A program made the translations under genes and the position numbers. From the IMG/VR virus record IMGVR_UViG_2579778650_000023: a DNA stretch of 51,722 nt; one strand, given 5' to 3'. Every line of letters begins with the position of its first letter. Within the stretch, counting starts at the first letter, position 1. The DNA is from a virus. Its lineage: Duplodnaviria; Heunggongvirae; Uroviricota; Caudoviricetes. Under the pieces are notes generated by a model that did not search any database, had not been told where the DNA came from, and saw only the letters and a list, made by a program, of their open reading frames with translations. Positions 1 to 51,722 of this stretch are shown here, one piece after another.

Positions 1-306
1 CAGAACGGTTCAGATAACCTGATACTTATAAATCGTAAAAAAAACCTTTTTTATCAGAAGATAAGAGATAGAGAATGATTGAACTGTTAAGAATTTAGTT
101 AAAATATAAACTATCAAAGTGCATAATTTTACTTTTTTGGTGACCCAGCTCGGACCTTTGATTCAATCTGGCATAGATATTGGGAAGAGATGAAAAAACC
201 GGAAATCTCAAAAAGTGCGAGGAACTAAACCAAGTGTGCTTACAGTACAAAGACAACTATGATAACCTTTGCTAAGTCAGGTTTTACACTATGGAACAGT
301 TAATAT

Positions 307-1128
307 ATGAGTGCTATAGAAAACCAAGAAACAGTTATACAAGCAGTTAATAGTTTACATCCAACAACGTTGTTTCACTTTACTAAAAATGAAGAGGCAT
401 TCTATAGCATTTTAACAGAACTTTATTTTAAACCTTTCCTTGCCCGTGAACGCATAGTCGGAGTAAAAGGAAGAAGAAATTTCGCAGTACCAATGGTTTC
501 ATTCTGTGACATCAAGCTGTCTCAGATTAAAGATCATAGTGAAAAATATGGTGAATTTGGATTTGGGTTAACAAAAGAATGGGCTGAGAAAAATGATCTC
601 CATCCTGTTCTATACATGAATCAAGGCAGTGAATTATTTTCAAAGTATAATAAAAGAATTAGAAAACTAAAGGATGCGTTAATTCCTCTATGGTCGAAAA
701 GGCATATCCCTGATAATAAAGAGCGTAAGTATTTTGAAAGCCTTAAAGAAGAGTACGCTGACCTTTATAATTTATTACGTTATATGAAAAATTATAAAGG
801 AAAATTAGAAAGGACGAACGAAAAACCCATTGAGAATTATATCTACGCTGACGAAAAAGAATGGAGATATGTACCGCATCCATTTGTTGGCGATTTATGG
901 CCTAGCCTAAATTTAGAGCGAGTGGTGGAACCTAACCAGAAGGCCGTCTTAAGTAAAAAGTTCTCTGAATTTGGTATTAGTTTTTCTTTCGATGACATTA
1001 AATATATACTTGTTCCTGATGATAGCCACATTTCCAAATTGATAACTTGCCTTATGAGTATAAGAAATTATGATCCTTATATAATAAGTAAAGTTTTAAC
1101 GATGGATAAGGTAAAACAAGATTTTTAA
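307..1128 (+). CDS. Hypothetical protein, possible Abi-family (AbiGi-like) abortive-infection/defence protein
   Basis: 273-aa ORF, visibly AT-rich and Lys-rich; N-terminal motif TLFHFTK...FYSIL...FKPF resembles Abi-type proteins as I recall them (unverified); convergent with the giant STAND gene. Confidence 0.5.
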   Translation: MSAIENQETVIQAVNSLHPTTLFHFTKNEEAFYSILTELYFKPFLARERIVGVKGRRNFAVPMVSFCDIKLSQIKDHSEKYGEFGFGLTKEWAEKNDLHPVLYMNQGSELFSKYNKRIRKLKDALIPLWSKRHIPDNKERKYFESLKEEYADLYNLLRYMKNYKGKLERTNEKPIENYIYADEKEWRYVPHPFVGDLWPSLNLERVVEPNQKAVLSKKFSEFGISFSFDDIKYILVPDDSHISKLITCLMSIRNYDPYIISKVLTMDKVKQDF

Positions 1129-1603
1129 CACTTCTACATAGAAATTTCATTAATAAACAAGAAATTAGCTTTCTTGAGGACAACTTTACCTAAAGCTGAA
1201 AAGTGCCAATTAGCAAACTTTCATCCCATAAGCTATGATATAGCACTCACTTTATTGATAAATACCGAGGTATTCATGAAAGGTCAGGTCGATATCGAAC
1301 TCCAAAGATTGATACGGGCGCGGTATAACACCGCGGTAGAAAATTGGAGTGAATGGAAATGGTTAGAAATCGGGCATGGCGTCGTCATCATATATCTCGG
1401 TTAAAATCTAAGAGAAAAACATATCGAATTGTGTTGGCTAAAACTGAAAAAGTTGTAGGGAAAATTTACTGCCCCCCTTGTGCTTGTTCTTGTTATTTTT
1501 GTGGTAATCAAAGAATTCATCACGGAGTGAACATTCAAGAGCAACGAGCTTTGCTGCGTTTTACTGATTGACTTATAAAATATTAATCTTTTCGATAATA
1601 AAA

Positions 1604-1622
1604 GGCTCCAATCCTTGGAGCC
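1604..1622 (-). terminator. Rho-independent terminator downstream of the 1587-aa gene
   Basis: Perfect inverted repeat GGCTCCAA-tcc-TTGGAGCC; on the minus strand the hairpin is followed by TTTTATTATCG; lies between convergent genes. Confidence 0.6.
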
Positions 1623-1665
1623 TAAATTGGAAAAACTCTCATTAAAACTATTATTTTCAACTACA

Positions 1666-4600
1666 TCACAGAATATTTTCCCGTGACATATAACCAACAA
1701 CCGATCCTTTCTCTACCAAAAAATCTAATATTACTAAGACCTCTTCTTTCAACTGTTTGGTTCGTCTAATTCTCTCACGCTCAGTGTTGATATACCGCCT
1801 AACCAAACATTCCAAATAATAAACAGTATCATTTTCCAATTTATTTTCCCATAACTTTTTATTAACCGACAATATTCCTGAAAGCCAGGTTATACCTTGA
1901 TTAAGATAGCAACTGGCAATGTTATTCAATGATTTGGCAAGAGAATATACAGTTGAAGGGCAATGACCCATAGTCCTAGATACATCGCAAAAGAATTGAC
2001 TATTGTTATCTTTAAATGTGTGCCAACCATTTGAATTTTCTTTCCATGGAGATTCAGCAAAAAGGTAACTTTTTATAATTTTATCTACATACCAATACCT
2101 ATCTCCATCCTTGCACAAAGTAACCACTTTATCAAAAAACAAATCCCAAACCTTCCAAAATTTGGTGTAAGTATTTAATCTATCTTCGACGAGAATAAAT
2201 TTTTTAAATAACTCTGAAATAGGCTCTGAACCGTTGAAACCTTCAAGAAAAGGTTTTATATAATCAGGAATATCGCTCACGGGCGCATGAAGCGTAAAGT
2301 AGGCAAATCTTTCCAAGAAAGACTGCCGAAGAGCGTAATCAACTCTATCTTCTCGAACACTTGACAATAGGCTTGTAGAAAATCTTTTAACAATTAAGGA
2401 AACCAATTGCTTATGTTCAATATTGACAGTATCAACTGGAATTAATTGGAAAGCCGTGTTCAAAATATGCAGATCAACTTTATCGATACCTCCCAAATCA
2501 TCTATAGATATTTTATTATCGATGACATTTGATATGCAATGCTTATAGTTATTTAAAAACACCTTATTAATATTTATTTTTTTAATGTCATAGTCTGCTT
2601 GACGATAACTTTCATGAATGATTTTTCTTGAAAGGATTACATATTTTGGCTTTAAAATCAAAAAACCAAACAATAGAGACTGCATATCATCAAAATAGTA
2701 TAGCCATAATTTATGAATCACCATACTAGGAAATACTGAGTAGCGCCCACTTGCCATTCCAATAGAGTGGTCATTAAACAGTGTCAAAAGTAATATTGTT
2801 TTTATAGTCTCCCTTTCGACTGGATAATTATGATAAATCACAGGTAAGGCTGAAATTGCCGAGGTTGTTCCATCTAGCACCTGATAATTATAGCCTTCCT
2901 TCAACGGAAGTTTAGAATACGCTAGAACAATATCTTTACAGTATTCTCTCTCTTCATTATTCAGCTGATTAAAATTCTCTAATAGTAATATAGAACAAAC
3001 GTCTGCTGGTATATTACTGTTTAATAGTCGGAAATCTTCATCCTCCTCCTCATTAAGCTTGTTTATTATTTCTTTGGTCTCTTGTATCGCAATTTGCGGA
3101 TTGTCCTCATACATTCCATAATTCTTATAACGTTCATCCTTTTCTCTTTTATAGCTTGCCCATAGCTTCAGCGTCATATACTTCATATGCTCGGAATTTT
3201 TCTTTATTGCTTCCTCACTATATTGCTTTAGTTTTGGGTCAATCTCAGGATTGAATGATATCTCAATCCCTTCATCTTTCTCCTTAGTAGTTATATTCAT
3301 CTTTCGCCGATCCATTCTTGCCAAGCAGAGCCTCCACGTCTTATCGGCTTCAGTTTCTTGAGCTTCATCTGGAAGCTGATTATAGTATTTGTCGAAAATA
3401 TCCCATAGCACTTGTTGCCTTTCTATGGCATCTTTCTCCGTTACATTTTCACTTCTGAAAATTTGATAATGCAAGGCAAGATTTTCAAGATGAGTATTTC
3501 TATGCACATCATCGCAAGCTTTAATTCTATCTTCTTCGTGCAAAGAGTTTCTGTAATCTGCACCGCCAAAGCCATCCCTGAGGGAGATTAATGAACTTTT
3601 ATGTGTTCTGTCTAGAACCATTCGATTCATATCAAAATGGAAGAAATCCTTTGTTTGGAATAGTACTTTAGCTACATTGAATGTCTTCTCAGGGAATGCA
3701 AGTACAATACTAGTAACTACTGCGGAGATAGAAGCTGACTTGGTATTTCTCAACAAAAAGAGAAGCCAACTTTCCAACACTTTCGAGTCTGCATTTTTAA
3801 AATTCTCAAGAAAAATTTTTTCCAATGCCATATGAATTGATGAAAGTAAGTAGGTAGAGACCTGTGTTCCTCGATATGAGCACCACAGACGATTGCATAT
3901 ATATTGCTTTATAAACTTTCCTTCTTCAATAAAGACATCGACTTCTTCAATTTCGTTTTTAGCAAAGCGGGAGTGGGCAAAACATATCGTTGTCTTGTTC
4001 GTAAAATCAAGAATAAAGTCTATTGTTTTTTTGAACTGTGATTGTAGTAACCAATATATAGGAGTCTGATATGGACTTTCTGGATAATAGTCATGATGAG
4101 ACCTAAATAGACCGAACTCATCTTCAATATCCATATGGTGATAACGTTCGCCTTTTTCTTTAAGTGGCCGATACCAGAACAGATCTGCCAATTGTAGAAC
4201 ATATTCCGGGAGAGATACCCAAACCGGATGTGAATCTAAGTCAGTAAGGATTAAGGTCATAAGATCGAAATATGGGGTACCGTGCTCGTTCCACTTATTT
4301 TTTAGAATCTTAACTAAAATCTCTTCCATTTCAGGTTTAATCATGGCCGCCCCATGAAGAATCGTATGCAGAATATTTTTCTCATTATCCCTTCCGGATA
4401 AATAGACATCCTCATCTATAGTCCATTGATAATATTTTAGGGCTATCAAACTAGATAATCGAGTCGTTTCACCCACTTTGTTTCTTTGATTCCACTCTTG
4501 AATCACTGGAAGTATAAAATTAATATTTCTGAACCCAATTTCATCTAAATTTTCATGGATAAATTGGATCACACTCTGCCAACCAGTTCCCTTAGGCTTA

Positions 4601-6429
4601 GTAAGAACATATTTAATGGAAAGTAGATCTGAATTACTTACACCTAACTGTTTAAGCAGATCGTAATCAACGTCCTTGCAAGCAAGCCTCAATAAGAAAG
4701 TAAGTCTTTTTAAAAGATTCTGGTCACTACTAAGTAAATATCGTTTAAAGTAATTAAAAAATATGCCTGAATTGTCGGAAAGAAGGACAGCTACCCATAA
4801 CTCGTCTTTCCAAAATTTTGATATTCCTTCTCCACAGACTATTTCTGCGATAAAAGGCTTTATGGACTGGTCATCTAAAAGTAATCGTTCAGATATCCAA
4901 TTCCGAAAACTACGGCGAACAGGAAGTGATTCTCCTATCTTTTCGAAGAACTCGTTATTGTTCGCTTTACGGATATAATCGACGGAAATTTTCTTTTCTA
5001 ATGCCCATTCCTCATATATATCATGTGTAATGAAGTAACCAGCAGCTTCATAGCCGACAATTCCGTCTTTAACTAACGCATCTAAAATTCCAGTATCACA
5101 TGTCGGAGAGACAAAAAATTGGCCCTCACTAGCCCGCTGAAAAGCAGTCGCTAAGAAACACTGCTCCCGAGAAGGTTTATTTTTGACGACAATCTTATTC
5201 CAGAGCTTTTCTTTGAAGCTCGCATAATCGATGCTTTCACCGGTATAGAACCTCAGATATTCACTTAGATAAAATGGATTTTTGATTAGTTCTAATAATC
5301 GAACATCTTGAGGAAGGCTAAATCCATTATTATCAGATAACTCTATTAGCTCGTCGCGTTCAAGGTTCTTTATTACTAAGTTTCCAGGAGTTATCTTATA
5401 AATATCTATGAAAGCATAGTTCAGATCTGCCAAGTAGTTGTTACGGGTTGTGAAAATAACCTGCCATTTATCCTTTATTAAAACAGTCAGGAATTCTTTA
5501 AAAGGAACGATATTGGTCAATTCTAAAAGCTTTTCAGCAGAATCTACGACTATGACTTTACGTAATTCGTCTTGATGAGCATTAGAGAAATCGGCTAAGC
5601 CATGCGCACCGAATAGCTCATTAATGCTGTCTTTTTTAAACTCACTAGCCTTAAAGACATAGAAAGGAGTGCATTGTTTTTCAGCTTCATAAATTTTTTT
5701 GATAACTGCTGTTTTTCCAACCCCACCTTCTCCGCTGACGATGACAATTTTTTTCTGAACTAGATTCTCATGTAGAAGTTCAATGCAATGTCGTCTGTCA
5801 ATTTCAATACTTCTGTCTTTGAACTCTATATTGGTTTGAATTTCATATAAAACATTTTCTGTGTGCTTGCGCTTTTCTTCTAATAAATCAAAGATGCTTT
5901 CATTAAGGGAGAAGAAATGTTTTGCAATCTTTTCATTCTCAACTATTACAAACGGTGATTCAAAAAAACTAGCAACTCTCCATACTATTTCGATACCCGA
6001 CTCATATGCTTTCTGATCAACTTCAATTTTTATTTTGGGATCGTTACTATTTCCGACAGTTTCAAAATAATTATCAGCGTTCTTATCGTCTTCAGGCTCA
6101 TGAGACTTTCTCCCCTGCCCCCACTCTTGATTAGTATAGAAAATGATTTTACTTAATCCTGGATAAGCCTTTTTGCTTTTCCCAATCATTTCTATAAGAT
6201 CAGCTTTGTTATCCGACAATTTTGTGTCATAGAATTTAGATTGCCAACCGATAAGTTCATTATCTTTGGTTATTGGATTAGTTTCGATACCAGATTGATT
6301 CTTATATCTAAATATACCTGCGGGTATTTTGAATTCTTGACAGAACAATAAGTAGCAAAACCACTCAAAATTATCTTGAGGATTCTCATTAAATTTAGCT
6401 TTAAAGTTATCCCAGTTTGGTTTGACCAT
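1666..6429 (-). CDS. Large STAND-type P-loop NTPase (1587 aa): N-terminal domain of about 215 aa, NTPase core, about 1200-aa C-terminal region; Avs/AVAST-like antiviral candidate
   Basis: Walker A GEGGVGKT, Walker B-like VIVVDSAEK, STAND-like sensor motif VIFTTRNN; very long C-terminal region with no recognisable catalytic motif; AT-rich; AGGGG Shine-Dalgarno about 9 nt upstream of the ATG at 6429. Confidence 0.75.
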   Translation of the reverse strand: MVKPNWDNFKAKFNENPQDNFEWFCYLLFCQEFKIPAGIFRYKNQSGIETNPITKDNELIGWQSKFYDTKLSDNKADLIEMIGKSKKAYPGLSKIIFYTNQEWGQGRKSHEPEDDKNADNYFETVGNSNDPKIKIEVDQKAYESGIEIVWRVASFFESPFVIVENEKIAKHFFSLNESIFDLLEEKRKHTENVLYEIQTNIEFKDRSIEIDRRHCIELLHENLVQKKIVIVSGEGGVGKTAVIKKIYEAEKQCTPFYVFKASEFKKDSINELFGAHGLADFSNAHQDELRKVIVVDSAEKLLELTNIVPFKEFLTVLIKDKWQVIFTTRNNYLADLNYAFIDIYKITPGNLVIKNLERDELIELSDNNGFSLPQDVRLLELIKNPFYLSEYLRFYTGESIDYASFKEKLWNKIVVKNKPSREQCFLATAFQRASEGQFFVSPTCDTGILDALVKDGIVGYEAAGYFITHDIYEEWALEKKISVDYIRKANNNEFFEKIGESLPVRRSFRNWISERLLLDDQSIKPFIAEIVCGEGISKFWKDELWVAVLLSDNSGIFFNYFKRYLLSSDQNLLKRLTFLLRLACKDVDYDLLKQLGVSNSDLLSIKYVLTKPKGTGWQSVIQFIHENLDEIGFRNINFILPVIQEWNQRNKVGETTRLSSLIALKYYQWTIDEDVYLSGRDNEKNILHTILHGAAMIKPEMEEILVKILKNKWNEHGTPYFDLMTLILTDLDSHPVWVSLPEYVLQLADLFWYRPLKEKGERYHHMDIEDEFGLFRSHHDYYPESPYQTPIYWLLQSQFKKTIDFILDFTNKTTICFAHSRFAKNEIEEVDVFIEEGKFIKQYICNRLWCSYRGTQVSTYLLSSIHMALEKIFLENFKNADSKVLESWLLFLLRNTKSASISAVVTSIVLAFPEKTFNVAKVLFQTKDFFHFDMNRMVLDRTHKSSLISLRDGFGGADYRNSLHEEDRIKACDDVHRNTHLENLALHYQIFRSENVTEKDAIERQQVLWDIFDKYYNQLPDEAQETEADKTWRLCLARMDRRKMNITTKEKDEGIEISFNPEIDPKLKQYSEEAIKKNSEHMKYMTLKLWASYKREKDERYKNYGMYEDNPQIAIQETKEIINKLNEEEDEDFRLLNSNIPADVCSILLLENFNQLNNEEREYCKDIVLAYSKLPLKEGYNYQVLDGTTSAISALPVIYHNYPVERETIKTILLLTLFNDHSIGMASGRYSVFPSMVIHKLWLYYFDDMQSLLFGFLILKPKYVILSRKIIHESYRQADYDIKKININKVFLNNYKHCISNVIDNKISIDDLGGIDKVDLHILNTAFQLIPVDTVNIEHKQLVSLIVKRFSTSLLSSVREDRVDYALRQSFLERFAYFTLHAPVSDIPDYIKPFLEGFNGSEPISELFKKFILVEDRLNTYTKFWKVWDLFFDKVVTLCKDGDRYWYVDKIIKSYLFAESPWKENSNGWHTFKDNNSQFFCDVSRTMGHCPSTVYSLAKSLNNIASCYLNQGITWLSGILSVNKKLWENKLENDTVYYLECLVRRYINTERERIRRTKQLKEEVLVILDFLVEKGSVVGYMSRENIL

Positions 6430-6503
6430 TTAATTATTCCCCTATTTTTTGTAAATAACTGCCCCTACACAGAGAAATGCACCCTCGATATCGTACTCAG
6501 CAA

Positions 6504-6929
6504 CTATCTTCTTTCTCCATCAGAGCGCTCACGGTCAATCTTTGTCAGCTGCGCATTGAGTTGATGTCCTGTCATTCCATGTTTGTATGCATTGTATTGC
6601 CAGATCACAAACTGTTGTTTGTACCTCCGGTTCTCTTCCTTAAGCTCTTCGATTTCGCTTTCAAGATTCACAATCCTAGCGGCTGCAATGTTCAAACTAG
6701 CTGGACGCGGATTTTTGGGGCCACGGCCTTTAAGCGCCTCTTTCTTTGTTTGATAGGCAGTCACTATTGCCCCATGTGCATTAAGGGACTGTCTTGACGG
6801 CAACTTTCCAACCAATGGTTCTGCCGCCTCACAAATTACTGACCAGGACAGTTTTGGTTCCTGCCATCCTCGAATTAGATTCACGATGGCGTTAATGTCT
6901 CTATTGTCCAGATGCTTAGCCAAGGCCAC
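6504..6929 (-). CDS. Small protein (141 aa), fourth gene of the recombinase operon; coiled-coil-like C-terminus (ESEIEELKEENRRYKQ)
   Basis: ORF start overlaps the stop of the upstream recombinase gene (translational coupling); function unknown. Confidence 0.5.
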   Translation of the reverse strand: MALAKHLDNRDINAIVNLIRGWQEPKLSWSVICEAAEPLVGKLPSRQSLNAHGAIVTAYQTKKEALKGRGPKNPRPASLNIAAARIVNLESEIEELKEENRRYKQQFVIWQYNAYKHGMTGHQLNAQLTKIDRERSDGERR

Positions 6930-8949
6930 CTCCTAACAAAGTTGTCAAATCATCTAACATCACAGCTTCTTCACTTTCTTTGCCTTTTTGCTTGATGGCC
7001 GCAATAGACGTCTTTGCGACAACACGGCGAAGCTGGCTGAAATCATTGCCCCGGAGCTTAATCTGGGCACCATTTTCAATGTCTGGATTCTCTAAAATAG
7101 CGACTAACTCACGAAGCCGGGTGACAGTTTTCTTGTGGTATTGATACCAGCGATCAGCCCCCATCTCGCCGCGTTCTACCGCTGCATCAGCAATACAAAA
7201 CATTCGTTCCGACTTCACCAAACGTTTCTTAATTCGATCCAATATTTCTGTATCCTCGCCTTTGATACAAACCTGCTCAGTACAATTGACGCAATCTCGG
7301 AACTTCTCGCAAGGGCCCATGGTGTAATCATGCACGCAGTAGCCATACTCCGTCACATGGACTGCGGCATGATCTAACGTATTGAACTCTTGAATAGTCA
7401 CAGGAAGGTGCTTAGCCACATCTCCAGCAGGCCCAAATAGACCTTTTGAGGGATCGAGGCGTTCAGACATGCCAACCAACTCATATTCAGTCATGTGGTT
7501 GTAAGCTCGATTCTGTTTCATATCTGCCCGACCAGACCACTTGGCAATTTCCAAGTTTGAGAGCCCACCACGCTGAGCTATGGTGTTAAGTAGGTGCCGA
7601 GCTTGGTGCGAGGTTAATTTAACCCGTTCACCGTTTTCAGCATGGTAATTATAGCGATCAAAGATACTGGCATGTTTTCCATTCAAAGTCTCCCGAGGCG
7701 TCAGATCATTATTAAAGAAGTTATTGGTTGGTTTATACAATTCAATCGGTATACATCGGCGATTCCCGTGGAACTGATTTACATTAAGTGCAAACAAAGC
7801 ATTGCTGTACTTAATTCCCTTGTCTTTATCAAACCACGGAAAACCATCAGGCAATCGCGCCATAGCATGGCGCCACAGGCTTTTTAGTGTGTGCGAACCA
7901 TCTTCTTGAGCTAACCCTCGATTAAAGAGAGAAGAACGACATTGTTTTTTGGATTTACAAGCAAGACCGAGAGCCATACAAGACTGTTCCATTGTCAACG
8001 GCTCATCATCAGCGACATCAGGACAGTTAGCATGGCGGTAAAATTTATCCGGGTGTATCTCAATCCACTTGGCCAGCTGTCGAGCATTCTCAGATAACAT
8101 TTTGGTTCTAGCGATAGCTGTTTTAGCAACGCCAACCATTACAGTGGGTATCCATTTAATGCCCCCTTCATAGCCTTTACCTGCAAAGAAACGCCAACCA
8201 TAGCGTTCTATATCTTCGCTATCGGTTTCAAACACCTCACAATCTGCAGGAAGTGCTAACACTTCAGAAATGCGCGAAGGAGCAGACATCAGCATAGCAA
8301 ACACCGATGTTGTAAATATGTCTCTTTCATCCATTGGATCGTTTGCAAAAATTTCCGCAAGCGCGTTGAGGGCAATATCACTCGGTAGTTTCTTTTCCCT
8401 ATTTTTTTTAGCCTCTCTGCCTGTTTTGTTTTTGTCCTCTGCACGCCTAATGGGATTAACCCAATTTTGCACAGCACTTGATACAAGTCGATTTTCAACG
8501 ACAAACTTAGCCAGCCGCTCAATCTCTCGGCCACAATGATATGCAGCACCATCAGAGTAGTGCTGCCTTGCCAATTCAGATGCTTCATCCAGTACTGAAA
8601 TCGACAGACCATCAATATTTGCATTTCCATTTACTTGAATTAAAGCCGCCTCAATCGCACGGAGGGCCTTACTTTCATTCTTTGTCCCTGTGGGATGATG
8701 TCCCTGCTGGTAACGAAAATAGGCTTTGGCGAAATCAATGAACGCAGGGTCTTGTACCTCTCCCTGCATAGGTGTTCGCGTAATAATGCCTAGCTTGGCA
8801 AACACTGTTATGTTTGGCCAAACAGGAGCTTCCCAATTCAGATCGGAACCGAATACAATCAATTGTACTCGGCACTTGGATATGAATACTCCAAGGTTTT
8901 GTGCTGCTGTCAGCGTAGCCTTTGGTTTAAACTGGAAAATCTCAGCCAT
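6916..8949 (-). CDS. Tyrosine recombinase-family protein (third of trio, about 677 aa)
   Basis: C-terminal HQARHLL ... NRAYNHMTEYEL motifs resemble the H-x-x-R and catalytic Tyr of integrase-family proteins; start chosen at ATG 8949 with GGGAG Shine-Dalgarno, overlapping the stop of the upstream gene (alternative start 8994). Confidence 0.6.
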   Translation of the reverse strand: MAEIFQFKPKATLTAAQNLGVFISKCRVQLIVFGSDLNWEAPVWPNITVFAKLGIITRTPMQGEVQDPAFIDFAKAYFRYQQGHHPTGTKNESKALRAIEAALIQVNGNANIDGLSISVLDEASELARQHYSDGAAYHCGREIERLAKFVVENRLVSSAVQNWVNPIRRAEDKNKTGREAKKNREKKLPSDIALNALAEIFANDPMDERDIFTTSVFAMLMSAPSRISEVLALPADCEVFETDSEDIERYGWRFFAGKGYEGGIKWIPTVMVGVAKTAIARTKMLSENARQLAKWIEIHPDKFYRHANCPDVADDEPLTMEQSCMALGLACKSKKQCRSSLFNRGLAQEDGSHTLKSLWRHAMARLPDGFPWFDKDKGIKYSNALFALNVNQFHGNRRCIPIELYKPTNNFFNNDLTPRETLNGKHASIFDRYNYHAENGERVKLTSHQARHLLNTIAQRGGLSNLEIAKWSGRADMKQNRAYNHMTEYELVGMSERLDPSKGLFGPAGDVAKHLPVTIQEFNTLDHAAVHVTEYGYCVHDYTMGPCEKFRDCVNCTEQVCIKGEDTEILDRIKKRLVKSERMFCIADAAVERGEMGADRWYQYHKKTVTRLRELVAILENPDIENGAQIKLRGNDFSQLRRVVAKTSIAAIKQKGKESEEAVMLDDLTTLLGGGLG

Positions 8950-10504
8950 TGGCGATTGCTCCCTGTGGACTAAGCTCTTCACGACGTTTTGCACAACGCA
9001 TGATCACATCTGCCACCGCGATAATGCTGCGATCAAGTATGGCAGCAATCTGGATATCGCCGGTTATCTCTTTCACCCGTTCACGCTCGTTGAGCAGCCC
9101 CTGATAGACATCCTCATGGGGGCCATCCAGCCAAGGCTGGAAATGCATGCAGGTGTAGCAAGGAATAGGAACATTGGCACCACAAAAACCATGCTCCCCA
9201 CAAGTACCTACACCATGGCCTATCTCGGTCCTAATGCGACTGGCAGGGTCGTTACCTCGATGCGCGCCCCTCTCTGAATCGACAAGTACCCCGACAAAGG
9301 CCTGGGCGTATGGTGCTAGTTGGAAGCCAACCGCCTCATCAAGCTTTTTCACATGTTCGGGAATGTTCTTGATGTAAACGCCGGCGTTTTGGGTATCCGT
9401 ATGGTCAAGTAGTTCCGCAATCACCAATTCGCCAAATCCTTCCTTGGCAGCTCGTGTGCCCGTGGTATAGCGAAAACGACGAGCATTGATATGTAATAGC
9501 TCACCAGTACGTTCTGACCGGATATCAGATTTTTCTATGATGTACTGGAGTGTGTTGGTTATCTTTGCTGCGGGAATGTGGAGTTTGTCGGTAGCAAACA
9601 GTTGGCGGAATTCATAAGGAGACTGGACGGTAGCTAACACATCAAGATCTGGAAACAGAGGGATTTGCTGTCGGTCATCTTCCTGCAATTCAAACCCCAG
9701 ACGATTCTCAACCATTGCAATTGCATTCTTTGCCTGAGTGTTCAGAATTACCCATAGTTCTGGTGATATCGCAAAGAGCTTGAAGTTTATTCGAAAAGAA
9801 CTGCTGCGCTGCTTGGCTCGCGGCACATTCAAAACATAGAATGGCTCTCCCTTTCCATTTTTACCGCAAAGCACATCGACTGCATGAAGCAGCGAGATCT
9901 GGATGGGTCGTCGTCCTGTATGACTGATGCTAAGTGCCAAAGCCAACTCCGCTATGGTAATTAAGCTCTTTTCATAAGCCCGAACAGCCCCCTCGTTAAA
10001 CGCTGTCAGCTCATTATCCGTCAGAGGCCCTTCTTGAGGATCCTGACGCTTAACCGCATCTCCCTTACGATTACCCTTCAGCCTCCAGCCATCCAACAAA
10101 CTGATCACATCTTTGCTGATACCGGGATAACCAAGCTGGTGCCAAGTTCGAAGAAAGCCACGTATAGTTGCCAGATACCATTCCGTCGCAGGCAATAGTC
10201 TCGCCCGATAATTAATCAATACCGTATCAGTAATTTCTCTCGCATGAGTCTCTCGCAGCATGTGCTGAAACCGCATAATAATGTTCAGAGTATGAGGAGC
10301 AGATTGAGTAGAAGCATAAAATGCTAGCGTGCGTAGGCAGCCATTGAGCCCCTCACCTGACAAGTAATGGTGAATATCTACAAGAGTGGCGTGGGTATTT
10401 TTATCCAATATCCACGATGTATCATATAAGTGAAAGAAGTAGCCATTAGCCCTAGCACAGATTCGCTCGGACACTAATGCCGGTAGGAACTTACTCGTCA
10501 TCAT
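8942..10504 (-). CDS. Tyrosine recombinase-family protein (second of trio, 520 aa)
   Basis: Integrase-like motifs (HTGRRP..., RFRYTTGTRAAK, ...GVYIK); start overlaps the stop of the first recombinase gene. Confidence 0.6.
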   Translation of the reverse strand: MMTSKFLPALVSERICARANGYFFHLYDTSWILDKNTHATLVDIHHYLSGEGLNGCLRTLAFYASTQSAPHTLNIIMRFQHMLRETHAREITDTVLINYRARLLPATEWYLATIRGFLRTWHQLGYPGISKDVISLLDGWRLKGNRKGDAVKRQDPQEGPLTDNELTAFNEGAVRAYEKSLITIAELALALSISHTGRRPIQISLLHAVDVLCGKNGKGEPFYVLNVPRAKQRSSSFRINFKLFAISPELWVILNTQAKNAIAMVENRLGFELQEDDRQQIPLFPDLDVLATVQSPYEFRQLFATDKLHIPAAKITNTLQYIIEKSDIRSERTGELLHINARRFRYTTGTRAAKEGFGELVIAELLDHTDTQNAGVYIKNIPEHVKKLDEAVGFQLAPYAQAFVGVLVDSERGAHRGNDPASRIRTEIGHGVGTCGEHGFCGANVPIPCYTCMHFQPWLDGPHEDVYQGLLNERERVKEITGDIQIAAILDRSIIAVADVIMRCAKRREELSPQGAIANG

Positions 10505-11753
10505 TCTTCATGTCCTTTGGCAAGCGAGTGCCATTACCTTCCTGCAATGCCAAAGCGGCCTCAAACCCTTTTTGCTGAATGAAACGCTTGTTGTAAGTCG
10601 CTGCAGTTCCCGAACCATCTCTCCAACCCATTAAGTAAGAACGGAGCTGCTCTTGGCGTTCCTCGCTGACTTGCTCATTCATGGCATCCATTCTTTCTGA
10701 AAACTTTCGATTCCATGTATGGCGGAACGAATGCCCTGTCGCTGCATACAATTGTGGTGATACAGCCCTGACCACGGAAAAGATTTTATGATATCCCCCT
10801 TTAGAGATAGGGTTTCCAACTGTTGGCCCTAGCTTATAAGTGACAAAGAGGTAGTCATTTTTCTTTGCATTTCGGACTTTCCGGCGATCTTGGATGATAT
10901 AACTATGTAGTTCTTGAACTAGGGATTCAGCCAATGGCAAGAGCCGGTCTCTCGTTTTAGCATGGGGCTGATTGGTTCTAGAATCAGCTAGCTCATCTGC
11001 TCGCCTAAATATACGGATCCTGTTAGTACTAAAATCAATATCTTGTATTCTGATGTTTAACAATTCCCCACCTCGAATACCAAGATAAAACAGAAGTAAG
11101 ATCATCAGCCGATTGCGACGCTGAACATCTATTGAGAAAGGATTTAAATCTGATCCCGGCTTGATAACTTCAAATAGCGTATCCAATTGCACATCATTCA
11201 ATGACCTGTCTTGCCATTCACTGTTTCTGCGCTTTTTCGACGGTCGACGTATCTTTATGTGCTGCAACATTTCATTGATCTGTTCGACAACGCCCGGTTC
11301 TGCCGTCTTTAAAATATGCATTGCATACCAACCTAAATATTTGGCATATGTTGTCAGCCGGGAATGCAATGTTCCGTTATCAACAGTATCGCTACTCGCA
11401 TCTTCCAACCAAGGTGTAGAAGAAGCAACTAACAGCTTCTTTCCCTGCTTGCGCTGAGCAAAATCCCGCAGATCGTCCAGTTCGTAAGGTTTGAAGAAAT
11501 TTTTGGTCAAAAATCGCTGTTCTAGGTCAATGCCACGATTATCTAAGAAGCGTAGCAGCACAACAAGGTTGCTAGCTGCTGCTAGCATAGTTGAAAAAGC
11601 ATCCCCTCTGTTGCGGATTTGGGTTGTTAAAAAAAGAGTCGGGTAATACACGGGAAGGCAAGAAGAACGATCCACCACCATGCAGTATCGCTCGCCACTG
11701 TCCATGACAAATGTTGTAACCTTGTAGTTATCCTTCATGTGCCCATACCCCAT
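10491..11753 (-). CDS. Tyrosine recombinase/integrase (first of trio, about 415-420 aa)
   Basis: LGIRGGELLNIRIQDID (box I Arg) and GHSFRHTW (H-x-x-R) motifs, C-terminal Tyr region; true start may be the internal Met at 11738. Confidence 0.7.
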   Translation of the reverse strand: MGYGHMKDNYKVTTFVMDSGERYCMVVDRSSCLPVYYPTLFLTTQIRNRGDAFSTMLAAASNLVVLLRFLDNRGIDLEQRFLTKNFFKPYELDDLRDFAQRKQGKKLLVASSTPWLEDASSDTVDNGTLHSRLTTYAKYLGWYAMHILKTAEPGVVEQINEMLQHIKIRRPSKKRRNSEWQDRSLNDVQLDTLFEVIKPGSDLNPFSIDVQRRNRLMILLLFYLGIRGGELLNIRIQDIDFSTNRIRIFRRADELADSRTNQPHAKTRDRLLPLAESLVQELHSYIIQDRRKVRNAKKNDYLFVTYKLGPTVGNPISKGGYHKIFSVVRAVSPQLYAATGHSFRHTWNRKFSERMDAMNEQVSEERQEQLRSYLMGWRDGSGTAATYNKRFIQQKGFEAALALQEGNGTRLPKDMKNDDE

Positions 11754-11828
11754 ACACTTTACATAATTGCAAGGTACACAGTATGTTAGGAAGATATCAA
11801 TTACGATTTGACACTTTTGAGACGCGGC

Positions 11829-11857
11829 AAATAAAAAGCCCCTGTATTAACAGGGGC
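11829..11857 (-). terminator. ssb rho-independent terminator
   Basis: Hairpin GCCCCTG-ttaata-CAGGGGC followed by TTTTTATTT on the minus strand, immediately downstream of ssb. Confidence 0.75.
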
Positions 11858-11896
11858 CTGATAGATAATTAATTACATAAACGTCTTAGGTAAATC

Positions 11897-12433
11897 CTAG
11901 AACGGAATGTCATCATCAAAGTCCATCGGCGGCTCGTTAGACGGCGCTGCCGGAGCGGACTGCTGCGGGCGAGACTGCGCGCCGCCGCTGAACTGATTGC
12001 CACCCTGCGGCTGCTGAGGCTGACCCCAACCGCCCTGCGGCTGACCACCACCGATATTACCACCTGCCGGAGCGCCACCACCCTGACGACCACCCAGCAT
12101 CTGCATGGTGCCGCCAACGTTCACCACGACTTCTGTGGTGTAGCGATCCTGGCCGGATTGATCGGTCCATTTGCGGGTACGCAGCTGACCTTCGATATAA
12201 ACCTGAGAACCTTTACGCAGATATTCGCTGGCCACTTCTGCCAGTTTGCCGAACAGCACAACGCGGTGCCATTCAGTCTGTTCTTTCATCTCGCCGGTCG
12301 CTTTATCACGCCAGGATTCGGAAGTAGCCAGCGTAATGTTGGCAACTGCGCCACCATTTGGCATGTAGCGTACTTCCGGGTCCTGACCCAGATTACCAAC
12401 GAGAATAACCTTGTTTACGCCTCTGCTGGCCAT
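11897..12433 (-). CDS. ssb: Single-stranded DNA-binding protein SSB (178 aa)
   Basis: Translation [39 protein letters not shown]... with Gly/Gln-rich tail and C-terminal DFDDDIPF, characteristic of enterobacterial SSB; the true start is internal to the longer six-frame ORF. Confidence 0.95.
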
Positions 12434-12583
12434 GTTCGTGTCTCCTGAAAAAAATCGTTCTGAATAAGTGTAAACGCGCGATTGTACCATTACCAATAGC
12501 GCTTTTACTATGTTGTGACCTCGGTTCCGGGAAACAAACCTGGCCAGACATTGTTACACAACACTCCGGATAATGCATTCCAA

Positions 12584-12603
12584 TACTGTATATTCATTCA
12601 GGT
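12584..12603. promoter_or_regulatory. LexA (SOS) box in the divergent ssb-uvrA control region
   Basis: TACTGTATATTCATTCAGGT (CTGT-N8 with a degenerate right half) between the divergent ssb and uvrA starts; matches the known uvrA operator. Confidence 0.8.
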
Positions 12604-12686
12604 CAATTTGTGTCATAATTAACCGTTTGTGATCGCCGGTAGCACCATGCCACCGGGCAAAAAAGCGTTTAATCCGGGAAAGGTGA

Positions 12687-15509
12687 ATGGATAAGATCGA
12701 AGTTCGGGGCGCCCGCACCCATAATCTCAAAAACATCAACCTCGTTATCCCCCGCGACAAGCTCATTGTCGTGACCGGGCTTTCGGGTTCTGGCAAATCC
12801 TCGCTCGCTTTCGACACCTTATATGCCGAAGGGCAGCGCCGTTACGTTGAATCCCTTTCCGCCTACGCGCGGCAGTTTCTGTCACTGATGGAAAAGCCGG
12901 ACGTCGATCATATTGAGGGGCTTTCTCCTGCCATCTCAATTGAGCAGAAATCGACGTCTCATAACCCGCGTTCTACGGTGGGGACAATCACCGAAATCCA
13001 CGACTATTTGCGTTTGTTGTTCGCCCGCGTCGGCGAACCGCGCTGTCCGGACCACGACGTCCCGCTGGCGGCGCAAACCGTCAGCCAGATGGTGGATAAC
13101 GTGCTGTCGCAGCCGGAAGGCAAGCGTCTGATGCTACTCGCGCCAATCATTAAAGAGCGCAAAGGCGAACACACCAAAACGCTGGAGAACCTGGCAAGCC
13201 AGGGTTACATCCGTGCTCGTATTGATGGCGAAGTCTGCGATCTTTCCGATCCGCCGAAACTGGAACTGCAAAAGAAACACACTATTGAAGTGGTGGTTGA
13301 TCGCTTCAAGGTGCGTGACGATCTTACCCAACGTCTTGCGGAGTCGTTTGAAACCGCGCTGGAGCTTTCCGGTGGTACAGCGGTAGTGGCGGATATGGAC
13401 GACCCGAAAGCGGAAGAGCTGCTGTTCTCCGCCAACTTCGCCTGCCCAATTTGCGGCTACAGTATGCGTGAACTGGAGCCGCGACTGTTTTCGTTTAACA
13501 ACCCGGCAGGTGCCTGCCCAACCTGTGACGGCCTTGGCGTACAGCAATATTTCGATCCTGACCGCGTGATCCAAAACCCCGAGCTGTCACTGGCTGGCGG
13601 TGCGATCCGTGGCTGGGATCGCCGCAACTTCTATTACTTCCAGATGCTGAAATCGCTGGCAGATCACTATAAGTTCGACGTCGAAGCGCCGTGGGGCAGC
13701 CTGAGCGCGAACGTGCATAAAGTGGTGTTGTACGGTTCTGGCAAAGAAAACATTGAATTCAAATACATGAACGATCGTGGCGATACCTCCATCCGTCGTC
13801 ATCCGTTCGAAGGCGTGCTGCACAATATGGAGCGCCGTTATAAAGAGACAGAATCCAGTGCGGTACGTGAAGAATTAGCCAAGTTTATCAGCAATCGCCC
13901 ATGCGCCAGCTGCGAAGGGACGCGTCTGCGTCGGGAAGCGCGCCACGTTTATGTCGAGAATACGCCGCTGCCTGCTATCTCCGACATGAGCATCGGTCAT
14001 GCGATGGAATTCTTCAACAATCTCAAACTAGCTGGTCAGCGGGCGAAGATTGCAGAAAAAATCCTTAAAGAGATCGGCGATCGTCTGAAATTCCTCGTTA
14101 ACGTCGGCCTGAATTACCTGACACTTTCCCGCTCGGCAGAAACACTTTCCGGCGGTGAAGCCCAGCGTATCCGTCTGGCGAGCCAGATTGGTGCGGGCCT
14201 GGTTGGCGTTATGTATGTACTGGACGAGCCGTCTATCGGCCTGCACCAGCGCGATAACGAGCGCCTGTTGGGTACGCTTATCCATCTGCGCGATCTCGGT
14301 AATACCGTGATTGTGGTGGAGCATGACGAAGACGCAATTCGCGCCGCTGACCATGTGATCGATATCGGTCCTGGTGCGGGTGTTCACGGCGGTGAAGTGG
14401 TCGCGGAAGGTCCACTGGAAGCGATTATGGCGGTGCCGGAGTCGTTAACCGGACAGTACATGAGCGGTAAACGCAAGATTGAAGTGCCGAAGAAACGCGT
14501 TCCGGCAAATCCGGAAAAAGTGCTGAAGCTGACAGGCGCACGCGGCAACAACCTGAAGGACGTGACGCTCACGCTGCCAGTCGGTCTGTTTACCTGCATC
14601 ACAGGGGTTTCAGGTTCCGGTAAATCGACGCTGATTAACGACACACTGTTCCCGATTGCCCAACGCCAGTTGAATGGTGCGACCATCGCCGAACCGGCAC
14701 CGTATCGCGATATTCAGGGGCTGGAGCATTTCGATAAAGTGATCGATATCGACCAAAGCCCAATTGGTCGTACTCCACGTTCTAACCCGGCGACCTATAC
14801 CGGCGTGTTTACGCCTGTGCGCGAACTGTTTGCGGGCGTACCGGAATCCCGTGCGCGTGGTTATACGCCAGGACGTTTCAGCTTTAACGTCCGTGGCGGG
14901 CGCTGCGAAGCCTGTCAGGGCGACGGTGTGATCAAAGTAGAGATGCACTTCCTGCCGGATATCTACGTGCCGTGCGATCAGTGTAAAGGTAAACGCTATA
15001 ACCGTGAAACGCTGGAAATTAAGTACAAAGGCAAAACCATCCACGAAGTGCTGGATATGACCATCGAAGAGGCGCGTGAGTTCTTTGATGCCGTACCTGC
15101 ACTGGCGCGTAAGCTGCAAACGTTGATGGACGTTGGCCTGACGTACATTCGCCTGGGGCAGTCCGCAACCACACTTTCTGGTGGTGAAGCCCAGCGCGTG
15201 AAGCTGGCGCGTGAGCTGTCAAAACGCGGCACCGGGCAGACGCTGTATATTCTCGACGAGCCGACCACCGGTCTGCACTTCGCCGATATTCAGCAACTGC
15301 TCGACGTACTGCATAAACTGCGCGATCAGGGCAACACCATTGTGGTGATTGAGCACAATCTCGACGTGATCAAAACCGCTGACTGGATTGTCGACCTGGG
15401 ACCAGAAGGCGGCAGTGGCGGCGGCGAAATCCTCGTCTCCGGTACGCCAGAAACCGTCGCGGAGTGCGAAGCATCACACACGGCACGCTTCCTCAAGCCG
15501 ATGCTGTAA
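12687..15509 (+). CDS. uvrA: Excinuclease ABC subunit A (940 aa)
   Basis: [19 protein letters not shown]..., two ABC ATPase modules ([18 protein letters not shown]; LSGGEAQR signatures), zinc-finger Cys clusters. Confidence 0.97.
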
Positions 15510-15514
15510 TCGTT

Positions 15515-15545
15515 AAGGCCGCTTTCTGAGCGGCCTTTTCCTTTC
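15515..15545. terminator. Bidirectional rho-independent terminator between convergent uvrA and yjbR
   Basis: AAGGCCGC-tttctga-GCGGCCTT followed by TTCCTTT. Confidence 0.7.
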
Positions 15546-15900
15546 AGAGTTGTACCAGCAATTTACGCTTTTCTTCCGGTAGTAAATTCACTGCCTGCTG
15601 ATAAGACGCATCCACCAGATAATAGATTTGCGAATCCGGCAGCGAACCGTCGAGATACACGGTGCTCCAGTGCGCTTTATTCAGATGGCGGCTAGGACGC
15701 ACATCGCTGTGCTGCTGACGTAGCAGCTCCGCCAGCTCCGGGCTGGTTTTCAGCGAAACAGCTGGGCGATTTTCTACTTCTTTCACCATCGCAAACAGTA
15801 CATCTTCCACTTTGATCTGCGTCGCTTTCCAGTCGTTATGCACGCTCTGTTCTGCGCCTGGTTTTGCCATGCAATATTGTAGCAACTCCGAAATGGTCAT
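15544..15900 (-). CDS. yjbR: YjbR family protein (118 aa)
   Basis: Translation MTISELLQYCMAKPGAEQSVHNDWKATQIKV... and conserved position next to uvrA. Confidence 0.85.
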   Translation of the reverse strand: MTISELLQYCMAKPGAEQSVHNDWKATQIKVEDVLFAMVKEVENRPAVSLKTSPELAELLRQQHSDVRPSRHLNKAHWSTVYLDGSLPDSQIYYLVDASYQQAVNLLPEEKRKLLVQL

Positions 15901-15903
15901 TTT

Positions 15904-16320
15904 TTACTCCCCTTGTAGTGTCGCGATGATGCGACGCGATCCGCCGTGGATGCGATGTTCCCCCAGCCAGATGCCTTGCCAGGTGCCGGTCTGAATACGC
16001 CCTTTATGTACCGGCAATACAAGCGATGTTCCCAGCATTGAGGATTTGATATGAGAAGGCATATCGTCTGCTCCCTCATAGTCATGCTCATAATTTCCGT
16101 TGTCGGGAACGGTGCGGAGGAAAAAACGCTCCATGTCGTGGCGTACGGTGGGATCGCAGTTCTCATTAAGTGTCAGAGAGGCGGAGGTATGTTGCAGCAA
16201 CAGATGCAGTAAGCCGATGTTAACGCGCGGCATATCAGCCAGCTGATTCAGAATTTCATCCGTTACCAGATGAAACCCACGAGATTTGGCGCTAAGCGTG
16301 AGCGTCTTTTGATACCACAT
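15904..16320 (-). CDS. yjbQ: YjbQ/UPF0047 family protein (138 aa)
   Basis: Translation [23 protein letters not shown]...; conserved gene order. Confidence 0.85.
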
Positions 16321-16390
16321 GTGCTGCTCCTTGATAAAACTCTCTTAATCAGTTTGCAGCAAGACAGCGAAAGGATAAAGGTGTGATTAA

Positions 16391-16425
16391 AAAAACAGCA
16401 TTCGGGAGAGCGTCACGCTCTCCCG
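16391..16425 (-). terminator. Putative terminator downstream of aphA
   Basis: Palindrome CGGGAGAGCG-tca-CGCTCTCCCG with a T7 run a few nt downstream on the minus strand. Confidence 0.5.
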
Positions 16426-16430
16426 CTCTG

Positions 16431-17348
<918 letters not shown>

Positions 17349-17544
17349 TTAATTTTACGTTTATTATGATGAATCCTCGGCAAATGAGCGAAATTTGATA
17401 GAACATTTATCTGCTGTACGATTTAATGAACTTAATGATACAGCATTACAAAAACAATCGAAGTTTATAAAGATGATTTCTGATTGACCAGCCCCCTACC
17501 CTACAATGGTGATTAATTTTATTACTCGCGATGGAGATGATGAT

Positions 17545-18048
17545 ATGAATATATCATATGTGAATAGCAACAAAACGACATCTTTACCTGTTGAGCTAGA
17601 TGCACTAAATAATAAAGATATCTCTTATGCCAAAGATTTTTCTTATGCCAAAGATTTCTTTTTATACATAGAAACACAGTTAAAAATTGCAAAAGATTTT
17701 TGTAGACCTGGAGAAGAAGTATCAAGTTCTATTGCAAGTAAAGTTTTTCACGCATTTATTGATTTAGTTAACAAAATCAGGGGTAAGAAAGACTTTATGT
17801 ATATTTGCACGCTTTGCTGTTTTGCCGAGGAGGTTAAAGGTGATTATTCTCATTACAGGACCTTTTTATTTGATATTGGTAATCAATATAAGGTTAAACT
17901 TACACAAAGCGGAAAAAAAGAGCTCTCTTTAACTTTAGAATTTAACGATACTATAATTGAATCTCAGAAAGTCACAGGCAATAAGGCAAAGCATATTCTT
18001 GAGGATATAGAAAAATTCTATCGTAACAAACCCGATACTTATTATTAA
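17545..18048 (+). CDS. AT-rich hypothetical protein at the yjbS position between aphA and tyrB (about 167 aa)
   Basis: ORF on the opposite strand to its neighbours; GGAG Shine-Dalgarno before ATG 17545 (the six-frame ORF starts at 17506); AT-rich with an upstream AT-rich region; contains an in-frame 18-bp tandem duplication. Confidence 0.55.
   Translation: MNISYVNSNKTTSLPVELDALNNKDISYAKDFSYAKDFFLYIETQLKIAKDFCRPGEEVSSSIASKVFHAFIDLVNKIRGKKDFMYICTLCCFAEEVKGDYSHYRTFLFDIGNQYKVKLTQSGKKELSLTLEFNDTIIESQKVTGNKAKHILEDIEKFYRNKPDTYY
17623..17658 (+). repeat. In-frame 18-bp tandem direct repeat (2 copies, 17/18 identical) inside the hypothetical ORF
   Basis: tcttatgccaaagatttt / tcttatgccaaagatttc, encoding SYAKDF twice. 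Confidence 0.9.
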
Positions 18049-18269
18049 ATTTAATAATAGTTAGATGTGCAGAAATTATTACTCCACCCAAAAAAACAGG
18101 ATAAGGAATTCCAGATAATTAGGATAAGCTTAACAATAAAAGAACTAATAACGTTTATTATCTCTCACGTAGAACGATGGCATCAAAAAAATCATCTATA
18201 AAGAAAGAGTGAAAGCGACGACAGTTTAATTTCACTGCAGGCTGGGTAGCTCCAGCCTGCTTTCCTGCA

Positions 18270-19463
18270 TTACATCACCGCAGCAAACGCCTTTGCCACA
18301 CGTTGTACATTTGCCGTATTTAACCCGGCGACACACATGCGACCGCTGGCGATGAGATAGACACCAAATTCTTCACGTAGTCGGTCAACCTGAGCGGCAC
18401 TTAAACCGGTATAACTGAACATGCCGCGCTGATTAAGCAGATAATCGAAATTGCGTTCTGGCATCTCTGTGCTTAATACCTTCACCAATTCCTGACGCAT
18501 TGCCAGAATGCGAGTACGCATCTCTTCTACTTCCGCCAGCCAGCTGGCTTTCAATGCCTCGTCATTCAGCACTGCAGCCACCACCTGCGCACCAAAATTC
18601 GGCGGGCTGGAGTAGTTGCGGCGAACTGTTGCTTTCAATTGCCCCAGTACGCGGCCAGCGGCTTCGGCATCTTCACACAGAACAGAAAGTCCGCCGACGC
18701 GCTCGCCGTAAAGGGAGAAAATTTTCGAGAACGAATTGCTCACCAGAGCGGGTAATCCAGCGCTGGCAATGGCGCGAATAGCGTAGGCATCCTCTTCCAT
18801 ACCGGCACCAAATCCTTGATAGGCAATATCGAGGAATGGAATAAGCTCGCGGGCTTTGAGAATTTCAATCACCGCATCCCACTGATCATTAGTGAGATCG
18901 GCACCCGTTGGGTTGTGGCAACATGGATGCAGCAACACAATACTGCGGGCAGGTAATGTTTTCAGCGTCGCCAACAGGTCATTAAAGCGCACGCCGTTAG
19001 TCGCTTCGTCATACCAGGGGTAAGTACTCACTTCGAATCCAGCCCCGGCGAATATTGCTACGTGGTTTTCCCAGGTAGGATCGCTGACCCAGACGCCTGA
19101 TTCCGGGAAGTAGCGTTTCAGGAAATCCGCGCCCACTTTCAATGCCCCTGAGCCGCCAAGGGTTTGAATGGTTGCTACGCGCTGTTGTTGCAGTACTGGA
19201 TGGTCCGCACCAAACAGCAGCGGCGCAATGGCATGGCGATAGCTGTTAAGCCCTTCCATCGGTAAATAAAGCGAAGCGCCATGAGGCTGCGCATTCAGGC
19301 GCGCTTCCGCCTCCGCCACGGCTTGCAGTTGTGGAATAATTCCGTCTTCGTTGTAGTACAGACCGATACTTAAATTCACTTTGTCGCTGCGAGGGTCTTC
19401 TTTAAAACGCTCCATAAGCGTAAGAATCGGGTCGCCAGCGTAGGCGTCAACTTTTTGAAACAC
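18270..19463 (-). CDS. tyrB: Aromatic-amino-acid aminotransferase TyrB (397 aa, GTG start)
   Basis: [25 protein letters not shown]... and PLP-aminotransferase motifs ([16 protein letters not shown]); the six-frame ORF extends 14 codons upstream of the expected start. Confidence 0.93.
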
Positions 19464-19658
19464 GCGATGGTTCTCCAGGTTTACGGGCAGGTGGTTAAAA
19501 CACAATAAACCGGAAGAAGGCGAAGATCGAGTGGATGTTCAGGAGCGAACGGCAATTAGCAACAGAGTGAGACTCATGACAAACGTACATCCGCCAGAGG
19601 CACGACCTTTATAAGAGCATGAAAGAACATCAACTTATTGAATTTTTAGGATTTTATT

Positions 19659-19689
19659 GGCCGGATAAGGCATTCACGCCGCATCCGGC
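19659..19689. repeat. REP (repetitive extragenic palindromic) element between alr and tyrB
   Basis: GGCCGGATAAGGCATTCACGCCGCATCCGGC, a typical E. coli REP sequence. Confidence 0.8.
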
Positions 19690-19715
19690 ACAGACAATCA
19701 AATATTACAGAACGA

Positions 19716-20795
19716 TTAATCCACGTATTTCATCGCGACCCTTGAAGTCAGGCGCGTAATAAGTTCGTAAGCGCTTACTTTCGTCATTTCAGCGATACGT
19801 TCTACGGGCAAACCTTCGCCCCATAAAATGACCGGATCCCCGGCTTTGTCCTGCGCTTGTGGACCTAAGTCTACGCAGATCATATCCATCGCCACGCGCC
19901 CGACAATCGGTACTTCGCGACCGTTCACCAGCACTGGCGTACCGGACGGCGCGGCGCGCGGATAACCATCGCCATAGCCCATCGCGACTACGCCAAGACG
20001 GGTATCACGTTCGCTTACCCAGGTTCCACCATAACCAACAGGTTCTCCGGCTTTATGCTCACGCACGGCAATCAGGCTGGAGGTTAGTGACATCACTGGC
20101 TGACAGCCAAAATCGGCACCGGTGGAGCGATCTTCCAGCGGCGAGACGCCATAAAGAATGATGCCCGGGCGCACCCAGTCAAAATGCGACTGTGGCCACA
20201 GCAGAATGCCACCCGATGCGGCAATGGAACGTTGACCAGGTTTGCCTTCGCAAAAGGTATTAAAGATAGCGAGTTGTTTCTCGGTTGCGCCACATTTTGG
20301 TTCATCCGCGCGCGCAAAATGGCTGACGATATTCACCGGCTGACGAACGTTTTTGCACTGGGTCAGGCGATGATAAAACGCCTCAGCCTGTTCCGGCCTT
20401 ACGCCCAGACGGTGCATACCGGTATCGAGTTTCATCCAGACGGTAACCGGCTCGTCCAGGCTAGCCTCTTCCAGCGCAGCCAGCTGTTCTTCGTTATGCA
20501 CGGCGGTATGAAAATGTTGCGCAGAAATCGTCGGCAGATCTCTGGCATCAAAAAAGCCTTCGAGTAACAGTACAGGTTTGATGATTCCCCCCGCACGCAG
20601 TCGCAGAGCTTCTTCGAGACGGGCTACGCCAAAGGCGTCAGCATCGGGGAGCGTTCGCGCGGTCTCAAGAAGACCGTGACCATAAGCGTTCGCTTTCACC
20701 ACCGCAACCATTTTACTGGCAGGGGCCAGTTCACGAAGACGTTGCAGGTTGTGTCGCAGAGCGCGGCGGTTAATCACAACAGTTGCCGCTTGCAT
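19716..20795 (-). CDS. alr: Alanine racemase, biosynthetic (359 aa)
   Basis: [41 protein letters not shown] (PLP-binding Lys in [10 protein letters not shown]). Confidence 0.95.
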
Positions 20796-20847
20796 TTGTG
20801 TTCCTTGATAAGTGTTTGCTTTAATTACCTAATTCATAAAATAATTA

Positions 20848-22263
20848 TTATTCGTCGTCGTACTGCGGCCCCGCATAGTTGTCGAAGCGCGACCATTGAC
20901 CGTTAAAGGTCAGGCGTACCGTCCCGATTGGGCCGTTACGTTGTTTACCGATAATAATTTCCGCGATGCCTTTTAAATCACTGTTTTCGTGATACACCTC
21001 ATCACGATAGATAAACATGATCAAGTCCGCATCCTGCTCGATAGAGCCAGATTCACGCAGGTCGGAGTTGACCGGGCGTTTGTCGGCACGTTGTTCCAGA
21101 GAACGGTTCAACTGGGACAGCGCCACCACCGGCACGTTCAGTTCTTTCGCCAGTGCTTTCAGCGAGCGAGAGATTTCTGCAATTTCCAGCGTACGGTTAT
21201 CGGAAAGCGCCGGTACGCGCATCAGTTGCAGGTAGTCGATCATGATAAGCCCGATGCCGCCGTGTTCACGGGCAATACGGCGTGCGCGGGAACGCACTTC
21301 CGTTGGCGTCAGGCCGGAGGAGTCATCGATATAAATATTGCGTTTTTCGAGCAAAATACCCATGGTGCCGGAAATGCGCGCCCAGTCTTCATCATCGAGC
21401 TGCCCGGTACGGATTTTAGTCTGGTCAACGCGCGACAGCGACGCCAGAGAACGCATCATGATCTGTTCTGATGGCATCTCCAGCGAGAAGATAAGTACTG
21501 GTTTATCCTGCAACATCGCCGCGTTTTCGACGAGGTTCATCGCAAATGTTGTTTTACCCATCGACGGACGCGCGGCGACGATGATCAAATCCGACGGCTG
21601 CAAGCCAGCGGTTTTTTTGTTGAGATCGTCATAACCGGTGTTTACTCCGGTAACGCCATCGTGTGGCTGCTGAAACAACTGCTCAATACGCGCCACGGTT
21701 GCGTCGAGCACATCGGCGATGTTCTTCGGCCCTTCGTCTTTGTTTGCACGACTTTCGGCAATTTTAAAGACGCGGGATTCAGCAAGGTCCAGCAGATCTT
21801 CGCTGGTACGCCCCTGCGGATCAAAACCGGCTTCAGCAATCTCATTCGCAACCGAGATCATCTCACGGACAACGGCACGTTCACGCACGATGTCAGCATA
21901 AGCACTGATGTTCGCCGCACTTGGCGTATTTTTTGACAGCTCTGCCAGATAAGCAAAACCACCGACGCTATCGAGTTGCCCCTGGCGTTCCAGCGATTCC
22001 GCAAGGGTAATCAGATCGATAGGACTACCGCTTTCCTGCAAACGCGCCATTTCAGTAAAGATATGGCGGTGTGGGCGGGTGTAAAAATCGTCTGCCACCA
22101 CACGCTCGGCTACATCGTCCCAGCGTTCGTTATCCAGCATTAAACCGCCCAACACCGACTGCTCCGCTTCGATCGAGTGCGGAGGCACTTTCAGCCCGGC
22201 AACTTGTGGATCGCGTTCGCGGGGTTCAGCCTGCTGTTTGTTGAAGGGTTTATTTCCTGCCAT
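20848..22263 (-). CDS. dnaB: Replicative DNA helicase DnaB (471 aa)
   Basis: MAGNKPFNKQQAE...; Walker A ARPSMGKTTFAMNL; RecA-like helicase core. Confidence 0.97.
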   Translation of the reverse strand: MAGNKPFNKQQAEPRERDPQVAGLKVPPHSIEAEQSVLGGLMLDNERWDDVAERVVADDFYTRPHRHIFTEMARLQESGSPIDLITLAESLERQGQLDSVGGFAYLAELSKNTPSAANISAYADIVRERAVVREMISVANEIAEAGFDPQGRTSEDLLDLAESRVFKIAESRANKDEGPKNIADVLDATVARIEQLFQQPHDGVTGVNTGYDDLNKKTAGLQPSDLIIVAARPSMGKTTFAMNLVENAAMLQDKPVLIFSLEMPSEQIMMRSLASLSRVDQTKIRTGQLDDEDWARISGTMGILLEKRNIYIDDSSGLTPTEVRSRARRIAREHGGIGLIMIDYLQLMRVPALSDNRTLEIAEISRSLKALAKELNVPVVALSQLNRSLEQRADKRPVNSDLRESGSIEQDADLIMFIYRDEVYHENSDLKGIAEIIIGKQRNGPIGTVRLTFNGQWSRFDNYAGPQYDDE

Positions 22264-22345
22264 AGTGAATGGAGTTACCGAGATAAAGAATGGGTCGAAA
22301 CTTTACCATATGAAGCAGACCCTGACGATACGTTCTGGAGGACAC

Positions 22346-23329
22346 ATGGCAACACGAATTGAATTTCACAAGCACGGTGGCCCGGAAGTACTTCAAGCCG
22401 TAGAGTTCACTCCTGCCGATCCGGCAGAGAATGAAATCCAGGTCGAAAATAAAGCCATCGGCATCAATTTTATCGACACGTATATCCGCAGCGGCCTTTA
22501 CCCGCCGCCATCACTACCCAGCGGATTAGGTACCGAAGCGGCAGGCATCGTGAGTAAAGTCGGCAGTGGTGTAAAGCATATTAAGGCAGGCGATCGTGTA
22601 GTCTATGCGCAGTCGGCGTTAGGCGCTTACAGCTCTGTGCATAACATTAATGCGGATAAAGCGGCGATTCTGCCTGCGGCAATTTCTTTTGAGCAAGCTG
22701 CAGCATCTTTCCTGAAAGGCTTAACGGTTTATTATCTGCTGCGCAAAACCTATGAAATTAAACCCGATGAGCAGTTCCTGTTCCACGCAGCAGCTGGCGG
22801 CGTTGGCTTGATTGCCTGCCAGTGGGCAAAAGCCCTGGGCGCGAAACTTATCGGCACCGTAGGAACCGCGCAAAAAGCGCAGAGCGCGCTAAAAGCGGGC
22901 GCGTGGCAGGTTATTAACTATCGTGAAGAGGATCTGGTCGAGCGGTTAAAAGAGATCACCGGCGGTAAGAAAGTGCGCGTGGTGTACGATTCCGTGGGCA
23001 GAGACACCTGGGAACGGTCGCTGGATTGCCTGCAACGCCGCGGCTTAATGGTCAGTTTTGGCAACTCATCAGGTGCGGTTACCGGTGTGAACTTAGGCAT
23101 TCTCAATCAAAAAGGCTCGTTGTATGTGACACGCCCTTCCCTGCAAGGCTATATCACCACGCGGGAGGAATTAACCGAGGCCAGTAATGAACTGTTCTCT
23201 TTAATTGCCAGCGGTGTGATTAAGGTCGATGTCGCCGAGCAGCAGAAATATCCGCTGAAGGATGCGCAGCGTGCGCATGAGATTCTGGAAAGCCGGGCGA
23301 CGCAAGGTTCCAGCCTGTTGATTCCATAA
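22346..23329 (+). CDS. qor: NADPH:quinone oxidoreductase (327 aa)
   Basis: MATRIEFHKHGGPEVLQAVEFTPADPAENEIQVENKAIGINFIDTY..., MDR/zeta-crystallin family with AAAGGVGL NADPH motif; the six-frame ORF starts upstream. Confidence 0.92.
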   Translation: MATRIEFHKHGGPEVLQAVEFTPADPAENEIQVENKAIGINFIDTYIRSGLYPPPSLPSGLGTEAAGIVSKVGSGVKHIKAGDRVVYAQSALGAYSSVHNINADKAAILPAAISFEQAAASFLKGLTVYYLLRKTYEIKPDEQFLFHAAAGGVGLIACQWAKALGAKLIGTVGTAQKAQSALKAGAWQVINYREEDLVERLKEITGGKKVRVVYDSVGRDTWERSLDCLQRRGLMVSFGNSSGAVTGVNLGILNQKGSLYVTRPSLQGYITTREELTEASNELFSLIASGVIKVDVAEQQKYPLKDAQRAHEILESRATQGSSLLIP

Positions 23330-23337
23330 AAGAAATA

Positions 23338-23375
23338 GGGCTTCCACCTGGGAAGCCCTTTCTTTTTATAGTTCG
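23338..23375 (+). terminator. qor rho-independent terminator
   Basis: GGGCTTCC-acctg-GGAAGCCC followed by TTTCTTTTTAT. Confidence 0.7.
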
Positions 23376-23494
23376 GCTGTATGTAGGGTACAGCACGATG
23401 AATCTGTTAGAGGCGCAATAGTGACAGATTTGATTATCAATTCCTATTTTGTTCTAAGGATAAAACCTTAGGTTGTGATCATCCGCACAATCCC

Positions 23495-23737
23495 TTAGTA
23501 ACGCCAGCGGTCATAACGCTGATATTTCGGCACTTTTGGTGCTTTAATCGCCTTAATAACCCACACCACCGCAATCGCCAGTAGTAACCACGGCAGCAAC
23601 TTAATCATCAATGCCAGCATACCGCCGAGGAACATAATGGCCGTCGCCACAACCAGCGCGGCGATAATGCCCAGCAACGAAACGCCGGTGACCATCAGCA
23701 TGACAAAAAAGCCAATCACAAAAAGTAGTTCCAGCAT
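23495..23737 (-). CDS. pspG: Phage shock protein G (80 aa, membrane)
   Basis: MLELLFVIGFFVMLMVTGVSLLGIIAALVV...KYQRYDRWRY; the true start is internal to the 150-aa six-frame ORF. Confidence 0.85.
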   Translation of the reverse strand: MLELLFVIGFFVMLMVTGVSLLGIIAALVVATAIMFLGGMLALMIKLLPWLLLAIAVVWVIKAIKAPKVPKYQRYDRWRY

Positions 23738-23772
23738 GATGCTCTCCCAAATATGAAATCTCTTGCTGGCAT

Positions 23773-23788
23773 TACAAGAATCATGCCA
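23773..23788 (-). promoter_or_regulatory. Candidate sigma54 (-24/-12) promoter of pspG
   Basis: Minus strand reads TGGCAT-gattc-TTGTA, matching TGGCAC-N5-TTGCA, about 35-50 nt upstream of the pspG ATG; psp genes are known to be sigma54/PspF dependent. Confidence 0.55.
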
Positions 23789-23870
23789 AAAATAATCTAT
23801 TGATTTAACAGCAAAACGCCCCGCGACGGTGCGCAGGGCGTGGTGAATTTGACTACTTTTTGGTGAAAAG

Positions 23871-24863
23871 TTAACGCTTATCCGCCACCAGTTTGAGCGC
23901 GTGTTCCAGCACATTAATGTCTGCACCCGCTTTATGGGCATTTTCACTTAAATAACGCCGCCACTGCCGCGCGCCAGGAATACCCTGGAACAAGCCCAAC
24001 ATATGCCGGGTAATATGGCCGAGATACGTCCCCTGGCTGAGTTCACGCTCAATGTACGGATACATGGCGCGCACTACCGCCACCGGATCGGCATCGGTAT
24101 CCGAGGAACCAAAGATCTCCCGGTCTACTGCCGCCAGAATACCCGGATTCTGATACGCCTCGCGCCCGACCATCACGCCATCCATATGTTGCAGGTGTGC
24201 TTTGGCCTCTTCCAGCGACTTGATACCACCGTTAATCGACATTGTCAGATGCGGAAAGTCACGCTTCAGTTGATACACACGCGGATAATCGAGCGGCGGG
24301 ATTTCACGGTTTTCTTTCGGGCTTAACCCCGAAAGCCAGGCTTTACGTGCGTGGATGATAAACATCTCACACTCGCCTTTGCCGGAAACAGTGTTGATGA
24401 AATCGCAGAGAAATTCATAGCTGTCCTGGTCATCGATGCCAATACGCGTTTTCACCGTCACTGGAATCGACACCACATCGCGCATCGCTTTCACACAGTC
24501 GGCAACCAGCTGCGCATTACCCATCAGACACGCACCAAACATGCCGTTCTGCACCCGGTCAGACGGGCAGCCGACATTCAGGTTGATCTCATCATATCCG
24601 CGCGCTTCTGCCAGCTTTGCACACTGCGCCAGCGCCGCCGGATCGCTACCGCCCAGTTGCAACGCTACCGGATGTTCTTCTTCACTGTACGCCAGATAAT
24701 CACCTTTACCGTGAATAATCGCCCCTGTGGTCACCATTTCGGTATACAGCAACGTATTGCGGGAAAGCAGACGCAAGAAATAGCGGCAATGTCTGTCCGT
24801 CCAGTCGAGCATAGGAGCAATGCTAAACCGAGAATTCCAGTAAACACCAGTTTTTTCAGGCAT
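23871..24863 (-). CDS. dusA: tRNA-dihydrouridine synthase A (about 330 aa; the six-frame ORF allows a start at 24908)
   Basis: [29 protein letters not shown]..., TIM-barrel Dus motifs (NLNVGCPS); the 5' end lies at the prophage junction. Confidence 0.93.
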
Positions 24864-24941
24864 CACGCTGGTTTGATTAATTTTTTGTGTTTCATGATTA
24901 TCGTGCATTTTTGAACATTTCAGGCTATTTTTCTCGCGTTA

Positions 24942-24976
24942 GGTTCCCGCACAGGTTCCCACGTTTTATGGGAACC
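24942..24976. promoter_or_regulatory. GGTTCCC direct/inverted repeats in the dusA-int intergenic region (candidate attL-associated recombinase-binding or operator sites)
   Basis: GGTTCCC at 24942-24948 and 24954-24960, inverted copy GGGAACC at 24970-24976. Confidence 0.4.
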
Positions 24977-24996
24977 CGAAATAACGAGGTCGTGTA

Positions 24997-26094
24997 ATGG
25001 CGTACTATAACATAGAGAAACGACTAAAATCCGATGGCACACCACGCTATCGCTGTAATGTGATTATCAAAGAAAAAGGTGTTATCACTTACAGGGAAAG
25101 CAAAACATTCCCTAAACATGCTCATGCCAAAACATGGGGCACACAGAAAGTGATGGAATTAGATCTATATGGCATTCCATCATCAAATGCAGTTGACGGA
25201 CTTACAGTCCGTGACTTACTACACAAATATTTAAATGACCCAAATGCCGGAGGTAAAGCAGGCCGTACTAAAAGATATGTGCTGGAACTGCTTATGGATA
25301 GTGACATCTCCGCGATCAAACTATCTGAACTGACAGAAAATGACGTAATTGAACATTGCAGGCTAAGAAACAACGCTGGTGCAGGTCCAGCTACAGTTAG
25401 CCACGATGTTAGTTATCTTGGCAGTGTTCTGGATGCTGCCAAACCTGTATATGGAATTAATTACACATCAAACCCAGCAAAAGCCGCTCGTCCATATCTA
25501 CTTAAACTTGGGTTAATTGGTAAATCAAATCGTCGTAATCGTAGACCGGCATCTGATGAACTGGACATGCTCATTGAAGGTCTTCAACAACGATCTACAC
25601 ATAAATGCTCAAAAATTCCGTTCGTTGATATCCTCAAATTTTCTGTGTGGTCATGTATGCGAATCGGTGAAGTATGCCGATTACGATGGGAGGATCTCGA
25701 TCAGGAACAAAAATCCATACTCGTAAGAGACAGGAAAGATCCACGTAAAAAGGAAGGCAACCATATGAAAGTAGCCTTGCTTGGGGAAGCCTGGGATATC
25801 GTCCAACGACAACCCAAAAAATCAGAATTCATTTTTCCATATAACAGCACTTCTGTTACTGCGGGATTCCAGAGGGTAAGAAGCAAATTAGGTATTAAAG
25901 ATCTGCGATACCATGATTTGCGTAGAGAAGGGGCAAGTCGCTTATTTGAGGCTGGTTTTAGTATTGAGGAAGTCGCCCAGGTTACAGGGCATCGTTCATT
26001 AAACGTGCTATGGCAGGTATATACCGAACTGTATCCGAAATCTTTACATAATCGTTTTGAAGAGCTCCAAAGGAGCAGAAATAAGACCTCTTGA
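24997..26094 (+). CDS. int: Phage tyrosine integrase (dusA-associated integrase type, 365 aa)
   Basis: Integrase-family C-terminal motifs (MRIGEVCRLRWEDLD; HDLRREGASRLFEAG; QVTGHRSLNVLWQVYTE with catalytic Tyr); positioned at the dusA 5' end. Confidence 0.9.
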   Translation: MAYYNIEKRLKSDGTPRYRCNVIIKEKGVITYRESKTFPKHAHAKTWGTQKVMELDLYGIPSSNAVDGLTVRDLLHKYLNDPNAGGKAGRTKRYVLELLMDSDISAIKLSELTENDVIEHCRLRNNAGAGPATVSHDVSYLGSVLDAAKPVYGINYTSNPAKAARPYLLKLGLIGKSNRRNRRPASDELDMLIEGLQQRSTHKCSKIPFVDILKFSVWSCMRIGEVCRLRWEDLDQEQKSILVRDRKDPRKKEGNHMKVALLGEAWDIVQRQPKKSEFIFPYNSTSVTAGFQRVRSKLGIKDLRYHDLRREGASRLFEAGFSIEEVAQVTGHRSLNVLWQVYTELYPKSLHNRFEELQRSRNKTS

Positions 26095-26142
26095 CACTGT
26101 TTATCCATACAGCTAAAAATAATACTGTATACAAACACAGTA
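26091..26142 (+). promoter_or_regulatory. SOS-regulated promoter with two tandem LexA boxes upstream of the dinI-like gene
   Basis: -35 TTGACA (26091-26096); LexA box 1 CTGTttatccatACAG (26097-26112) in the spacer; -10-like TAAAAA; LexA box 2 TACTGTATACAAACACAGTA (26123-26142). Confidence 0.7.
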
Positions 26143-26155
26143 TAGAGGGACTTTT

Positions 26156-26404
26156 ATGCGTATTGAAATCTGCATAGCCAAAGAAAAAATGACTAAAATG
26201 CCAACCGGTGCTGTGGATGCGTTAAAGGAAGAATTAACCCGACGCATCAGTAAACGTTATGACGATGTAGAGGTGATCGTAAAAGCCACCAGCAACGATG
26301 GCCTTTCTGTTACACGCACCGCAGATAAGGATTCTGCAAAAACTTTTGTTCAGGAGACTCTGAAAGATACCTGGGAATCTGCTGACGAGTGGTTTGTTCA
26401 CTAA
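26156..26404 (+). CDS. DinI-like DNA-damage-inducible protein (82 aa)
   Basis: [11 protein letters not shown]...[18 protein letters not shown] closely resembles DinI (MRIEV...ILQETWESADDWFV); GAGGG Shine-Dalgarno. Confidence 0.85.
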
Positions 26405-26815
26405 TTAACACGTAAAATCGGTAACGGCTGGAAATCATTCAATACTCGCACTATCGAAAGTTCGCCAGCCAGCCGCAGCACGTTCTTGCATACGACGTGG
26501 CTGCGGCTTCCAACATTAGACAAATAACTCTTTAAATTGCTTTCAAATTATTTCGTTTGAATGCCAGTAGCAGGAAATCGTTTATATAGGGTTTAGAGGA
26601 TGTCATGGGGAAACTGATTAATGTTAAAATGATTACTCCATTAGATAACCTATATCACCCCCTCCGACAACTCTCGGCGCAATAACCAATTTCGTCAGGA
26701 TTCCTCTGGTTTAAACGGTTCATATGCATAAAAACATTATACTCGCGGTATTTCATCCATTACTGCAGAAGGAAAAATGCGCTGGAAATTATCAAAATCT
26801 CCAGCGTACTAGCAA

Positions 26816-27022
26816 TTAACTGACTAACTCATCTTGAGGAGTAACTACATCTGGTTTTAAGGAAGGCTTGATGAATTTTTTACCGTCATATGACCAGCCA
26901 ATACCAACATCTCCAACACATTTAACTATATCCGCTTTTTCTGACTTAAACTCTGACTTACCATCCCATACAACAAGATTTGTAACGACACCATTTTGTA
27001 CGACTGCATAAATATCGCTCAT
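26816..27022 (-). CDS. Small tail-fibre-associated protein (68 aa), function unknown
   Basis: ATG overlaps the tail fibre stop (TAATG), suggesting translational coupling. Confidence 0.45.
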   Translation of the reverse strand: MSDIYAVVQNGVVTNLVVWDGKSEFKSEKADIVKCVGDVGIGWSYDGKKFIKPSLKPDVVTPQDELVS

Positions 27023-28122
27023 TACTGATACTCCCACACAAGAATATATCCCTGATTTCCATTATTTCCTGTCGCTGGACCTGATGACGCCTTATTGTAT
27101 TTACCTGTCCCGCCAATACCGTATATCCCAAGCATAGTAGTGGTTATACTTTCAACGCCAATCGCCTGATCATCACCAAGTCCAAGTGCCCCACATAAAT
27201 TTGATCGTGAAACTGAATGGAACAGAATCCCTTGCCCTGTAGGAATTGGTGCTTCTGTTGCACTTCCCCCTGAAAATGGAGGTACCTGCTGAACTTGAGT
27301 TGATCCCCTTCCTCCCGGACATACAAGCAAATCACCAAAGCTTGTATTCCCGCCGTCACCTCCAGAGCCTCCTGGTCCTGTTCCTGCTACACCACCGCTT
27401 CCAATAGTTACTTGCACGGATTCAGGTATAGACTGATAAAAAAATGCTTTAGCATATGCCCCGTTGGAACCGGCAGCACTTACACCACAGTTACCAGATG
27501 CAGTTGCCGACAAATTACCACTGGCACCACCTCCGCCAACGGCTTCCACTATAATTTTCGTTACACCAGGTGATTTGATATAAGTCCCAGATGATCCAAA
27601 TGCCTGAACCCCCAAAAGCCTTCCTGTTCCATCCCCAAGTGTTAAATATTTTAGAGTTTCCGATACGTTTTTTTTACTTAAAATTTCCCTGCCATTTTGA
27701 GTCAGCGCTGTCATATCCATTGTTCCGGCACCTGTAAAAAATGCCAGCCCATCCGGTATTCCTGTTAAGCTCGACAATGATGTCAGATTATCATTTTTAT
27801 CCTGTTTATCATTCAGAATGTCTGTCATTCCCAGGTTTTCGAGAGCCGTTTGCACAGTGCCATCCGATTTGATATCGCCAAACGGATTCTTGCGGCTTAA
27901 CAGCAGCGCACGAAGCGCGGTAAGAAGCTGATCGTGCCGCCCCTTCTCCAGGCTGGCACCGGATGCCTCCACCACGCTGCAGAGTTCTTCCTGCAACATG
28001 TCAAAGTAGTCATCATCCAGAACGGTGGCAGGCGTGCCGGTCTGGGGGTTACCACGGGTAAAACCGTTCTTACCCGCGCCGAACTTATCCTTCTGCGCGG
28101 TTTTCGTGTCTATACGATGCAT
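27022..28122 (-). CDS. Phage tail fibre protein (366 aa)
   Basis: N-terminus [47 protein letters not shown] is typical of tail fibre N-domains; Gly-rich C-terminal repeats. Confidence 0.8.
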
Positions 28123-28125
28123 GGA

Positions 28126-28710
28126 TTACTCCGGATATTTAAAAATTACGTAGGTATGCGAAGGGCAGAGTTTGTTAAGCACACACTCGACAACGGTGTC
28201 GCCCCAGATACGCAGTGCGGAATCACAGGGATCACCACATGTCATCCAGGTGGTGTTGGTGGCAGCTGGCATGTTGACCTGCCAGTAATACCGCCATTCC
28301 GGCGCATTCACCGCGTCAGTACAGGCCGATGAGCAGGTGAAGGTGCTTTTGTCGTATCGCGTGATGGTGGCATCTGGTCTGCCCAGGGCAGCAAGCTGTG
28401 CAAGATAAAAATCCTCGTTGATGCCGCCCGCCAGGTTAACCTTCGCATCCAGCCGTTGCTGACGCTGGCGAAGGGTCTGTGTCCCTGCGGGAATACATTC
28501 ATCCGGCAGGCCGCACAGACGCTCCCAGCGGTTTATCAGTTCGGTGGTGGTGCGCGGATCCAGCTCCCGCATCAGGGCATCCGCACGCTGATGAACACGG
28601 GTTAATGACGGTGCCGCACCTGCAATCGCCGGATCGCTGGCTGACCACGCCGGACCGGGCGGCAGCAGTGCCGACAACAGACGGATGTAATCATCGTTTG
28701 TCACGTCCAT
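28126..28710 (-). CDS. Phage tail/baseplate protein (Mu gp48-like, DUF2313/YmfQ-like)
   Basis: Position between the baseplate J-like gene and the tail fibre; sequence type recalled from Mu-like prophages. Confidence 0.6.
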
Positions 28711-29759
28711 GAAATCGTCCCCAGAACCGCCAGTTCGTTTTTCGCAATGGAGATATTGTCCACCGGTGCAAGCAACTGATGGCTGTATTCCCCGTTCGCA
28801 CCGGAAATCGCCTCACTGATACGCGACACCTTCAGTTCTCCCTGCGGATAACCATCACGCAGCAGGAACGAACGCAACTCGGCGGTGATGGCAGCCCGTA
28901 TTTCCGGTGTGTCCGGCGTCACGCGGATATGAAAATCCACTTTATGCGCCACCGGCCTGAACACATACAAATCAGAGCCTGCCACCGGGGCCAGTGGCCC
29001 GATATGTTGTCTTGCCGCCGTTTCCGTTGATTCTTCCGGAATGGGATTAATCAGGTCACTGCCGGCAATCATCACACCGACAGTTCCCGTTCCCATCCAG
29101 TGACGGTATGTCCATGCGCGGGTAATGCCGGGCACTTCTTTAGCCCAGACGACATAGTCCCCGTCAGCCCCGCCCTGAGGCGTCCAGTAATACCGCTCAA
29201 TGACGCGGGCGCGCCACGTTTCCAGCTCTTCAGTATCAAATCCGCCTGTCAGGGTATCTGCCACGCCGGAAGACGGCAGACCATTAACCGGCGTGACCAG
29301 GATTAATGACGTACCGTCGTCAGCGTTACCGACCGCTCCTGCACTTGAGCAGGCGATCGGCACGCGCAGGACACCACCGGAGCTGGTTGCATCGGCAGTT
29401 GCCGTGTACTGAACCAGGTCATCGCGCTGAATAACACTCCCGGCGGTCACCTTCAGGCCATCGCTGACATCTTCCCAACGCATATACCCGCTGGCAGCCG
29501 TGGCCCCCTTGCGCGGACACCGTTTCATCGCAGCATGTCGCGCCAGCCAGGACTCATCGCACAGGTCAGGCAGCATATTCATTGCCAGATAATCGATGTA
29601 CCCGTAAACCGTATGCAGCGCCGCCGCATACACCTTTGCCCGCACGTCTTCATCCATGCGCCGGAGCGTGTCGCTGACGTCCAGCCTGGCGAATAAATCG
29701 TTACGGAGCATACTGATATTTTCTGCCAGCGTCGGGCGCTGAAATTCACTGTCCGCCAT
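28701..29759 (-). CDS. Baseplate J-like protein (Mu gp47-like, 352 aa)
   Basis: Size, position and sequence character of the baseplate J family in a Mu-like tail module. Confidence 0.7.
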
Positions 29760-30174
29760 GCGTTATCGCACTCCACAGATCATCAAAAGAAATCATTACC
29801 GGTCCGTCACGACGCCAGAGGGTGATACTGTTACCCAGCTCATTAATCCCGGTGCGGCGGATATCCAGATCAATACGGGACACCACGCCGTCATCAATCA
29901 TCCATTGCAGGCATTCGCGGATATACCCCCTTACCGTCTGCACCAGCTGATTGGTCAGTTTGCTGCGCTGAAGCAGCCACAGTCGGGAGCCGTAACGGTC
30001 ATTCTGTACCGCAGGCCAGGTATCCCCCCACCATCCCATCGGGACGTCGGCGTTGTTATCAGGCTCCGCCCGCCGCCAGGTAAACAGGGAAATCACCACG
30101 GCGCGGGTCAGCGGATCCAGCGGTGCGCTGGCGCAGGTGCGTTTACCGTTCACCGTCAGCCACAGTTCCATCAT
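29746..30174 (-). CDS. Baseplate protein (Mu gp46-like, 142 aa)
   Basis: Conserved small baseplate gene position; overlapping start/stop with its neighbours. Confidence 0.6.
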   Translation of the reverse strand: MMELWLTVNGKRTCASAPLDPLTRAVVISLFTWRRAEPDNNADVPMGWWGDTWPAVQNDRYGSRLWLLQRSKLTNQLVQTVRGYIRECLQWMIDDGVVSRIDLDIRRTGINELGNSITLWRRDGPVMISFDDLWSAITHGGQ

Positions 30175-30719
30175 GCCTCCATCGCTTTATCAGGTTTGTC
30201 GGTGTTACTGCCCTGACCGTTCTCTCTGTGACGATGCCCGTTATAGGCAAGCCGCATCGCTGACATGGTAGTGCCGCTGGAGTCGCACAGGTCTTTCACC
30301 TGTCCTGTCACTTCCAGGTCCATTTCAAAACGTGCTTTAGGTGAATTGCGAAACGTGATCGTTTTACCTGCACCGTCCACCACGATCCCCTCCCGGGTCA
30401 GCGTCACGGACTGCCCCTGATCGTCATAGACAGCCACCTCACCCGTCTGCAGCCCTTTCAGGCGGTAGCGCCGGTCCGACACCGTAACAACCACCGCATG
30501 AGAACGGTCGCCATCCGGAAACAACACCACCGCTTCCGCACCGCTGTTTGCCCTTGCGGTAAAACCGTAGGGTTCAAGATGTTCAACCCCGGCTTTGGGT
30601 TCACCGGCAATCAGGGACACATCCACGGTCTGACATTTCGTGGCGGCACTGATGCTTTTCACCACGGCCCGCCCAATCAGGCCGAGGAGTTGTCGCTGTA
30701 TGGTTTCAATCGCCTTCAT
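30171..30719 (-). CDS. Baseplate assembly protein V / spike (Mu gp45-like, 182 aa)
   Basis: Position and size in the Mu-like baseplate module. Confidence 0.6.
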   Translation of the reverse strand: MKAIETIQRQLLGLIGRAVVKSISAATKCQTVDVSLIAGEPKAGVEHLEPYGFTARANSGAEAVVLFPDGDRSHAVVVTVSDRRYRLKGLQTGEVAVYDDQGQSVTLTREGIVVDGAGKTITFRNSPKARFEMDLEVTGQVKDLCDSSGTTMSAMRLAYNGHRHRENGQGSNTDKPDKAMEA

Positions 30720-31798
30720 CAGAACGGGTCCTCCTGTACTCTGGCTTTTTTCTTTTTCCGCGCGCCGGGGGCTTCGGGTTCAGGCAGATAAGCATCAGGT
30801 GGGCCGACACGGATTTCCGTCAGGGTGCCATTCTGGTCCTGAGTAAACGTGACTTCCGAGACAAGCAGTTCGGTATTGTCGAAACCACAGACCGGATCGA
30901 AGACAATCACCCGCTGGTTGGGCTGCCACAGCGTACCGTTACCCTGTCGCCAGCCCTGCACCACATAGGTGGTTTCATCCGTCCGCGCCGCCCGTTGCCG
31001 GGCTTCAAAGTCCGCACGGGCAATACAGCCTGCCCCCGTAGCCTGCCCTGGCTGCCTGATATACATCGGACGGTAACGGGCAATAAATGCGTCCTCTGTG
31101 CGGGCCCGCAGCGCGGTGGTGGTGGCCTCACCGAAATCATCGTCGTTTCCGGCACGCTGCCCCGCCACCTGGTAAACTGAAAACCGCTCCCGGATACTCT
31201 TCTCCGTATCACAGGAAAGGATATTTTCCCCGAGTACCAGCGCAGTATGTGCCCGCGTTGAGCCAATACCGCCAATCACCAGCCTGCCGTGCGGGTCGTC
31301 GTAAGCCAGTGCCTGCTGCTGACCGAGTATTTTGTTGATTACCTCAATCACCGTTTCACCGTGATCAGGCTGAACATCAGGAATAACACCCGACGGCGCA
31401 CCGCTGTTCACCACCTCAATGCCGAAAGGCGCAGCAAGCGCCTGCGCAATCTGCACCAGCGAGCGTCCGTTAAACTGTGTCGGTTCGGCTGCACAGTCAA
31501 TCAGGTCAGCCGTCAGACTGCGTCCGGCAATACCGGTACTGACCGAACGGGCATCGTAACGAACGGGCGTCGCCTCCACCCAGCCGGTGATCACCAGCTC
31601 ATCACCAATCAGTACCTCCACTTTTGAACCGTTTTTAATGCGCGGCTGAAGCGTAGTGATGCCCTCATCTCCCGGCCACTGGCGGGTGATCTCCACACTG
31701 AAATCCCGCGCCAGCCGTTCAATACCGGCACCGATGCGCACCGATGTCCAGCCATTCCACTCCCGGCCATTTACCCGTAGCGTGACATTGTCGTTCAT
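30719..31798 (-). CDS. Baseplate hub protein (Mu gp44 / P2 gpD-like, 359 aa)
   Basis: Position and size downstream of the DNA circularisation protein gene. Confidence 0.65.
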   Translation of the reverse strand: MNDNVTLRVNGREWNGWTSVRIGAGIERLARDFSVEITRQWPGDEGITTLQPRIKNGSKVEVLIGDELVITGWVEATPVRYDARSVSTGIAGRSLTADLIDCAAEPTQFNGRSLVQIAQALAAPFGIEVVNSGAPSGVIPDVQPDHGETVIEVINKILGQQQALAYDDPHGRLVIGGIGSTRAHTALVLGENILSCDTEKSIRERFSVYQVAGQRAGNDDDFGEATTTALRARTEDAFIARYRPMYIRQPGQATGAGCIARADFEARQRAARTDETTYVVQGWRQGNGTLWQPNQRVIVFDPVCGFDNTELLVSEVTFTQDQNGTLTEIRVGPPDAYLPEPEAPGARKKKKARVQEDPF

Positions 31799-33168
31799 TG
31801 CACTGGCACCTTCAGAGGGATCACCGGCACAAAGCCGGGATGCGTAATGGCATTACGCCGGATAATGTCCGCGTCACGCGCCGCGTTATCAAACCAGGTC
31901 GCCGCCAGCACCAGCGCGGGTAAAACCTCATCCGGTGTGCGCTGAATGATCCGTGCAGACTGTTCAAGGCGCGTGTTGATATCCGCATTCAGATCTGCTT
32001 TCACCCGGCGCAGCGCCAGAAACAGCGCATCGCTGGTTGTACGGGACAACTCCTTATCAATTGCCGTATTCAGTGTGTCGCGAATGTCAGTCAGTTCTTC
32101 CCACGTCGGCAGGTCAACCGTGTTTTTCACCGCCGGTGCATTGTTCAGTGCCGGATGCGTGACGGAAGGCCAGCCAGTGCTCTGCGCGGGTGTTGTTGCC
32201 TGCCCCACTGCGGAATTCTGCATCACCGCGGAAGTTGTTGGCGCAGGCAATCGGGTGACGGCATACGCCGCTTCGCTGATTGCGGTCGTACGAAGGGTGC
32301 TGGCAACCACGTTACGCTGCTGCGTCGCCGTGGCGGTGGTTTTACTGTCCGTTTTCCAGACGCCGCGCGGTTGCAGATCGCTGCCGAGGCTGACACCGGA
32401 AAGCGTTTTGATCATGGTGACCAGGTCGCTGGCGTTACCATAAAGGCGTTTCCCGGTACGCCACATTTTCTGCACCTGCTCAACGAAATTTTTGCCTGAC
32501 GATGGCGGCGGCAGAAGTACCGAGATATCCCCCTGCAACAGCCTGGCGGCATCCGATACGGCAGAATCCACCACTTTCATCGCATCAGAAACATACCCCA
32601 GCATTATGCTGGCATTACCGATAACGTCGTTCTGCACGAAATCCGCTACACCATCGATACTGAAACCGCTGAAGCTGTCACTGATGCAGTCATCCAGTGC
32701 AGAACAGGATGACATCAGCGTCTGCGCCGTCGCCGCACCTGATGTGGGGTAAGAGAGTTCTCCTGCTTCGACAAACTTCAGGTCAAAGCGGACAATACGC
32801 CCTTCACTTTTCGATGTGCTGACCCGAACTTCCCCGTCAACACAGACTTTCAGCTCACCATATGTCGGGTGGACAAGCGTGCCGGGACCGGGTTTATTCA
32901 GCGCTTCAATCAGGCGATCGCGCTGGTCAAAGCAGTCATCTCCCACCACATAAGCTGTGATGGACGGGCGGAAAGTGACTTTTCCCAGATCTTCGGTATA
33001 GGGCTTGTCGCGGTTCGGGTATTCATGTGTTTCCACACGGCGACCGGTTCCCGCACTTTCTTCTTCAACCTTAAACGGCACACCTCGAAATGATGCTTCA
33101 AGTAGCTTTTCACGCCAGCCACTTCGAGAATCAGAGGATAGGTACGAAGAAATATGAGAAAAATCCAT
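31795..33168 (-). CDS. Phage DNA circularisation protein (Mu gp43/N-like, 457 aa)
   Basis: N-terminal ...EASFRGVPFKVEEESAGTGRRVETHEYPNRDKPYTEDLG is the characteristic DNA-circulation N-terminal domain. Confidence 0.75.
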   Translation of the reverse strand: MDFSHISSYLSSDSRSGWREKLLEASFRGVPFKVEEESAGTGRRVETHEYPNRDKPYTEDLGKVTFRPSITAYVVGDDCFDQRDRLIEALNKPGPGTLVHPTYGELKVCVDGEVRVSTSKSEGRIVRFDLKFVEAGELSYPTSGAATAQTLMSSCSALDDCISDSFSGFSIDGVADFVQNDVIGNASIMLGYVSDAMKVVDSAVSDAARLLQGDISVLLPPPSSGKNFVEQVQKMWRTGKRLYGNASDLVTMIKTLSGVSLGSDLQPRGVWKTDSKTTATATQQRNVVASTLRTTAISEAAYAVTRLPAPTTSAVMQNSAVGQATTPAQSTGWPSVTHPALNNAPAVKNTVDLPTWEELTDIRDTLNTAIDKELSRTTSDALFLALRRVKADLNADINTRLEQSARIIQRTPDEVLPALVLAATWFDNAARDADIIRRNAITHPGFVPVIPLKVPVQ

Positions 33169-33181
33169 GGCGTCACCTCAA

Positions 33182-33210
33182 ATAAAAACCGCGTGTAAAC
33201 GCGGTTTTTT
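33182..33210. terminator. Rho-independent terminator downstream of the moron gene
   Basis: AAAACCGCG-tgtaaa-CGCGGTTTT with flanking A/T runs (bidirectional-looking). Confidence 0.65.
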
Positions 33211-33224
33211 ATTAGGTAATAAAA

Positions 33225-33713
33225 TTAACGATCATAATCAACATTATGAGTATCTATTCTACATGATGAATAAGTAATTCCGCTTTCACCACTAATATTT
33301 ACGCCAGCCTTTACCTTCCCTGTTTTCGTAACATCAACAAAGAATTGCCCTCTTGGCATTTTAAATGCAAAAGAGAAACCAATAATTTCCGAGTCAAAGT
33401 TATTTTCATCCTCACTAATTGGTACAATAAAAGTCAATGGTGCAGATTGTGAGTTATTTTCAAAATCAAAAGCACCAATGCTTTTATTAAACTCGTAGGA
33501 TGCTTTTTTTATTAAAAGAGTTCCACTTGCCGACTTTGCTGGGCATATTACAGACAGTCTATTTATTCCCTCTACATCTAGATCTATATTCTTATCCGCT
33601 GAAGTTTTAACGTTATCTATAAAGTATGTAGCAAGCTGCTTTTCCGTTACTGGCTTCGCAAAGGAGTTTAATGGCAGTCCTACAGCCAACAACAATATAA
33701 ACATTTTCTTCAT
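33225..33713 (-). CDS. Secreted hypothetical protein (moron) with Sec signal peptide, about 162 aa
   Basis: MKKMFILLLAVGLPLNSFA signal peptide; AGGAG Shine-Dalgarno before ATG 33713; visibly AT-rich compared with the flanking GC-rich tail genes; own terminator. Confidence 0.65.
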   Translation of the reverse strand: MKKMFILLLAVGLPLNSFAKPVTEKQLATYFIDNVKTSADKNIDLDVEGINRLSVICPAKSASGTLLIKKASYEFNKSIGAFDFENNSQSAPLTFIVPISEDENNFDSEIIGFSFAFKMPRGQFFVDVTKTGKVKAGVNISGESGITYSSCRIDTHNVDYDR

Positions 33714-33777
33714 ATTCTCTCCTACATTCAGCACAAACTTTACCACTCAATAACCCTACTTGATTAAAGTAGTTATA

Positions 33778-35679
33778 TTATCGTCTGAATGGAGAATACC
33801 CCACATCGTGCGTGATTTTCATCAGGGGATCGGCTTTGCCCGGTACATCAATTATCTTCATACCTGGCGGAGCATTCTCGAACGTGACTTTCAGCTCGCT
33901 GTGCTGTGTCATGGAAGAAGATGGATTCAACAGCGGAACATTGGGTTTGTACTGACTCAGGCTGGCCTGATACTGCTCGTACTCTTTACGATCAAAAAAA
34001 GGCGTCCAGTCTGAAGCCAGAAACAGCCCTTTATTATCCAGCCAGTTAACCGTATCTTCAGGAACAACACTTTCCAAAGTATCTTTAACCGGCTCATACA
34101 TCAGGGTTCCCAGAAAACCATATACCCCGGCCTTCCCGATAAAGCCGCGGCCTTTCCCCATCAATCCCGTTTCTGCCGATACCTTCCCCAGCGTACGCAT
34201 CTCTCTGGTCACTGCGGTAATGGATTTGGTAACGTCAGCAACCCATTTGGTTGCCATAAACAGGGCAATCGCTTTCAGAACAGTTTCCCATCCCCCCATC
34301 GCCTGCGCCGTTTCATCCACCACGTGCCAGACTTTTTTTATGACAGGACCTACGGTTTCCCAATTATCAATAATGAGGTAAGCGCCACCAACCAGAAGAG
34401 CAATCAGCCCCTTAGCAGGCGTCATATTCATCACACCGCCGAGAACTTTCATGATTCTGGACAAAGAGCCTGCAGCGGCCCCCACTGTCAGTAAAGCCAG
34501 ACCGATTTTAGCAATGGTCTTAACGAGCTCCGGGTTTTCACGGACAAACGTTCTCACTTCCTCAAGGAGCGGTTTTACCGCTTCAAGACCATCATTAACC
34601 TCAGGAAGAAACGTTTCCCCCAGAGTGGAAGAAATGGCATCAAGTTGATTTTGCAGAAGTAAAAGCTGGTTTTCCGTCGTCGCTGCCCTCGAAGCATATT
34701 CCTTCTGCATCGAACTGCCATACTGCTGGGAATCCGCAACCCGCCTGAAGTTGGTACGCAACAAATCAAGGTTAGTCAGCAGAGGTGCTATCGCGCCCAG
34801 AGACTCTTTCCCGAACAGGGCATTCAGCACAGCTGCCTGTTTTTCTTTAGGCACTTTAGCCATCGCATCCAGTACAGACAGCATGGTTCCCCGGGCATCT
34901 TTCTGCATATCAGCAGCTAATTTCTTCGGATTGATCCGCAGAAAACGTAATGCCTGTTTCTGCGATTTTGTCGCGGAATTTCCCGCGGTCAGGGAAAGCA
35001 TGAAGTTCTTGATCCCTGTGGCGGCAATTTCTGACTCCACGCCCATCCCGGCAATGGTTGCCCCCATTGCCGCGATTTCGCCGGAAGCCACACCTGCAAC
35101 ACCACCTAAAGGACCAATACGCGTAACAATATCGGAGATTTTCTTCGCATTCGCCGGGCCGGTATTACCAAGGTAGTTGATTTTGTCAGCCAGCCCGGCC
35201 ACTTCATCCTGCGTCATATTAAACGCAGTACGCCACTGGGCCATCATCTGCCCGGACTCTTCAGCCGTGGTATCAAAGGCCACGCCCATCTTCACCGCAT
35301 CAGTGGCAAACTGCATCAGTTCATCACGTGCAATCCCGGCCTGACCGCCAGCCGCCACAATTTCCGCGATCCCGTCTGCAGACATGGGAAGCTCAGTAGA
35401 CAAAGCGCGTACCTGCTCCGTCATGGCCTTAAACGCATCCGGCGTATCCAGACCGTTCACCACTTTGCGGACATCAGCCATCTTCGATTCAAGGGTGATG
35501 GCTGATTTTACAGGGAGTGCCAGTGCCCCCATTATTGCAGTACCCGCCCCGGCAGCGCCCAGAGCAAGGCTGGAGACTTCTTTCTGAAACCCCTTAAGCT
35601 GACGCTGCATACCTTTAAGCGGGCCGGATAGCCTGTCAACGGCGGTGATGATGGCTTTAAGCTGAAAATTATCAGCCAT
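33778..35679 (-). CDS. Phage tail tape measure protein (633 aa)
   Basis: Long Ala/Gly-rich alpha-helical protein with tape-measure character, between the tail assembly chaperone and baseplate genes. Confidence 0.8.
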   Translation of the reverse strand: MADNFQLKAIITAVDRLSGPLKGMQRQLKGFQKEVSSLALGAAGAGTAIMGALALPVKSAITLESKMADVRKVVNGLDTPDAFKAMTEQVRALSTELPMSADGIAEIVAAGGQAGIARDELMQFATDAVKMGVAFDTTAEESGQMMAQWRTAFNMTQDEVAGLADKINYLGNTGPANAKKISDIVTRIGPLGGVAGVASGEIAAMGATIAGMGVESEIAATGIKNFMLSLTAGNSATKSQKQALRFLRINPKKLAADMQKDARGTMLSVLDAMAKVPKEKQAAVLNALFGKESLGAIAPLLTNLDLLRTNFRRVADSQQYGSSMQKEYASRAATTENQLLLLQNQLDAISSTLGETFLPEVNDGLEAVKPLLEEVRTFVRENPELVKTIAKIGLALLTVGAAAGSLSRIMKVLGGVMNMTPAKGLIALLVGGAYLIIDNWETVGPVIKKVWHVVDETAQAMGGWETVLKAIALFMATKWVADVTKSITAVTREMRTLGKVSAETGLMGKGRGFIGKAGVYGFLGTLMYEPVKDTLESVVPEDTVNWLDNKGLFLASDWTPFFDRKEYEQYQASLSQYKPNVPLLNPSSSMTQHSELKVTFENAPPGMKIIDVPGKADPLMKITHDVGYSPFRR

Positions 35680-35763
35680 GCTTCATCTCCTCATTTATAC
35701 GGACGGCCTCTGCCTCCAGATCAGCAAAGTGGGAAATAGCCGTCCGGCGAAGTTCAAGGGGGT

Positions 35764-36087
35764 TTAATTTCCAGAACCACGCGACATTGTAGAATCGCTT
35801 CCGGAGGTCTCTTCCGTCTCCAAGCCGGTAAAAAAACGCATTACAATCATGCCTGCCTTAAAAATATCCAGCTTCGTCATCTGCGCTGCAGACGAGCGCG
35901 GGATCCCGGCCAGAAGCGGGATATATTTCAGCGCTACCTGACTGTCCATTTTCATACCACCATCAGGCGAAACAGAGGAAGGGAACCCCAGCGCCTCAAT
36001 CTCGTCATACGTAGGCTCACGTATTTCCAGCACATGCAGTGTTTCTTTGTGGGCGATGATCGGTTTTTTAAGTACAAGCTCAATCAC
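35764..36087 (-). CDS. Phage tail assembly chaperone (Mu gp41-like, 107 aa)
   Basis: Small gene between the tail tube and tape measure genes. Confidence 0.55.
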   Translation of the reverse strand: MIELVLKKPIIAHKETLHVLEIREPTYDEIEALGFPSSVSPDGGMKMDSQVALKYIPLLAGIPRSSAAQMTKLDIFKAGMIVMRFFTGLETEETSGSDSTMSRGSGN

Positions 36088-36440
36088 TGGTAATCCCCTT
36101 CTTCACCGTGGAACTCAAGATCAACCGTACCTTCTTCGGCATTATGGTTCGCTTCGCCGTGCAGCCAGGCTGACGACAATACATAGACCTGACCGTTCGC
36201 CAGCTCGGCAGTGATTGTCATCTCATCAGACGAGGTGATTTTGCTCACCGGAAAATTCTTCGGCACCTTGAAGGTCCCTTTGACATAAGGCGCACGGTGA
36301 GTTTCCTTGCGGTCCACTGAACCGTCCAGGCCGATGATGTCATCATTGACCGTCCTGTTCATGGGCACCTCAATGCCGCCGGTCAGCGATAGCTGCTGAC
36401 CGTCAATTTTGAAATAACAGGTTCCCCCGATACGGGCCAT
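36084..36440 (-). CDS. Phage tail tube protein (Mu gpM-like, 118 aa)
   Basis: Directly downstream of the sheath gene with overlapping stop/start. Confidence 0.7.
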   Translation of the reverse strand: MARIGGTCYFKIDGQQLSLTGGIEVPMNRTVNDDIIGLDGSVDRKETHRAPYVKGTFKVPKNFPVSKITSSDEMTITAELANGQVYVLSSAWLHGEANHNAEEGTVDLEFHGEEGDYQ

Positions 36441-37936
36441 TATGCAGACTCCTCTGAATACTGAAGACGGAACTGGTTAACCACGGCAAAAACACGCAAC
36501 TGGTTAACATAGTCAGGCGGGAACAGCGTGTTCAGGCGGTTCGGATCGCTGGCATCACGCTCCACAACCAGGTACTGCTTAAACAGTTCGTAGTTTTCCA
36601 CGATCCCCGCACGCTCAAGCTGACGGTAGGTTGCCAGCAGTTCCCCTTTGATTACCGCCGGGGTGACAATCGCCTGACCGGGACCAAAGCGGGTACCGTC
36701 GCTGGCAAGCTTGTGACGCCCGTACTTACTGGTAATGACGGATTTCAGTTTGCGCAGTACATACGCACTGGTATGCAGCGTCTCGCTGTCGAGGTAGCTG
36801 TTATCCGCAACCCCGTAAGCATTTTTCCTGTACGTGGTGACATCACGCTGAATGCGCAGCACCCCGCTTTCGACATACGCCGTTGCCACGCCATGAGACA
36901 GCAGGGTCTGTTGCTCGGTCATCGTGAACCGTTTCCCCTTCGGCGCAGGCAGCATACCCACCAGCTCACCGGTCTGCGTGGGACGTGCCGGATCGTTGCG
37001 AATAAACACCGCTGCGCGGGCGGTACGGCTTGCCGCCAGCTCGTCGGCTGGCGTCTGAGTGTCTTTTTCGTATCCCGCCAGGGTAATGTGCTGCTGGTTA
37101 AACTGGTCACCTGCGGTCACCAGTTCTGACAGCGTGCCGATCTTTGCCGTATACACATGACCATACAGCTGACGCGCATAGCTCCAGCGACCGCTGGTAT
37201 CGTTCATCTCGGTCACCAGCGTGTTAACGGAGGCCGTGTCGTTGAACGGCAGGCCAATATAATCAAACGGCTCATCCGCCATTGCAGCCACCGCACCGGT
37301 GAGAACCGGAGCGCCCGTTCCGGCGCTCCCCGTCGCCACGGCAATCTGTACGCCCGCTGGCAGCACTTCGCCCCCACCAAAGCCGTAGTAATTGAGGCTG
37401 ACAGGAATTTCATTCCCGCAAAGCCCCTTATGACGCGCGGTCAGCGTGACCACGCCTGCCGAAGATGAGGCCGTAAACGGCAGGGCCGGAACGGCATTAA
37501 TGGCATCTTTGATACTGCTGGCAATCGTCGCGACGTTATCGCCGTTGGTCACCGGTGCCTGCACGCGGGTACGTCCCACATAAACATTCACCGTGCCGGT
37601 TTCGGTTGCCGCCCCGGTCACCGTCAGCGTAACCGTTGCCGCCGCGCCTGTGGCTTCCGGAACGGCAATCACATACAGCTCGCCAAACGGGTCGGTCTGG
37701 CGATAAGCCTCGACCATACGCGCCAGCTGACTTCCCGCACCACAAATCTGGCGTGCATAGTCTGCCGACGGCATCAGCACCAGACTGTTGGCAACAATCT
37801 CTGCACCGTTATTGGCGTGACCAATCAGCAACGATGCCCCGCTGTCCTGTGCAGTATTCGCCGCCTGGTTATCCATTTCCGCATAAAACAGCGGAACCAG
37901 CGTATTCGACGGAATGGTGTTAAAGCTTATCGTCAT
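36440..37936 (-). CDS. Phage tail sheath protein (Mu gpL-like, 498 aa)
   Basis: Size and sequence character of contractile tail sheath proteins; position before the tube gene. Confidence 0.8.
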   Translation of the reverse strand: MTISFNTIPSNTLVPLFYAEMDNQAANTAQDSGASLLIGHANNGAEIVANSLVLMPSADYARQICGAGSQLARMVEAYRQTDPFGELYVIAVPEATGAAATVTLTVTGAATETGTVNVYVGRTRVQAPVTNGDNVATIASSIKDAINAVPALPFTASSSAGVVTLTARHKGLCGNEIPVSLNYYGFGGGEVLPAGVQIAVATGSAGTGAPVLTGAVAAMADEPFDYIGLPFNDTASVNTLVTEMNDTSGRWSYARQLYGHVYTAKIGTLSELVTAGDQFNQQHITLAGYEKDTQTPADELAASRTARAAVFIRNDPARPTQTGELVGMLPAPKGKRFTMTEQQTLLSHGVATAYVESGVLRIQRDVTTYRKNAYGVADNSYLDSETLHTSAYVLRKLKSVITSKYGRHKLASDGTRFGPGQAIVTPAVIKGELLATYRQLERAGIVENYELFKQYLVVERDASDPNRLNTLFPPDYVNQLRVFAVVNQFRLQYSEESA

Positions 37937-38090
37937 CGGTGTTCACCTTTTTATTCACGCGCCGGATATCACCCGCTGCTTCACGGCGCAGCCAGTAGTT
38001 GTTCTCGTCAACATTTCGCCCTTCGGTGGGCAAAAGGTCACCGCGGGCAGGGTCAGGCACTGACCGCCCTTTAACAGGTTTCACAAACAT
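37920..38090 (-). CDS. Small conserved phage protein (about 56 aa, DUF2635-like) upstream of the sheath gene
   Basis: Own reading of the minus strand: MFVKPVKGRSVPDPARGDLLPTEGRNVDENNYWLRREAAGDIRRVNKKVNTDDDKL; stop overlaps the sheath start; below the 60-aa cutoff of the ORF track. Confidence 0.4.
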   Translation of the reverse strand: MFVKPVKGRSVPDPARGDLLPTEGRNVDENNYWLRREAAGDIRRVNKKVNTDDDKL

Positions 38091-38098
38091 GAAGATTC

Positions 38099-38659
38099 TC
38101 AGGAAGGAAGGGTTATTTCGGTGTGATGTTCGATATCGCCGTCAGGCCCGTTACCGGGATCGAGATAATCAACATCAATCGCCAGCGTTCGCAGTTCATC
38201 CAGACTGTTCAGCTCATCCTGCTGGCGGGTATCGTCTTCGGTCAGCTCGCTGATGACCGAAAAATCGAACTGATAAATCAGCTCATGACGATTCAGATCT
38301 AGCAGCGTGCCGCCGTCATAGGTAATCGGGTTACCGCACGCTTCCGGGTTCCAGCCCAGCAGGGCCTTAAAGAGCATCTGCCGGACATCGTCCACCACAT
38401 CATACGAGGCAAACTGACCGCGCTCATCACGCCCGTTACTCAGTATGACAACCACGGAGAAGCCCTCTTTCAGCTCCTGCCAGTAGTCGGTCTGGCTTTT
38501 GTTTTCTCCCGGAGAATCATCCCCCGGTACCACATATGCCGCCGGGAGTTTCAGCTTTCCGACCTCCGGCAGATTTTTGAACTGGGCCGCGCCTGCCACC
38601 CGGTTTTCAAAATACGGGCAGCGGGCACGCAGCGCAGCAATAACAGGCGTCAGTTTCAT
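38099..38659 (-). CDS. Phage head-tail joining/tail completion protein (Mu gp37-like, 186 aa)
   Basis: Position between the head-completion genes and the sheath. Confidence 0.55.
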   Translation of the reverse strand: MKLTPVIAALRARCPYFENRVAGAAQFKNLPEVGKLKLPAAYVVPGDDSPGENKSQTDYWQELKEGFSVVVILSNGRDERGQFASYDVVDDVRQMLFKALLGWNPEACGNPITYDGGTLLDLNRHELIYQFDFSVISELTEDDTRQQDELNSLDELRTLAIDVDYLDPGNGPDGDIEHHTEITLPS

Positions 38660-39207
38660 GTTTTTTTCCTTCTTACAGGACGTAATGACCGCTGTAACTC
38701 ACGGGACAGTAACTTTTGTGTCCAGTAACGACGCTGGTCGATGACATCAGCCATAAAGTTATTACGTGGTGCCAGCCGCCAGCGGGATGAATGCTGCTTT
38801 TTCTGGCGCTTATCCTTTTTGCTCATCCCGTATGCGGCATAACGCACACCGTAATACAGAAACGCCGGATAATACGCAGAACCTTCAGGAAAACGCCGGT
38901 TACCCTGCCCGTTTTTCTGGTTAGGGGAAATCCTGACCATCAGGCCAGAACGACGGGAGCTTTTACGGGGGACGTAATAACCTATAGAACGCGCAAGTCG
39001 TCCGGTCTGATAGCCGGGGTTTTCACCTGGAGCAGACCGACCACGCCGCATCACCAGCCGCCGGGCATCACGCATATAGACACGCCCGATTTGAACAAAT
39101 GCCTTTCGGAGCCTGGCACGATTAAACTCCATCTCCTCCGGTTGTTTGAAATCAACGTGTAAAAATGCTGTCTGCTCCACTGCGTCCTCCCATTTGTTCT
39201 TCGGCAC
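38656..39207 (-). CDS. Phage virion morphogenesis protein (gpG/gp36-like); start uncertain (GTG at 39207 or ATG at 39132)
   Basis: Arg/Lys-rich protein in the head-tail joining region; the longer version overlaps the upstream gene by 56 nt. Confidence 0.55.
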   Translation of the reverse strand: MPKNKWEDAVEQTAFLHVDFKQPEEMEFNRARLRKAFVQIGRVYMRDARRLVMRRGRSAPGENPGYQTGRLARSIGYYVPRKSSRRSGLMVRISPNQKNGQGNRRFPEGSAYYPAFLYYGVRYAAYGMSKKDKRQKKQHSSRWRLAPRNNFMADVIDQRRYWTQKLLSRELQRSLRPVRRKKT

Positions 39208-39562
39208 CCAGTTCCGTACACTCCAGCAGCAGAAAGCGCCGCGCCCCGTTCAGATCACGCTGACGTTTCACCCGGTACACACTGTCATCACAGACCACCT
39301 CATAATCAGCAGTGATCCCCCGGCGGTAGCGAATGGTGATGTAATGGGTGATGGCATCTCCGATCTGCGCTGTTTCCTGCCAGGTGGTGGCACTGGTCTG
39401 GATAACCTTCGCCCATGCCCGGAACACAACCGGGTATTGAGGCTCCACGCCAAAGTTATCCGCGGGCATATCCACCCGCTGGCGGATCAGGACGCGTTTA
39501 TTCAGCTCGCCGGGGTCAGGCAGAATGTAGGTTGCGCTGGTCTGCGCCTGACGAATTTTCAT
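39152..39562 (-). CDS. Head-tail adaptor / head closure protein (136 aa)
   Basis: Position after the gp6-like connector; small acidic protein. Confidence 0.55.
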   Translation of the reverse strand: MKIRQAQTSATYILPDPGELNKRVLIRQRVDMPADNFGVEPQYPVVFRAWAKVIQTSATTWQETAQIGDAITHYITIRYRRGITADYEVVCDDSVYRVKRQRDLNGARRFLLLECTELGAEEQMGGRSGADSIFTR

Positions 39563-39882
39563 AGTGGTATAAGGCGATAAGGAGCAACCAACCAGTTAAA
39601 GCTCATTGGCAACTCCATTTTCTCAACGTCTGTAACCGTTGAGCGGTTTTCGTAGAAATGGCTGACAAGTAGCAGGAGCGCCAGCTTCACATCATCAGAT
39701 ATCACAAGCCCATCAGGATCATCCGCAGGCCTGTCATCTGCGGTTGCATACAACGTACGGTTAAGGAAGTTTTCCGTCCGACTCTGAGCGGCCTTCCCAA
39801 GTAGTTCAAGCAACTCATCTTCATCAGAGAAATCATCATCCAGACGAAGCTGAAGCTTAATCTCTTCCATTTTTAACAGCAT
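39559..39882 (-). CDS. Head-tail connector (gp6-like DNA-packaging/head completion protein, about 107 aa)
   Basis: GGAGG Shine-Dalgarno before ATG 39882 (MLLKMEEIKLQL...); first gene after the major capsid gene. Confidence 0.55.
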   Translation of the reverse strand: MLLKMEEIKLQLRLDDDFSDEDELLELLGKAAQSRTENFLNRTLYATADDRPADDPDGLVISDDVKLALLLLVSHFYENRSTVTDVEKMELPMSFNWLVAPYRLIPL

Positions 39883-39960
39883 AAAACCTCCTGTGCCCGC
39901 CAGAACGCGGGCACAAAAAAACCGCATTACGCGGCGTGCTGTATTACGTAAAAAGACTAA

Positions 39961-41190
39961 TCAACCACCAACGCTACCTTTCCCCACCAGCGCTTTAATG
40001 GCAGAGGTGTCTTCCAGGATACAGTCAAAACGATGGAAGGCCAGAAAACCGGTCTGATCATATTCCGCGTAACGCTCAACCAGACGTTTAAGAATCATGT
40101 ATCGCACACGACGGATAATGAAGCGATCAAAGTCACCACAGAACATGAATTTTTTACCCGCCCCGATATCATCAATTTCCTGATCAATGACATAAGGTAC
40201 ATTCAACACTGAAGCAGGTGCCACACCAACAATATCCGGCAACCATAAAGGGCGTCCCTGACCGTCTTCCATCTCACTGATCAGTTTCAGCGTATTATCG
40301 TTAAATGCCAGGCGGAATTTCGGTCCGCGACGATATGCAGGATCAATGCTGTGTTTCAGAGCCAGAATTTCCTGCCACTTCACCGCATTTGCCGCGGCAG
40401 TCTGTGTTGTGCCGGTCACTGATGCTGCCAGCCCTTTGGGTTGTTTAGGCGTACCAGCACCAGTCCCCTGAATCAGATAACGGGCTTCACCACGACCAAT
40501 ACGTTCAGCAATGCGACGGGCAAGATAAGCTTCCATATCGATCGCGCTGTCCTGCAGCAACTCATTAGACACACGAATGATTTTCGATGTCATTTTGAGC
40601 GCCCCAAGACTTCCCATACCGAAATCGGTGTCTTCTTCACCGGCTTCTTCATTTTCGCCCAGCAGAACACCAACTTCGGAAGTACCATCAGCTGTTGCCC
40701 ACTCCATGGTGCGACCGTCAGAAGTGGTCAGAATCTGCGCCACACTGGCGATGCCACCGTAGGATTTCATCTTCTCAACAACTTTCGCCAGGAATGTTTC
40801 TGGTACGGTATATCCGCCCTTTTCATCCTGAGCTACACCCTGGGCACGAAGTTCACGCAACGCCTTTCGCTCTTCTGATGTCAGCTCACTGGCACCGTGA
40901 CGCATCCACTTATCAAAAACCTGAGCTCGTTTCTCATCCTGTTGCGAATTGTTTTCCGGATCAAGATTCTGACGCTGCTCTTCCTCATTGCTTTCAATGT
41001 ACGCCTGATCCTGACGACGCAGTTCTTCTTCGCGTGCAATTCGTTCATCAAGCGCTTCCAGTTCGGATTTTGCTTTGTTCCACTCAGTGCGCTGCTCTTC
41101 CGTCCATGCGTTATCACCAATTTTTTCATTCAGGGCGCGCATGTCAGTTGCGATAGTATTACGTTTCTGTTTCAGTTCATGCAGTTTCAT
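39961..41190 (-). CDS. Major capsid protein, HK97-like fold with N-terminal delta/scaffolding-like coiled-coil domain (409 aa)
   Basis: N-terminal 100 aa highly charged coiled coil, then a capsid-like domain; follows the prohead protease gene. Confidence 0.8.
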   Translation of the reverse strand: MKLHELKQKRNTIATDMRALNEKIGDNAWTEEQRTEWNKAKSELEALDERIAREEELRRQDQAYIESNEEEQRQNLDPENNSQQDEKRAQVFDKWMRHGASELTSEERKALRELRAQGVAQDEKGGYTVPETFLAKVVEKMKSYGGIASVAQILTTSDGRTMEWATADGTSEVGVLLGENEEAGEEDTDFGMGSLGALKMTSKIIRVSNELLQDSAIDMEAYLARRIAERIGRGEARYLIQGTGAGTPKQPKGLAASVTGTTQTAAANAVKWQEILALKHSIDPAYRRGPKFRLAFNDNTLKLISEMEDGQGRPLWLPDIVGVAPASVLNVPYVIDQEIDDIGAGKKFMFCGDFDRFIIRRVRYMILKRLVERYAEYDQTGFLAFHRFDCILEDTSAIKALVGKGSVGG

Positions 41191-41200
41191 GATGTTTCCT

Positions 41201-41803
41201 TTACGCGTTAAGAAGGGTCAGGACGCGTTCACGCGCCATACGTTGATTAATGGCTTTCTGTAGCGCGCCGCTGTTGCGCGCCTCCTGCCATGCTTTCATG
41301 GAGCGAACAGCCGAGTCAGCCTCCTGATAGGCAGGATATGTCACAGGACTGACATCCAGCAGACGGGAAAAGCGGGTTATCTCGCGAATAACAACCCCGT
41401 CCTCATCCTGATACCACTCCTCACCGTCACGGGCGACACGGAAAGCGAAAGATGACTGGTTAATATCTCCACGTTGCATCGGGGCCAGCACCAGATCACG
41501 AATGGTCTGTGTCTCCGGAGCCTGGATGTCATAGCGTAATCCGCGCTCATCAACTGAAAGATTCAGCGTGCCTGCTGCACTACGCCCAAGAATAAAATTA
41601 GGATCGTGGTTAAACAGTGCGCGTACATCATCACCAAGCACATCGTCAAAAGCGCCGGGCCGGATGATTTCGCGGAATGAACCGAATATCAGCTCAGAAC
41701 GACAGTCAAACACCGATCCATAACCGATAATGTGCGCCGGGTTATCGTCATGCCTCTCAGCACGCACCTCACCGCTGTAACAACGGATTTCACGGTCATT
41801 CAT
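41201..41803 (-). CDS. Prohead protease (HK97 family, peptidase U35/S78)
   Basis: Between the portal and capsid genes; start chosen at ATG 41803 with GAGGG Shine-Dalgarno (the six-frame ORF extends to 41860). Confidence 0.75.
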   Translation of the reverse strand: MNDREIRCYSGEVRAERHDDNPAHIIGYGSVFDCRSELIFGSFREIIRPGAFDDVLGDDVRALFNHDPNFILGRSAAGTLNLSVDERGLRYDIQAPETQTIRDLVLAPMQRGDINQSSFAFRVARDGEEWYQDEDGVVIREITRFSRLLDVSPVTYPAYQEADSAVRSMKAWQEARNSGALQKAINQRMARERVLTLLNA

Positions 41804-43022
41804 TGGTTTTTCCCTCATCGTTTTTTGGGGGCTTAAAATCTCCTGCCGGGTTAGCAGCATTCACGCTTACCAGCATCTCGTCCAGCCCTTCAACCGGATT
41901 CATATCCTCGAATGCGCGGGCCTCATTACGGCTCATCCATCCATCGGTAATAGCGAAGTGATAGAATTGCGCGCGCTCCTGCGGAGTTCCGCGTAAAAGC
42001 CCCGTCAGATTGAACCTGACGTAATACCCGGCGGCTAACTCAGCGCGGGTAAACAAGCGACGGTTAAGCTCCTGCTCCCAGTTCGTCACCCACGGCATCA
42101 TCGTGTAGCGGACAAACTGAATCGCCTGCGCAGAAATATTGGAGAAGGTGGCTTTTTCGAGGTCATTAATCATGTGCGCAGGAATATTGAAAATACCGGC
42201 GATCATTGAACGGTTCAGCTTCATCATGTCAATGATCTGAGCGTCAACTGGCGACACAGTCAGTGCCTTGTAATCCAGATCGGCTGGCAGCAGCATGGTT
42301 TTGTTTTCCTGGCGGCGTAACGCCTGCGATGCCTTCTGCCACTGATCTTTAAGCCAGCCCCAGCTTTCCTTATTGAGTCCGCTTTTAACGGATACTATCC
42401 CCGCCGGACGGGCATTACCGCTGAAGAAGCTTTCTGTGTACTTCTGACCGCTCATCCCCATGCCTATTGTTTCGGCATGTTGCATAATCGGACTCAGCCC
42501 CATCTTCTGATTATTACCCAGCGCACGGATGTGGATCATATCGTCCGGACTGATCGCAAACGCCCCATATTCGTTGTACAAACCGTAGGTATATCGGCCA
42601 CCAGTATTCATCAGCGTCGTTTCCCACGGCATACAGCAATCCAGGGATATAACTTCACCGCGACGATTACGTTTCACCCAGGTATACCCATTCCCCCAGC
42701 CAAGGATGTGACGTTGCTTCAGTTCGCGCCATTTGTAGCTGGTTTGCCAGGTATTGGGCTCATCATGAACCAGATAAAACGCCGGATGATCGCGTGCGGG
42801 TTCAACCTTCCCCTTGTGCCTGCGCATAACATGCAACGGCATCTGGGCAAGGCTGGAAGACAGGACATAGATACAGGAATACACCGCAGCCAGTTTCATC
42901 GCAGTCTCAGGACTGACATAAACGTCTGCCCGGAACAGCCCATCAGTATCAACGGCATCACCGGTTATCGGGGTGGAAGGATTCTCCAGTGATTTACTTC
43001 TGAACAGAGCATCAAGCAGCAC
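41796..43022 (-). CDS. Portal protein (HK97 family), probable GTG start
   Basis: (V)LLDALFRSK...AMKLAAVYSCIYVLSS resembles the HK97 portal N-terminus (MGLLDRLFGRK...); GGGGGA Shine-Dalgarno before GTG 43022; the longer six-frame ORF would overlap the upstream small ORF. Confidence 0.8.
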   Translation of the reverse strand: MLLDALFRSKSLENPSTPITGDAVDTDGLFRADVYVSPETAMKLAAVYSCIYVLSSSLAQMPLHVMRRHKGKVEPARDHPAFYLVHDEPNTWQTSYKWRELKQRHILGWGNGYTWVKRNRRGEVISLDCCMPWETTLMNTGGRYTYGLYNEYGAFAISPDDMIHIRALGNNQKMGLSPIMQHAETIGMGMSGQKYTESFFSGNARPAGIVSVKSGLNKESWGWLKDQWQKASQALRRQENKTMLLPADLDYKALTVSPVDAQIIDMMKLNRSMIAGIFNIPAHMINDLEKATFSNISAQAIQFVRYTMMPWVTNWEQELNRRLFTRAELAAGYYVRFNLTGLLRGTPQERAQFYHFAITDGWMSRNEARAFEDMNPVEGLDEMLVSVNAANPAGDFKPPKNDEGKTNE

Positions 43023-43173
43023 GCGTCCCCCTTCTGGCCATAGCCAGTGCGCCCACCAGCAGTAAAGCACCGGACAAAATCAGAGCCGGAGCCATACCAA
43101 ACTGCAGGTAAACCCCGCACGTAAGCAGGCCAAAACCAGCCAGCCCGATAACATCAGCAATTAGTGATTTCAT
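43012..43173 (-). CDS. Small hydrophobic membrane protein (53 aa, two predicted TM segments) between the terminase and portal genes
   Basis: Own translation: [53 protein letters not shown]; ATG overlaps the terminase large subunit stop. Confidence 0.35.
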
Positions 43174-44903
43174 AGAATTAAGAGATCATCGTCCGGATCA
43201 AGAGATGAGAGGAAATCGTCAGGTTCTTTGAGCATTGCCCGACCGATCGTCATAATCAGTGCAACCGCACCATCGATTTTGTTTTCCGCCTGCTCCTTGA
43301 CGGGCTTCACTAAATCATCGTTACCTGGCATGTTTTTGCCGACCACATTGCCGATACACCAGGTCATGATGGGATTGCCGTCATGATGAAAGCGTCCCGA
43401 TTCAATCGCTGCTTCCAGCTCTTTCATCGGATCGGACATATTGGCGAAGTTCTGGACGATAGTGACGGGATTCAGATCTTCATCAGCAAGGTCATGTGAC
43501 AGCCCGGTCGCCCCGAAGGGGTCGATGGGTGACTCACTGACCGGGCTGATTTTGTTCGCCGCTTTGGCCTCCTCGAGGATGTAGCGATAATCCACCTCTG
43601 CACCATCGGTAACGGTCAGGACGCCCATTTCCACCCATTTCTGAAAGCGTTCGGCTGTCCGTCTATCTTCATTTTTCTCGACGCTGTACACCGTGTCATA
43701 CGGTACCCAGAAGCGCGGGGCCACACTGTAGTAATGCGTTTTACCGTCAATCTCGCGGGTATAAAGTCGCGCCATGCTGTTCATATCCAGCTTACGCGCC
43801 AGGTCAAAGGCCAGAATGCACGGCTGCCCCTCGAACTGCTCAAGGGTCAGTGATTTATCCTCGCAGCTCTGCCAGCTCACCAGGTTGAAATACGCCGAAC
43901 GCGCCGACACCCAGATATTGAGGTGTTTTGTTTTAAAGACGTTTGCCAGACGGGCGTTATTTTTCGCACGCTGCTGCTGACTTAACAAAAATTCGCGATA
44001 AACCGACACGCCAATATTTGGATTGGCTTTTTCCAGCACCTGCGGGTCGGTCCAGTCGTCACCTTCATCAACGGTATAGATGATCCCGAACAGTTCATCG
44101 TTAGGCACCGAGCCGTTGAGCATCTCGATGACTTCCCGCCGCTTGTCGTAGCACGGCCCCTCAATGTTGTACCCGGCGGTGGTGATGGCCCACATCAGTG
44201 GCTGACGTCGCGCCCCCATCCCGGTAAGCATTGTGGTATAAAGCGCATCGGTGGCATGCTCGTGATATTCATCAACCACGGCACAGTGGGGTGATGAACC
44301 ATCACCTGGGTTGCCGATCAGCGGTTCAAACCGCGCGCCATCCTCCGGACGGTTCATGTTTGAGGCGTTAACCTCAATCCCGAACGCTTCCGTCAGCATG
44401 GGGGTGCGTTTACACATCAGTCGCGCCGGGCGAAAGACTTCCCACGCCTGTTTCTCTGTCGTGGCACCGGAATACACTTCCGCGCCGAACTCGTTATCAC
44501 AGGCAAAACAATACAGGGCAACACCGGCAGAGATTGCCGATTTGCCGTTCTTACGGGGGATTTCGGTATACACCTCCCGGAAGCGGCGCAGCCGGGACCC
44601 TTTATTGACCCAGCCAAACGCACAGCAGACCACAAATAGCTGCCACGGCTCCAGCGTGATGGGCATCCTCTTGAATGCCCACTCACCCTTGGTGTGCGGC
44701 AACAGCTGAATAAATTTGGCGGCCCGTTCAGCCAGGTCCTTGTCGAAGCGGTAACGAAACGACTTACTTTTTTCCGCCATCAGGTCATCAAGATGGCGCT
44801 GGCAGGCCTGAATCACAAACTGGCAGGCCACAATCTTTCCGCGCACGACATCACGGGCATACTGATTGGCAGCATTTACGTTGGGGTAAGATTTCCGGCT
44901 CAT
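43170..44903 (-). CDS. Terminase large subunit (577 aa)
   Basis: Terminase_1-type ATPase with an RNaseH-like nuclease C-terminal domain; follows the small subunit with overlapping stop/start. Confidence 0.9.
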
Positions 44904-45403
44904 GATTCGATAATTTTCAGAAACGGGTTAGTGGCTTTCTTCTTCCCCGCCAGGCCAATCAGACGCTGGCGGCTGCTGGGGTCGAGTCCGAGCATTGCCC
45001 CCGTACTGCTCATCTCGGACTCCTGTTCTTTTTTGGCAGTCAGCTCCGGATTTTTGACCCTGCCGCCCATTGCACCGGTGATGGTGTTGCCCTGTCTGGC
45101 AATATTTTTCACGGCACGTCGCCAGAACTCGTAGGCCACGCACCACCGCTCAAGCACCGCAAGGTCAGTCACGCACAGCAGGCCCTGACCGCAGAGTTCT
45201 TTAGTTGTCAGTTGCCACATGATCGTAGCGAGAGGGAGATCTTCTTCAGCGAACCACTCCGGTGGCTCAACACCTTTGATGGGCGTAAAAACAGGTTCAT
45301 CTTTATTCAGGGCTCGCTTGCCGGGGTTTCCGGCCAGCGCCTTGCGCGCCGTTGGCTTGGGGCGACGCCCGGAACGCCCCGCCGTTCCAGCCATATGCGG
45401 CAC
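44900..45403 (-). CDS. Terminase small subunit (P27 family-like, 167 aa)
   Basis: Basic N-terminus ([22 protein letters not shown]), immediately upstream of the large subunit. Confidence 0.75.
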
Positions 45404-45519
45404 TCCTGGTTAAATTTCATTTTTCGCGGGTATAAAAAAACGATGGGGCGGGCAGTCCGGAAGACGTCAGGTCACAGGGATTTGACCCGCCCCTCCCCTC
45501 AGACAGTTGAGAATTATTA
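45404..45519. other. Candidate cos/packaging-site region between the HNH and terminase small subunit genes
   Basis: Intergenic; inverted repeat GGGGCGGG (45444-45451) / CCCGCCCC (45486-45493); in HK97-like phages cos lies between the HNH gene and terS. Confidence 0.35.
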
Positions 45520-45870
45520 TCACTTTAACCGTTCACGGGCCGTCTTCGCCTTATGGCAGGGCCAGCACAGACTCTGCAGATTACTGTCGGCATCAGTGCC
45601 GCCATGCGCTTTAGGAATGATGTGGTCAACGGTTTTCGCCTCACGCACCACACCAGCACGCAGACATAACTGACACAGGCCTTTGTCACGCTTCAATATG
45701 CGCACGCGGATACTGTCCCACTTCGAACCGTAGCCGCGCTGATGACGGGATTGTCCAGGTTTGTATTGCTTCCAGCCTTCGCTTTTGTGGCTTTCACAAT
45801 AGCCTGACGGATCTGTGGTGGTATGGCGGCAACCGCGAACACGGCAGGCTTTTGGGATTCGTGGCGGCAT
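45520..45870 (-). CDS. HNH endonuclease (packaging-associated, 116 aa)
   Basis: Cys-rich zinc-finger pairs (CRVRGCRH..., CQLCLR...) and H-N-H core (VDHIIPKAHGGTDADSNLQSLCWPCH); adjacent to the terminase genes. Confidence 0.85.
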   Translation of the reverse strand: MPPRIPKACRVRGCRHTTTDPSGYCESHKSEGWKQYKPGQSRHQRGYGSKWDSIRVRILKRDKGLCQLCLRAGVVREAKTVDHIIPKAHGGTDADSNLQSLCWPCHKAKTARERLK

Positions 45871-46185
45871 ATGTACTAATCTCCGATTTATCCAAATTTC
45901 ATTGCCATAATGCCGACATTCTCTGCCATTATTGGCTCCGTTTATCCGTTAAAATGGATATCAGTTAAGTTATCCCGTGCAGGGTATAAGCCATTGTCGA
46001 GACCACTCATTGAATGGCCTCTGCAATAACCGATGTCTTTCCATCAGTCCGCCACCACAAAGAATCTTTTTTGCCATAAGGCTGGAGGTTCATCTTTCAG
46101 TGGCTGCCAGTGTTATTTCCCCACTTACTGGCTTGGGTTGTTTCGCTGTACTGCCGTAATGCAAAAACTGGATTAACCTGCGAAA

Positions 46186-46716
46186 TCACACCATTCCGGG
46201 CAAATACATTTGCACTTCATTTGCCGCTCTCTCACGTGCAACATGAAGCAATCTTTTTCGCCCACCAACGCCCCACTTAGCCATTTGGCTTGCGCACTGG
46301 CTTATCGCTTTGGTTTCAGTATTGATGATGTGATCGATTCTATTCAGACGGGACATTGCGCCAACGCCGAGACGGACAACCGTTTTGAAAACTTCATAAA
46401 CTTCGATTTCAAATTCCGGCTTAATCCATGCTGCATATCTGATTGCCAGAAGTTCAACACCCCACACACCTGGTTCTGCACCACCTTTGATTATTTTAAG
46501 TGGCTGAATTTGTTCCAAAGTGCTTTTTTGCACTTTGGCCTCCAGTGCTTTTATGAAGCGTTTTATCTGCGCGCTACGCAAAAACTGGCTTGGGCGCTGT
46601 TGCTCTGTAGCCTCTCCATTTGCAACTGCTGCTGCATGGAGATCGTTTAAGTTGTAGCGTCCATCCTCATCAACACGAACGGACACACCATTGACAATAA
46701 CTGTTGGGTACTTCAT
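46186..46716 (-). CDS. KilA-N domain protein (176 aa)
   Basis: N-terminal VIVNGVSVRVDEDGRYNLNDLHAAAVANG, typical of the KilA-N DNA-binding domain; paralogous N-terminus to the ORF at 50896-51705. Confidence 0.65.
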   Translation of the reverse strand: MKYPTVIVNGVSVRVDEDGRYNLNDLHAAAVANGEATEQQRPSQFLRSAQIKRFIKALEAKVQKSTLEQIQPLKIIKGGAEPGVWGVELLAIRYAAWIKPEFEIEVYEVFKTVVRLGVGAMSRLNRIDHIINTETKAISQCASQMAKWGVGGRKRLLHVARERAANEVQMYLPGMV

Positions 46717-46863
46717 CAGTAATTACCTTTTAGTGATGAACCTTGTCACACAGGATTCCGGCCCACAGAAAGGTACCGATCACCAAACCGGCATCCTCAA
46801 GGGTCATCCTGAAAGGTTCTGTGTTCATAAGTCGCGCGTGTGAAGCGCGTTTACTGCGGACAT

Positions 46864-46888
46864 AAAAAAGCCCCGCATCGCGAGGCTC
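46864..46888 (-). terminator. Rho-independent terminator after the lysis cassette
   Basis: Minus strand GCCTCGC-gat-GCGGGGC (one G-U pair) followed by TTTTTTATG. Confidence 0.6.
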
Positions 46889-46918
46889 ATTAAATGGACT
46901 TTGTGATTTGCAAAAAAA

Positions 46919-47380
46919 TTATTTCAGGCACTGAGCCCTGATGTACTCCTGCAGGTAGTTAACCTGCGCGGTTATCCTGTCTATTCCACTTCGGAGACGG
47001 TAATAATTGAGTTCAGCATCTGCTGTAAGTCTTGGGCTTTCTCCATCGCCCATGCTGCTGGCTCCGGTCGTTGACTTTGCACAGGTGGCGGAGACTTGCA
47101 GGCGCTTACGACCAGCAGAAACATCAGCACGGAGACTTTCGATAGTGGCGTTAGCATCAGCAAGCTCCTTTGTATATCTGGCATCGAGTTCTGCTACGTC
47201 ACGTTGACGCTTCTGCATATCAGAGATCGTCGCCATAGCCGAATCTAATGCCATAGCGTTTTCATCGCGCTGTTTTTTGTATTCAATGGCTTTATTGTGG
47301 TAATGATTAGCTGACCAGACAAGACCACCAGCAATACAAGCAATAAACGTTAAAATGAGCGCCCAATAACTCGTCTTCAT
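46919..47380 (-). CDS. Spanin, inner-membrane subunit (Rz-like, 153 aa)
   Basis: N-terminal TM segment (YWALILTFIACIAGGLVW), coiled-coil periplasmic domain; directly downstream of the endolysin gene. Confidence 0.8.
   Translation of the reverse strand: MKTSYWALILTFIACIAGGLVWSANHYHNKAIEYKKQRDENAMALDSAMATISDMQKRQRDVAELDARYTKELADANATIESLRADVSAGRKRLQVSATCAKSTTGASSMGDGESPRLTADAELNYYRLRSGIDRITAQVNYLQEYIRAQCLK
46981..47157 (-). CDS. Spanin, outer-membrane lipoprotein subunit (Rz1-like, about 58 aa) embedded out of frame within Rz
   Basis: MLTPLSKVSVLMFLLVVSAC lipoprotein signal with VSAC lipobox, then a Pro-rich mature part (KSPPPVQSQRPEPAAWAM...) resembling lambda Rz1. Confidence 0.65.
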   Translation of the reverse strand: MLTPLSKVSVLMFLLVVSACKSPPPVQSQRPEPAAWAMEKAQDLQQMLNSIITVSEVE

Positions 47381-47991
47381 ACCAGCAGCGCCGCCCGCGC
47401 CTTGTTGTATCGAATCTTACGATCCTCAATACCGTTCAGACCGCCGTTAATGATGCGCGTAACACGATTAATATCGGCACCGTAGACCATGCAGCCTTTA
47501 GATGTGTAGAACCATGCAGCTGAGCGCGCGGCCTGTAGATCCTGCTCCAGTTGTTCAGGTGAAGTCACCAGATCTAACTTCAGCGCCGCGCCACAGATGC
47601 GATAATTATGGAGGCCAGTGATTTGAATTAATCCTCTACCGCGATATTTCCAGCCATCACCGGGTGCTTTGTTACCCAGCCGGTTGCTATACACAAGATT
47701 GGCAATAGCATCCTGACGAGCTGCATGTCCGGATGTTCTGCCAAGGGCATCAGCCTGCTGCTGTGTGATCCTCTTTCCGAACGTCGCCACAAGCGCAGAT
47801 GGTGTGTAGTTAAAATTTTCAACTACGGCGCTAAACCCCATCGACTCATGGCCTACCTGAGCAATAAACATTGCCTGATCCGCTGGTGCTGTAATGCCGA
47901 ATTCCTTCATCGCCGCATCAATGTGCGGAAACCAGCGCGCAGCCAGCCCGGCGCTAATACCAGCCGCCTTTTGAAATAATTGTTGGTTCAT
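47377..47991 (-). CDS. Endolysin, glycoside hydrolase family 19 (chitinase-like lysozyme, 204 aa)
   Basis: GH19-type motifs (FIAQVGHES, KYRGRGLIQITGLHNY); in the lysis cassette. Confidence 0.8.
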   Translation of the reverse strand: MNQQLFQKAAGISAGLAARWFPHIDAAMKEFGITAPADQAMFIAQVGHESMGFSAVVENFNYTPSALVATFGKRITQQQADALGRTSGHAARQDAIANLVYSNRLGNKAPGDGWKYRGRGLIQITGLHNYRICGAALKLDLVTSPEQLEQDLQAARSAAWFYTSKGCMVYGADINRVTRIINGGLNGIEDRKIRYNKARAALLV

Positions 47992-48272
47992 TAGTGCCTC
48001 AGATGATCAACCAGACGTGCAACGTTGCCTCTGACGGCCACCAGCACGGAAAGAAAAATAGTGTTCGCCACGATAATGGGCCATGAGGAATGAGGATAAA
48101 TCCCACAGAGATAGGCCAACGGAACAGCACTGTATGTAACAGTAATCAGCCAGGCTAAACGTGAAACCCAAGGACGATGCCGCGAATCACCACGACGATA
48201 AAACATCAGAGTAATAACAACACAAGCACATAACAGCGCATTTATAGTTGCTGTCGGGTCATTTAGCTCCAC
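47991..48272 (-). CDS. Membrane protein, putative holin/antiholin (93 aa)
   Basis: Multiple hydrophobic segments; immediately upstream of the endolysin. Confidence 0.55.
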   Translation of the reverse strand: MELNDPTATINALLCACVVITLMFYRRGDSRHRPWVSRLAWLITVTYSAVPLAYLCGIYPHSSWPIIVANTIFLSVLVAVRGNVARLVDHLRH

Positions 48273-48645
48273 CTGAACCTCCCCGGCGCGTTATGAGCGC
48301 CACCAGCGAGCCGATATCCTGATTATTCAGGAACGTCAGGATTTTAACGGCTAAAGCAGAGACGATTACGGCACCAATAGCATCCAGAGGTTTATCACTG
48401 TATCCGGTCAAGTTCGCCAGCTTGGAGCCAACCAACCCAGAGCAAAGAATCCCGGCAATATATGACACGATAAAATATGCCAGTCGGCGCGATGCACTCA
48501 GATCTGCTGCTGTTGCTATGTAGAATACAGCCCCTGCAAATGCGCCAAATACAACGCCGTAATCAGTTCCGGTCAGCAGTCCATAAACACTGGCACCCGT
48601 CAGGGCACCACCAGCCAGCCCAGTACCGGAAATCGGATCGGACAT
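48259..48645 (-). CDS. Putative holin (LydA-like, 128 aa)
   Basis: Gly/Ala-rich multi-TM protein; first gene of the lysis cassette. Confidence 0.55.
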   Translation of the reverse strand: MSDPISGTGLAGGALTGASVYGLLTGTDYGVVFGAFAGAVFYIATAADLSASRRLAYFIVSYIAGILCSGLVGSKLANLTGYSDKPLDAIGAVIVSALAVKILTFLNNQDIGSLVALITRRGGSGGAK

Positions 48646-48736
48646 TTAGCCCCCTCTTAATTGCTGTTGGTCCTCTCAGATATGAGGGGAAGGGATCTTA
48701 ATGACAGTCTGTTTATTATTTCAGTCAAATACTACC

Positions 48737-48984
48737 CTATTGATGATTTCTCAGAAGCGAACTTGACTCCCAAGGGAAACTCAACTTTCCGTTAAAACCA
48801 CCAGCAGACATTCGTTCAATTTCCACAGAAATATCACTGAGCCGTTCTTCAAGCTCTGCTTTTTCTTTTACCAGACGGTTATAGCGGCTTAGATGAAGCT
48901 TTTGCTGCTCCAGCCAGTCTTCAAGCTGTTCAACAGTCATACCAGGGTTAAAAAAATATGGCTGCTGCTTTTCGCCCTGCATTA
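48737..48984 (-). CDS. Small late-region protein (about 81 aa), function unknown
   Basis: GGAGG Shine-Dalgarno before ATG 48984 (MQGEKQQPYFF...); the upstream part of the 104-aa six-frame ORF overlaps a terminator hairpin. Confidence 0.5.
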
Positions 48985-48994
48985 TTGACCTCCA

Positions 48995-49022
48995 GAAAAG
49001 CAAAAACCCCGCCGAAGCGAGG
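48995..49022 (-). terminator. Candidate tR'-like terminator (target for Q antitermination) between Q and the late genes
   Basis: Minus strand CCTCGC-TTCG-GCGGGG hairpin (UUCG tetraloop) followed by TTTTTGCTTTTC. Confidence 0.55.
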
Positions 49023-49072
49023 TTTGTTATGATTTCGTTAACGGCAGACATGCAAAGCCCATCGTTAGGAGA

Positions 49073-49101
49073 ATCCTAACCAGATTTTTTGAAAAATGCA
49101 A
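49073..49101 (-). promoter_or_regulatory. Candidate late promoter pR' (-35 TTGCAT, 17-nt spacer, -10 TAGGAT), presumably overlapping qut
   Basis: Sigma70-like hexamers on the minus strand, 30-60 nt downstream of the Q stop and about 50-70 nt upstream of the terminator hairpin. Confidence 0.4.
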
Positions 49102-49132
49102 GAATCATGTCGCCATCTTCGGCGAAAATCAT

Positions 49133-49885
49133 TTATCTCGTCACTTTTCTTAATTGCGCCTCAGCATATGCTTCTTCCTGCCAGCACTTTGTCACCAGTT
49201 TATCAATGACATCTGCATATCCTTTGTACCACTGATAATCCGTCAGGTCTGGTACCAGCTTCTGGACATGATGCCGCGCCAGTGTGGTTGGCAAACGGCT
49301 AAACCGGTTTCCATTGCAACGCCCACAAATCTTATAAACAGGCGTGCCATGAAGCCGGGTTCTTTTTTCATCCAGGACAATACCTTTACCCTTACACCCT
49401 CTGCACGCTGTGCTGACTTCTCCCTTACCATGACAATGCTGACATAGTTCCTTCACCCACTCTTCCTTGATAACAGATTCCCCGCTTCTGGAGTGTTTCA
49501 CCACTTCGCGCAATACATTATGAAATCCAGTACCAGCACAATGCTCACAGCGAGCCTTACTTGCCGCAGACCTGGAATAATCAGCAAAGGCAAAATTCAC
49601 AAGGTAAGGGATGAGCTGTAACCGGGTTTCTTCACTCAATTTATTCAATGTCGGATTATCCAGTGCCATCGCGTAATTGAGCAGACCTTCAATCGCAAAC
49701 TGAGGATCCTGAACACCAACTTTTGCCAGGAATAAGGCAAATCCAAGCGGTGCTTTCGACTGCACCATCCCCTGCGCAGCCATCACATCCGTAATCGTTA
49801 AACCACCCGAGCCTGTCGCCGGTGCGTCATCGCTCAGTTTTGGAGATTTTGGGGAGTAATATTTTGGTAAGGCTTCAAGGTTCAT
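49133..49885 (-). CDS. Late-gene antitermination protein Q (lambdoid Q family, 250 aa)
   Basis: Cys-rich zinc-binding region (CEHCAGTG...CQHCHGKGE...CRGCKGKG...CGRCNG) typical of Q antiterminators; located just upstream of the lysis genes. Confidence 0.75.
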   Translation of the reverse strand: MNLEALPKYYSPKSPKLSDDAPATGSGGLTITDVMAAQGMVQSKAPLGFALFLAKVGVQDPQFAIEGLLNYAMALDNPTLNKLSEETRLQLIPYLVNFAFADYSRSAASKARCEHCAGTGFHNVLREVVKHSRSGESVIKEEWVKELCQHCHGKGEVSTACRGCKGKGIVLDEKRTRLHGTPVYKICGRCNGNRFSRLPTTLARHHVQKLVPDLTDYQWYKGYADVIDKLVTKCWQEEAYAEAQLRKVTR

Positions 49886-49898
49886 GCTCGTTCTCCAC

Positions 49899-50894
49899 TT
49901 ACGCCAGTACGCCTATTGCCAGCGCACGATCGATAAAACGAAATATCAGCTCCAGCTGGGAGCCATACTTCTCTTCAAATGCCACGGTATCCGCATGCAG
50001 CTCGTCGTGATGCTTTCTGCACAAAGGCAACACAAAGAGGTCATGCGCTTTTGTACCCATTCCCCCCTGACCGTGGCCTATCAGGTGGTGAGGATCATCA
50101 GCAGGCTTTCCACAACATGCGCACGGCTGTGTCTTAACCCAGCGCGTGTACTTTTCATTAACCCAGCGGCGACGTTTTGGGCGTAACATAAAAGACTCCG
50201 GCGACTCCGGATCCACTTTCAGCGCCAGCACCTTTTTCGCCTTATCCTGGATGATGCTGGTGGCAGGAACCGAAGGCACAAGGTCACTTTCCCGGGTGAC
50301 AGACGGCACAACAGGATTCGGTAATCTCAGTGCCTTACGGGCTGCGCTTTCCGGTAAGGCATCCGCCAGATCATTACGAACCAGCCACCAGCACAGTTCC
50401 GGCATTGTCACAACGTGACTGTCATCAAAACCGAGATCCCGACGCACAACAGACAACACCCAGCGGGCACAGTTATCCGTTGCCATTGATTCCAGCCGTT
50501 CCGTGAACTGATCGCGCAGCTGGTTATCGCAGTGCCAGCACAGACGGATTGCGCCCGGCGCGTGTCGCATTGTTGTCATGTTCTCGCTGTGCCAGTCGGA
50601 ATGAGGCCACTGGCAGCCTTTTTCACGAAGTAACCAGCTTTCAAGACATTCCACGCCACCAGCACGACGGATCACTGCCTCATTGCGGAACACGGCCCGA
50701 ACGGCAGGATCATCTGCCAGCGGTTGTGATGCCGCCGGTACGGCACCACTGGCGAAAGATGAATAACGTTCCGGCTCAGGCTCCAGCAGGACACGCCCCT
50801 GCATAAACAGGGGCATCAGCTCTGAACCTGGTCTGAACAATACGATCCCCATACGCGGGGCAATTTCAGGGGTCAGTAGTGCTCTCACGGTCAC
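49899..50894 (-). CDS. DUF968 domain phage protein (331 aa)
   Basis: C-terminal ...KTQPCACCGKPADDPHHLIGHGQGGMGTKAHDLFVLPLCRKHHDELH, typical of DUF968 proteins of lambdoid prophages. Confidence 0.65.
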   Translation of the reverse strand: MTVRALLTPEIAPRMGIVLFRPGSELMPLFMQGRVLLEPEPERYSSFASGAVPAASQPLADDPAVRAVFRNEAVIRRAGGVECLESWLLREKGCQWPHSDWHSENMTTMRHAPGAIRLCWHCDNQLRDQFTERLESMATDNCARWVLSVVRRDLGFDDSHVVTMPELCWWLVRNDLADALPESAARKALRLPNPVVPSVTRESDLVPSVPATSIIQDKAKKVLALKVDPESPESFMLRPKRRRWVNEKYTRWVKTQPCACCGKPADDPHHLIGHGQGGMGTKAHDLFVLPLCRKHHDELHADTVAFEEKYGSQLELIFRFIDRALAIGVLA

Positions 50895-50895
50895 C

Positions 50896-51705
50896 TCAAT
50901 GAACGGTATCGAGCAGCTTTAACAGCTCAGGGAATCGGGATTCGAAGAAATGCGGCTGCGTCTCGCGCGGATTTGCAGGACTGGTGATGTTCTTGCCGAA
51001 CATGCAGCCTTTCGCTGTCAGCGACCAGAATTTTTTGATGTTGTTAATCGCGGTACGGCTGTATCGTTCGCGCTGCTCGACGATCCCCAGCTTCACCATC
51101 TGGTGATATGCCTGATTAGCCGTCAGGCGTATACCATACTGTTTCAGCAGTGCACTCAGTGACAGTGTCGGGCGACTTGAGCCATCGTGTGCATCAGCAG
51201 GAGCATCAATGGCATAGCGCGGTGCCAGATTCGGTAAGCCAACAGCCTCCTGGAGTTTCTGACAGGCACCAAGCACTGAAGAGTTAGACAGGTTTAACTC
51301 CCGGCGCATAAAGTCCAGCAGGATCACACCAGCCTGCATCTTGTCAGCAGCCTGTCCGGATAATTTTTCCGGTGCGCTGGTTACCATATCGAAAGTACGG
51401 ATCACCTTCAGATGGAATGACGGGCTGATCCACATTGCATAGGCATACACCAGTTCCTTGCAGACATACGTTCCCCGTTCATTTCCCCCATGAATCACAC
51501 TCACCGGGTCAACACCCAAATTCTGGGTGTTGGTCAATTCATGAACAAGCTCAACAGTTTGTTGGCTGGAAAGAAACTTTCCCGGCTCCTTGGTTCTGGC
51601 ATTTGCACCAGATGCTACTGCTGCGCGATGCAGATCGTTCAGGCTGTAACGCCCATAAGCATCACGACGAACTTCAATACCATCAATGACCATCAGATTA
51701 TTCAT
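50896..51705 (-). CDS. KilA-N domain protein, antirepressor-like (269 aa)
   Basis: N-terminal VIDGIEVRRDAYGRYSLNDLHRAAVASG KilA-N motif. Confidence 0.65.
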   Translation of the reverse strand: MNNLMVIDGIEVRRDAYGRYSLNDLHRAAVASGANARTKEPGKFLSSQQTVELVHELTNTQNLGVDPVSVIHGGNERGTYVCKELVYAYAMWISPSFHLKVIRTFDMVTSAPEKLSGQAADKMQAGVILLDFMRRELNLSNSSVLGACQKLQEAVGLPNLAPRYAIDAPADAHDGSSRPTLSLSALLKQYGIRLTANQAYHQMVKLGIVEQRERYSRTAINNIKKFWSLTAKGCMFGKNITSPANPRETQPHFFESRFPELLKLLDTVH

Positions 51706-51722
51706 ACTTCGTTTCTCCTCTT

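Follow-up and report, generated by a model that had tools for sequence, protein, structure and literature searches.

An AT-rich insertion encoding a predicted exported barrel protein at the tape measure/gpN junction of an SfV/SfIV-type prophage

The cargo gene, its surroundings and its transcription signals

The window, by which we mean the whole stretch of 51,722 nucleotides that was analysed, represents an E. coli prophage of the SfV/SfIV type at dusA. The prophage is lambdoid and Q-regulated, and it combines an HK97-type head with a Mu-type contractile tail. Among its tail genes, a 489-nt CDS (33225–33713, minus strand; ATG start, TAA stop at 33225–33227), referred to here as the cargo gene, lies between the gene for the 633-residue tail tape measure protein, its upstream neighbour (33778–35679, minus strand; PF10145 and annotation), and the gene for a 457-residue Mu gpN-like DNA circularisation/baseplate protein, its downstream neighbour (31795–33168, minus strand; PF07157 (DNA_circ_N) and annotation). 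The cargo gene encodes a 162-residue pre-protein of PHROG 5586 that begins MKKMFILLLAVGLPLNSFA/KPV, and the same CDS is found in ETEC H10407 as WP_000738066.1 (RefSeq annotation). The product is annotated as ‘hypothetical protein’, with nothing further.

An earlier note on this DNA had described an AT-rich secreted-protein moron inserted between the tape measure and DNA-circularisation genes, a location borne out by the PF10145 and PF07157 neighbours. All the sequence features listed in that note are present where it had placed them, on the minus strand, which it had left unmentioned. The strong Shine–Dalgarno sequence is AGGAGA (33718–33723, minus strand; read from the sequence), 4 nt 5' of the ATG. 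The contrast in composition (34% GC against 52–55% in the flanks) also holds: the cargo gene has a GC content of 34.4% and a GC3 of 26%, whereas the corresponding values are 51.6% and 54% for the tape measure gene and 55.4% and 59% for gpN, and the cargo gene forms the sole deep AT trough across the structural region.

Pairwise alignment to SfIV and L028, which are SfIV-type relatives with an empty site, delimits a net insertion at 33183–33787 (no strand assigned), nearly identical to the 33182–33777 proposed earlier. The flanks of SfIV are 98% identical to the window, yet SfIV has just 24 nt from the tape measure stop to the gpN start, indicating that the cargo gene is a dispensable insertion; similar E. 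coli prophages with 98%-identical flanks also have an empty site. In SfV, whose tape measure gene is dissimilar to that of the window, 45 nt separate the tape measure and gpN genes. These two genes are thus adjacent in close relatives, and the insertion is extra DNA in the sense of the Juhala/Hendrix definition of a moron, as well as being unlike both flanking genes in GC and GC3, as that definition also has it. SfIV is an isolated phage whose host range has been tested (PMC3851460), and since it does without the cargo gene, the gene is not an essential part of the virion. The SfIV paper describes a moron other than this one, which lies between Q and the lysis genes (PMC3851460).

Homology to most relatives restarts at about 33093–33120. 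According to sequence comparison with relatives, the patch in between (33121–33182, minus strand), which covers the gpN ribosome-binding site and the first ~16 gpN codons, is diverged, and it appears to travel with the cassette. The insert is bordered by neither a target-site duplication nor terminal inverted repeats and thus bears no mark of transposition; exchange via flanking homology seems the more likely route of insertion.

The cassette ends in an intrinsic terminator (33180–33212, minus strand), in which a perfect 11-bp inverted repeat (arms at 33184–33194 and 33199–33209) encloses a 4-nt loop (33195–33198) and is followed by a minus-strand U-run that partly overlaps the stem. The hairpin was assessed by explicit folding, which gives −20.4 kcal/mol (z = −4.4), and 0 of 200 shuffles fold as well; a simple terminator scanner overlooked it, probably because the stem runs into the T-run. 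The hairpin terminator claimed earlier is therefore substantiated at 33184–33209 plus the U-run, and the cassette has the terminator of its own that belongs to the Juhala/Hendrix definition. Its A-tract and T-tract are symmetric, making it potentially bidirectional. An Rfam search at the cassette returned sub-threshold matches alone, on both strands and all anchored on this hairpin, and hence no RNA element. The gpN ribosome-binding site, GAGGTG (33174–33179, minus strand), follows directly after the U-run and begins 5 nt past the terminator, and the same terminator–SD–ATG layout recurs in sibling cassettes.

The promoter is the part of the proposed autonomous promoter–gene–terminator cassette that was not recovered; the gene and the terminator stand. 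A strict scan of the coding strand 5' of the cargo gene yields no consensus sigma-70 promoter, and a relaxed scan yields a weak candidate extended −10 element, TGgTAAAGT (33737–33745, minus strand), with a poor −35. The upstream regions of homologous cassettes, compared by eye, have no evident promoter in common, and the sibling cassette L037 has TTGTAA-16-TGnTAGAAT. The prophage encodes a Q-type late antiterminator (49133–49885, minus strand; PF03589, E = 1e-53). By classical moron logic, as known from lambdoid biology, late transcription could cross the strong terminator in front of gpN because Q would let it read through. The cargo gene may also be expressed from the repressed prophage.

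Export signals, predicted fold and family of the cargo protein

The first 19 residues (MKKMFILLLAVGLPLNSFA; 33657–33713, minus strand) are predicted to form a Sec signal peptide that is cleaved before Lys20, so that the mature protein would start KPVTEK. By heuristic criteria, it consists of MKK with two lysines, a 12-residue core, MFILLLAVGLPL (mean KD 2.68), and S-F-A/K, with S-F-A at −3 to −1; these are the features of export by Sec and SPase I. The maximum KD over 19 residues past residue 30 is 0.96, giving no further transmembrane segment. The layout is kept in all seven family members tested (7/7), and the A/K cleavage motif aligns across homologues. The clear Sec signal peptide described earlier is thus confirmed, on heuristic grounds, by the n-region lysines, the hydrophobic core, the S-x-A motif and the conservation of the layout.

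The HMM and structure prediction that had been proposed as a check were carried out, and gave the PHROG 5586 match and a confident model of an eight-stranded barrel. AlphaFold (AF2) with a 5-sequence alignment reached a pLDDT of 40, which is unusable, and the addition of distant homologues from HMM searches raised it to 84.5, with a pTM of 0.78. In this model, an N-terminal helix precedes an eight-stranded antiparallel up-and-down barrel that is calycin-like, a generic fold that says little about any ligand. Across the family, the mature domain contains exactly two conserved cysteines, one at the end of strand 1 and the other within strand 8; as these two regions should pair to close the barrel, a disulfide between the cysteines, a Cys57–Cys151 pair, would staple it shut. 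The predicted strands span 5–10 residues, and the C-terminus (...NVDYDR) is polar and variable. A Lom-like outer-membrane barrel was considered and rejected, given the lack of a Pfam match, the short strands, the polar variable C-terminus and the two conserved cysteines.

A Foldseek search of the model against PDB and BFVD returned nothing at E ≤ 0.001, a PDB sequence search gave no match below E = 0.1, Pfam matched none of 14 family members, NCBIfam did not match the cargo protein, and PADLOC-DB 2.0 returned 0 defence families at E ≤ 10. One sub-threshold pectate-lyase-like match in the sequence libraries was treated as noise. The protein has no sequence similarity and no specific structural similarity to known exclusion, defence or inhibitor families.

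PHROG 5586, which itself has no assigned function, matches the cargo protein with E = 2.6e-85 over residues 1–161 of 161, and all 14 aligned family members (14/14) match it. Homologues are 25–49% identical and share invariant motifs. The cargo gene is 100% identical in phage vB_EcoM-720R4, and it occurs in 101 of 5426 complete E. coli genomes (about 2%); a literature search on the protein accession and on this phage found no paper that mentions either. These genomes include ETEC H10407, and the family also occurs in Shigella and Salmonella. It is rare and confined to Enterobacterales, occurring in 3 of 185,579 species representatives in a scan that used five family sequences, and its contexts are always those of phages or phage-plasmids; distant homologues adjoin ParA, toxin–antitoxin and cI-like repressor genes in phage-plasmid-like contigs.

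Diverged homologues (34–49% identity) occupy the same tape measure/gpN junction in tail modules whose tail proteins are just 44–89% identical to those of the window. On this comparison, the family is tied to the junction across diverged tails, a point missed in the earlier note, and the cargo evolves faster than its neighbours. The dN/dS values are consistent with this (0.82 for the cargo gene versus 0.21 and 0.09 for the flanks), although they come from two alleles and the contrast rests on 10 substitutions; the protein cluster has more than 400 members. Equivalent terminators are present in three of the four other homologous cassettes, that is, in four of five when the cassette of the window is included. 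The remaining homologue (L094) lies 16–17 nt from both neighbours and has no terminator, and must therefore be co-transcribed with the late genes. In Shigella, a homologue has been kept in a prophage remnant where IS1 cuts gpN just past its start, and a Shigella homologue, P0007, has a possible lipobox (LTSC).

A cargo hotspot at the tape measure/gpN junction

The insertion is one allele of a cargo hotspot and not a one-off, which had likewise been missed. Among 171 related tail modules, the junction is empty in 83 and occupied in 88 by one of about ten unrelated AT-rich genes, and at least 10 alternative cargo families have been found there. The E. coli cargo types examined have GC contents of 31–38%. 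A terminator lies beside the cargo gene in all five cassettes examined (5/5), among them four other cargo cassettes that were scanned, and in cassettes whose cargo points the same way as the tail genes, the gpN ribosome-binding site directly adjoins the terminator. The sibling cargo genes include those for a 164-residue signal-peptide protein, a 176-residue transmembrane protein and a TM–OB-fold protein. Some hotspot cargo lies on the opposite strand with a terminator of its own, from which it follows that the junction hosts independently transcribed genes. A query with the junction matched 1094 E. coli genomes, mostly via gpN alone, and in only 99 of these did the match extend across the whole occupied junction.

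The cargo is strongly biased towards envelope proteins: about eight of the ten cargo families have a signal peptide, a lipobox or a transmembrane helix (binomial P ~0.002 against a 30% background), as called by hydrophobicity heuristics rather than SignalP or TMHMM. Four other hotspot cargo proteins were compared with PADLOC and gave no match. The searchable literature holds no description of this hotspot that we could find.

Possible functions and comparison with known systems

We regard an accessory exported envelope protein carried within a moron cassette as the probable explanation of the locus. The moron reading put forward earlier stands as regards extra DNA, foreign composition, terminator and exported product, and falls short as regards a consensus promoter. 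The cassette would consist of a ribosome-binding site, a gene and an intrinsic terminator, seated in a recombination hotspot. Q-modified late transcription would cross the terminator into gpN, and transcripts without antitermination would end at it. The 162-residue precursor would be exported by Sec and cleaved after Ala19, and the mature protein would fold in the periplasm as a soluble eight-stranded barrel capped by the N-terminal helix, and would not be part of the virion. The role that we favour, tentatively, is envelope-level protection of the lysogen or the infected cell. The barrel may capture something that passes through the periplasm when a phage infects (an ejected tape measure or gpN-type protein, for instance) or alternatively a phage- or competitor-derived periplasmic enzyme, and binding would then block genome entry, as with other tail-operon exclusion morons. 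Superinfection exclusion as the specific mechanism is possible, though the balance is against it: export, the envelope bias of the hotspot, the tail-operon site and fast evolution provide circumstantial support, and the cargo product would be a reasonable candidate for a blocker of other phages.

That the position at the junction is kept across diverged tails is equally compatible with a role in the phage cycle connected to the tape measure protein or gpN. Rather unlikely in our judgement, such a late-expressed periplasmic protein would serve the phage, be made solely from the Q-dependent tail operon during lytic growth and have no part in lysogenic conversion; it might mask or neutralise an envelope component, sparing progeny on lysing cells or debris, or might block superinfection during the lytic cycle. 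T5 Llp is known to keep progeny from being wasted in this way. The scans found no convincing promoter belonging to the gene, the gene is co-oriented and tightly placed within the late operon, its homologues hold the exact position in tail modules with 44–89% identical tail proteins, and the L094 cassette has no terminator and no room for a promoter, all as this alternative would have it. The strong terminator right before the gpN ribosome-binding site in four of five homologous cassettes speaks against it and would make little sense if no transcription were supposed to end at that point, as do the distant homologues in maintenance/immunity regions of phage-plasmid-like contigs, outside late operons, the Shigella copy retained in a remnant with an IS1-cut gpN, and the opposite-strand hotspot cargo with its own terminator. 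A position within the tail gene block, in the same orientation, might also suggest a component of the virion or of tail assembly, in other words a tail accessory protein, but a predicted cleavable signal peptide would take the protein out of the cytoplasm, where tails assemble, and the composition is foreign to the operon. Moreover, SfIV and SfV make particles without the gene (PMC3851460) and the site holds unrelated alternatives, including opposite-strand genes, so that such a component is very improbable.

A lysogenic-conversion or fitness factor unrelated to phages is unlikely. Here the barrel would take up a ligand, small and hydrophobic or of another kind, or would inhibit a host- or competitor-derived enzyme acting in the periplasm (a lysozyme, a protease, a bacteriocin or a T6SS effector), and the bacterium would benefit in the gut or host. 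A ligand binder of general use ought to have spread to chromosomes, and the restriction of the family to phage and phage-plasmid contexts (3 of 185,579 species representatives) argues against one; this alternative also gives no reason why the family should be tied so strongly to the tape measure/gpN junction, and the protein matches nothing in Pfam or among proteins of solved structure. The predicted export, the two conserved cysteines, the occurrence in the pathogenic lineages ETEC H10407, Shigella and Salmonella, and the precedents of lambda bor and lom, envelope morons involved in host interaction (PMC3594210), are nevertheless in its favour. That the ORF is a chance one in AT-rich intergenic filler, to which an annotation that goes no further than ‘hypothetical protein’ might point, has a negligible probability and is already refuted by conservation and fold: homologues at 25–49% identity retain invariant motifs, 14 of 14 members match PHROG 5586, the AF2 model is confident, and the gene has a strong Shine–Dalgarno sequence and a conserved signal peptide.

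Within the preferred reading of an exported moron product, a more far-reaching proposal, which we hold to be doubtful, is that PHROG 5586 may be the first example of a hitherto undescribed class of exclusion proteins, periplasmic barrels stapled by a disulfide, which would catch the tape measure or gpN proteins that Mu-type contractile tails eject, and that the junction may be a dedicated ‘entry-defence’ hotspot of alternative injection blockers. On this proposal, the link to one position, the fast evolution and the persistence in decayed Shigella prophages would all be accounted for.

Tail-operon morons are already known, and the cassette itself is not surprising. The analysis defines, however, an uncharacterised family that is limited to phages and phage-plasmids and has a confident predicted fold and clear export signals, and it brings to light a hotspot of SfV-like prophages with envelope-biased cargo that is previously undescribed in the searchable literature. 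If DNA entry is blocked, the cargo proteins would be a new set of exclusion proteins against contractile-tailed temperate phages, and would help in studying the passage of tape measure or gpN proteins through the periplasm; if it is not, they would still be lysogenic-conversion candidates in enteric pathogens.

Among known proteins, the model shares the eight-stranded up-and-down barrel of the calycin (lipocalin/avidin) type, with no match to a calycin family profile in any of the 14 members by Pfam (0/14) or to PDB sequences at E < 0.1. Similarity to calycin-like barrels, including the lysozyme inhibitors MliC/PliC, remains at the level of the generic fold (4–14% identity in alignments), and the window protein differs from them in its additional N-terminal helix and matches no MliC/PliC Pfam profile.

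T5 Llp, the Cor proteins of phi80, N15 and HK022, and Ltp of S. thermophilus phage TP-J34 resemble the window protein in being small phage proteins exported past the inner membrane. They stop infection at the receptor or DNA-injection step, and Ltp acts through the incoming tape measure protein. Ltp is an exclusion lipoprotein exposed on the host cell surface (PMC3952083). The window protein has no sequence relationship to any of these, and as it lacks a lipobox cysteine, it is predicted to be soluble.

Lom belongs to the Ail/OmpX family of transmembrane barrels in the outer membrane, and Bor is a lipoprotein. Lambda lom and bor are prophage cargo near or within the late genes that encodes exported envelope proteins (PMC3594210), and the window gene is likewise late-region cargo with a predicted exported product. 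Unlike in Ail, Lom and OmpX, the strands of the window protein are short and its polar, variable C-terminus does not end in an aromatic residue; the protein has two conserved cysteines and matches nothing in Pfam. As the Lom-type features are missing, it looks like a soluble periplasmic barrel.

HK97 gp15, the product of the first moron, has its gene beside that for the tape measure protein, and its block of genome entry depends on the tail of the incoming phage (PMC3594210). The two proteins have no sequence similarity; gp15 is small, resides in the inner membrane and is related to YebO, whereas the window protein, which has no Pfam match at all, is predicted to be a soluble periplasmic barrel of 143 residues. 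The sites also differ, as HK97 gene 15 occupies the chaperone/tape measure junction of a siphovirus tail and the window gene the tape measure/gpN junction of a Mu-type contractile tail. Common to both is a temperate E. coli phage whose tail operon contains, beside the tape measure gene, a single-gene cassette of foreign composition with a product destined for the envelope.

The cargo gene, its signals and its prophage

The cargo gene occupies 33225-33713 on the minus strand, with an ATG start, 162 codons and the N-terminus MKKMFILLLAVGLPLNSFA|KPV, and the Shine-Dalgarno sequence AGGAGA lies 4 nt 5' of its ATG on the same strand. With a GC content of 34.4% (GC3 26%), it is the sole deep AT trough of the prophage structural region, flanked upstream by the tape measure gene (33778-35679; GC 51.6%, GC3 54%) and downstream by the gpN-like DNA circularisation gene (31795-33168; GC 55.4%, GC3 59%). 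The terminator, 15 nt past the cargo stop codon, has a perfect 11-bp stem (33184-33194 and 33199-33209) with a 4-nt loop, followed by a U-run; its hairpin has a dG of -20.4 kcal/mol (z = -4.4), and 0 of 200 shuffles fold equally well. The hairpin at 33184-33209 was missed by a simple terminator scanner, probably as its stem continues into the T-tract. The gpN ribosome-binding site, GAGGTG, begins 5 nt beyond the end of the U-run. The ORF, signal peptide, strong Shine-Dalgarno sequence, AT-richness relative to the flanks and downstream hairpin described in the earlier note were thus all confirmed.

The window is E. coli chromosome, and the prophage adjoins dusA with its integrase adjacent. It combines a lambdoid early region with a head of HK97 type and a contractile tail of Mu type, an architecture of the SfV/SfIV/phiP27 type, and encodes a Q antiterminator (49133-49885; PF03589). 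The 651-bp cargo region is 100% identical in phage vB_EcoM-720R4. Of 5426 complete E. coli genomes, 101 have it, ETEC H10407 among them, and the exact cargo protein occurs on more than 1000 contigs, part of them labelled Salmonella enterica. An IS1 lies inside the match to the 651-bp query in E. coli strain PEC122, and a 205-kb conjugative plasmid bears a 99.4%-identical copy of the cargo gene (records for both observations: NZ_CM168021.1 and NZ_CP126947.1).

The tail-fibre end of the prophage lies at about 26100-28700, by homology to 12168-14973 of the related locus L004. In the ETEC H10407 prophage at the same site, a serine recombinase is annotated there beside oppositely oriented tail-fibre-assembly genes, arranged as in an invertible host-range switch of the Mu G-segment kind. 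A second mobile island (1-11753) lies beside uvrA. Its tyrosine integrase is encoded at 10491-11753 on the minus strand, and its Avs4 STAND defence protein, which is full-length and has a PADLOC bit score of 2345, at 1666-6429; it also carries an AbiGi-like gene (307-1128) and two large ORFs without Pfam or PADLOC matches (8942-10504, 520 aa; 6916-8994, 692 aa); the GC content of 1-6600 is 31-38%.

Empty and occupied forms of the tape measure/gpN junction

In the Shigella phage SfIV, both flanks are 98% identical to the window, and only 24 nt separate the tape measure stop from the gpN start (45 nt in SfV). The extra DNA relative to an empty-site relative is 33183-33787, and an adjoining diverged patch, 33121-33182, spans the gpN ribosome-binding site and the first ~16 gpN codons. 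As SfIV has been isolated and its host range tested (PMC3851460) without the cargo gene, particles can form in its absence. A junction query matches 1094 of 5426 E. coli genomes, mostly via gpN alone; the full occupied junction is matched in only 99. The gpN N-terminus (33121-33168 in the window; also L012, L028, L035 and L037) varies in linkage with the cassette: genes of the window and SfIV types have an extension of ~16 residues (MDFSHISSYLSSDSRSG... or MDLSSFPTRPSLLSSSSG...) ahead of a conserved W(R/K)(E/D)(K/R)L...ASFRGVPF, and gpN of the SfV type starts at MTWKDRLQDASF.

Other E. coli genomes carry unrelated genes at this junction. Their products are a cytoplasmic bPH_1 protein, a tRNA_anti-like OB-fold protein that is TM-anchored and encoded on the opposite strand, a signal-peptide protein of 164 aa, and a protein of 176 aa that has an N-terminal TM helix. 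Among 171 IMG/VR tail modules recovered by three diverged gpN queries, 83 junctions are empty and 88 occupied, most often by the barrel family, PHROG 5586 (26 loci), a signal-peptide protein (21) or an N-terminal TM protein (16). The remaining families are TM-OB-fold (5) and two-TM (4) proteins, both on the opposite strand, a second signal-peptide protein (3), a TM-bPH_2 protein (2), a small multi-TM protein (1) and a DUF7424 lipoprotein (1); the other occupied loci hold single, fragmentary or doubtful ORFs. Examples of cargo lie at L009:3788-4165, L010:3835-4281, L035:3934-4446, L037:3903-4433 and L063:3974-4420. The E. coli cargo types examined are AT-rich (GC contents of 31-38%), a terminator adjoins the cargo gene in five of five cassettes examined, and cargo co-oriented with the tail genes shares the order terminator, fewer than ~10 nt, gpN Shine-Dalgarno, ATG.

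By hydrophobicity and lipobox heuristics, about 8 of the 10 credible cargo families have a lipobox, a TM helix or a signal peptide and so count as envelope-targeted, only the bPH_1 and HIRAN cargo appearing cytoplasmic. Chance is an unlikely source of this bias (binomial P ~0.002 against a ~30% background, with non-independent loci and heuristic predictions). In SfV-like prophages, the junction between the tape measure gene and gpN is a multi-allelic hotspot for about ten unrelated small cargo genes, biased towards the envelope. In locus L098, the gene of the barrel homologue P0018 is separated from the tape measure gene by one for a 195-aa HIRAN-domain protein (2387-2974), and the site can therefore hold two cargo genes. 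The 153-aa cargo of L182 (MKKVLLITGILGGFTSSAVSA...) weakly matches the C-terminal third of the barrel-family profile (hhalign probability 47%, E = 2e-4) and has a similarly placed C-terminal cysteine; its family may be a very distant relative.

The barrel family and its relatives

The cargo protein, at full length, and all 14 aligned relatives match PHROG 5586 (unknown function); the cargo protein has no match in Pfam, NCBIfam, PADLOC or the sequences of proteins with solved structures. This is a very small family: among 5.8 billion proteins, a word-indexed search returned 10 members (18 with the family profile), among 1.84 billion representatives an exhaustive HMMER search returned 17, and only 3 of 185,579 species representatives encode one (S. 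flexneri, E. coli and Candidatus Pantoea haifensis). Each of the seven members tested retains the signal peptide, in most cases with an A|K junction, and its mature part contains two cysteines and no others. P0007, a homologue from Shigella/Escherichia, has a possible lipobox, L-T-S-C, at residues 12-19, where it overlaps with the SPase I site of the alignment (AQA|K), and some members may thus be lipoproteins instead of soluble proteins. The predicted fold, an eight-stranded barrel, is confident. Unlike Lom-like outer-membrane barrels, the protein has short strands and matches no OMP profile; with a polar, variable C-terminus and two conserved cysteines as well, such a barrel is unlikely.

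All located homologues of 34-49% identity (P0007, P0011, P0013, P0014, P0015, P0016 and P0018) are encoded directly 3' of the tape measure gene or directly 5' of DNA_circ_N in Mu-type tails, except that a HIRAN gene intervenes in one case. At the four loci measured, homologue GC is 37-42% against 47-57% for the neighbours, and a canonical terminator precedes gpN in three; the L094 homologue has neither a terminator nor room for a promoter, which shows that it is simply a late-operon gene. In the Shigella locus L005, the prophage is truncated by IS1 just after the gpN start and P0007 is retained; at 4483-4588, P0007 gives way to its terminator, the first ~15 gpN codons and then the IS1 end (GGTAATGACTCCAACTTACTGATAGTGT). 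Many Shigella cluster members come from ~5-kb contigs. The most distant relatives (25-29% identity) occur in phage-plasmid-like contigs, where their neighbours are ParA, toxin-antitoxin pairs, a cI/S24-type repressor and, once, IncFII RepA; these surroundings are maintenance and immunity regions.

Evolution of the cargo protein is faster than that of the proteins encoded beside it. Cargo homologues are 34-49% identical in modules whose tail proteins share 44-89% identity with those of the window, and a comparison of two E. coli alleles gives a dN/dS of 0.82 in the cargo gene, 0.21 in gpN and 0.09 in the tape measure gene, with only 10 substitutions.

Expression, function and comparison with known morons

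The earlier note had read the gene as a moron. In its structural aspect that reading stands: the cassette is accessory, compositionally foreign and terminator-bounded, and its product is exported. The promoter is the weak point, since a scan found no consensus sigma-70 site 5' of the cargo gene. As the best candidate is a weak extended -10 with a poor -35, expression from the lysogen is only putative. From lambdoid biology, the Q antiterminator could let late transcripts through the cassette terminator while other transcripts stop.

A spurious ORF and a virion component are both effectively excluded. Tape measure and gpN proteins cross the periplasm at infection in Mu-type and related tails. 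Among possible functions, a role at the envelope in preventing phage entry is tentatively favoured, because of the export signal and the envelope bias of the hotspot, the family's lasting linkage to the genes for the tape measure and gpN, the fast evolution of the cargo, and the precedent of HK97 gp15. It is rather unlikely that the product is instead a late-expressed periplasmic protein serving the phage, and more doubtful still that it is a conversion factor unrelated to phages, such as a ligand binder or inhibitor. PHROG 5586 could conceivably be a new class of periplasmic exclusion proteins.

To the first reading, the analysis adds the empty-site proof of insertion, the recognition of the junction as a multi-allelic, envelope-biased cargo hotspot, a confident predicted fold for PHROG 5586, and the positional tie of the barrel family to this junction across diverged tails. 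No mention of the cargo protein or of the hotspot was found in the searchable literature. The cargo cassette is uncharacterised and of moron type; like the cargo gene, the HK97 gp15 moron, which blocks genome entry tail-dependently, adjoins the tape measure gene (PMC3594210).

Follow-up and report, generated by a model that had tools for sequence, protein, structure and literature searches.

In phage T4, initiation at the portal is membrane-bound and involves gp20, gp40, and YidC, with gp40, a chaperone of the membrane-bound initiator gp20, as a phage factor at the inner membrane that acts on portal-initiated prohead assembly (PMC9958956). Below, we liken a proposed role of a 53-amino-acid phage protein to that of gp40, but only as an analogy: we neither detected nor expected any similarity of sequence or fold between the two proteins, and the organisation of the T4 module is unrelated. 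(The gene for the 53-aa protein lies in a stretch of viral DNA of 51,722 nucleotides, which we call the window and which is an SfV-like prophage.)

In phage lambda, the corresponding slot is taken by a small gene: gpW is encoded between the terminase gene A and the portal gene B. But gpW is a soluble head-completion protein of about 68 amino acids with an alpha/beta structure, while the 53-aa protein is predicted to be an all-helical hydrophobic hairpin (GRAVY 1.25), and it matches neither the gpW family nor any other in Pfam. In HK97, there is no gene between the terminase large subunit gene (terL) and the portal gene, and terL is coupled directly to portal.

Class II holins and pinholins, such as S21 of phage 21, have two transmembrane segments with both ends inside (N-in/C-in), a first helix that is rich in glycine and alanine, and a basic C-terminus. 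All of these features are predicted for the 53-aa protein as well. However, the 53-aa protein is much shorter and has a turn of just 1-3 residues. Also, its gene lies outside the lysis cassette and lacks a Shine-Dalgarno (SD) sequence of its own, which implies low expression. No holin family matched the 53-aa protein in Pfam or NCBIfam, nor did Foldseek link it to a holin.

Finally, YmfR (from e14 of E. coli K-12), Sb3 (from Salmonella phage ST64B), and SfII_03 (annotated as a "membrane protein") belong to one family, phrog_502, and are encoded in the same slot between terL and portal. We searched the literature on ymfR, on Sb3, and on small membrane proteins encoded close to terminase or portal genes, and did not find a functional study.

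The small gene and its family

The small gene lies at 43012..43173 on the minus strand and has 53 codons, as judged from the translation of the open reading frame (ORF), a coding sequence called by PGAP, and a match to phrog_7105. On one side of it is terL (43170..44903, minus strand; 577 amino acids), which is annotated as such and contains the Pfam domains TerL_ATPase and TerL_nuclease. On the other side is the portal gene (41796..43022, minus strand; 408 amino acids), which was identified by Pfam (Phage_portal, E = 3.3e-98), by the PGAP annotation, and by the analysis of its start codon that is described below. The GC content of the small gene (0.549) is close to that of its neighbours (0.540 and 0.518).

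The small ORF is a genuine protein-coding gene, far beyond a chance ORF. First, its frame is conserved. In all 80 IMG/VR loci, the ORF is intact, with its 53 codons, the overlap of its ATG with a TGA, and the GTG of the portal gene all retained. Across 11 diverged relatives, it is the sole frame that is open in every one of them, and the shifted and reverse frames contain stop codons in most relatives. Second, the substitutions are mainly synonymous, with a median dN/dS of 0.19. The variable columns divide 28/18/43 by codon position, and pN/pS is 0.40 in the frame of the small ORF, while the shifted frames have values of 0.89 and 1.86. The small gene's pN (0.28) lies between that of portal (0.17) and that of terL (0.35). 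Conservation of the frame and the pattern of substitution were among the checks that an earlier note on this DNA had proposed, and both came out in favor of a gene. Selection targets the peptide itself, not merely the act of translation.

The earlier note had described a strongly hydrophobic peptide with two segments that resemble transmembrane helices, and the ORF from 43173 to 43012 does encode such a peptide. AlphaFold models it as a two-helix hairpin, with helices at residues 2-25 and 27-48 (pLDDT 89.9). Of 99 family members, 80% have lysine or arginine in the N-terminus, 97% in the C-terminus, and 28% in the turn, which is a positive-inside distribution. The protein is thus predicted to lie in the inner membrane with both ends in the cytoplasm (N-in/C-in). 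An alignment of the same 99 sequences identifies D7, G13, G20, Y22, F25, G26, and G35 as conserved across the family, whose aligned members have identities of 30-70%.

The gene was also described as unannotated, but this is true only of the SfV records (U82619/NC_003444), which lack the small gene and have an over-long portal gene instead. In genomes of E. coli, the gene is called by PGAP; other phage records list their own copies, and PHROGs has a matching family. The 53-aa protein is identical to RefSeq WP_000838376.1 ("hypothetical protein"), and PGAP places the same coding sequence in E. coli FDAARGOS_1059. The RAST label FIG00643696 also applies to it, and copies are listed as hypothetical proteins in the phages Evi, F1055, Dina, IME1369_02, K396, and Ssp-JY37. 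In other words, the gene is already known to the databases as a hypothetical protein.

The protein belongs to phrog_7105. The match is full-length (residues 1-52 align with all 52 positions of the profile; E = 3.2e-22, 79 bits), and the protein shares the family's form, a hairpin of about 50 amino acids with the conserved residues, as well as its position directly between terL and portal in a P27-terS/HK97-type head module. Two divergent relatives (P0026 and P0027) match phrog_7105 equally well. We found 27 close homologs of the 53-aa protein. The wider family forms 140 clusters at 50% identity, nearly all of them with 45-60 amino acids and matched over their full length. Members occur both in marine phages and in those of Enterobacterales, Vibrio, and Ralstonia.

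The 53-aa protein has no similarity to gp40 or to any characterised protein in Pfam, NCBIfam, PADLOC, or Foldseek. Specifically, no Pfam family matched it at E <= 1, and NCBIfam gave no match of note. PADLOC's models of defence systems gave 0 families at E <= 1, either for the 53-aa protein or for YmfR. For YmfR, the scans of Pfam and NCBIfam returned nothing informative. Foldseek, with the AlphaFold model as the query against BFVD and the PDB, returned nothing at E <= 0.001, which is expected for a bare hairpin.

Comparison with YmfR and Sb3

Sequence comparisons indicate that the 53-aa protein is a remote homolog of YmfR, Sb3, and SfII_03, or a member of a sister family, and not a strict member of phrog_502. 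The 53-aa protein hits phrog_502 with E = 5.7e-6 and 26.8 bits (YmfR itself hits it with E = 2.5e-28), and hhalign aligns the two families over 51 columns with a probability of 94.6% and E = 6.8e-8, but the composition bias of transmembrane segments may inflate all of these scores. At the profile level, the two families are about 29% identical.

The two families have much in common. YmfR and Sb3 have 60 amino acids, so they are in the same size class, and they have the same two-helix transmembrane hairpin design. Both families have a common pattern with the same spacing, G-xx-G-x6-G-x-[YW]-L-x-[FY]-[GP] ... G-x-L-x-L ... A-R. And in both, the SD sequence of the portal gene lies within the last glycine codons of the small gene.

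There are also clear differences. The YmfR family has several invariant features (P8, an I-Y-P-P turn, C38, W41-S42-W43, and a C-terminal GG), but in the 53-aa protein the turn is Q-F-G, and P8, C38, and the WSW are absent. Conversely, YmfR has no conserved aspartate near its N-terminus, and it has a longer polar C-terminal tail that ends in GG[ED]. The ymfR gene, unlike the gene for the 53-aa protein, has its own SD sequence and follows terL after a gap of 11 nt.

As for the expression of ymfR, it was induced about 23-fold (log2 4.52), along with other e14 genes, by an SOS-inducing treatment (PMC10012262). E. coli K-12 carries this homolog, and SfV is a tractable phage for testing.

Candidate roles for the membrane hairpin

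In every context that we read, the genes are in the order terS (P27)-terL-X-portal. This holds down to 30% identity, and even if the protease is of a different type. In every relative examined, X is either a member of the 53-aa family or the remote homolog YmfR/Sb3. A large family of membrane hairpins of about 50 amino acids, plus the YmfR/Sb3 sisters, is fixed between terL and portal. The earlier note had considered small membrane proteins to be uncommon in packaging modules; among these relatives, the slot is always filled, and HK97 is the exception.

The divergence of the small gene tracks that of portal and of the last ~20 residues of TerL, not that of the body of TerL. The Mantel correlation of the small gene is 0.77 with portal and 0.76 with the TerL tail, versus 0.35 with the TerL body. 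Similarly, the TerL tail correlates with portal (r = 0.865) much more than with the TerL body (r = 0.316). Both these correlations and a comparison with SfII show that the part of terL that encodes the C-terminal tail (43173..43250, minus strand) is inherited with the small gene and portal. Up to roughly residue 550, TerL is ~100% identical to its counterpart in SfII; from there on, the two phages differ in the tail, in the small gene, and in portal (27% identity). This mosaic junction between SfV and SfII lies at ~43250-43270, or about 80 nt before the stop codon of terL. A caveat is that co-inheritance with portal may be hitch-hiking, because the small gene sits between the TerL tail and portal, which are co-adapted and are inherited as a block.

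The small gene belongs to the Q-dependent late operon of the SfV-like prophage. It lies downstream of Q and of the lysis cassette (46919-48645, about 4 kb upstream of the small gene), which includes Phage_holin_8, Phage_holin_3_7, a GH19 endolysin, and Rz. Within ~500 nt upstream of the small gene, a scan of its own strand gave nothing that resembles a promoter. A scan for terminators gave one weak terminator-like hairpin, which is inside the ORF and is at chance level. Overall, the small gene lacks such marks of a moron as its own promoter or terminator and a sporadic distribution; expression in the lysogen, a further mark, is not suggested by the induction of its homolog ymfR with lytic genes of e14.

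Our working model, which we hold tentatively, is that the hairpin is a low-copy inner-membrane accessory of the head module. Late in infection, the hairpin would sit in the inner membrane. Ribosomes that end translation of terL would reinitiate on the small gene and produce few copies of it, and the last codons of the small gene carry the strong ribosome binding site and the start of the portal gene. The hairpin would then tether or chaperone a portal/terminase step at the membrane, by analogy with gp40 in T4. The evidence that we count for this model is the fixed synteny with terL and portal, the linkage to portal and the TerL tail, the position in the late operon, the co-induction of ymfR with other genes of its prophage, and the precedent of membrane-bound portal initiation in T4. 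The hairpin would be an accessory, and not universal, because HK97 does without it. HK97 has the same head architecture with no gene in this slot, so HK97-type assembly does not, as a rule, depend on the small protein. Against this model, most of the conserved residues are within the membrane, and the cytoplasmic parts have only about 6 and 7 residues. A target within the membrane, or self-association, would explain this pattern no less well than binding to a soluble portal or terminase. If the family does work with portal or terminase, this would point to head assembly or packaging with a step at the membrane outside of T4.

Nearly as likely, in our view, is that the 53-aa protein is a late membrane mini-protein that acts on the host's membrane, and that its adjacency to portal reflects linkage only. 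It might control the timing of lysis (like an antiholin or a pinholin), form viroporin-like oligomers, block the entry of superinfecting DNA, or regulate a host complex. The intramembrane positions of the conserved G13, G20, G26, and G35, with their small-residue faces, would fit such a target, as would the tiny extramembrane segments. So would the resemblance to class II holins described above (two transmembrane segments, both ends inside, and a basic C-terminus). PHROGs places phrog_502 in the category "moron, auxiliary metabolic gene and host takeover." HK97 builds heads without such a gene, and the linkage to portal is confounded by the co-adapted block of TerL tail and portal. Also, in P2-like phages, membrane genes that control lysis can stay stably within structural operons.

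On the other hand, a full lysis cassette is already present elsewhere in the window, and the 53-aa protein matches no holin family in Pfam and nothing in PADLOC. The small gene lacks a promoter, a terminator, or an SD sequence of its own. Within the module, it is a constant and universal feature, in contrast to the sporadic occurrence that is typical of morons, and the induction of ymfR with lytic genes is not suggestive of expression in the lysogen. Should the host membrane be its site of action, the family would represent a new class of phage mini-proteins that are expressed late.

The working model of a portal/terminase accessory could be extended to both families. The 53-aa proteins and YmfR/Sb3 might form one ancient superfamily that is an integral and hitherto overlooked part of the unit of TerL tail and portal in many HK97-type phages, and whose role at the inner membrane would be to anchor the portal or the packaging motor, or to act as its chaperone. 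We consider this broader claim to be rather unlikely. If it were true, head initiation or packaging would be membrane-associated in these phages, as it is in T4 with gp20/gp40/YidC.

Translation of the small gene and the start of the portal gene

The ATG of the small gene (43173-43171) overlaps the TGA of terL (43172-43170) in the sequence ATGA (43170..43173, minus strand), just as the earlier note had reported. An overlap of 4 nt with terL (ATGA or GTGA) was seen in 13 of 18 diverse loci; in the others, the small gene starts from -20 to +11 nt from the stop codon. The small gene has no SD sequence of its own: the energy of the duplex with the anti-SD is around 0 kcal/mol at its start, versus -10.8 at the start of portal. 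Without an SD sequence, and with its start codon overlapping the stop codon of terL, the small gene is probably translated by ribosomes that terminate on terL. Such coupled termination and reinitiation would give low copy numbers.

Could the small ORF be mainly a device for translational coupling that tunes the initiation of portal, with the peptide as a by-product? The ATGA overlap, the lack of an SD sequence, and the location of portal's SD sequence and start codon inside the 3' end of the ORF would all suit such a device. However, we consider this very improbable. The amino acids are under purifying selection, with the low dN/dS reported above, and specific residues are conserved over the 99 members in a family that spans Ralstonia to Vibrio. 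Furthermore, portal has a strong SD sequence of its own (-9 to -11 kcal/mol), and we did not find an RNA structure that would sequester it (minimum free energy z = -0.48). The YmfR lineage has its own SD sequence and the 11-nt gap after terL, and HK97 couples terL to portal without such an ORF.

We also considered a frameshift that would fuse the small ORF to terL or to portal, but there is no conserved slippery heptamer upstream of either overlap. (One database protein, P0031, does fuse the small ORF to the frame of portal; we take it for a pseudogene or the result of a 1-nt error in the assembly.)

The small ORF was thought to end 5 nt before the GTG of portal. In fact, the order is the reverse: the GTG (43022-43020) comes first, followed by CTGCT and then by the TGA of the small ORF (43014-43012). 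The small gene and portal overlap by 11 nt (GTGCTGCTTGA), and the sequence has no GTG downstream of the small ORF's stop codon to serve as that start.

Several lines of evidence identify this GTG (43020..43022, minus strand) as the true start codon of portal. PGAP calls the same start, and it is conserved across relatives, with GTG and ATG alternating at this position (it reads ATG in L007, L009, L011, L015, L020, and L021). It is preceded by the SD sequence AAGGGGG (43027..43033, minus strand), which lies within the Arg-Arg-Gly codons at the C-terminal end of the small gene. All of the relatives have AGGGGG or GGAGG 4-8 nt 5' of the portal start, and in nearly all of them the duplex energy is -7 to -11 kcal/mol. 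In three relatives (L011, L012, and L014), there are stop codons in the portal frame just 3-5 codons 5' of the conserved start. The alternative start, a GTG at 43070, is missing even from a 96%-identical prophage of O157:H7 (L003). Across the small ORF, the portal frame has a pN/pS of 0.89 and is interrupted by stop codons in 10 of 11 relatives. And the start of the Pfam portal domain is 46 residues past that of the shorter, 408-aa protein.

The idea that there is no separate gene here, and that the region is the 5' part of portal or a chance spacer ORF, draws on the portal frame being open up to GTG 43070 in the window and on the annotation of orf3 in the SfV records, but it is already refuted computationally by these upstream stop codons, the absence of GTG 43070 from L003, the alternating start codon with its conserved SD sequence, the pN/pS and the stop codons of the portal frame across the small ORF, and the position of the Pfam domain. 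The six-frame portal ORF (41796..43070, 424 amino acids), which the earlier note had suspected of an N-terminal extension, is indeed too long, given the upstream stops in relatives and the conserved start. The same is true of the 424-aa portal protein that was deposited for SfV (orf3, with GTG 43070 as its start), which is over-extended by 16 codons. Both errors in the SfV records, the missing small gene and the portal start that is 16 codons too early, can be corrected.

The ORF and the portal start

The small ORF lies on the minus strand (53 codons, 43173..43012) between terL (Pfam TerL_ATPase and TerL_nuclease) and portal (Phage_portal, E = 3e-98). Its ATG overlaps TGA, the stop codon of the 577-aa terL, in the sequence ATGA (43173-43170). 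The earlier note was right about this overlap and about the existence, length, and hydrophobicity of the ORF, but it had the small ORF ending before the portal GTG. In fact the order is reversed: five bases separate the GTG (43022-43020) from the downstream TGA of the small ORF (43014-43012), which gives an 11-nt overlap (GTGCTGCTTGA).

Comparative sequence evidence identifies this GTG as the genuine start codon of portal. First, the same codon alternates between GTG and ATG in relatives. Second, an AGGGGG or GGAGG motif lies just upstream in every relative; for nearly all loci the energy of its anti-SD duplex is -7 to -11 kcal/mol. Third, in three related loci (L011, L012, and L014), the upstream portal frame hits stops 3-5 codons away. 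The six-frame portal ORF of 424 aa is thus N-terminally extended, as had been suspected; comparison of relatives and PGAP, which calls a 408-aa portal, agree on 43022. The GTG at 43070, where the 424-aa ORF originates, is absent even from a 96%-identical O157:H7 prophage. In the SfV records U82619 and NC_003444, portal is the 424-aa ORF and the small gene is missing. (As deposited, this portal, orf3 at NC_003444.1 2392-3666, 424 aa, begins 16 codons too early, at the equivalent of window 43070; the extra sequence corresponds to 43023-43070 on the minus strand.)

Several lines of evidence show that the small ORF is a real gene. The earlier note proposed looking at the conservation of the frame and start codon and at synonymous versus nonsynonymous changes, and both favor coding. 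The closest 80 of 327 IMG/VR relatives (28 different DNA sequences encoding 17 different proteins) all have an intact frame with no change in its length of 53 codons, and all retain the portal GTG and the overlap of ATG with TGA. For 12 diverged copies that share 62-98% protein identity, the median Nei-Gojobori dN/dS is 0.19; synonymous sites are near saturation, and the first, second, and third codon positions contribute 28, 18, and 43 variable columns. When 11 sequences that align without gaps are compared, only the annotated frame is open in all 11. Its pN/pS is 0.40, versus 0.89 and 1.86 in the two shifted frames, which are interrupted by stops in 10/11 and 8/11 sequences, respectively; all three reverse frames have stops in 10-11 of the 11. 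Amino-acid divergence (pN of 0.28) is between that of portal (0.17) and terL (0.35). We conclude that the protein's sequence is under selection. That the region belongs to the portal coding sequence, or that the ORF arose by chance, has next to no probability, and we exclude both.

Gene order places the small ORF within the late operon. On the minus strand, antiterminator Q (49133-49885, upstream of the packaging genes) is followed by two holin-family genes (Phage_holin_8, 48259-48645, and Phage_holin_3_7, 47991-48272), a GH19-type endolysin (47377-47991), Rz (46919-47380), a KilA-N gene, an HNH endonuclease (45520-45870) directly upstream of a P27-family terS (44900-45394), terL, the small ORF, portal, an S78 prohead protease, and the major capsid protein. 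(An ORF nested inside Rz, 46981-47184, may be Rz1. PGAP starts terS at an ATG, giving 164 aa, versus the upstream GTG of the 167-aa six-frame ORF.) The arrangement HNH-terS-terL-portal-protease-capsid is typical of HK97-like cos packaging modules. The 801 bp at 42700-43500 match Shigella phage SfV at 99.9% identity and a prophage in E. coli FDAARGOS_1059 at 100%; at least 80% of this stretch is present in 256 of 5,426 complete E. coli genomes.

A family of membrane hairpins probably related to YmfR

The small gene is not new. The earlier note called it unannotated, but RefSeq genomes and a number of phage records list its product as a hypothetical protein (the identical protein is WP_000838376.1, from PGAP), and this product matches existing PHROGs: phrog_7105 ("unknown function") over its full length with E = 3e-22, and phrog_502 ("membrane protein") with E = 5.7e-6. 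It has no matches in Pfam, NCBIfam, or PADLOC. What our analysis adds is the corrected SfV portal start, the size and signature of the 53-aa family, its probable homology to YmfR/Sb3, and its co-inheritance with portal and the terL tail.

Searching 1.84 billion representative proteins with a profile of 21 homologs gave 140 clusters at 50% identity (E <= 1e-3), nearly all of 45-60 aa with full-length matches. In an alignment of 99 members, G35 is invariant (100%), followed by G13 and G20 (97% each), G26 (94%), D7 (82% Asp and 7% Glu), F25 (aromatic in 84%), L31 (80%), Y22 (Tyr or Trp in 78%), and L23 (74%); the C-terminus is basic. Using this alignment, AlphaFold predicts helices at 2-25 and 27-48 that meet at G26 (mean pLDDT of 89.9). 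Of the members, 80% have Lys or Arg in the N-terminal stub and 97% in the C-terminal stub, versus only 28% in the turn, so both ends are predicted to be cytoplasmic.

The order terS(P27)-terL-X-portal holds in every context that we read: enterobacterial prophages and metagenomic contigs, Escherichia phage Evi, Salmonella phage F1055, Ralstonia phages including Dina, a "Synechococcus" phage, Vibrio phage K396, Morganella phage IME1369_02, and three metagenomic members with only 30-40% identity. One of these three, in locus L109 (3501-5267 and 5260-6111; ~30% identity), lies between terL and an unusually long portal (528 aa), which is followed by an S49/ClpP-type protease instead of the S78 type, so the mini-protein is not bound to one protease type. 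(In one database protein, P0031, of 131 aa, about 38 N-terminal residues of a family member run into the portal frame (...GVLLLFLRWWPQGGNMLLDTLF...). This implies a 1-nt frameshift in its metagenomic contig; P0031 is probably the product of faulty assembly, or else a pseudogene, rather than a programmed fusion.)

In SfII, SfIV, ST64B, and the e14 remnant of E. coli K-12, the slot between terL and portal is filled by a 60-aa protein with two TM segments, which is known as YmfR, Sb3, or SfII_03 and annotated as "membrane protein." YmfR matches phrog_502 (E = 2.5e-28), with a cross-match to phrog_7105 at 0.022. Both families share the helix 1 spacing G-xx-G-x6-G-x-[YW]-L-x-[FY]-[GP] and the helix 2 pattern G-x-L-x-L...A-R, and hhalign aligns them over 51 columns (probability 94.6%, E = 6.8e-8), although TM composition inflates such scores. 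The two families are probably remote homologs. Since the 53-aa protein lacks YmfR's invariant P8, IYPP, C38, and WSW, it represents a sister family, not a member. A literature search found no functional studies of YmfR or Sb3. The ymfR mRNA rose alongside other e14 genes under an SOS-inducing treatment (log2 fold change of 4.52; PMC10012262). In e14 (locus L017, 1695-3432), the flanking terL and portal are both truncated pseudogenes, yet the 60-codon ymfR is intact, which chance or host selection may explain.

Co-inheritance and expression

The window's terL is ~100% identical to that of SfII up to about residue 550; beyond this, the window differs in the final ~25 residues of terL as well as in the small gene and portal (27% identity). 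(The switch marks a mosaic junction within terL, ~80 nt upstream of the stop, in the interval ~43173-43270 on the minus strand; SfIV, like SfII, is ~100% identical in the terL body.) We ran Mantel tests (Spearman correlation of pairwise identity) on 17 diverse loci, with the last 20 residues of terL as its tail. The small protein correlates with portal (r = 0.77, P = 0.0005), the terL tail (r = 0.76, P = 0.0005), and the terL body (r = 0.35, P = 0.0275). The tail correlates with portal (r = 0.865, P = 0.0005) and with the terL body (r = 0.32, P = 0.0335); for the body versus portal, r = 0.22 (P = 0.11). Also, in all cases with this type of portal, two unrelated terL bodies (...IGRAMLKEP... and ...SRLLVNGG...) end in the same tail, DFLSxLDPD[DE][DE]LLxL. 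TerL docks on portal through its C-terminal tail (as in lambda gpA and T3/T7 gp19), so the tail and portal have adapted to each other, and this motif is presumably the docking tail. Between them, in the same block, lies the small gene, which is stably inherited with portal. The pattern is compatible with a shared function, although hitch-hiking would also produce it.

The small gene all but lacks a Shine-Dalgarno sequence (~0 kcal/mol in the window; ~-6 in three relatives with a GTG start). It starts a few bases from the terL stop in almost all loci, with a 4-nt overlap in 13/18. The simplest reading would be termination-reinitiation from terL and hence low abundance. Portal has its own strong SD and start within the final codons of the small gene, which accounts for the conserved Arg-Gly or Gly-Gly codons there. 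We found no RNA structure hiding the portal SD (z = -0.48) and no promoter-like site near the small gene on the minus strand. (A weak terminator-like hairpin within the ORF, 43103-43119 on the minus strand, was at chance level in our scan, and a "putative rho-independent terminator" is annotated within the YmfR-like gene of SfII, NC_021857 2370-2419. We found no evidence that either is functional.)

Possible functions

The small gene encodes a late inner-membrane hairpin, probably at low copy. Our working model, which we hold tentatively and by analogy, is that the mini-protein may sit in the membrane as an accessory factor for the portal/terminase step, where it would act as a tether or chaperone either for portal-initiated assembly or for the packaging motor. 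A precedent is T4 gp40, which aids the membrane-bound gp20 initiator (PMC9958956). The significance of the gene is modest for now, and would be greater if such a portal- or terminase-linked role is true.

Nearly as likely, though still doubtful, is that the mini-protein acts on the membrane itself or on a host membrane protein (lysis timing, exclusion, or small-protein regulation). Most of the conserved residues lie within the membrane, each cytoplasmic stub has only 6-7 residues, and HK97, which has no gene between gp2 and gp3, manages without the small gene. A primary role as a holin is disfavored, as the window already has a complete lysis cassette (the late lysis region at 46919-49885 on the minus strand, upstream of the packaging genes) and the mini-protein matches no holin family. 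It is very improbable that the small ORF is purely a device for translational coupling, as the protein is conserved at the residue level, portal has its own SD, and YmfR is initiated independently.
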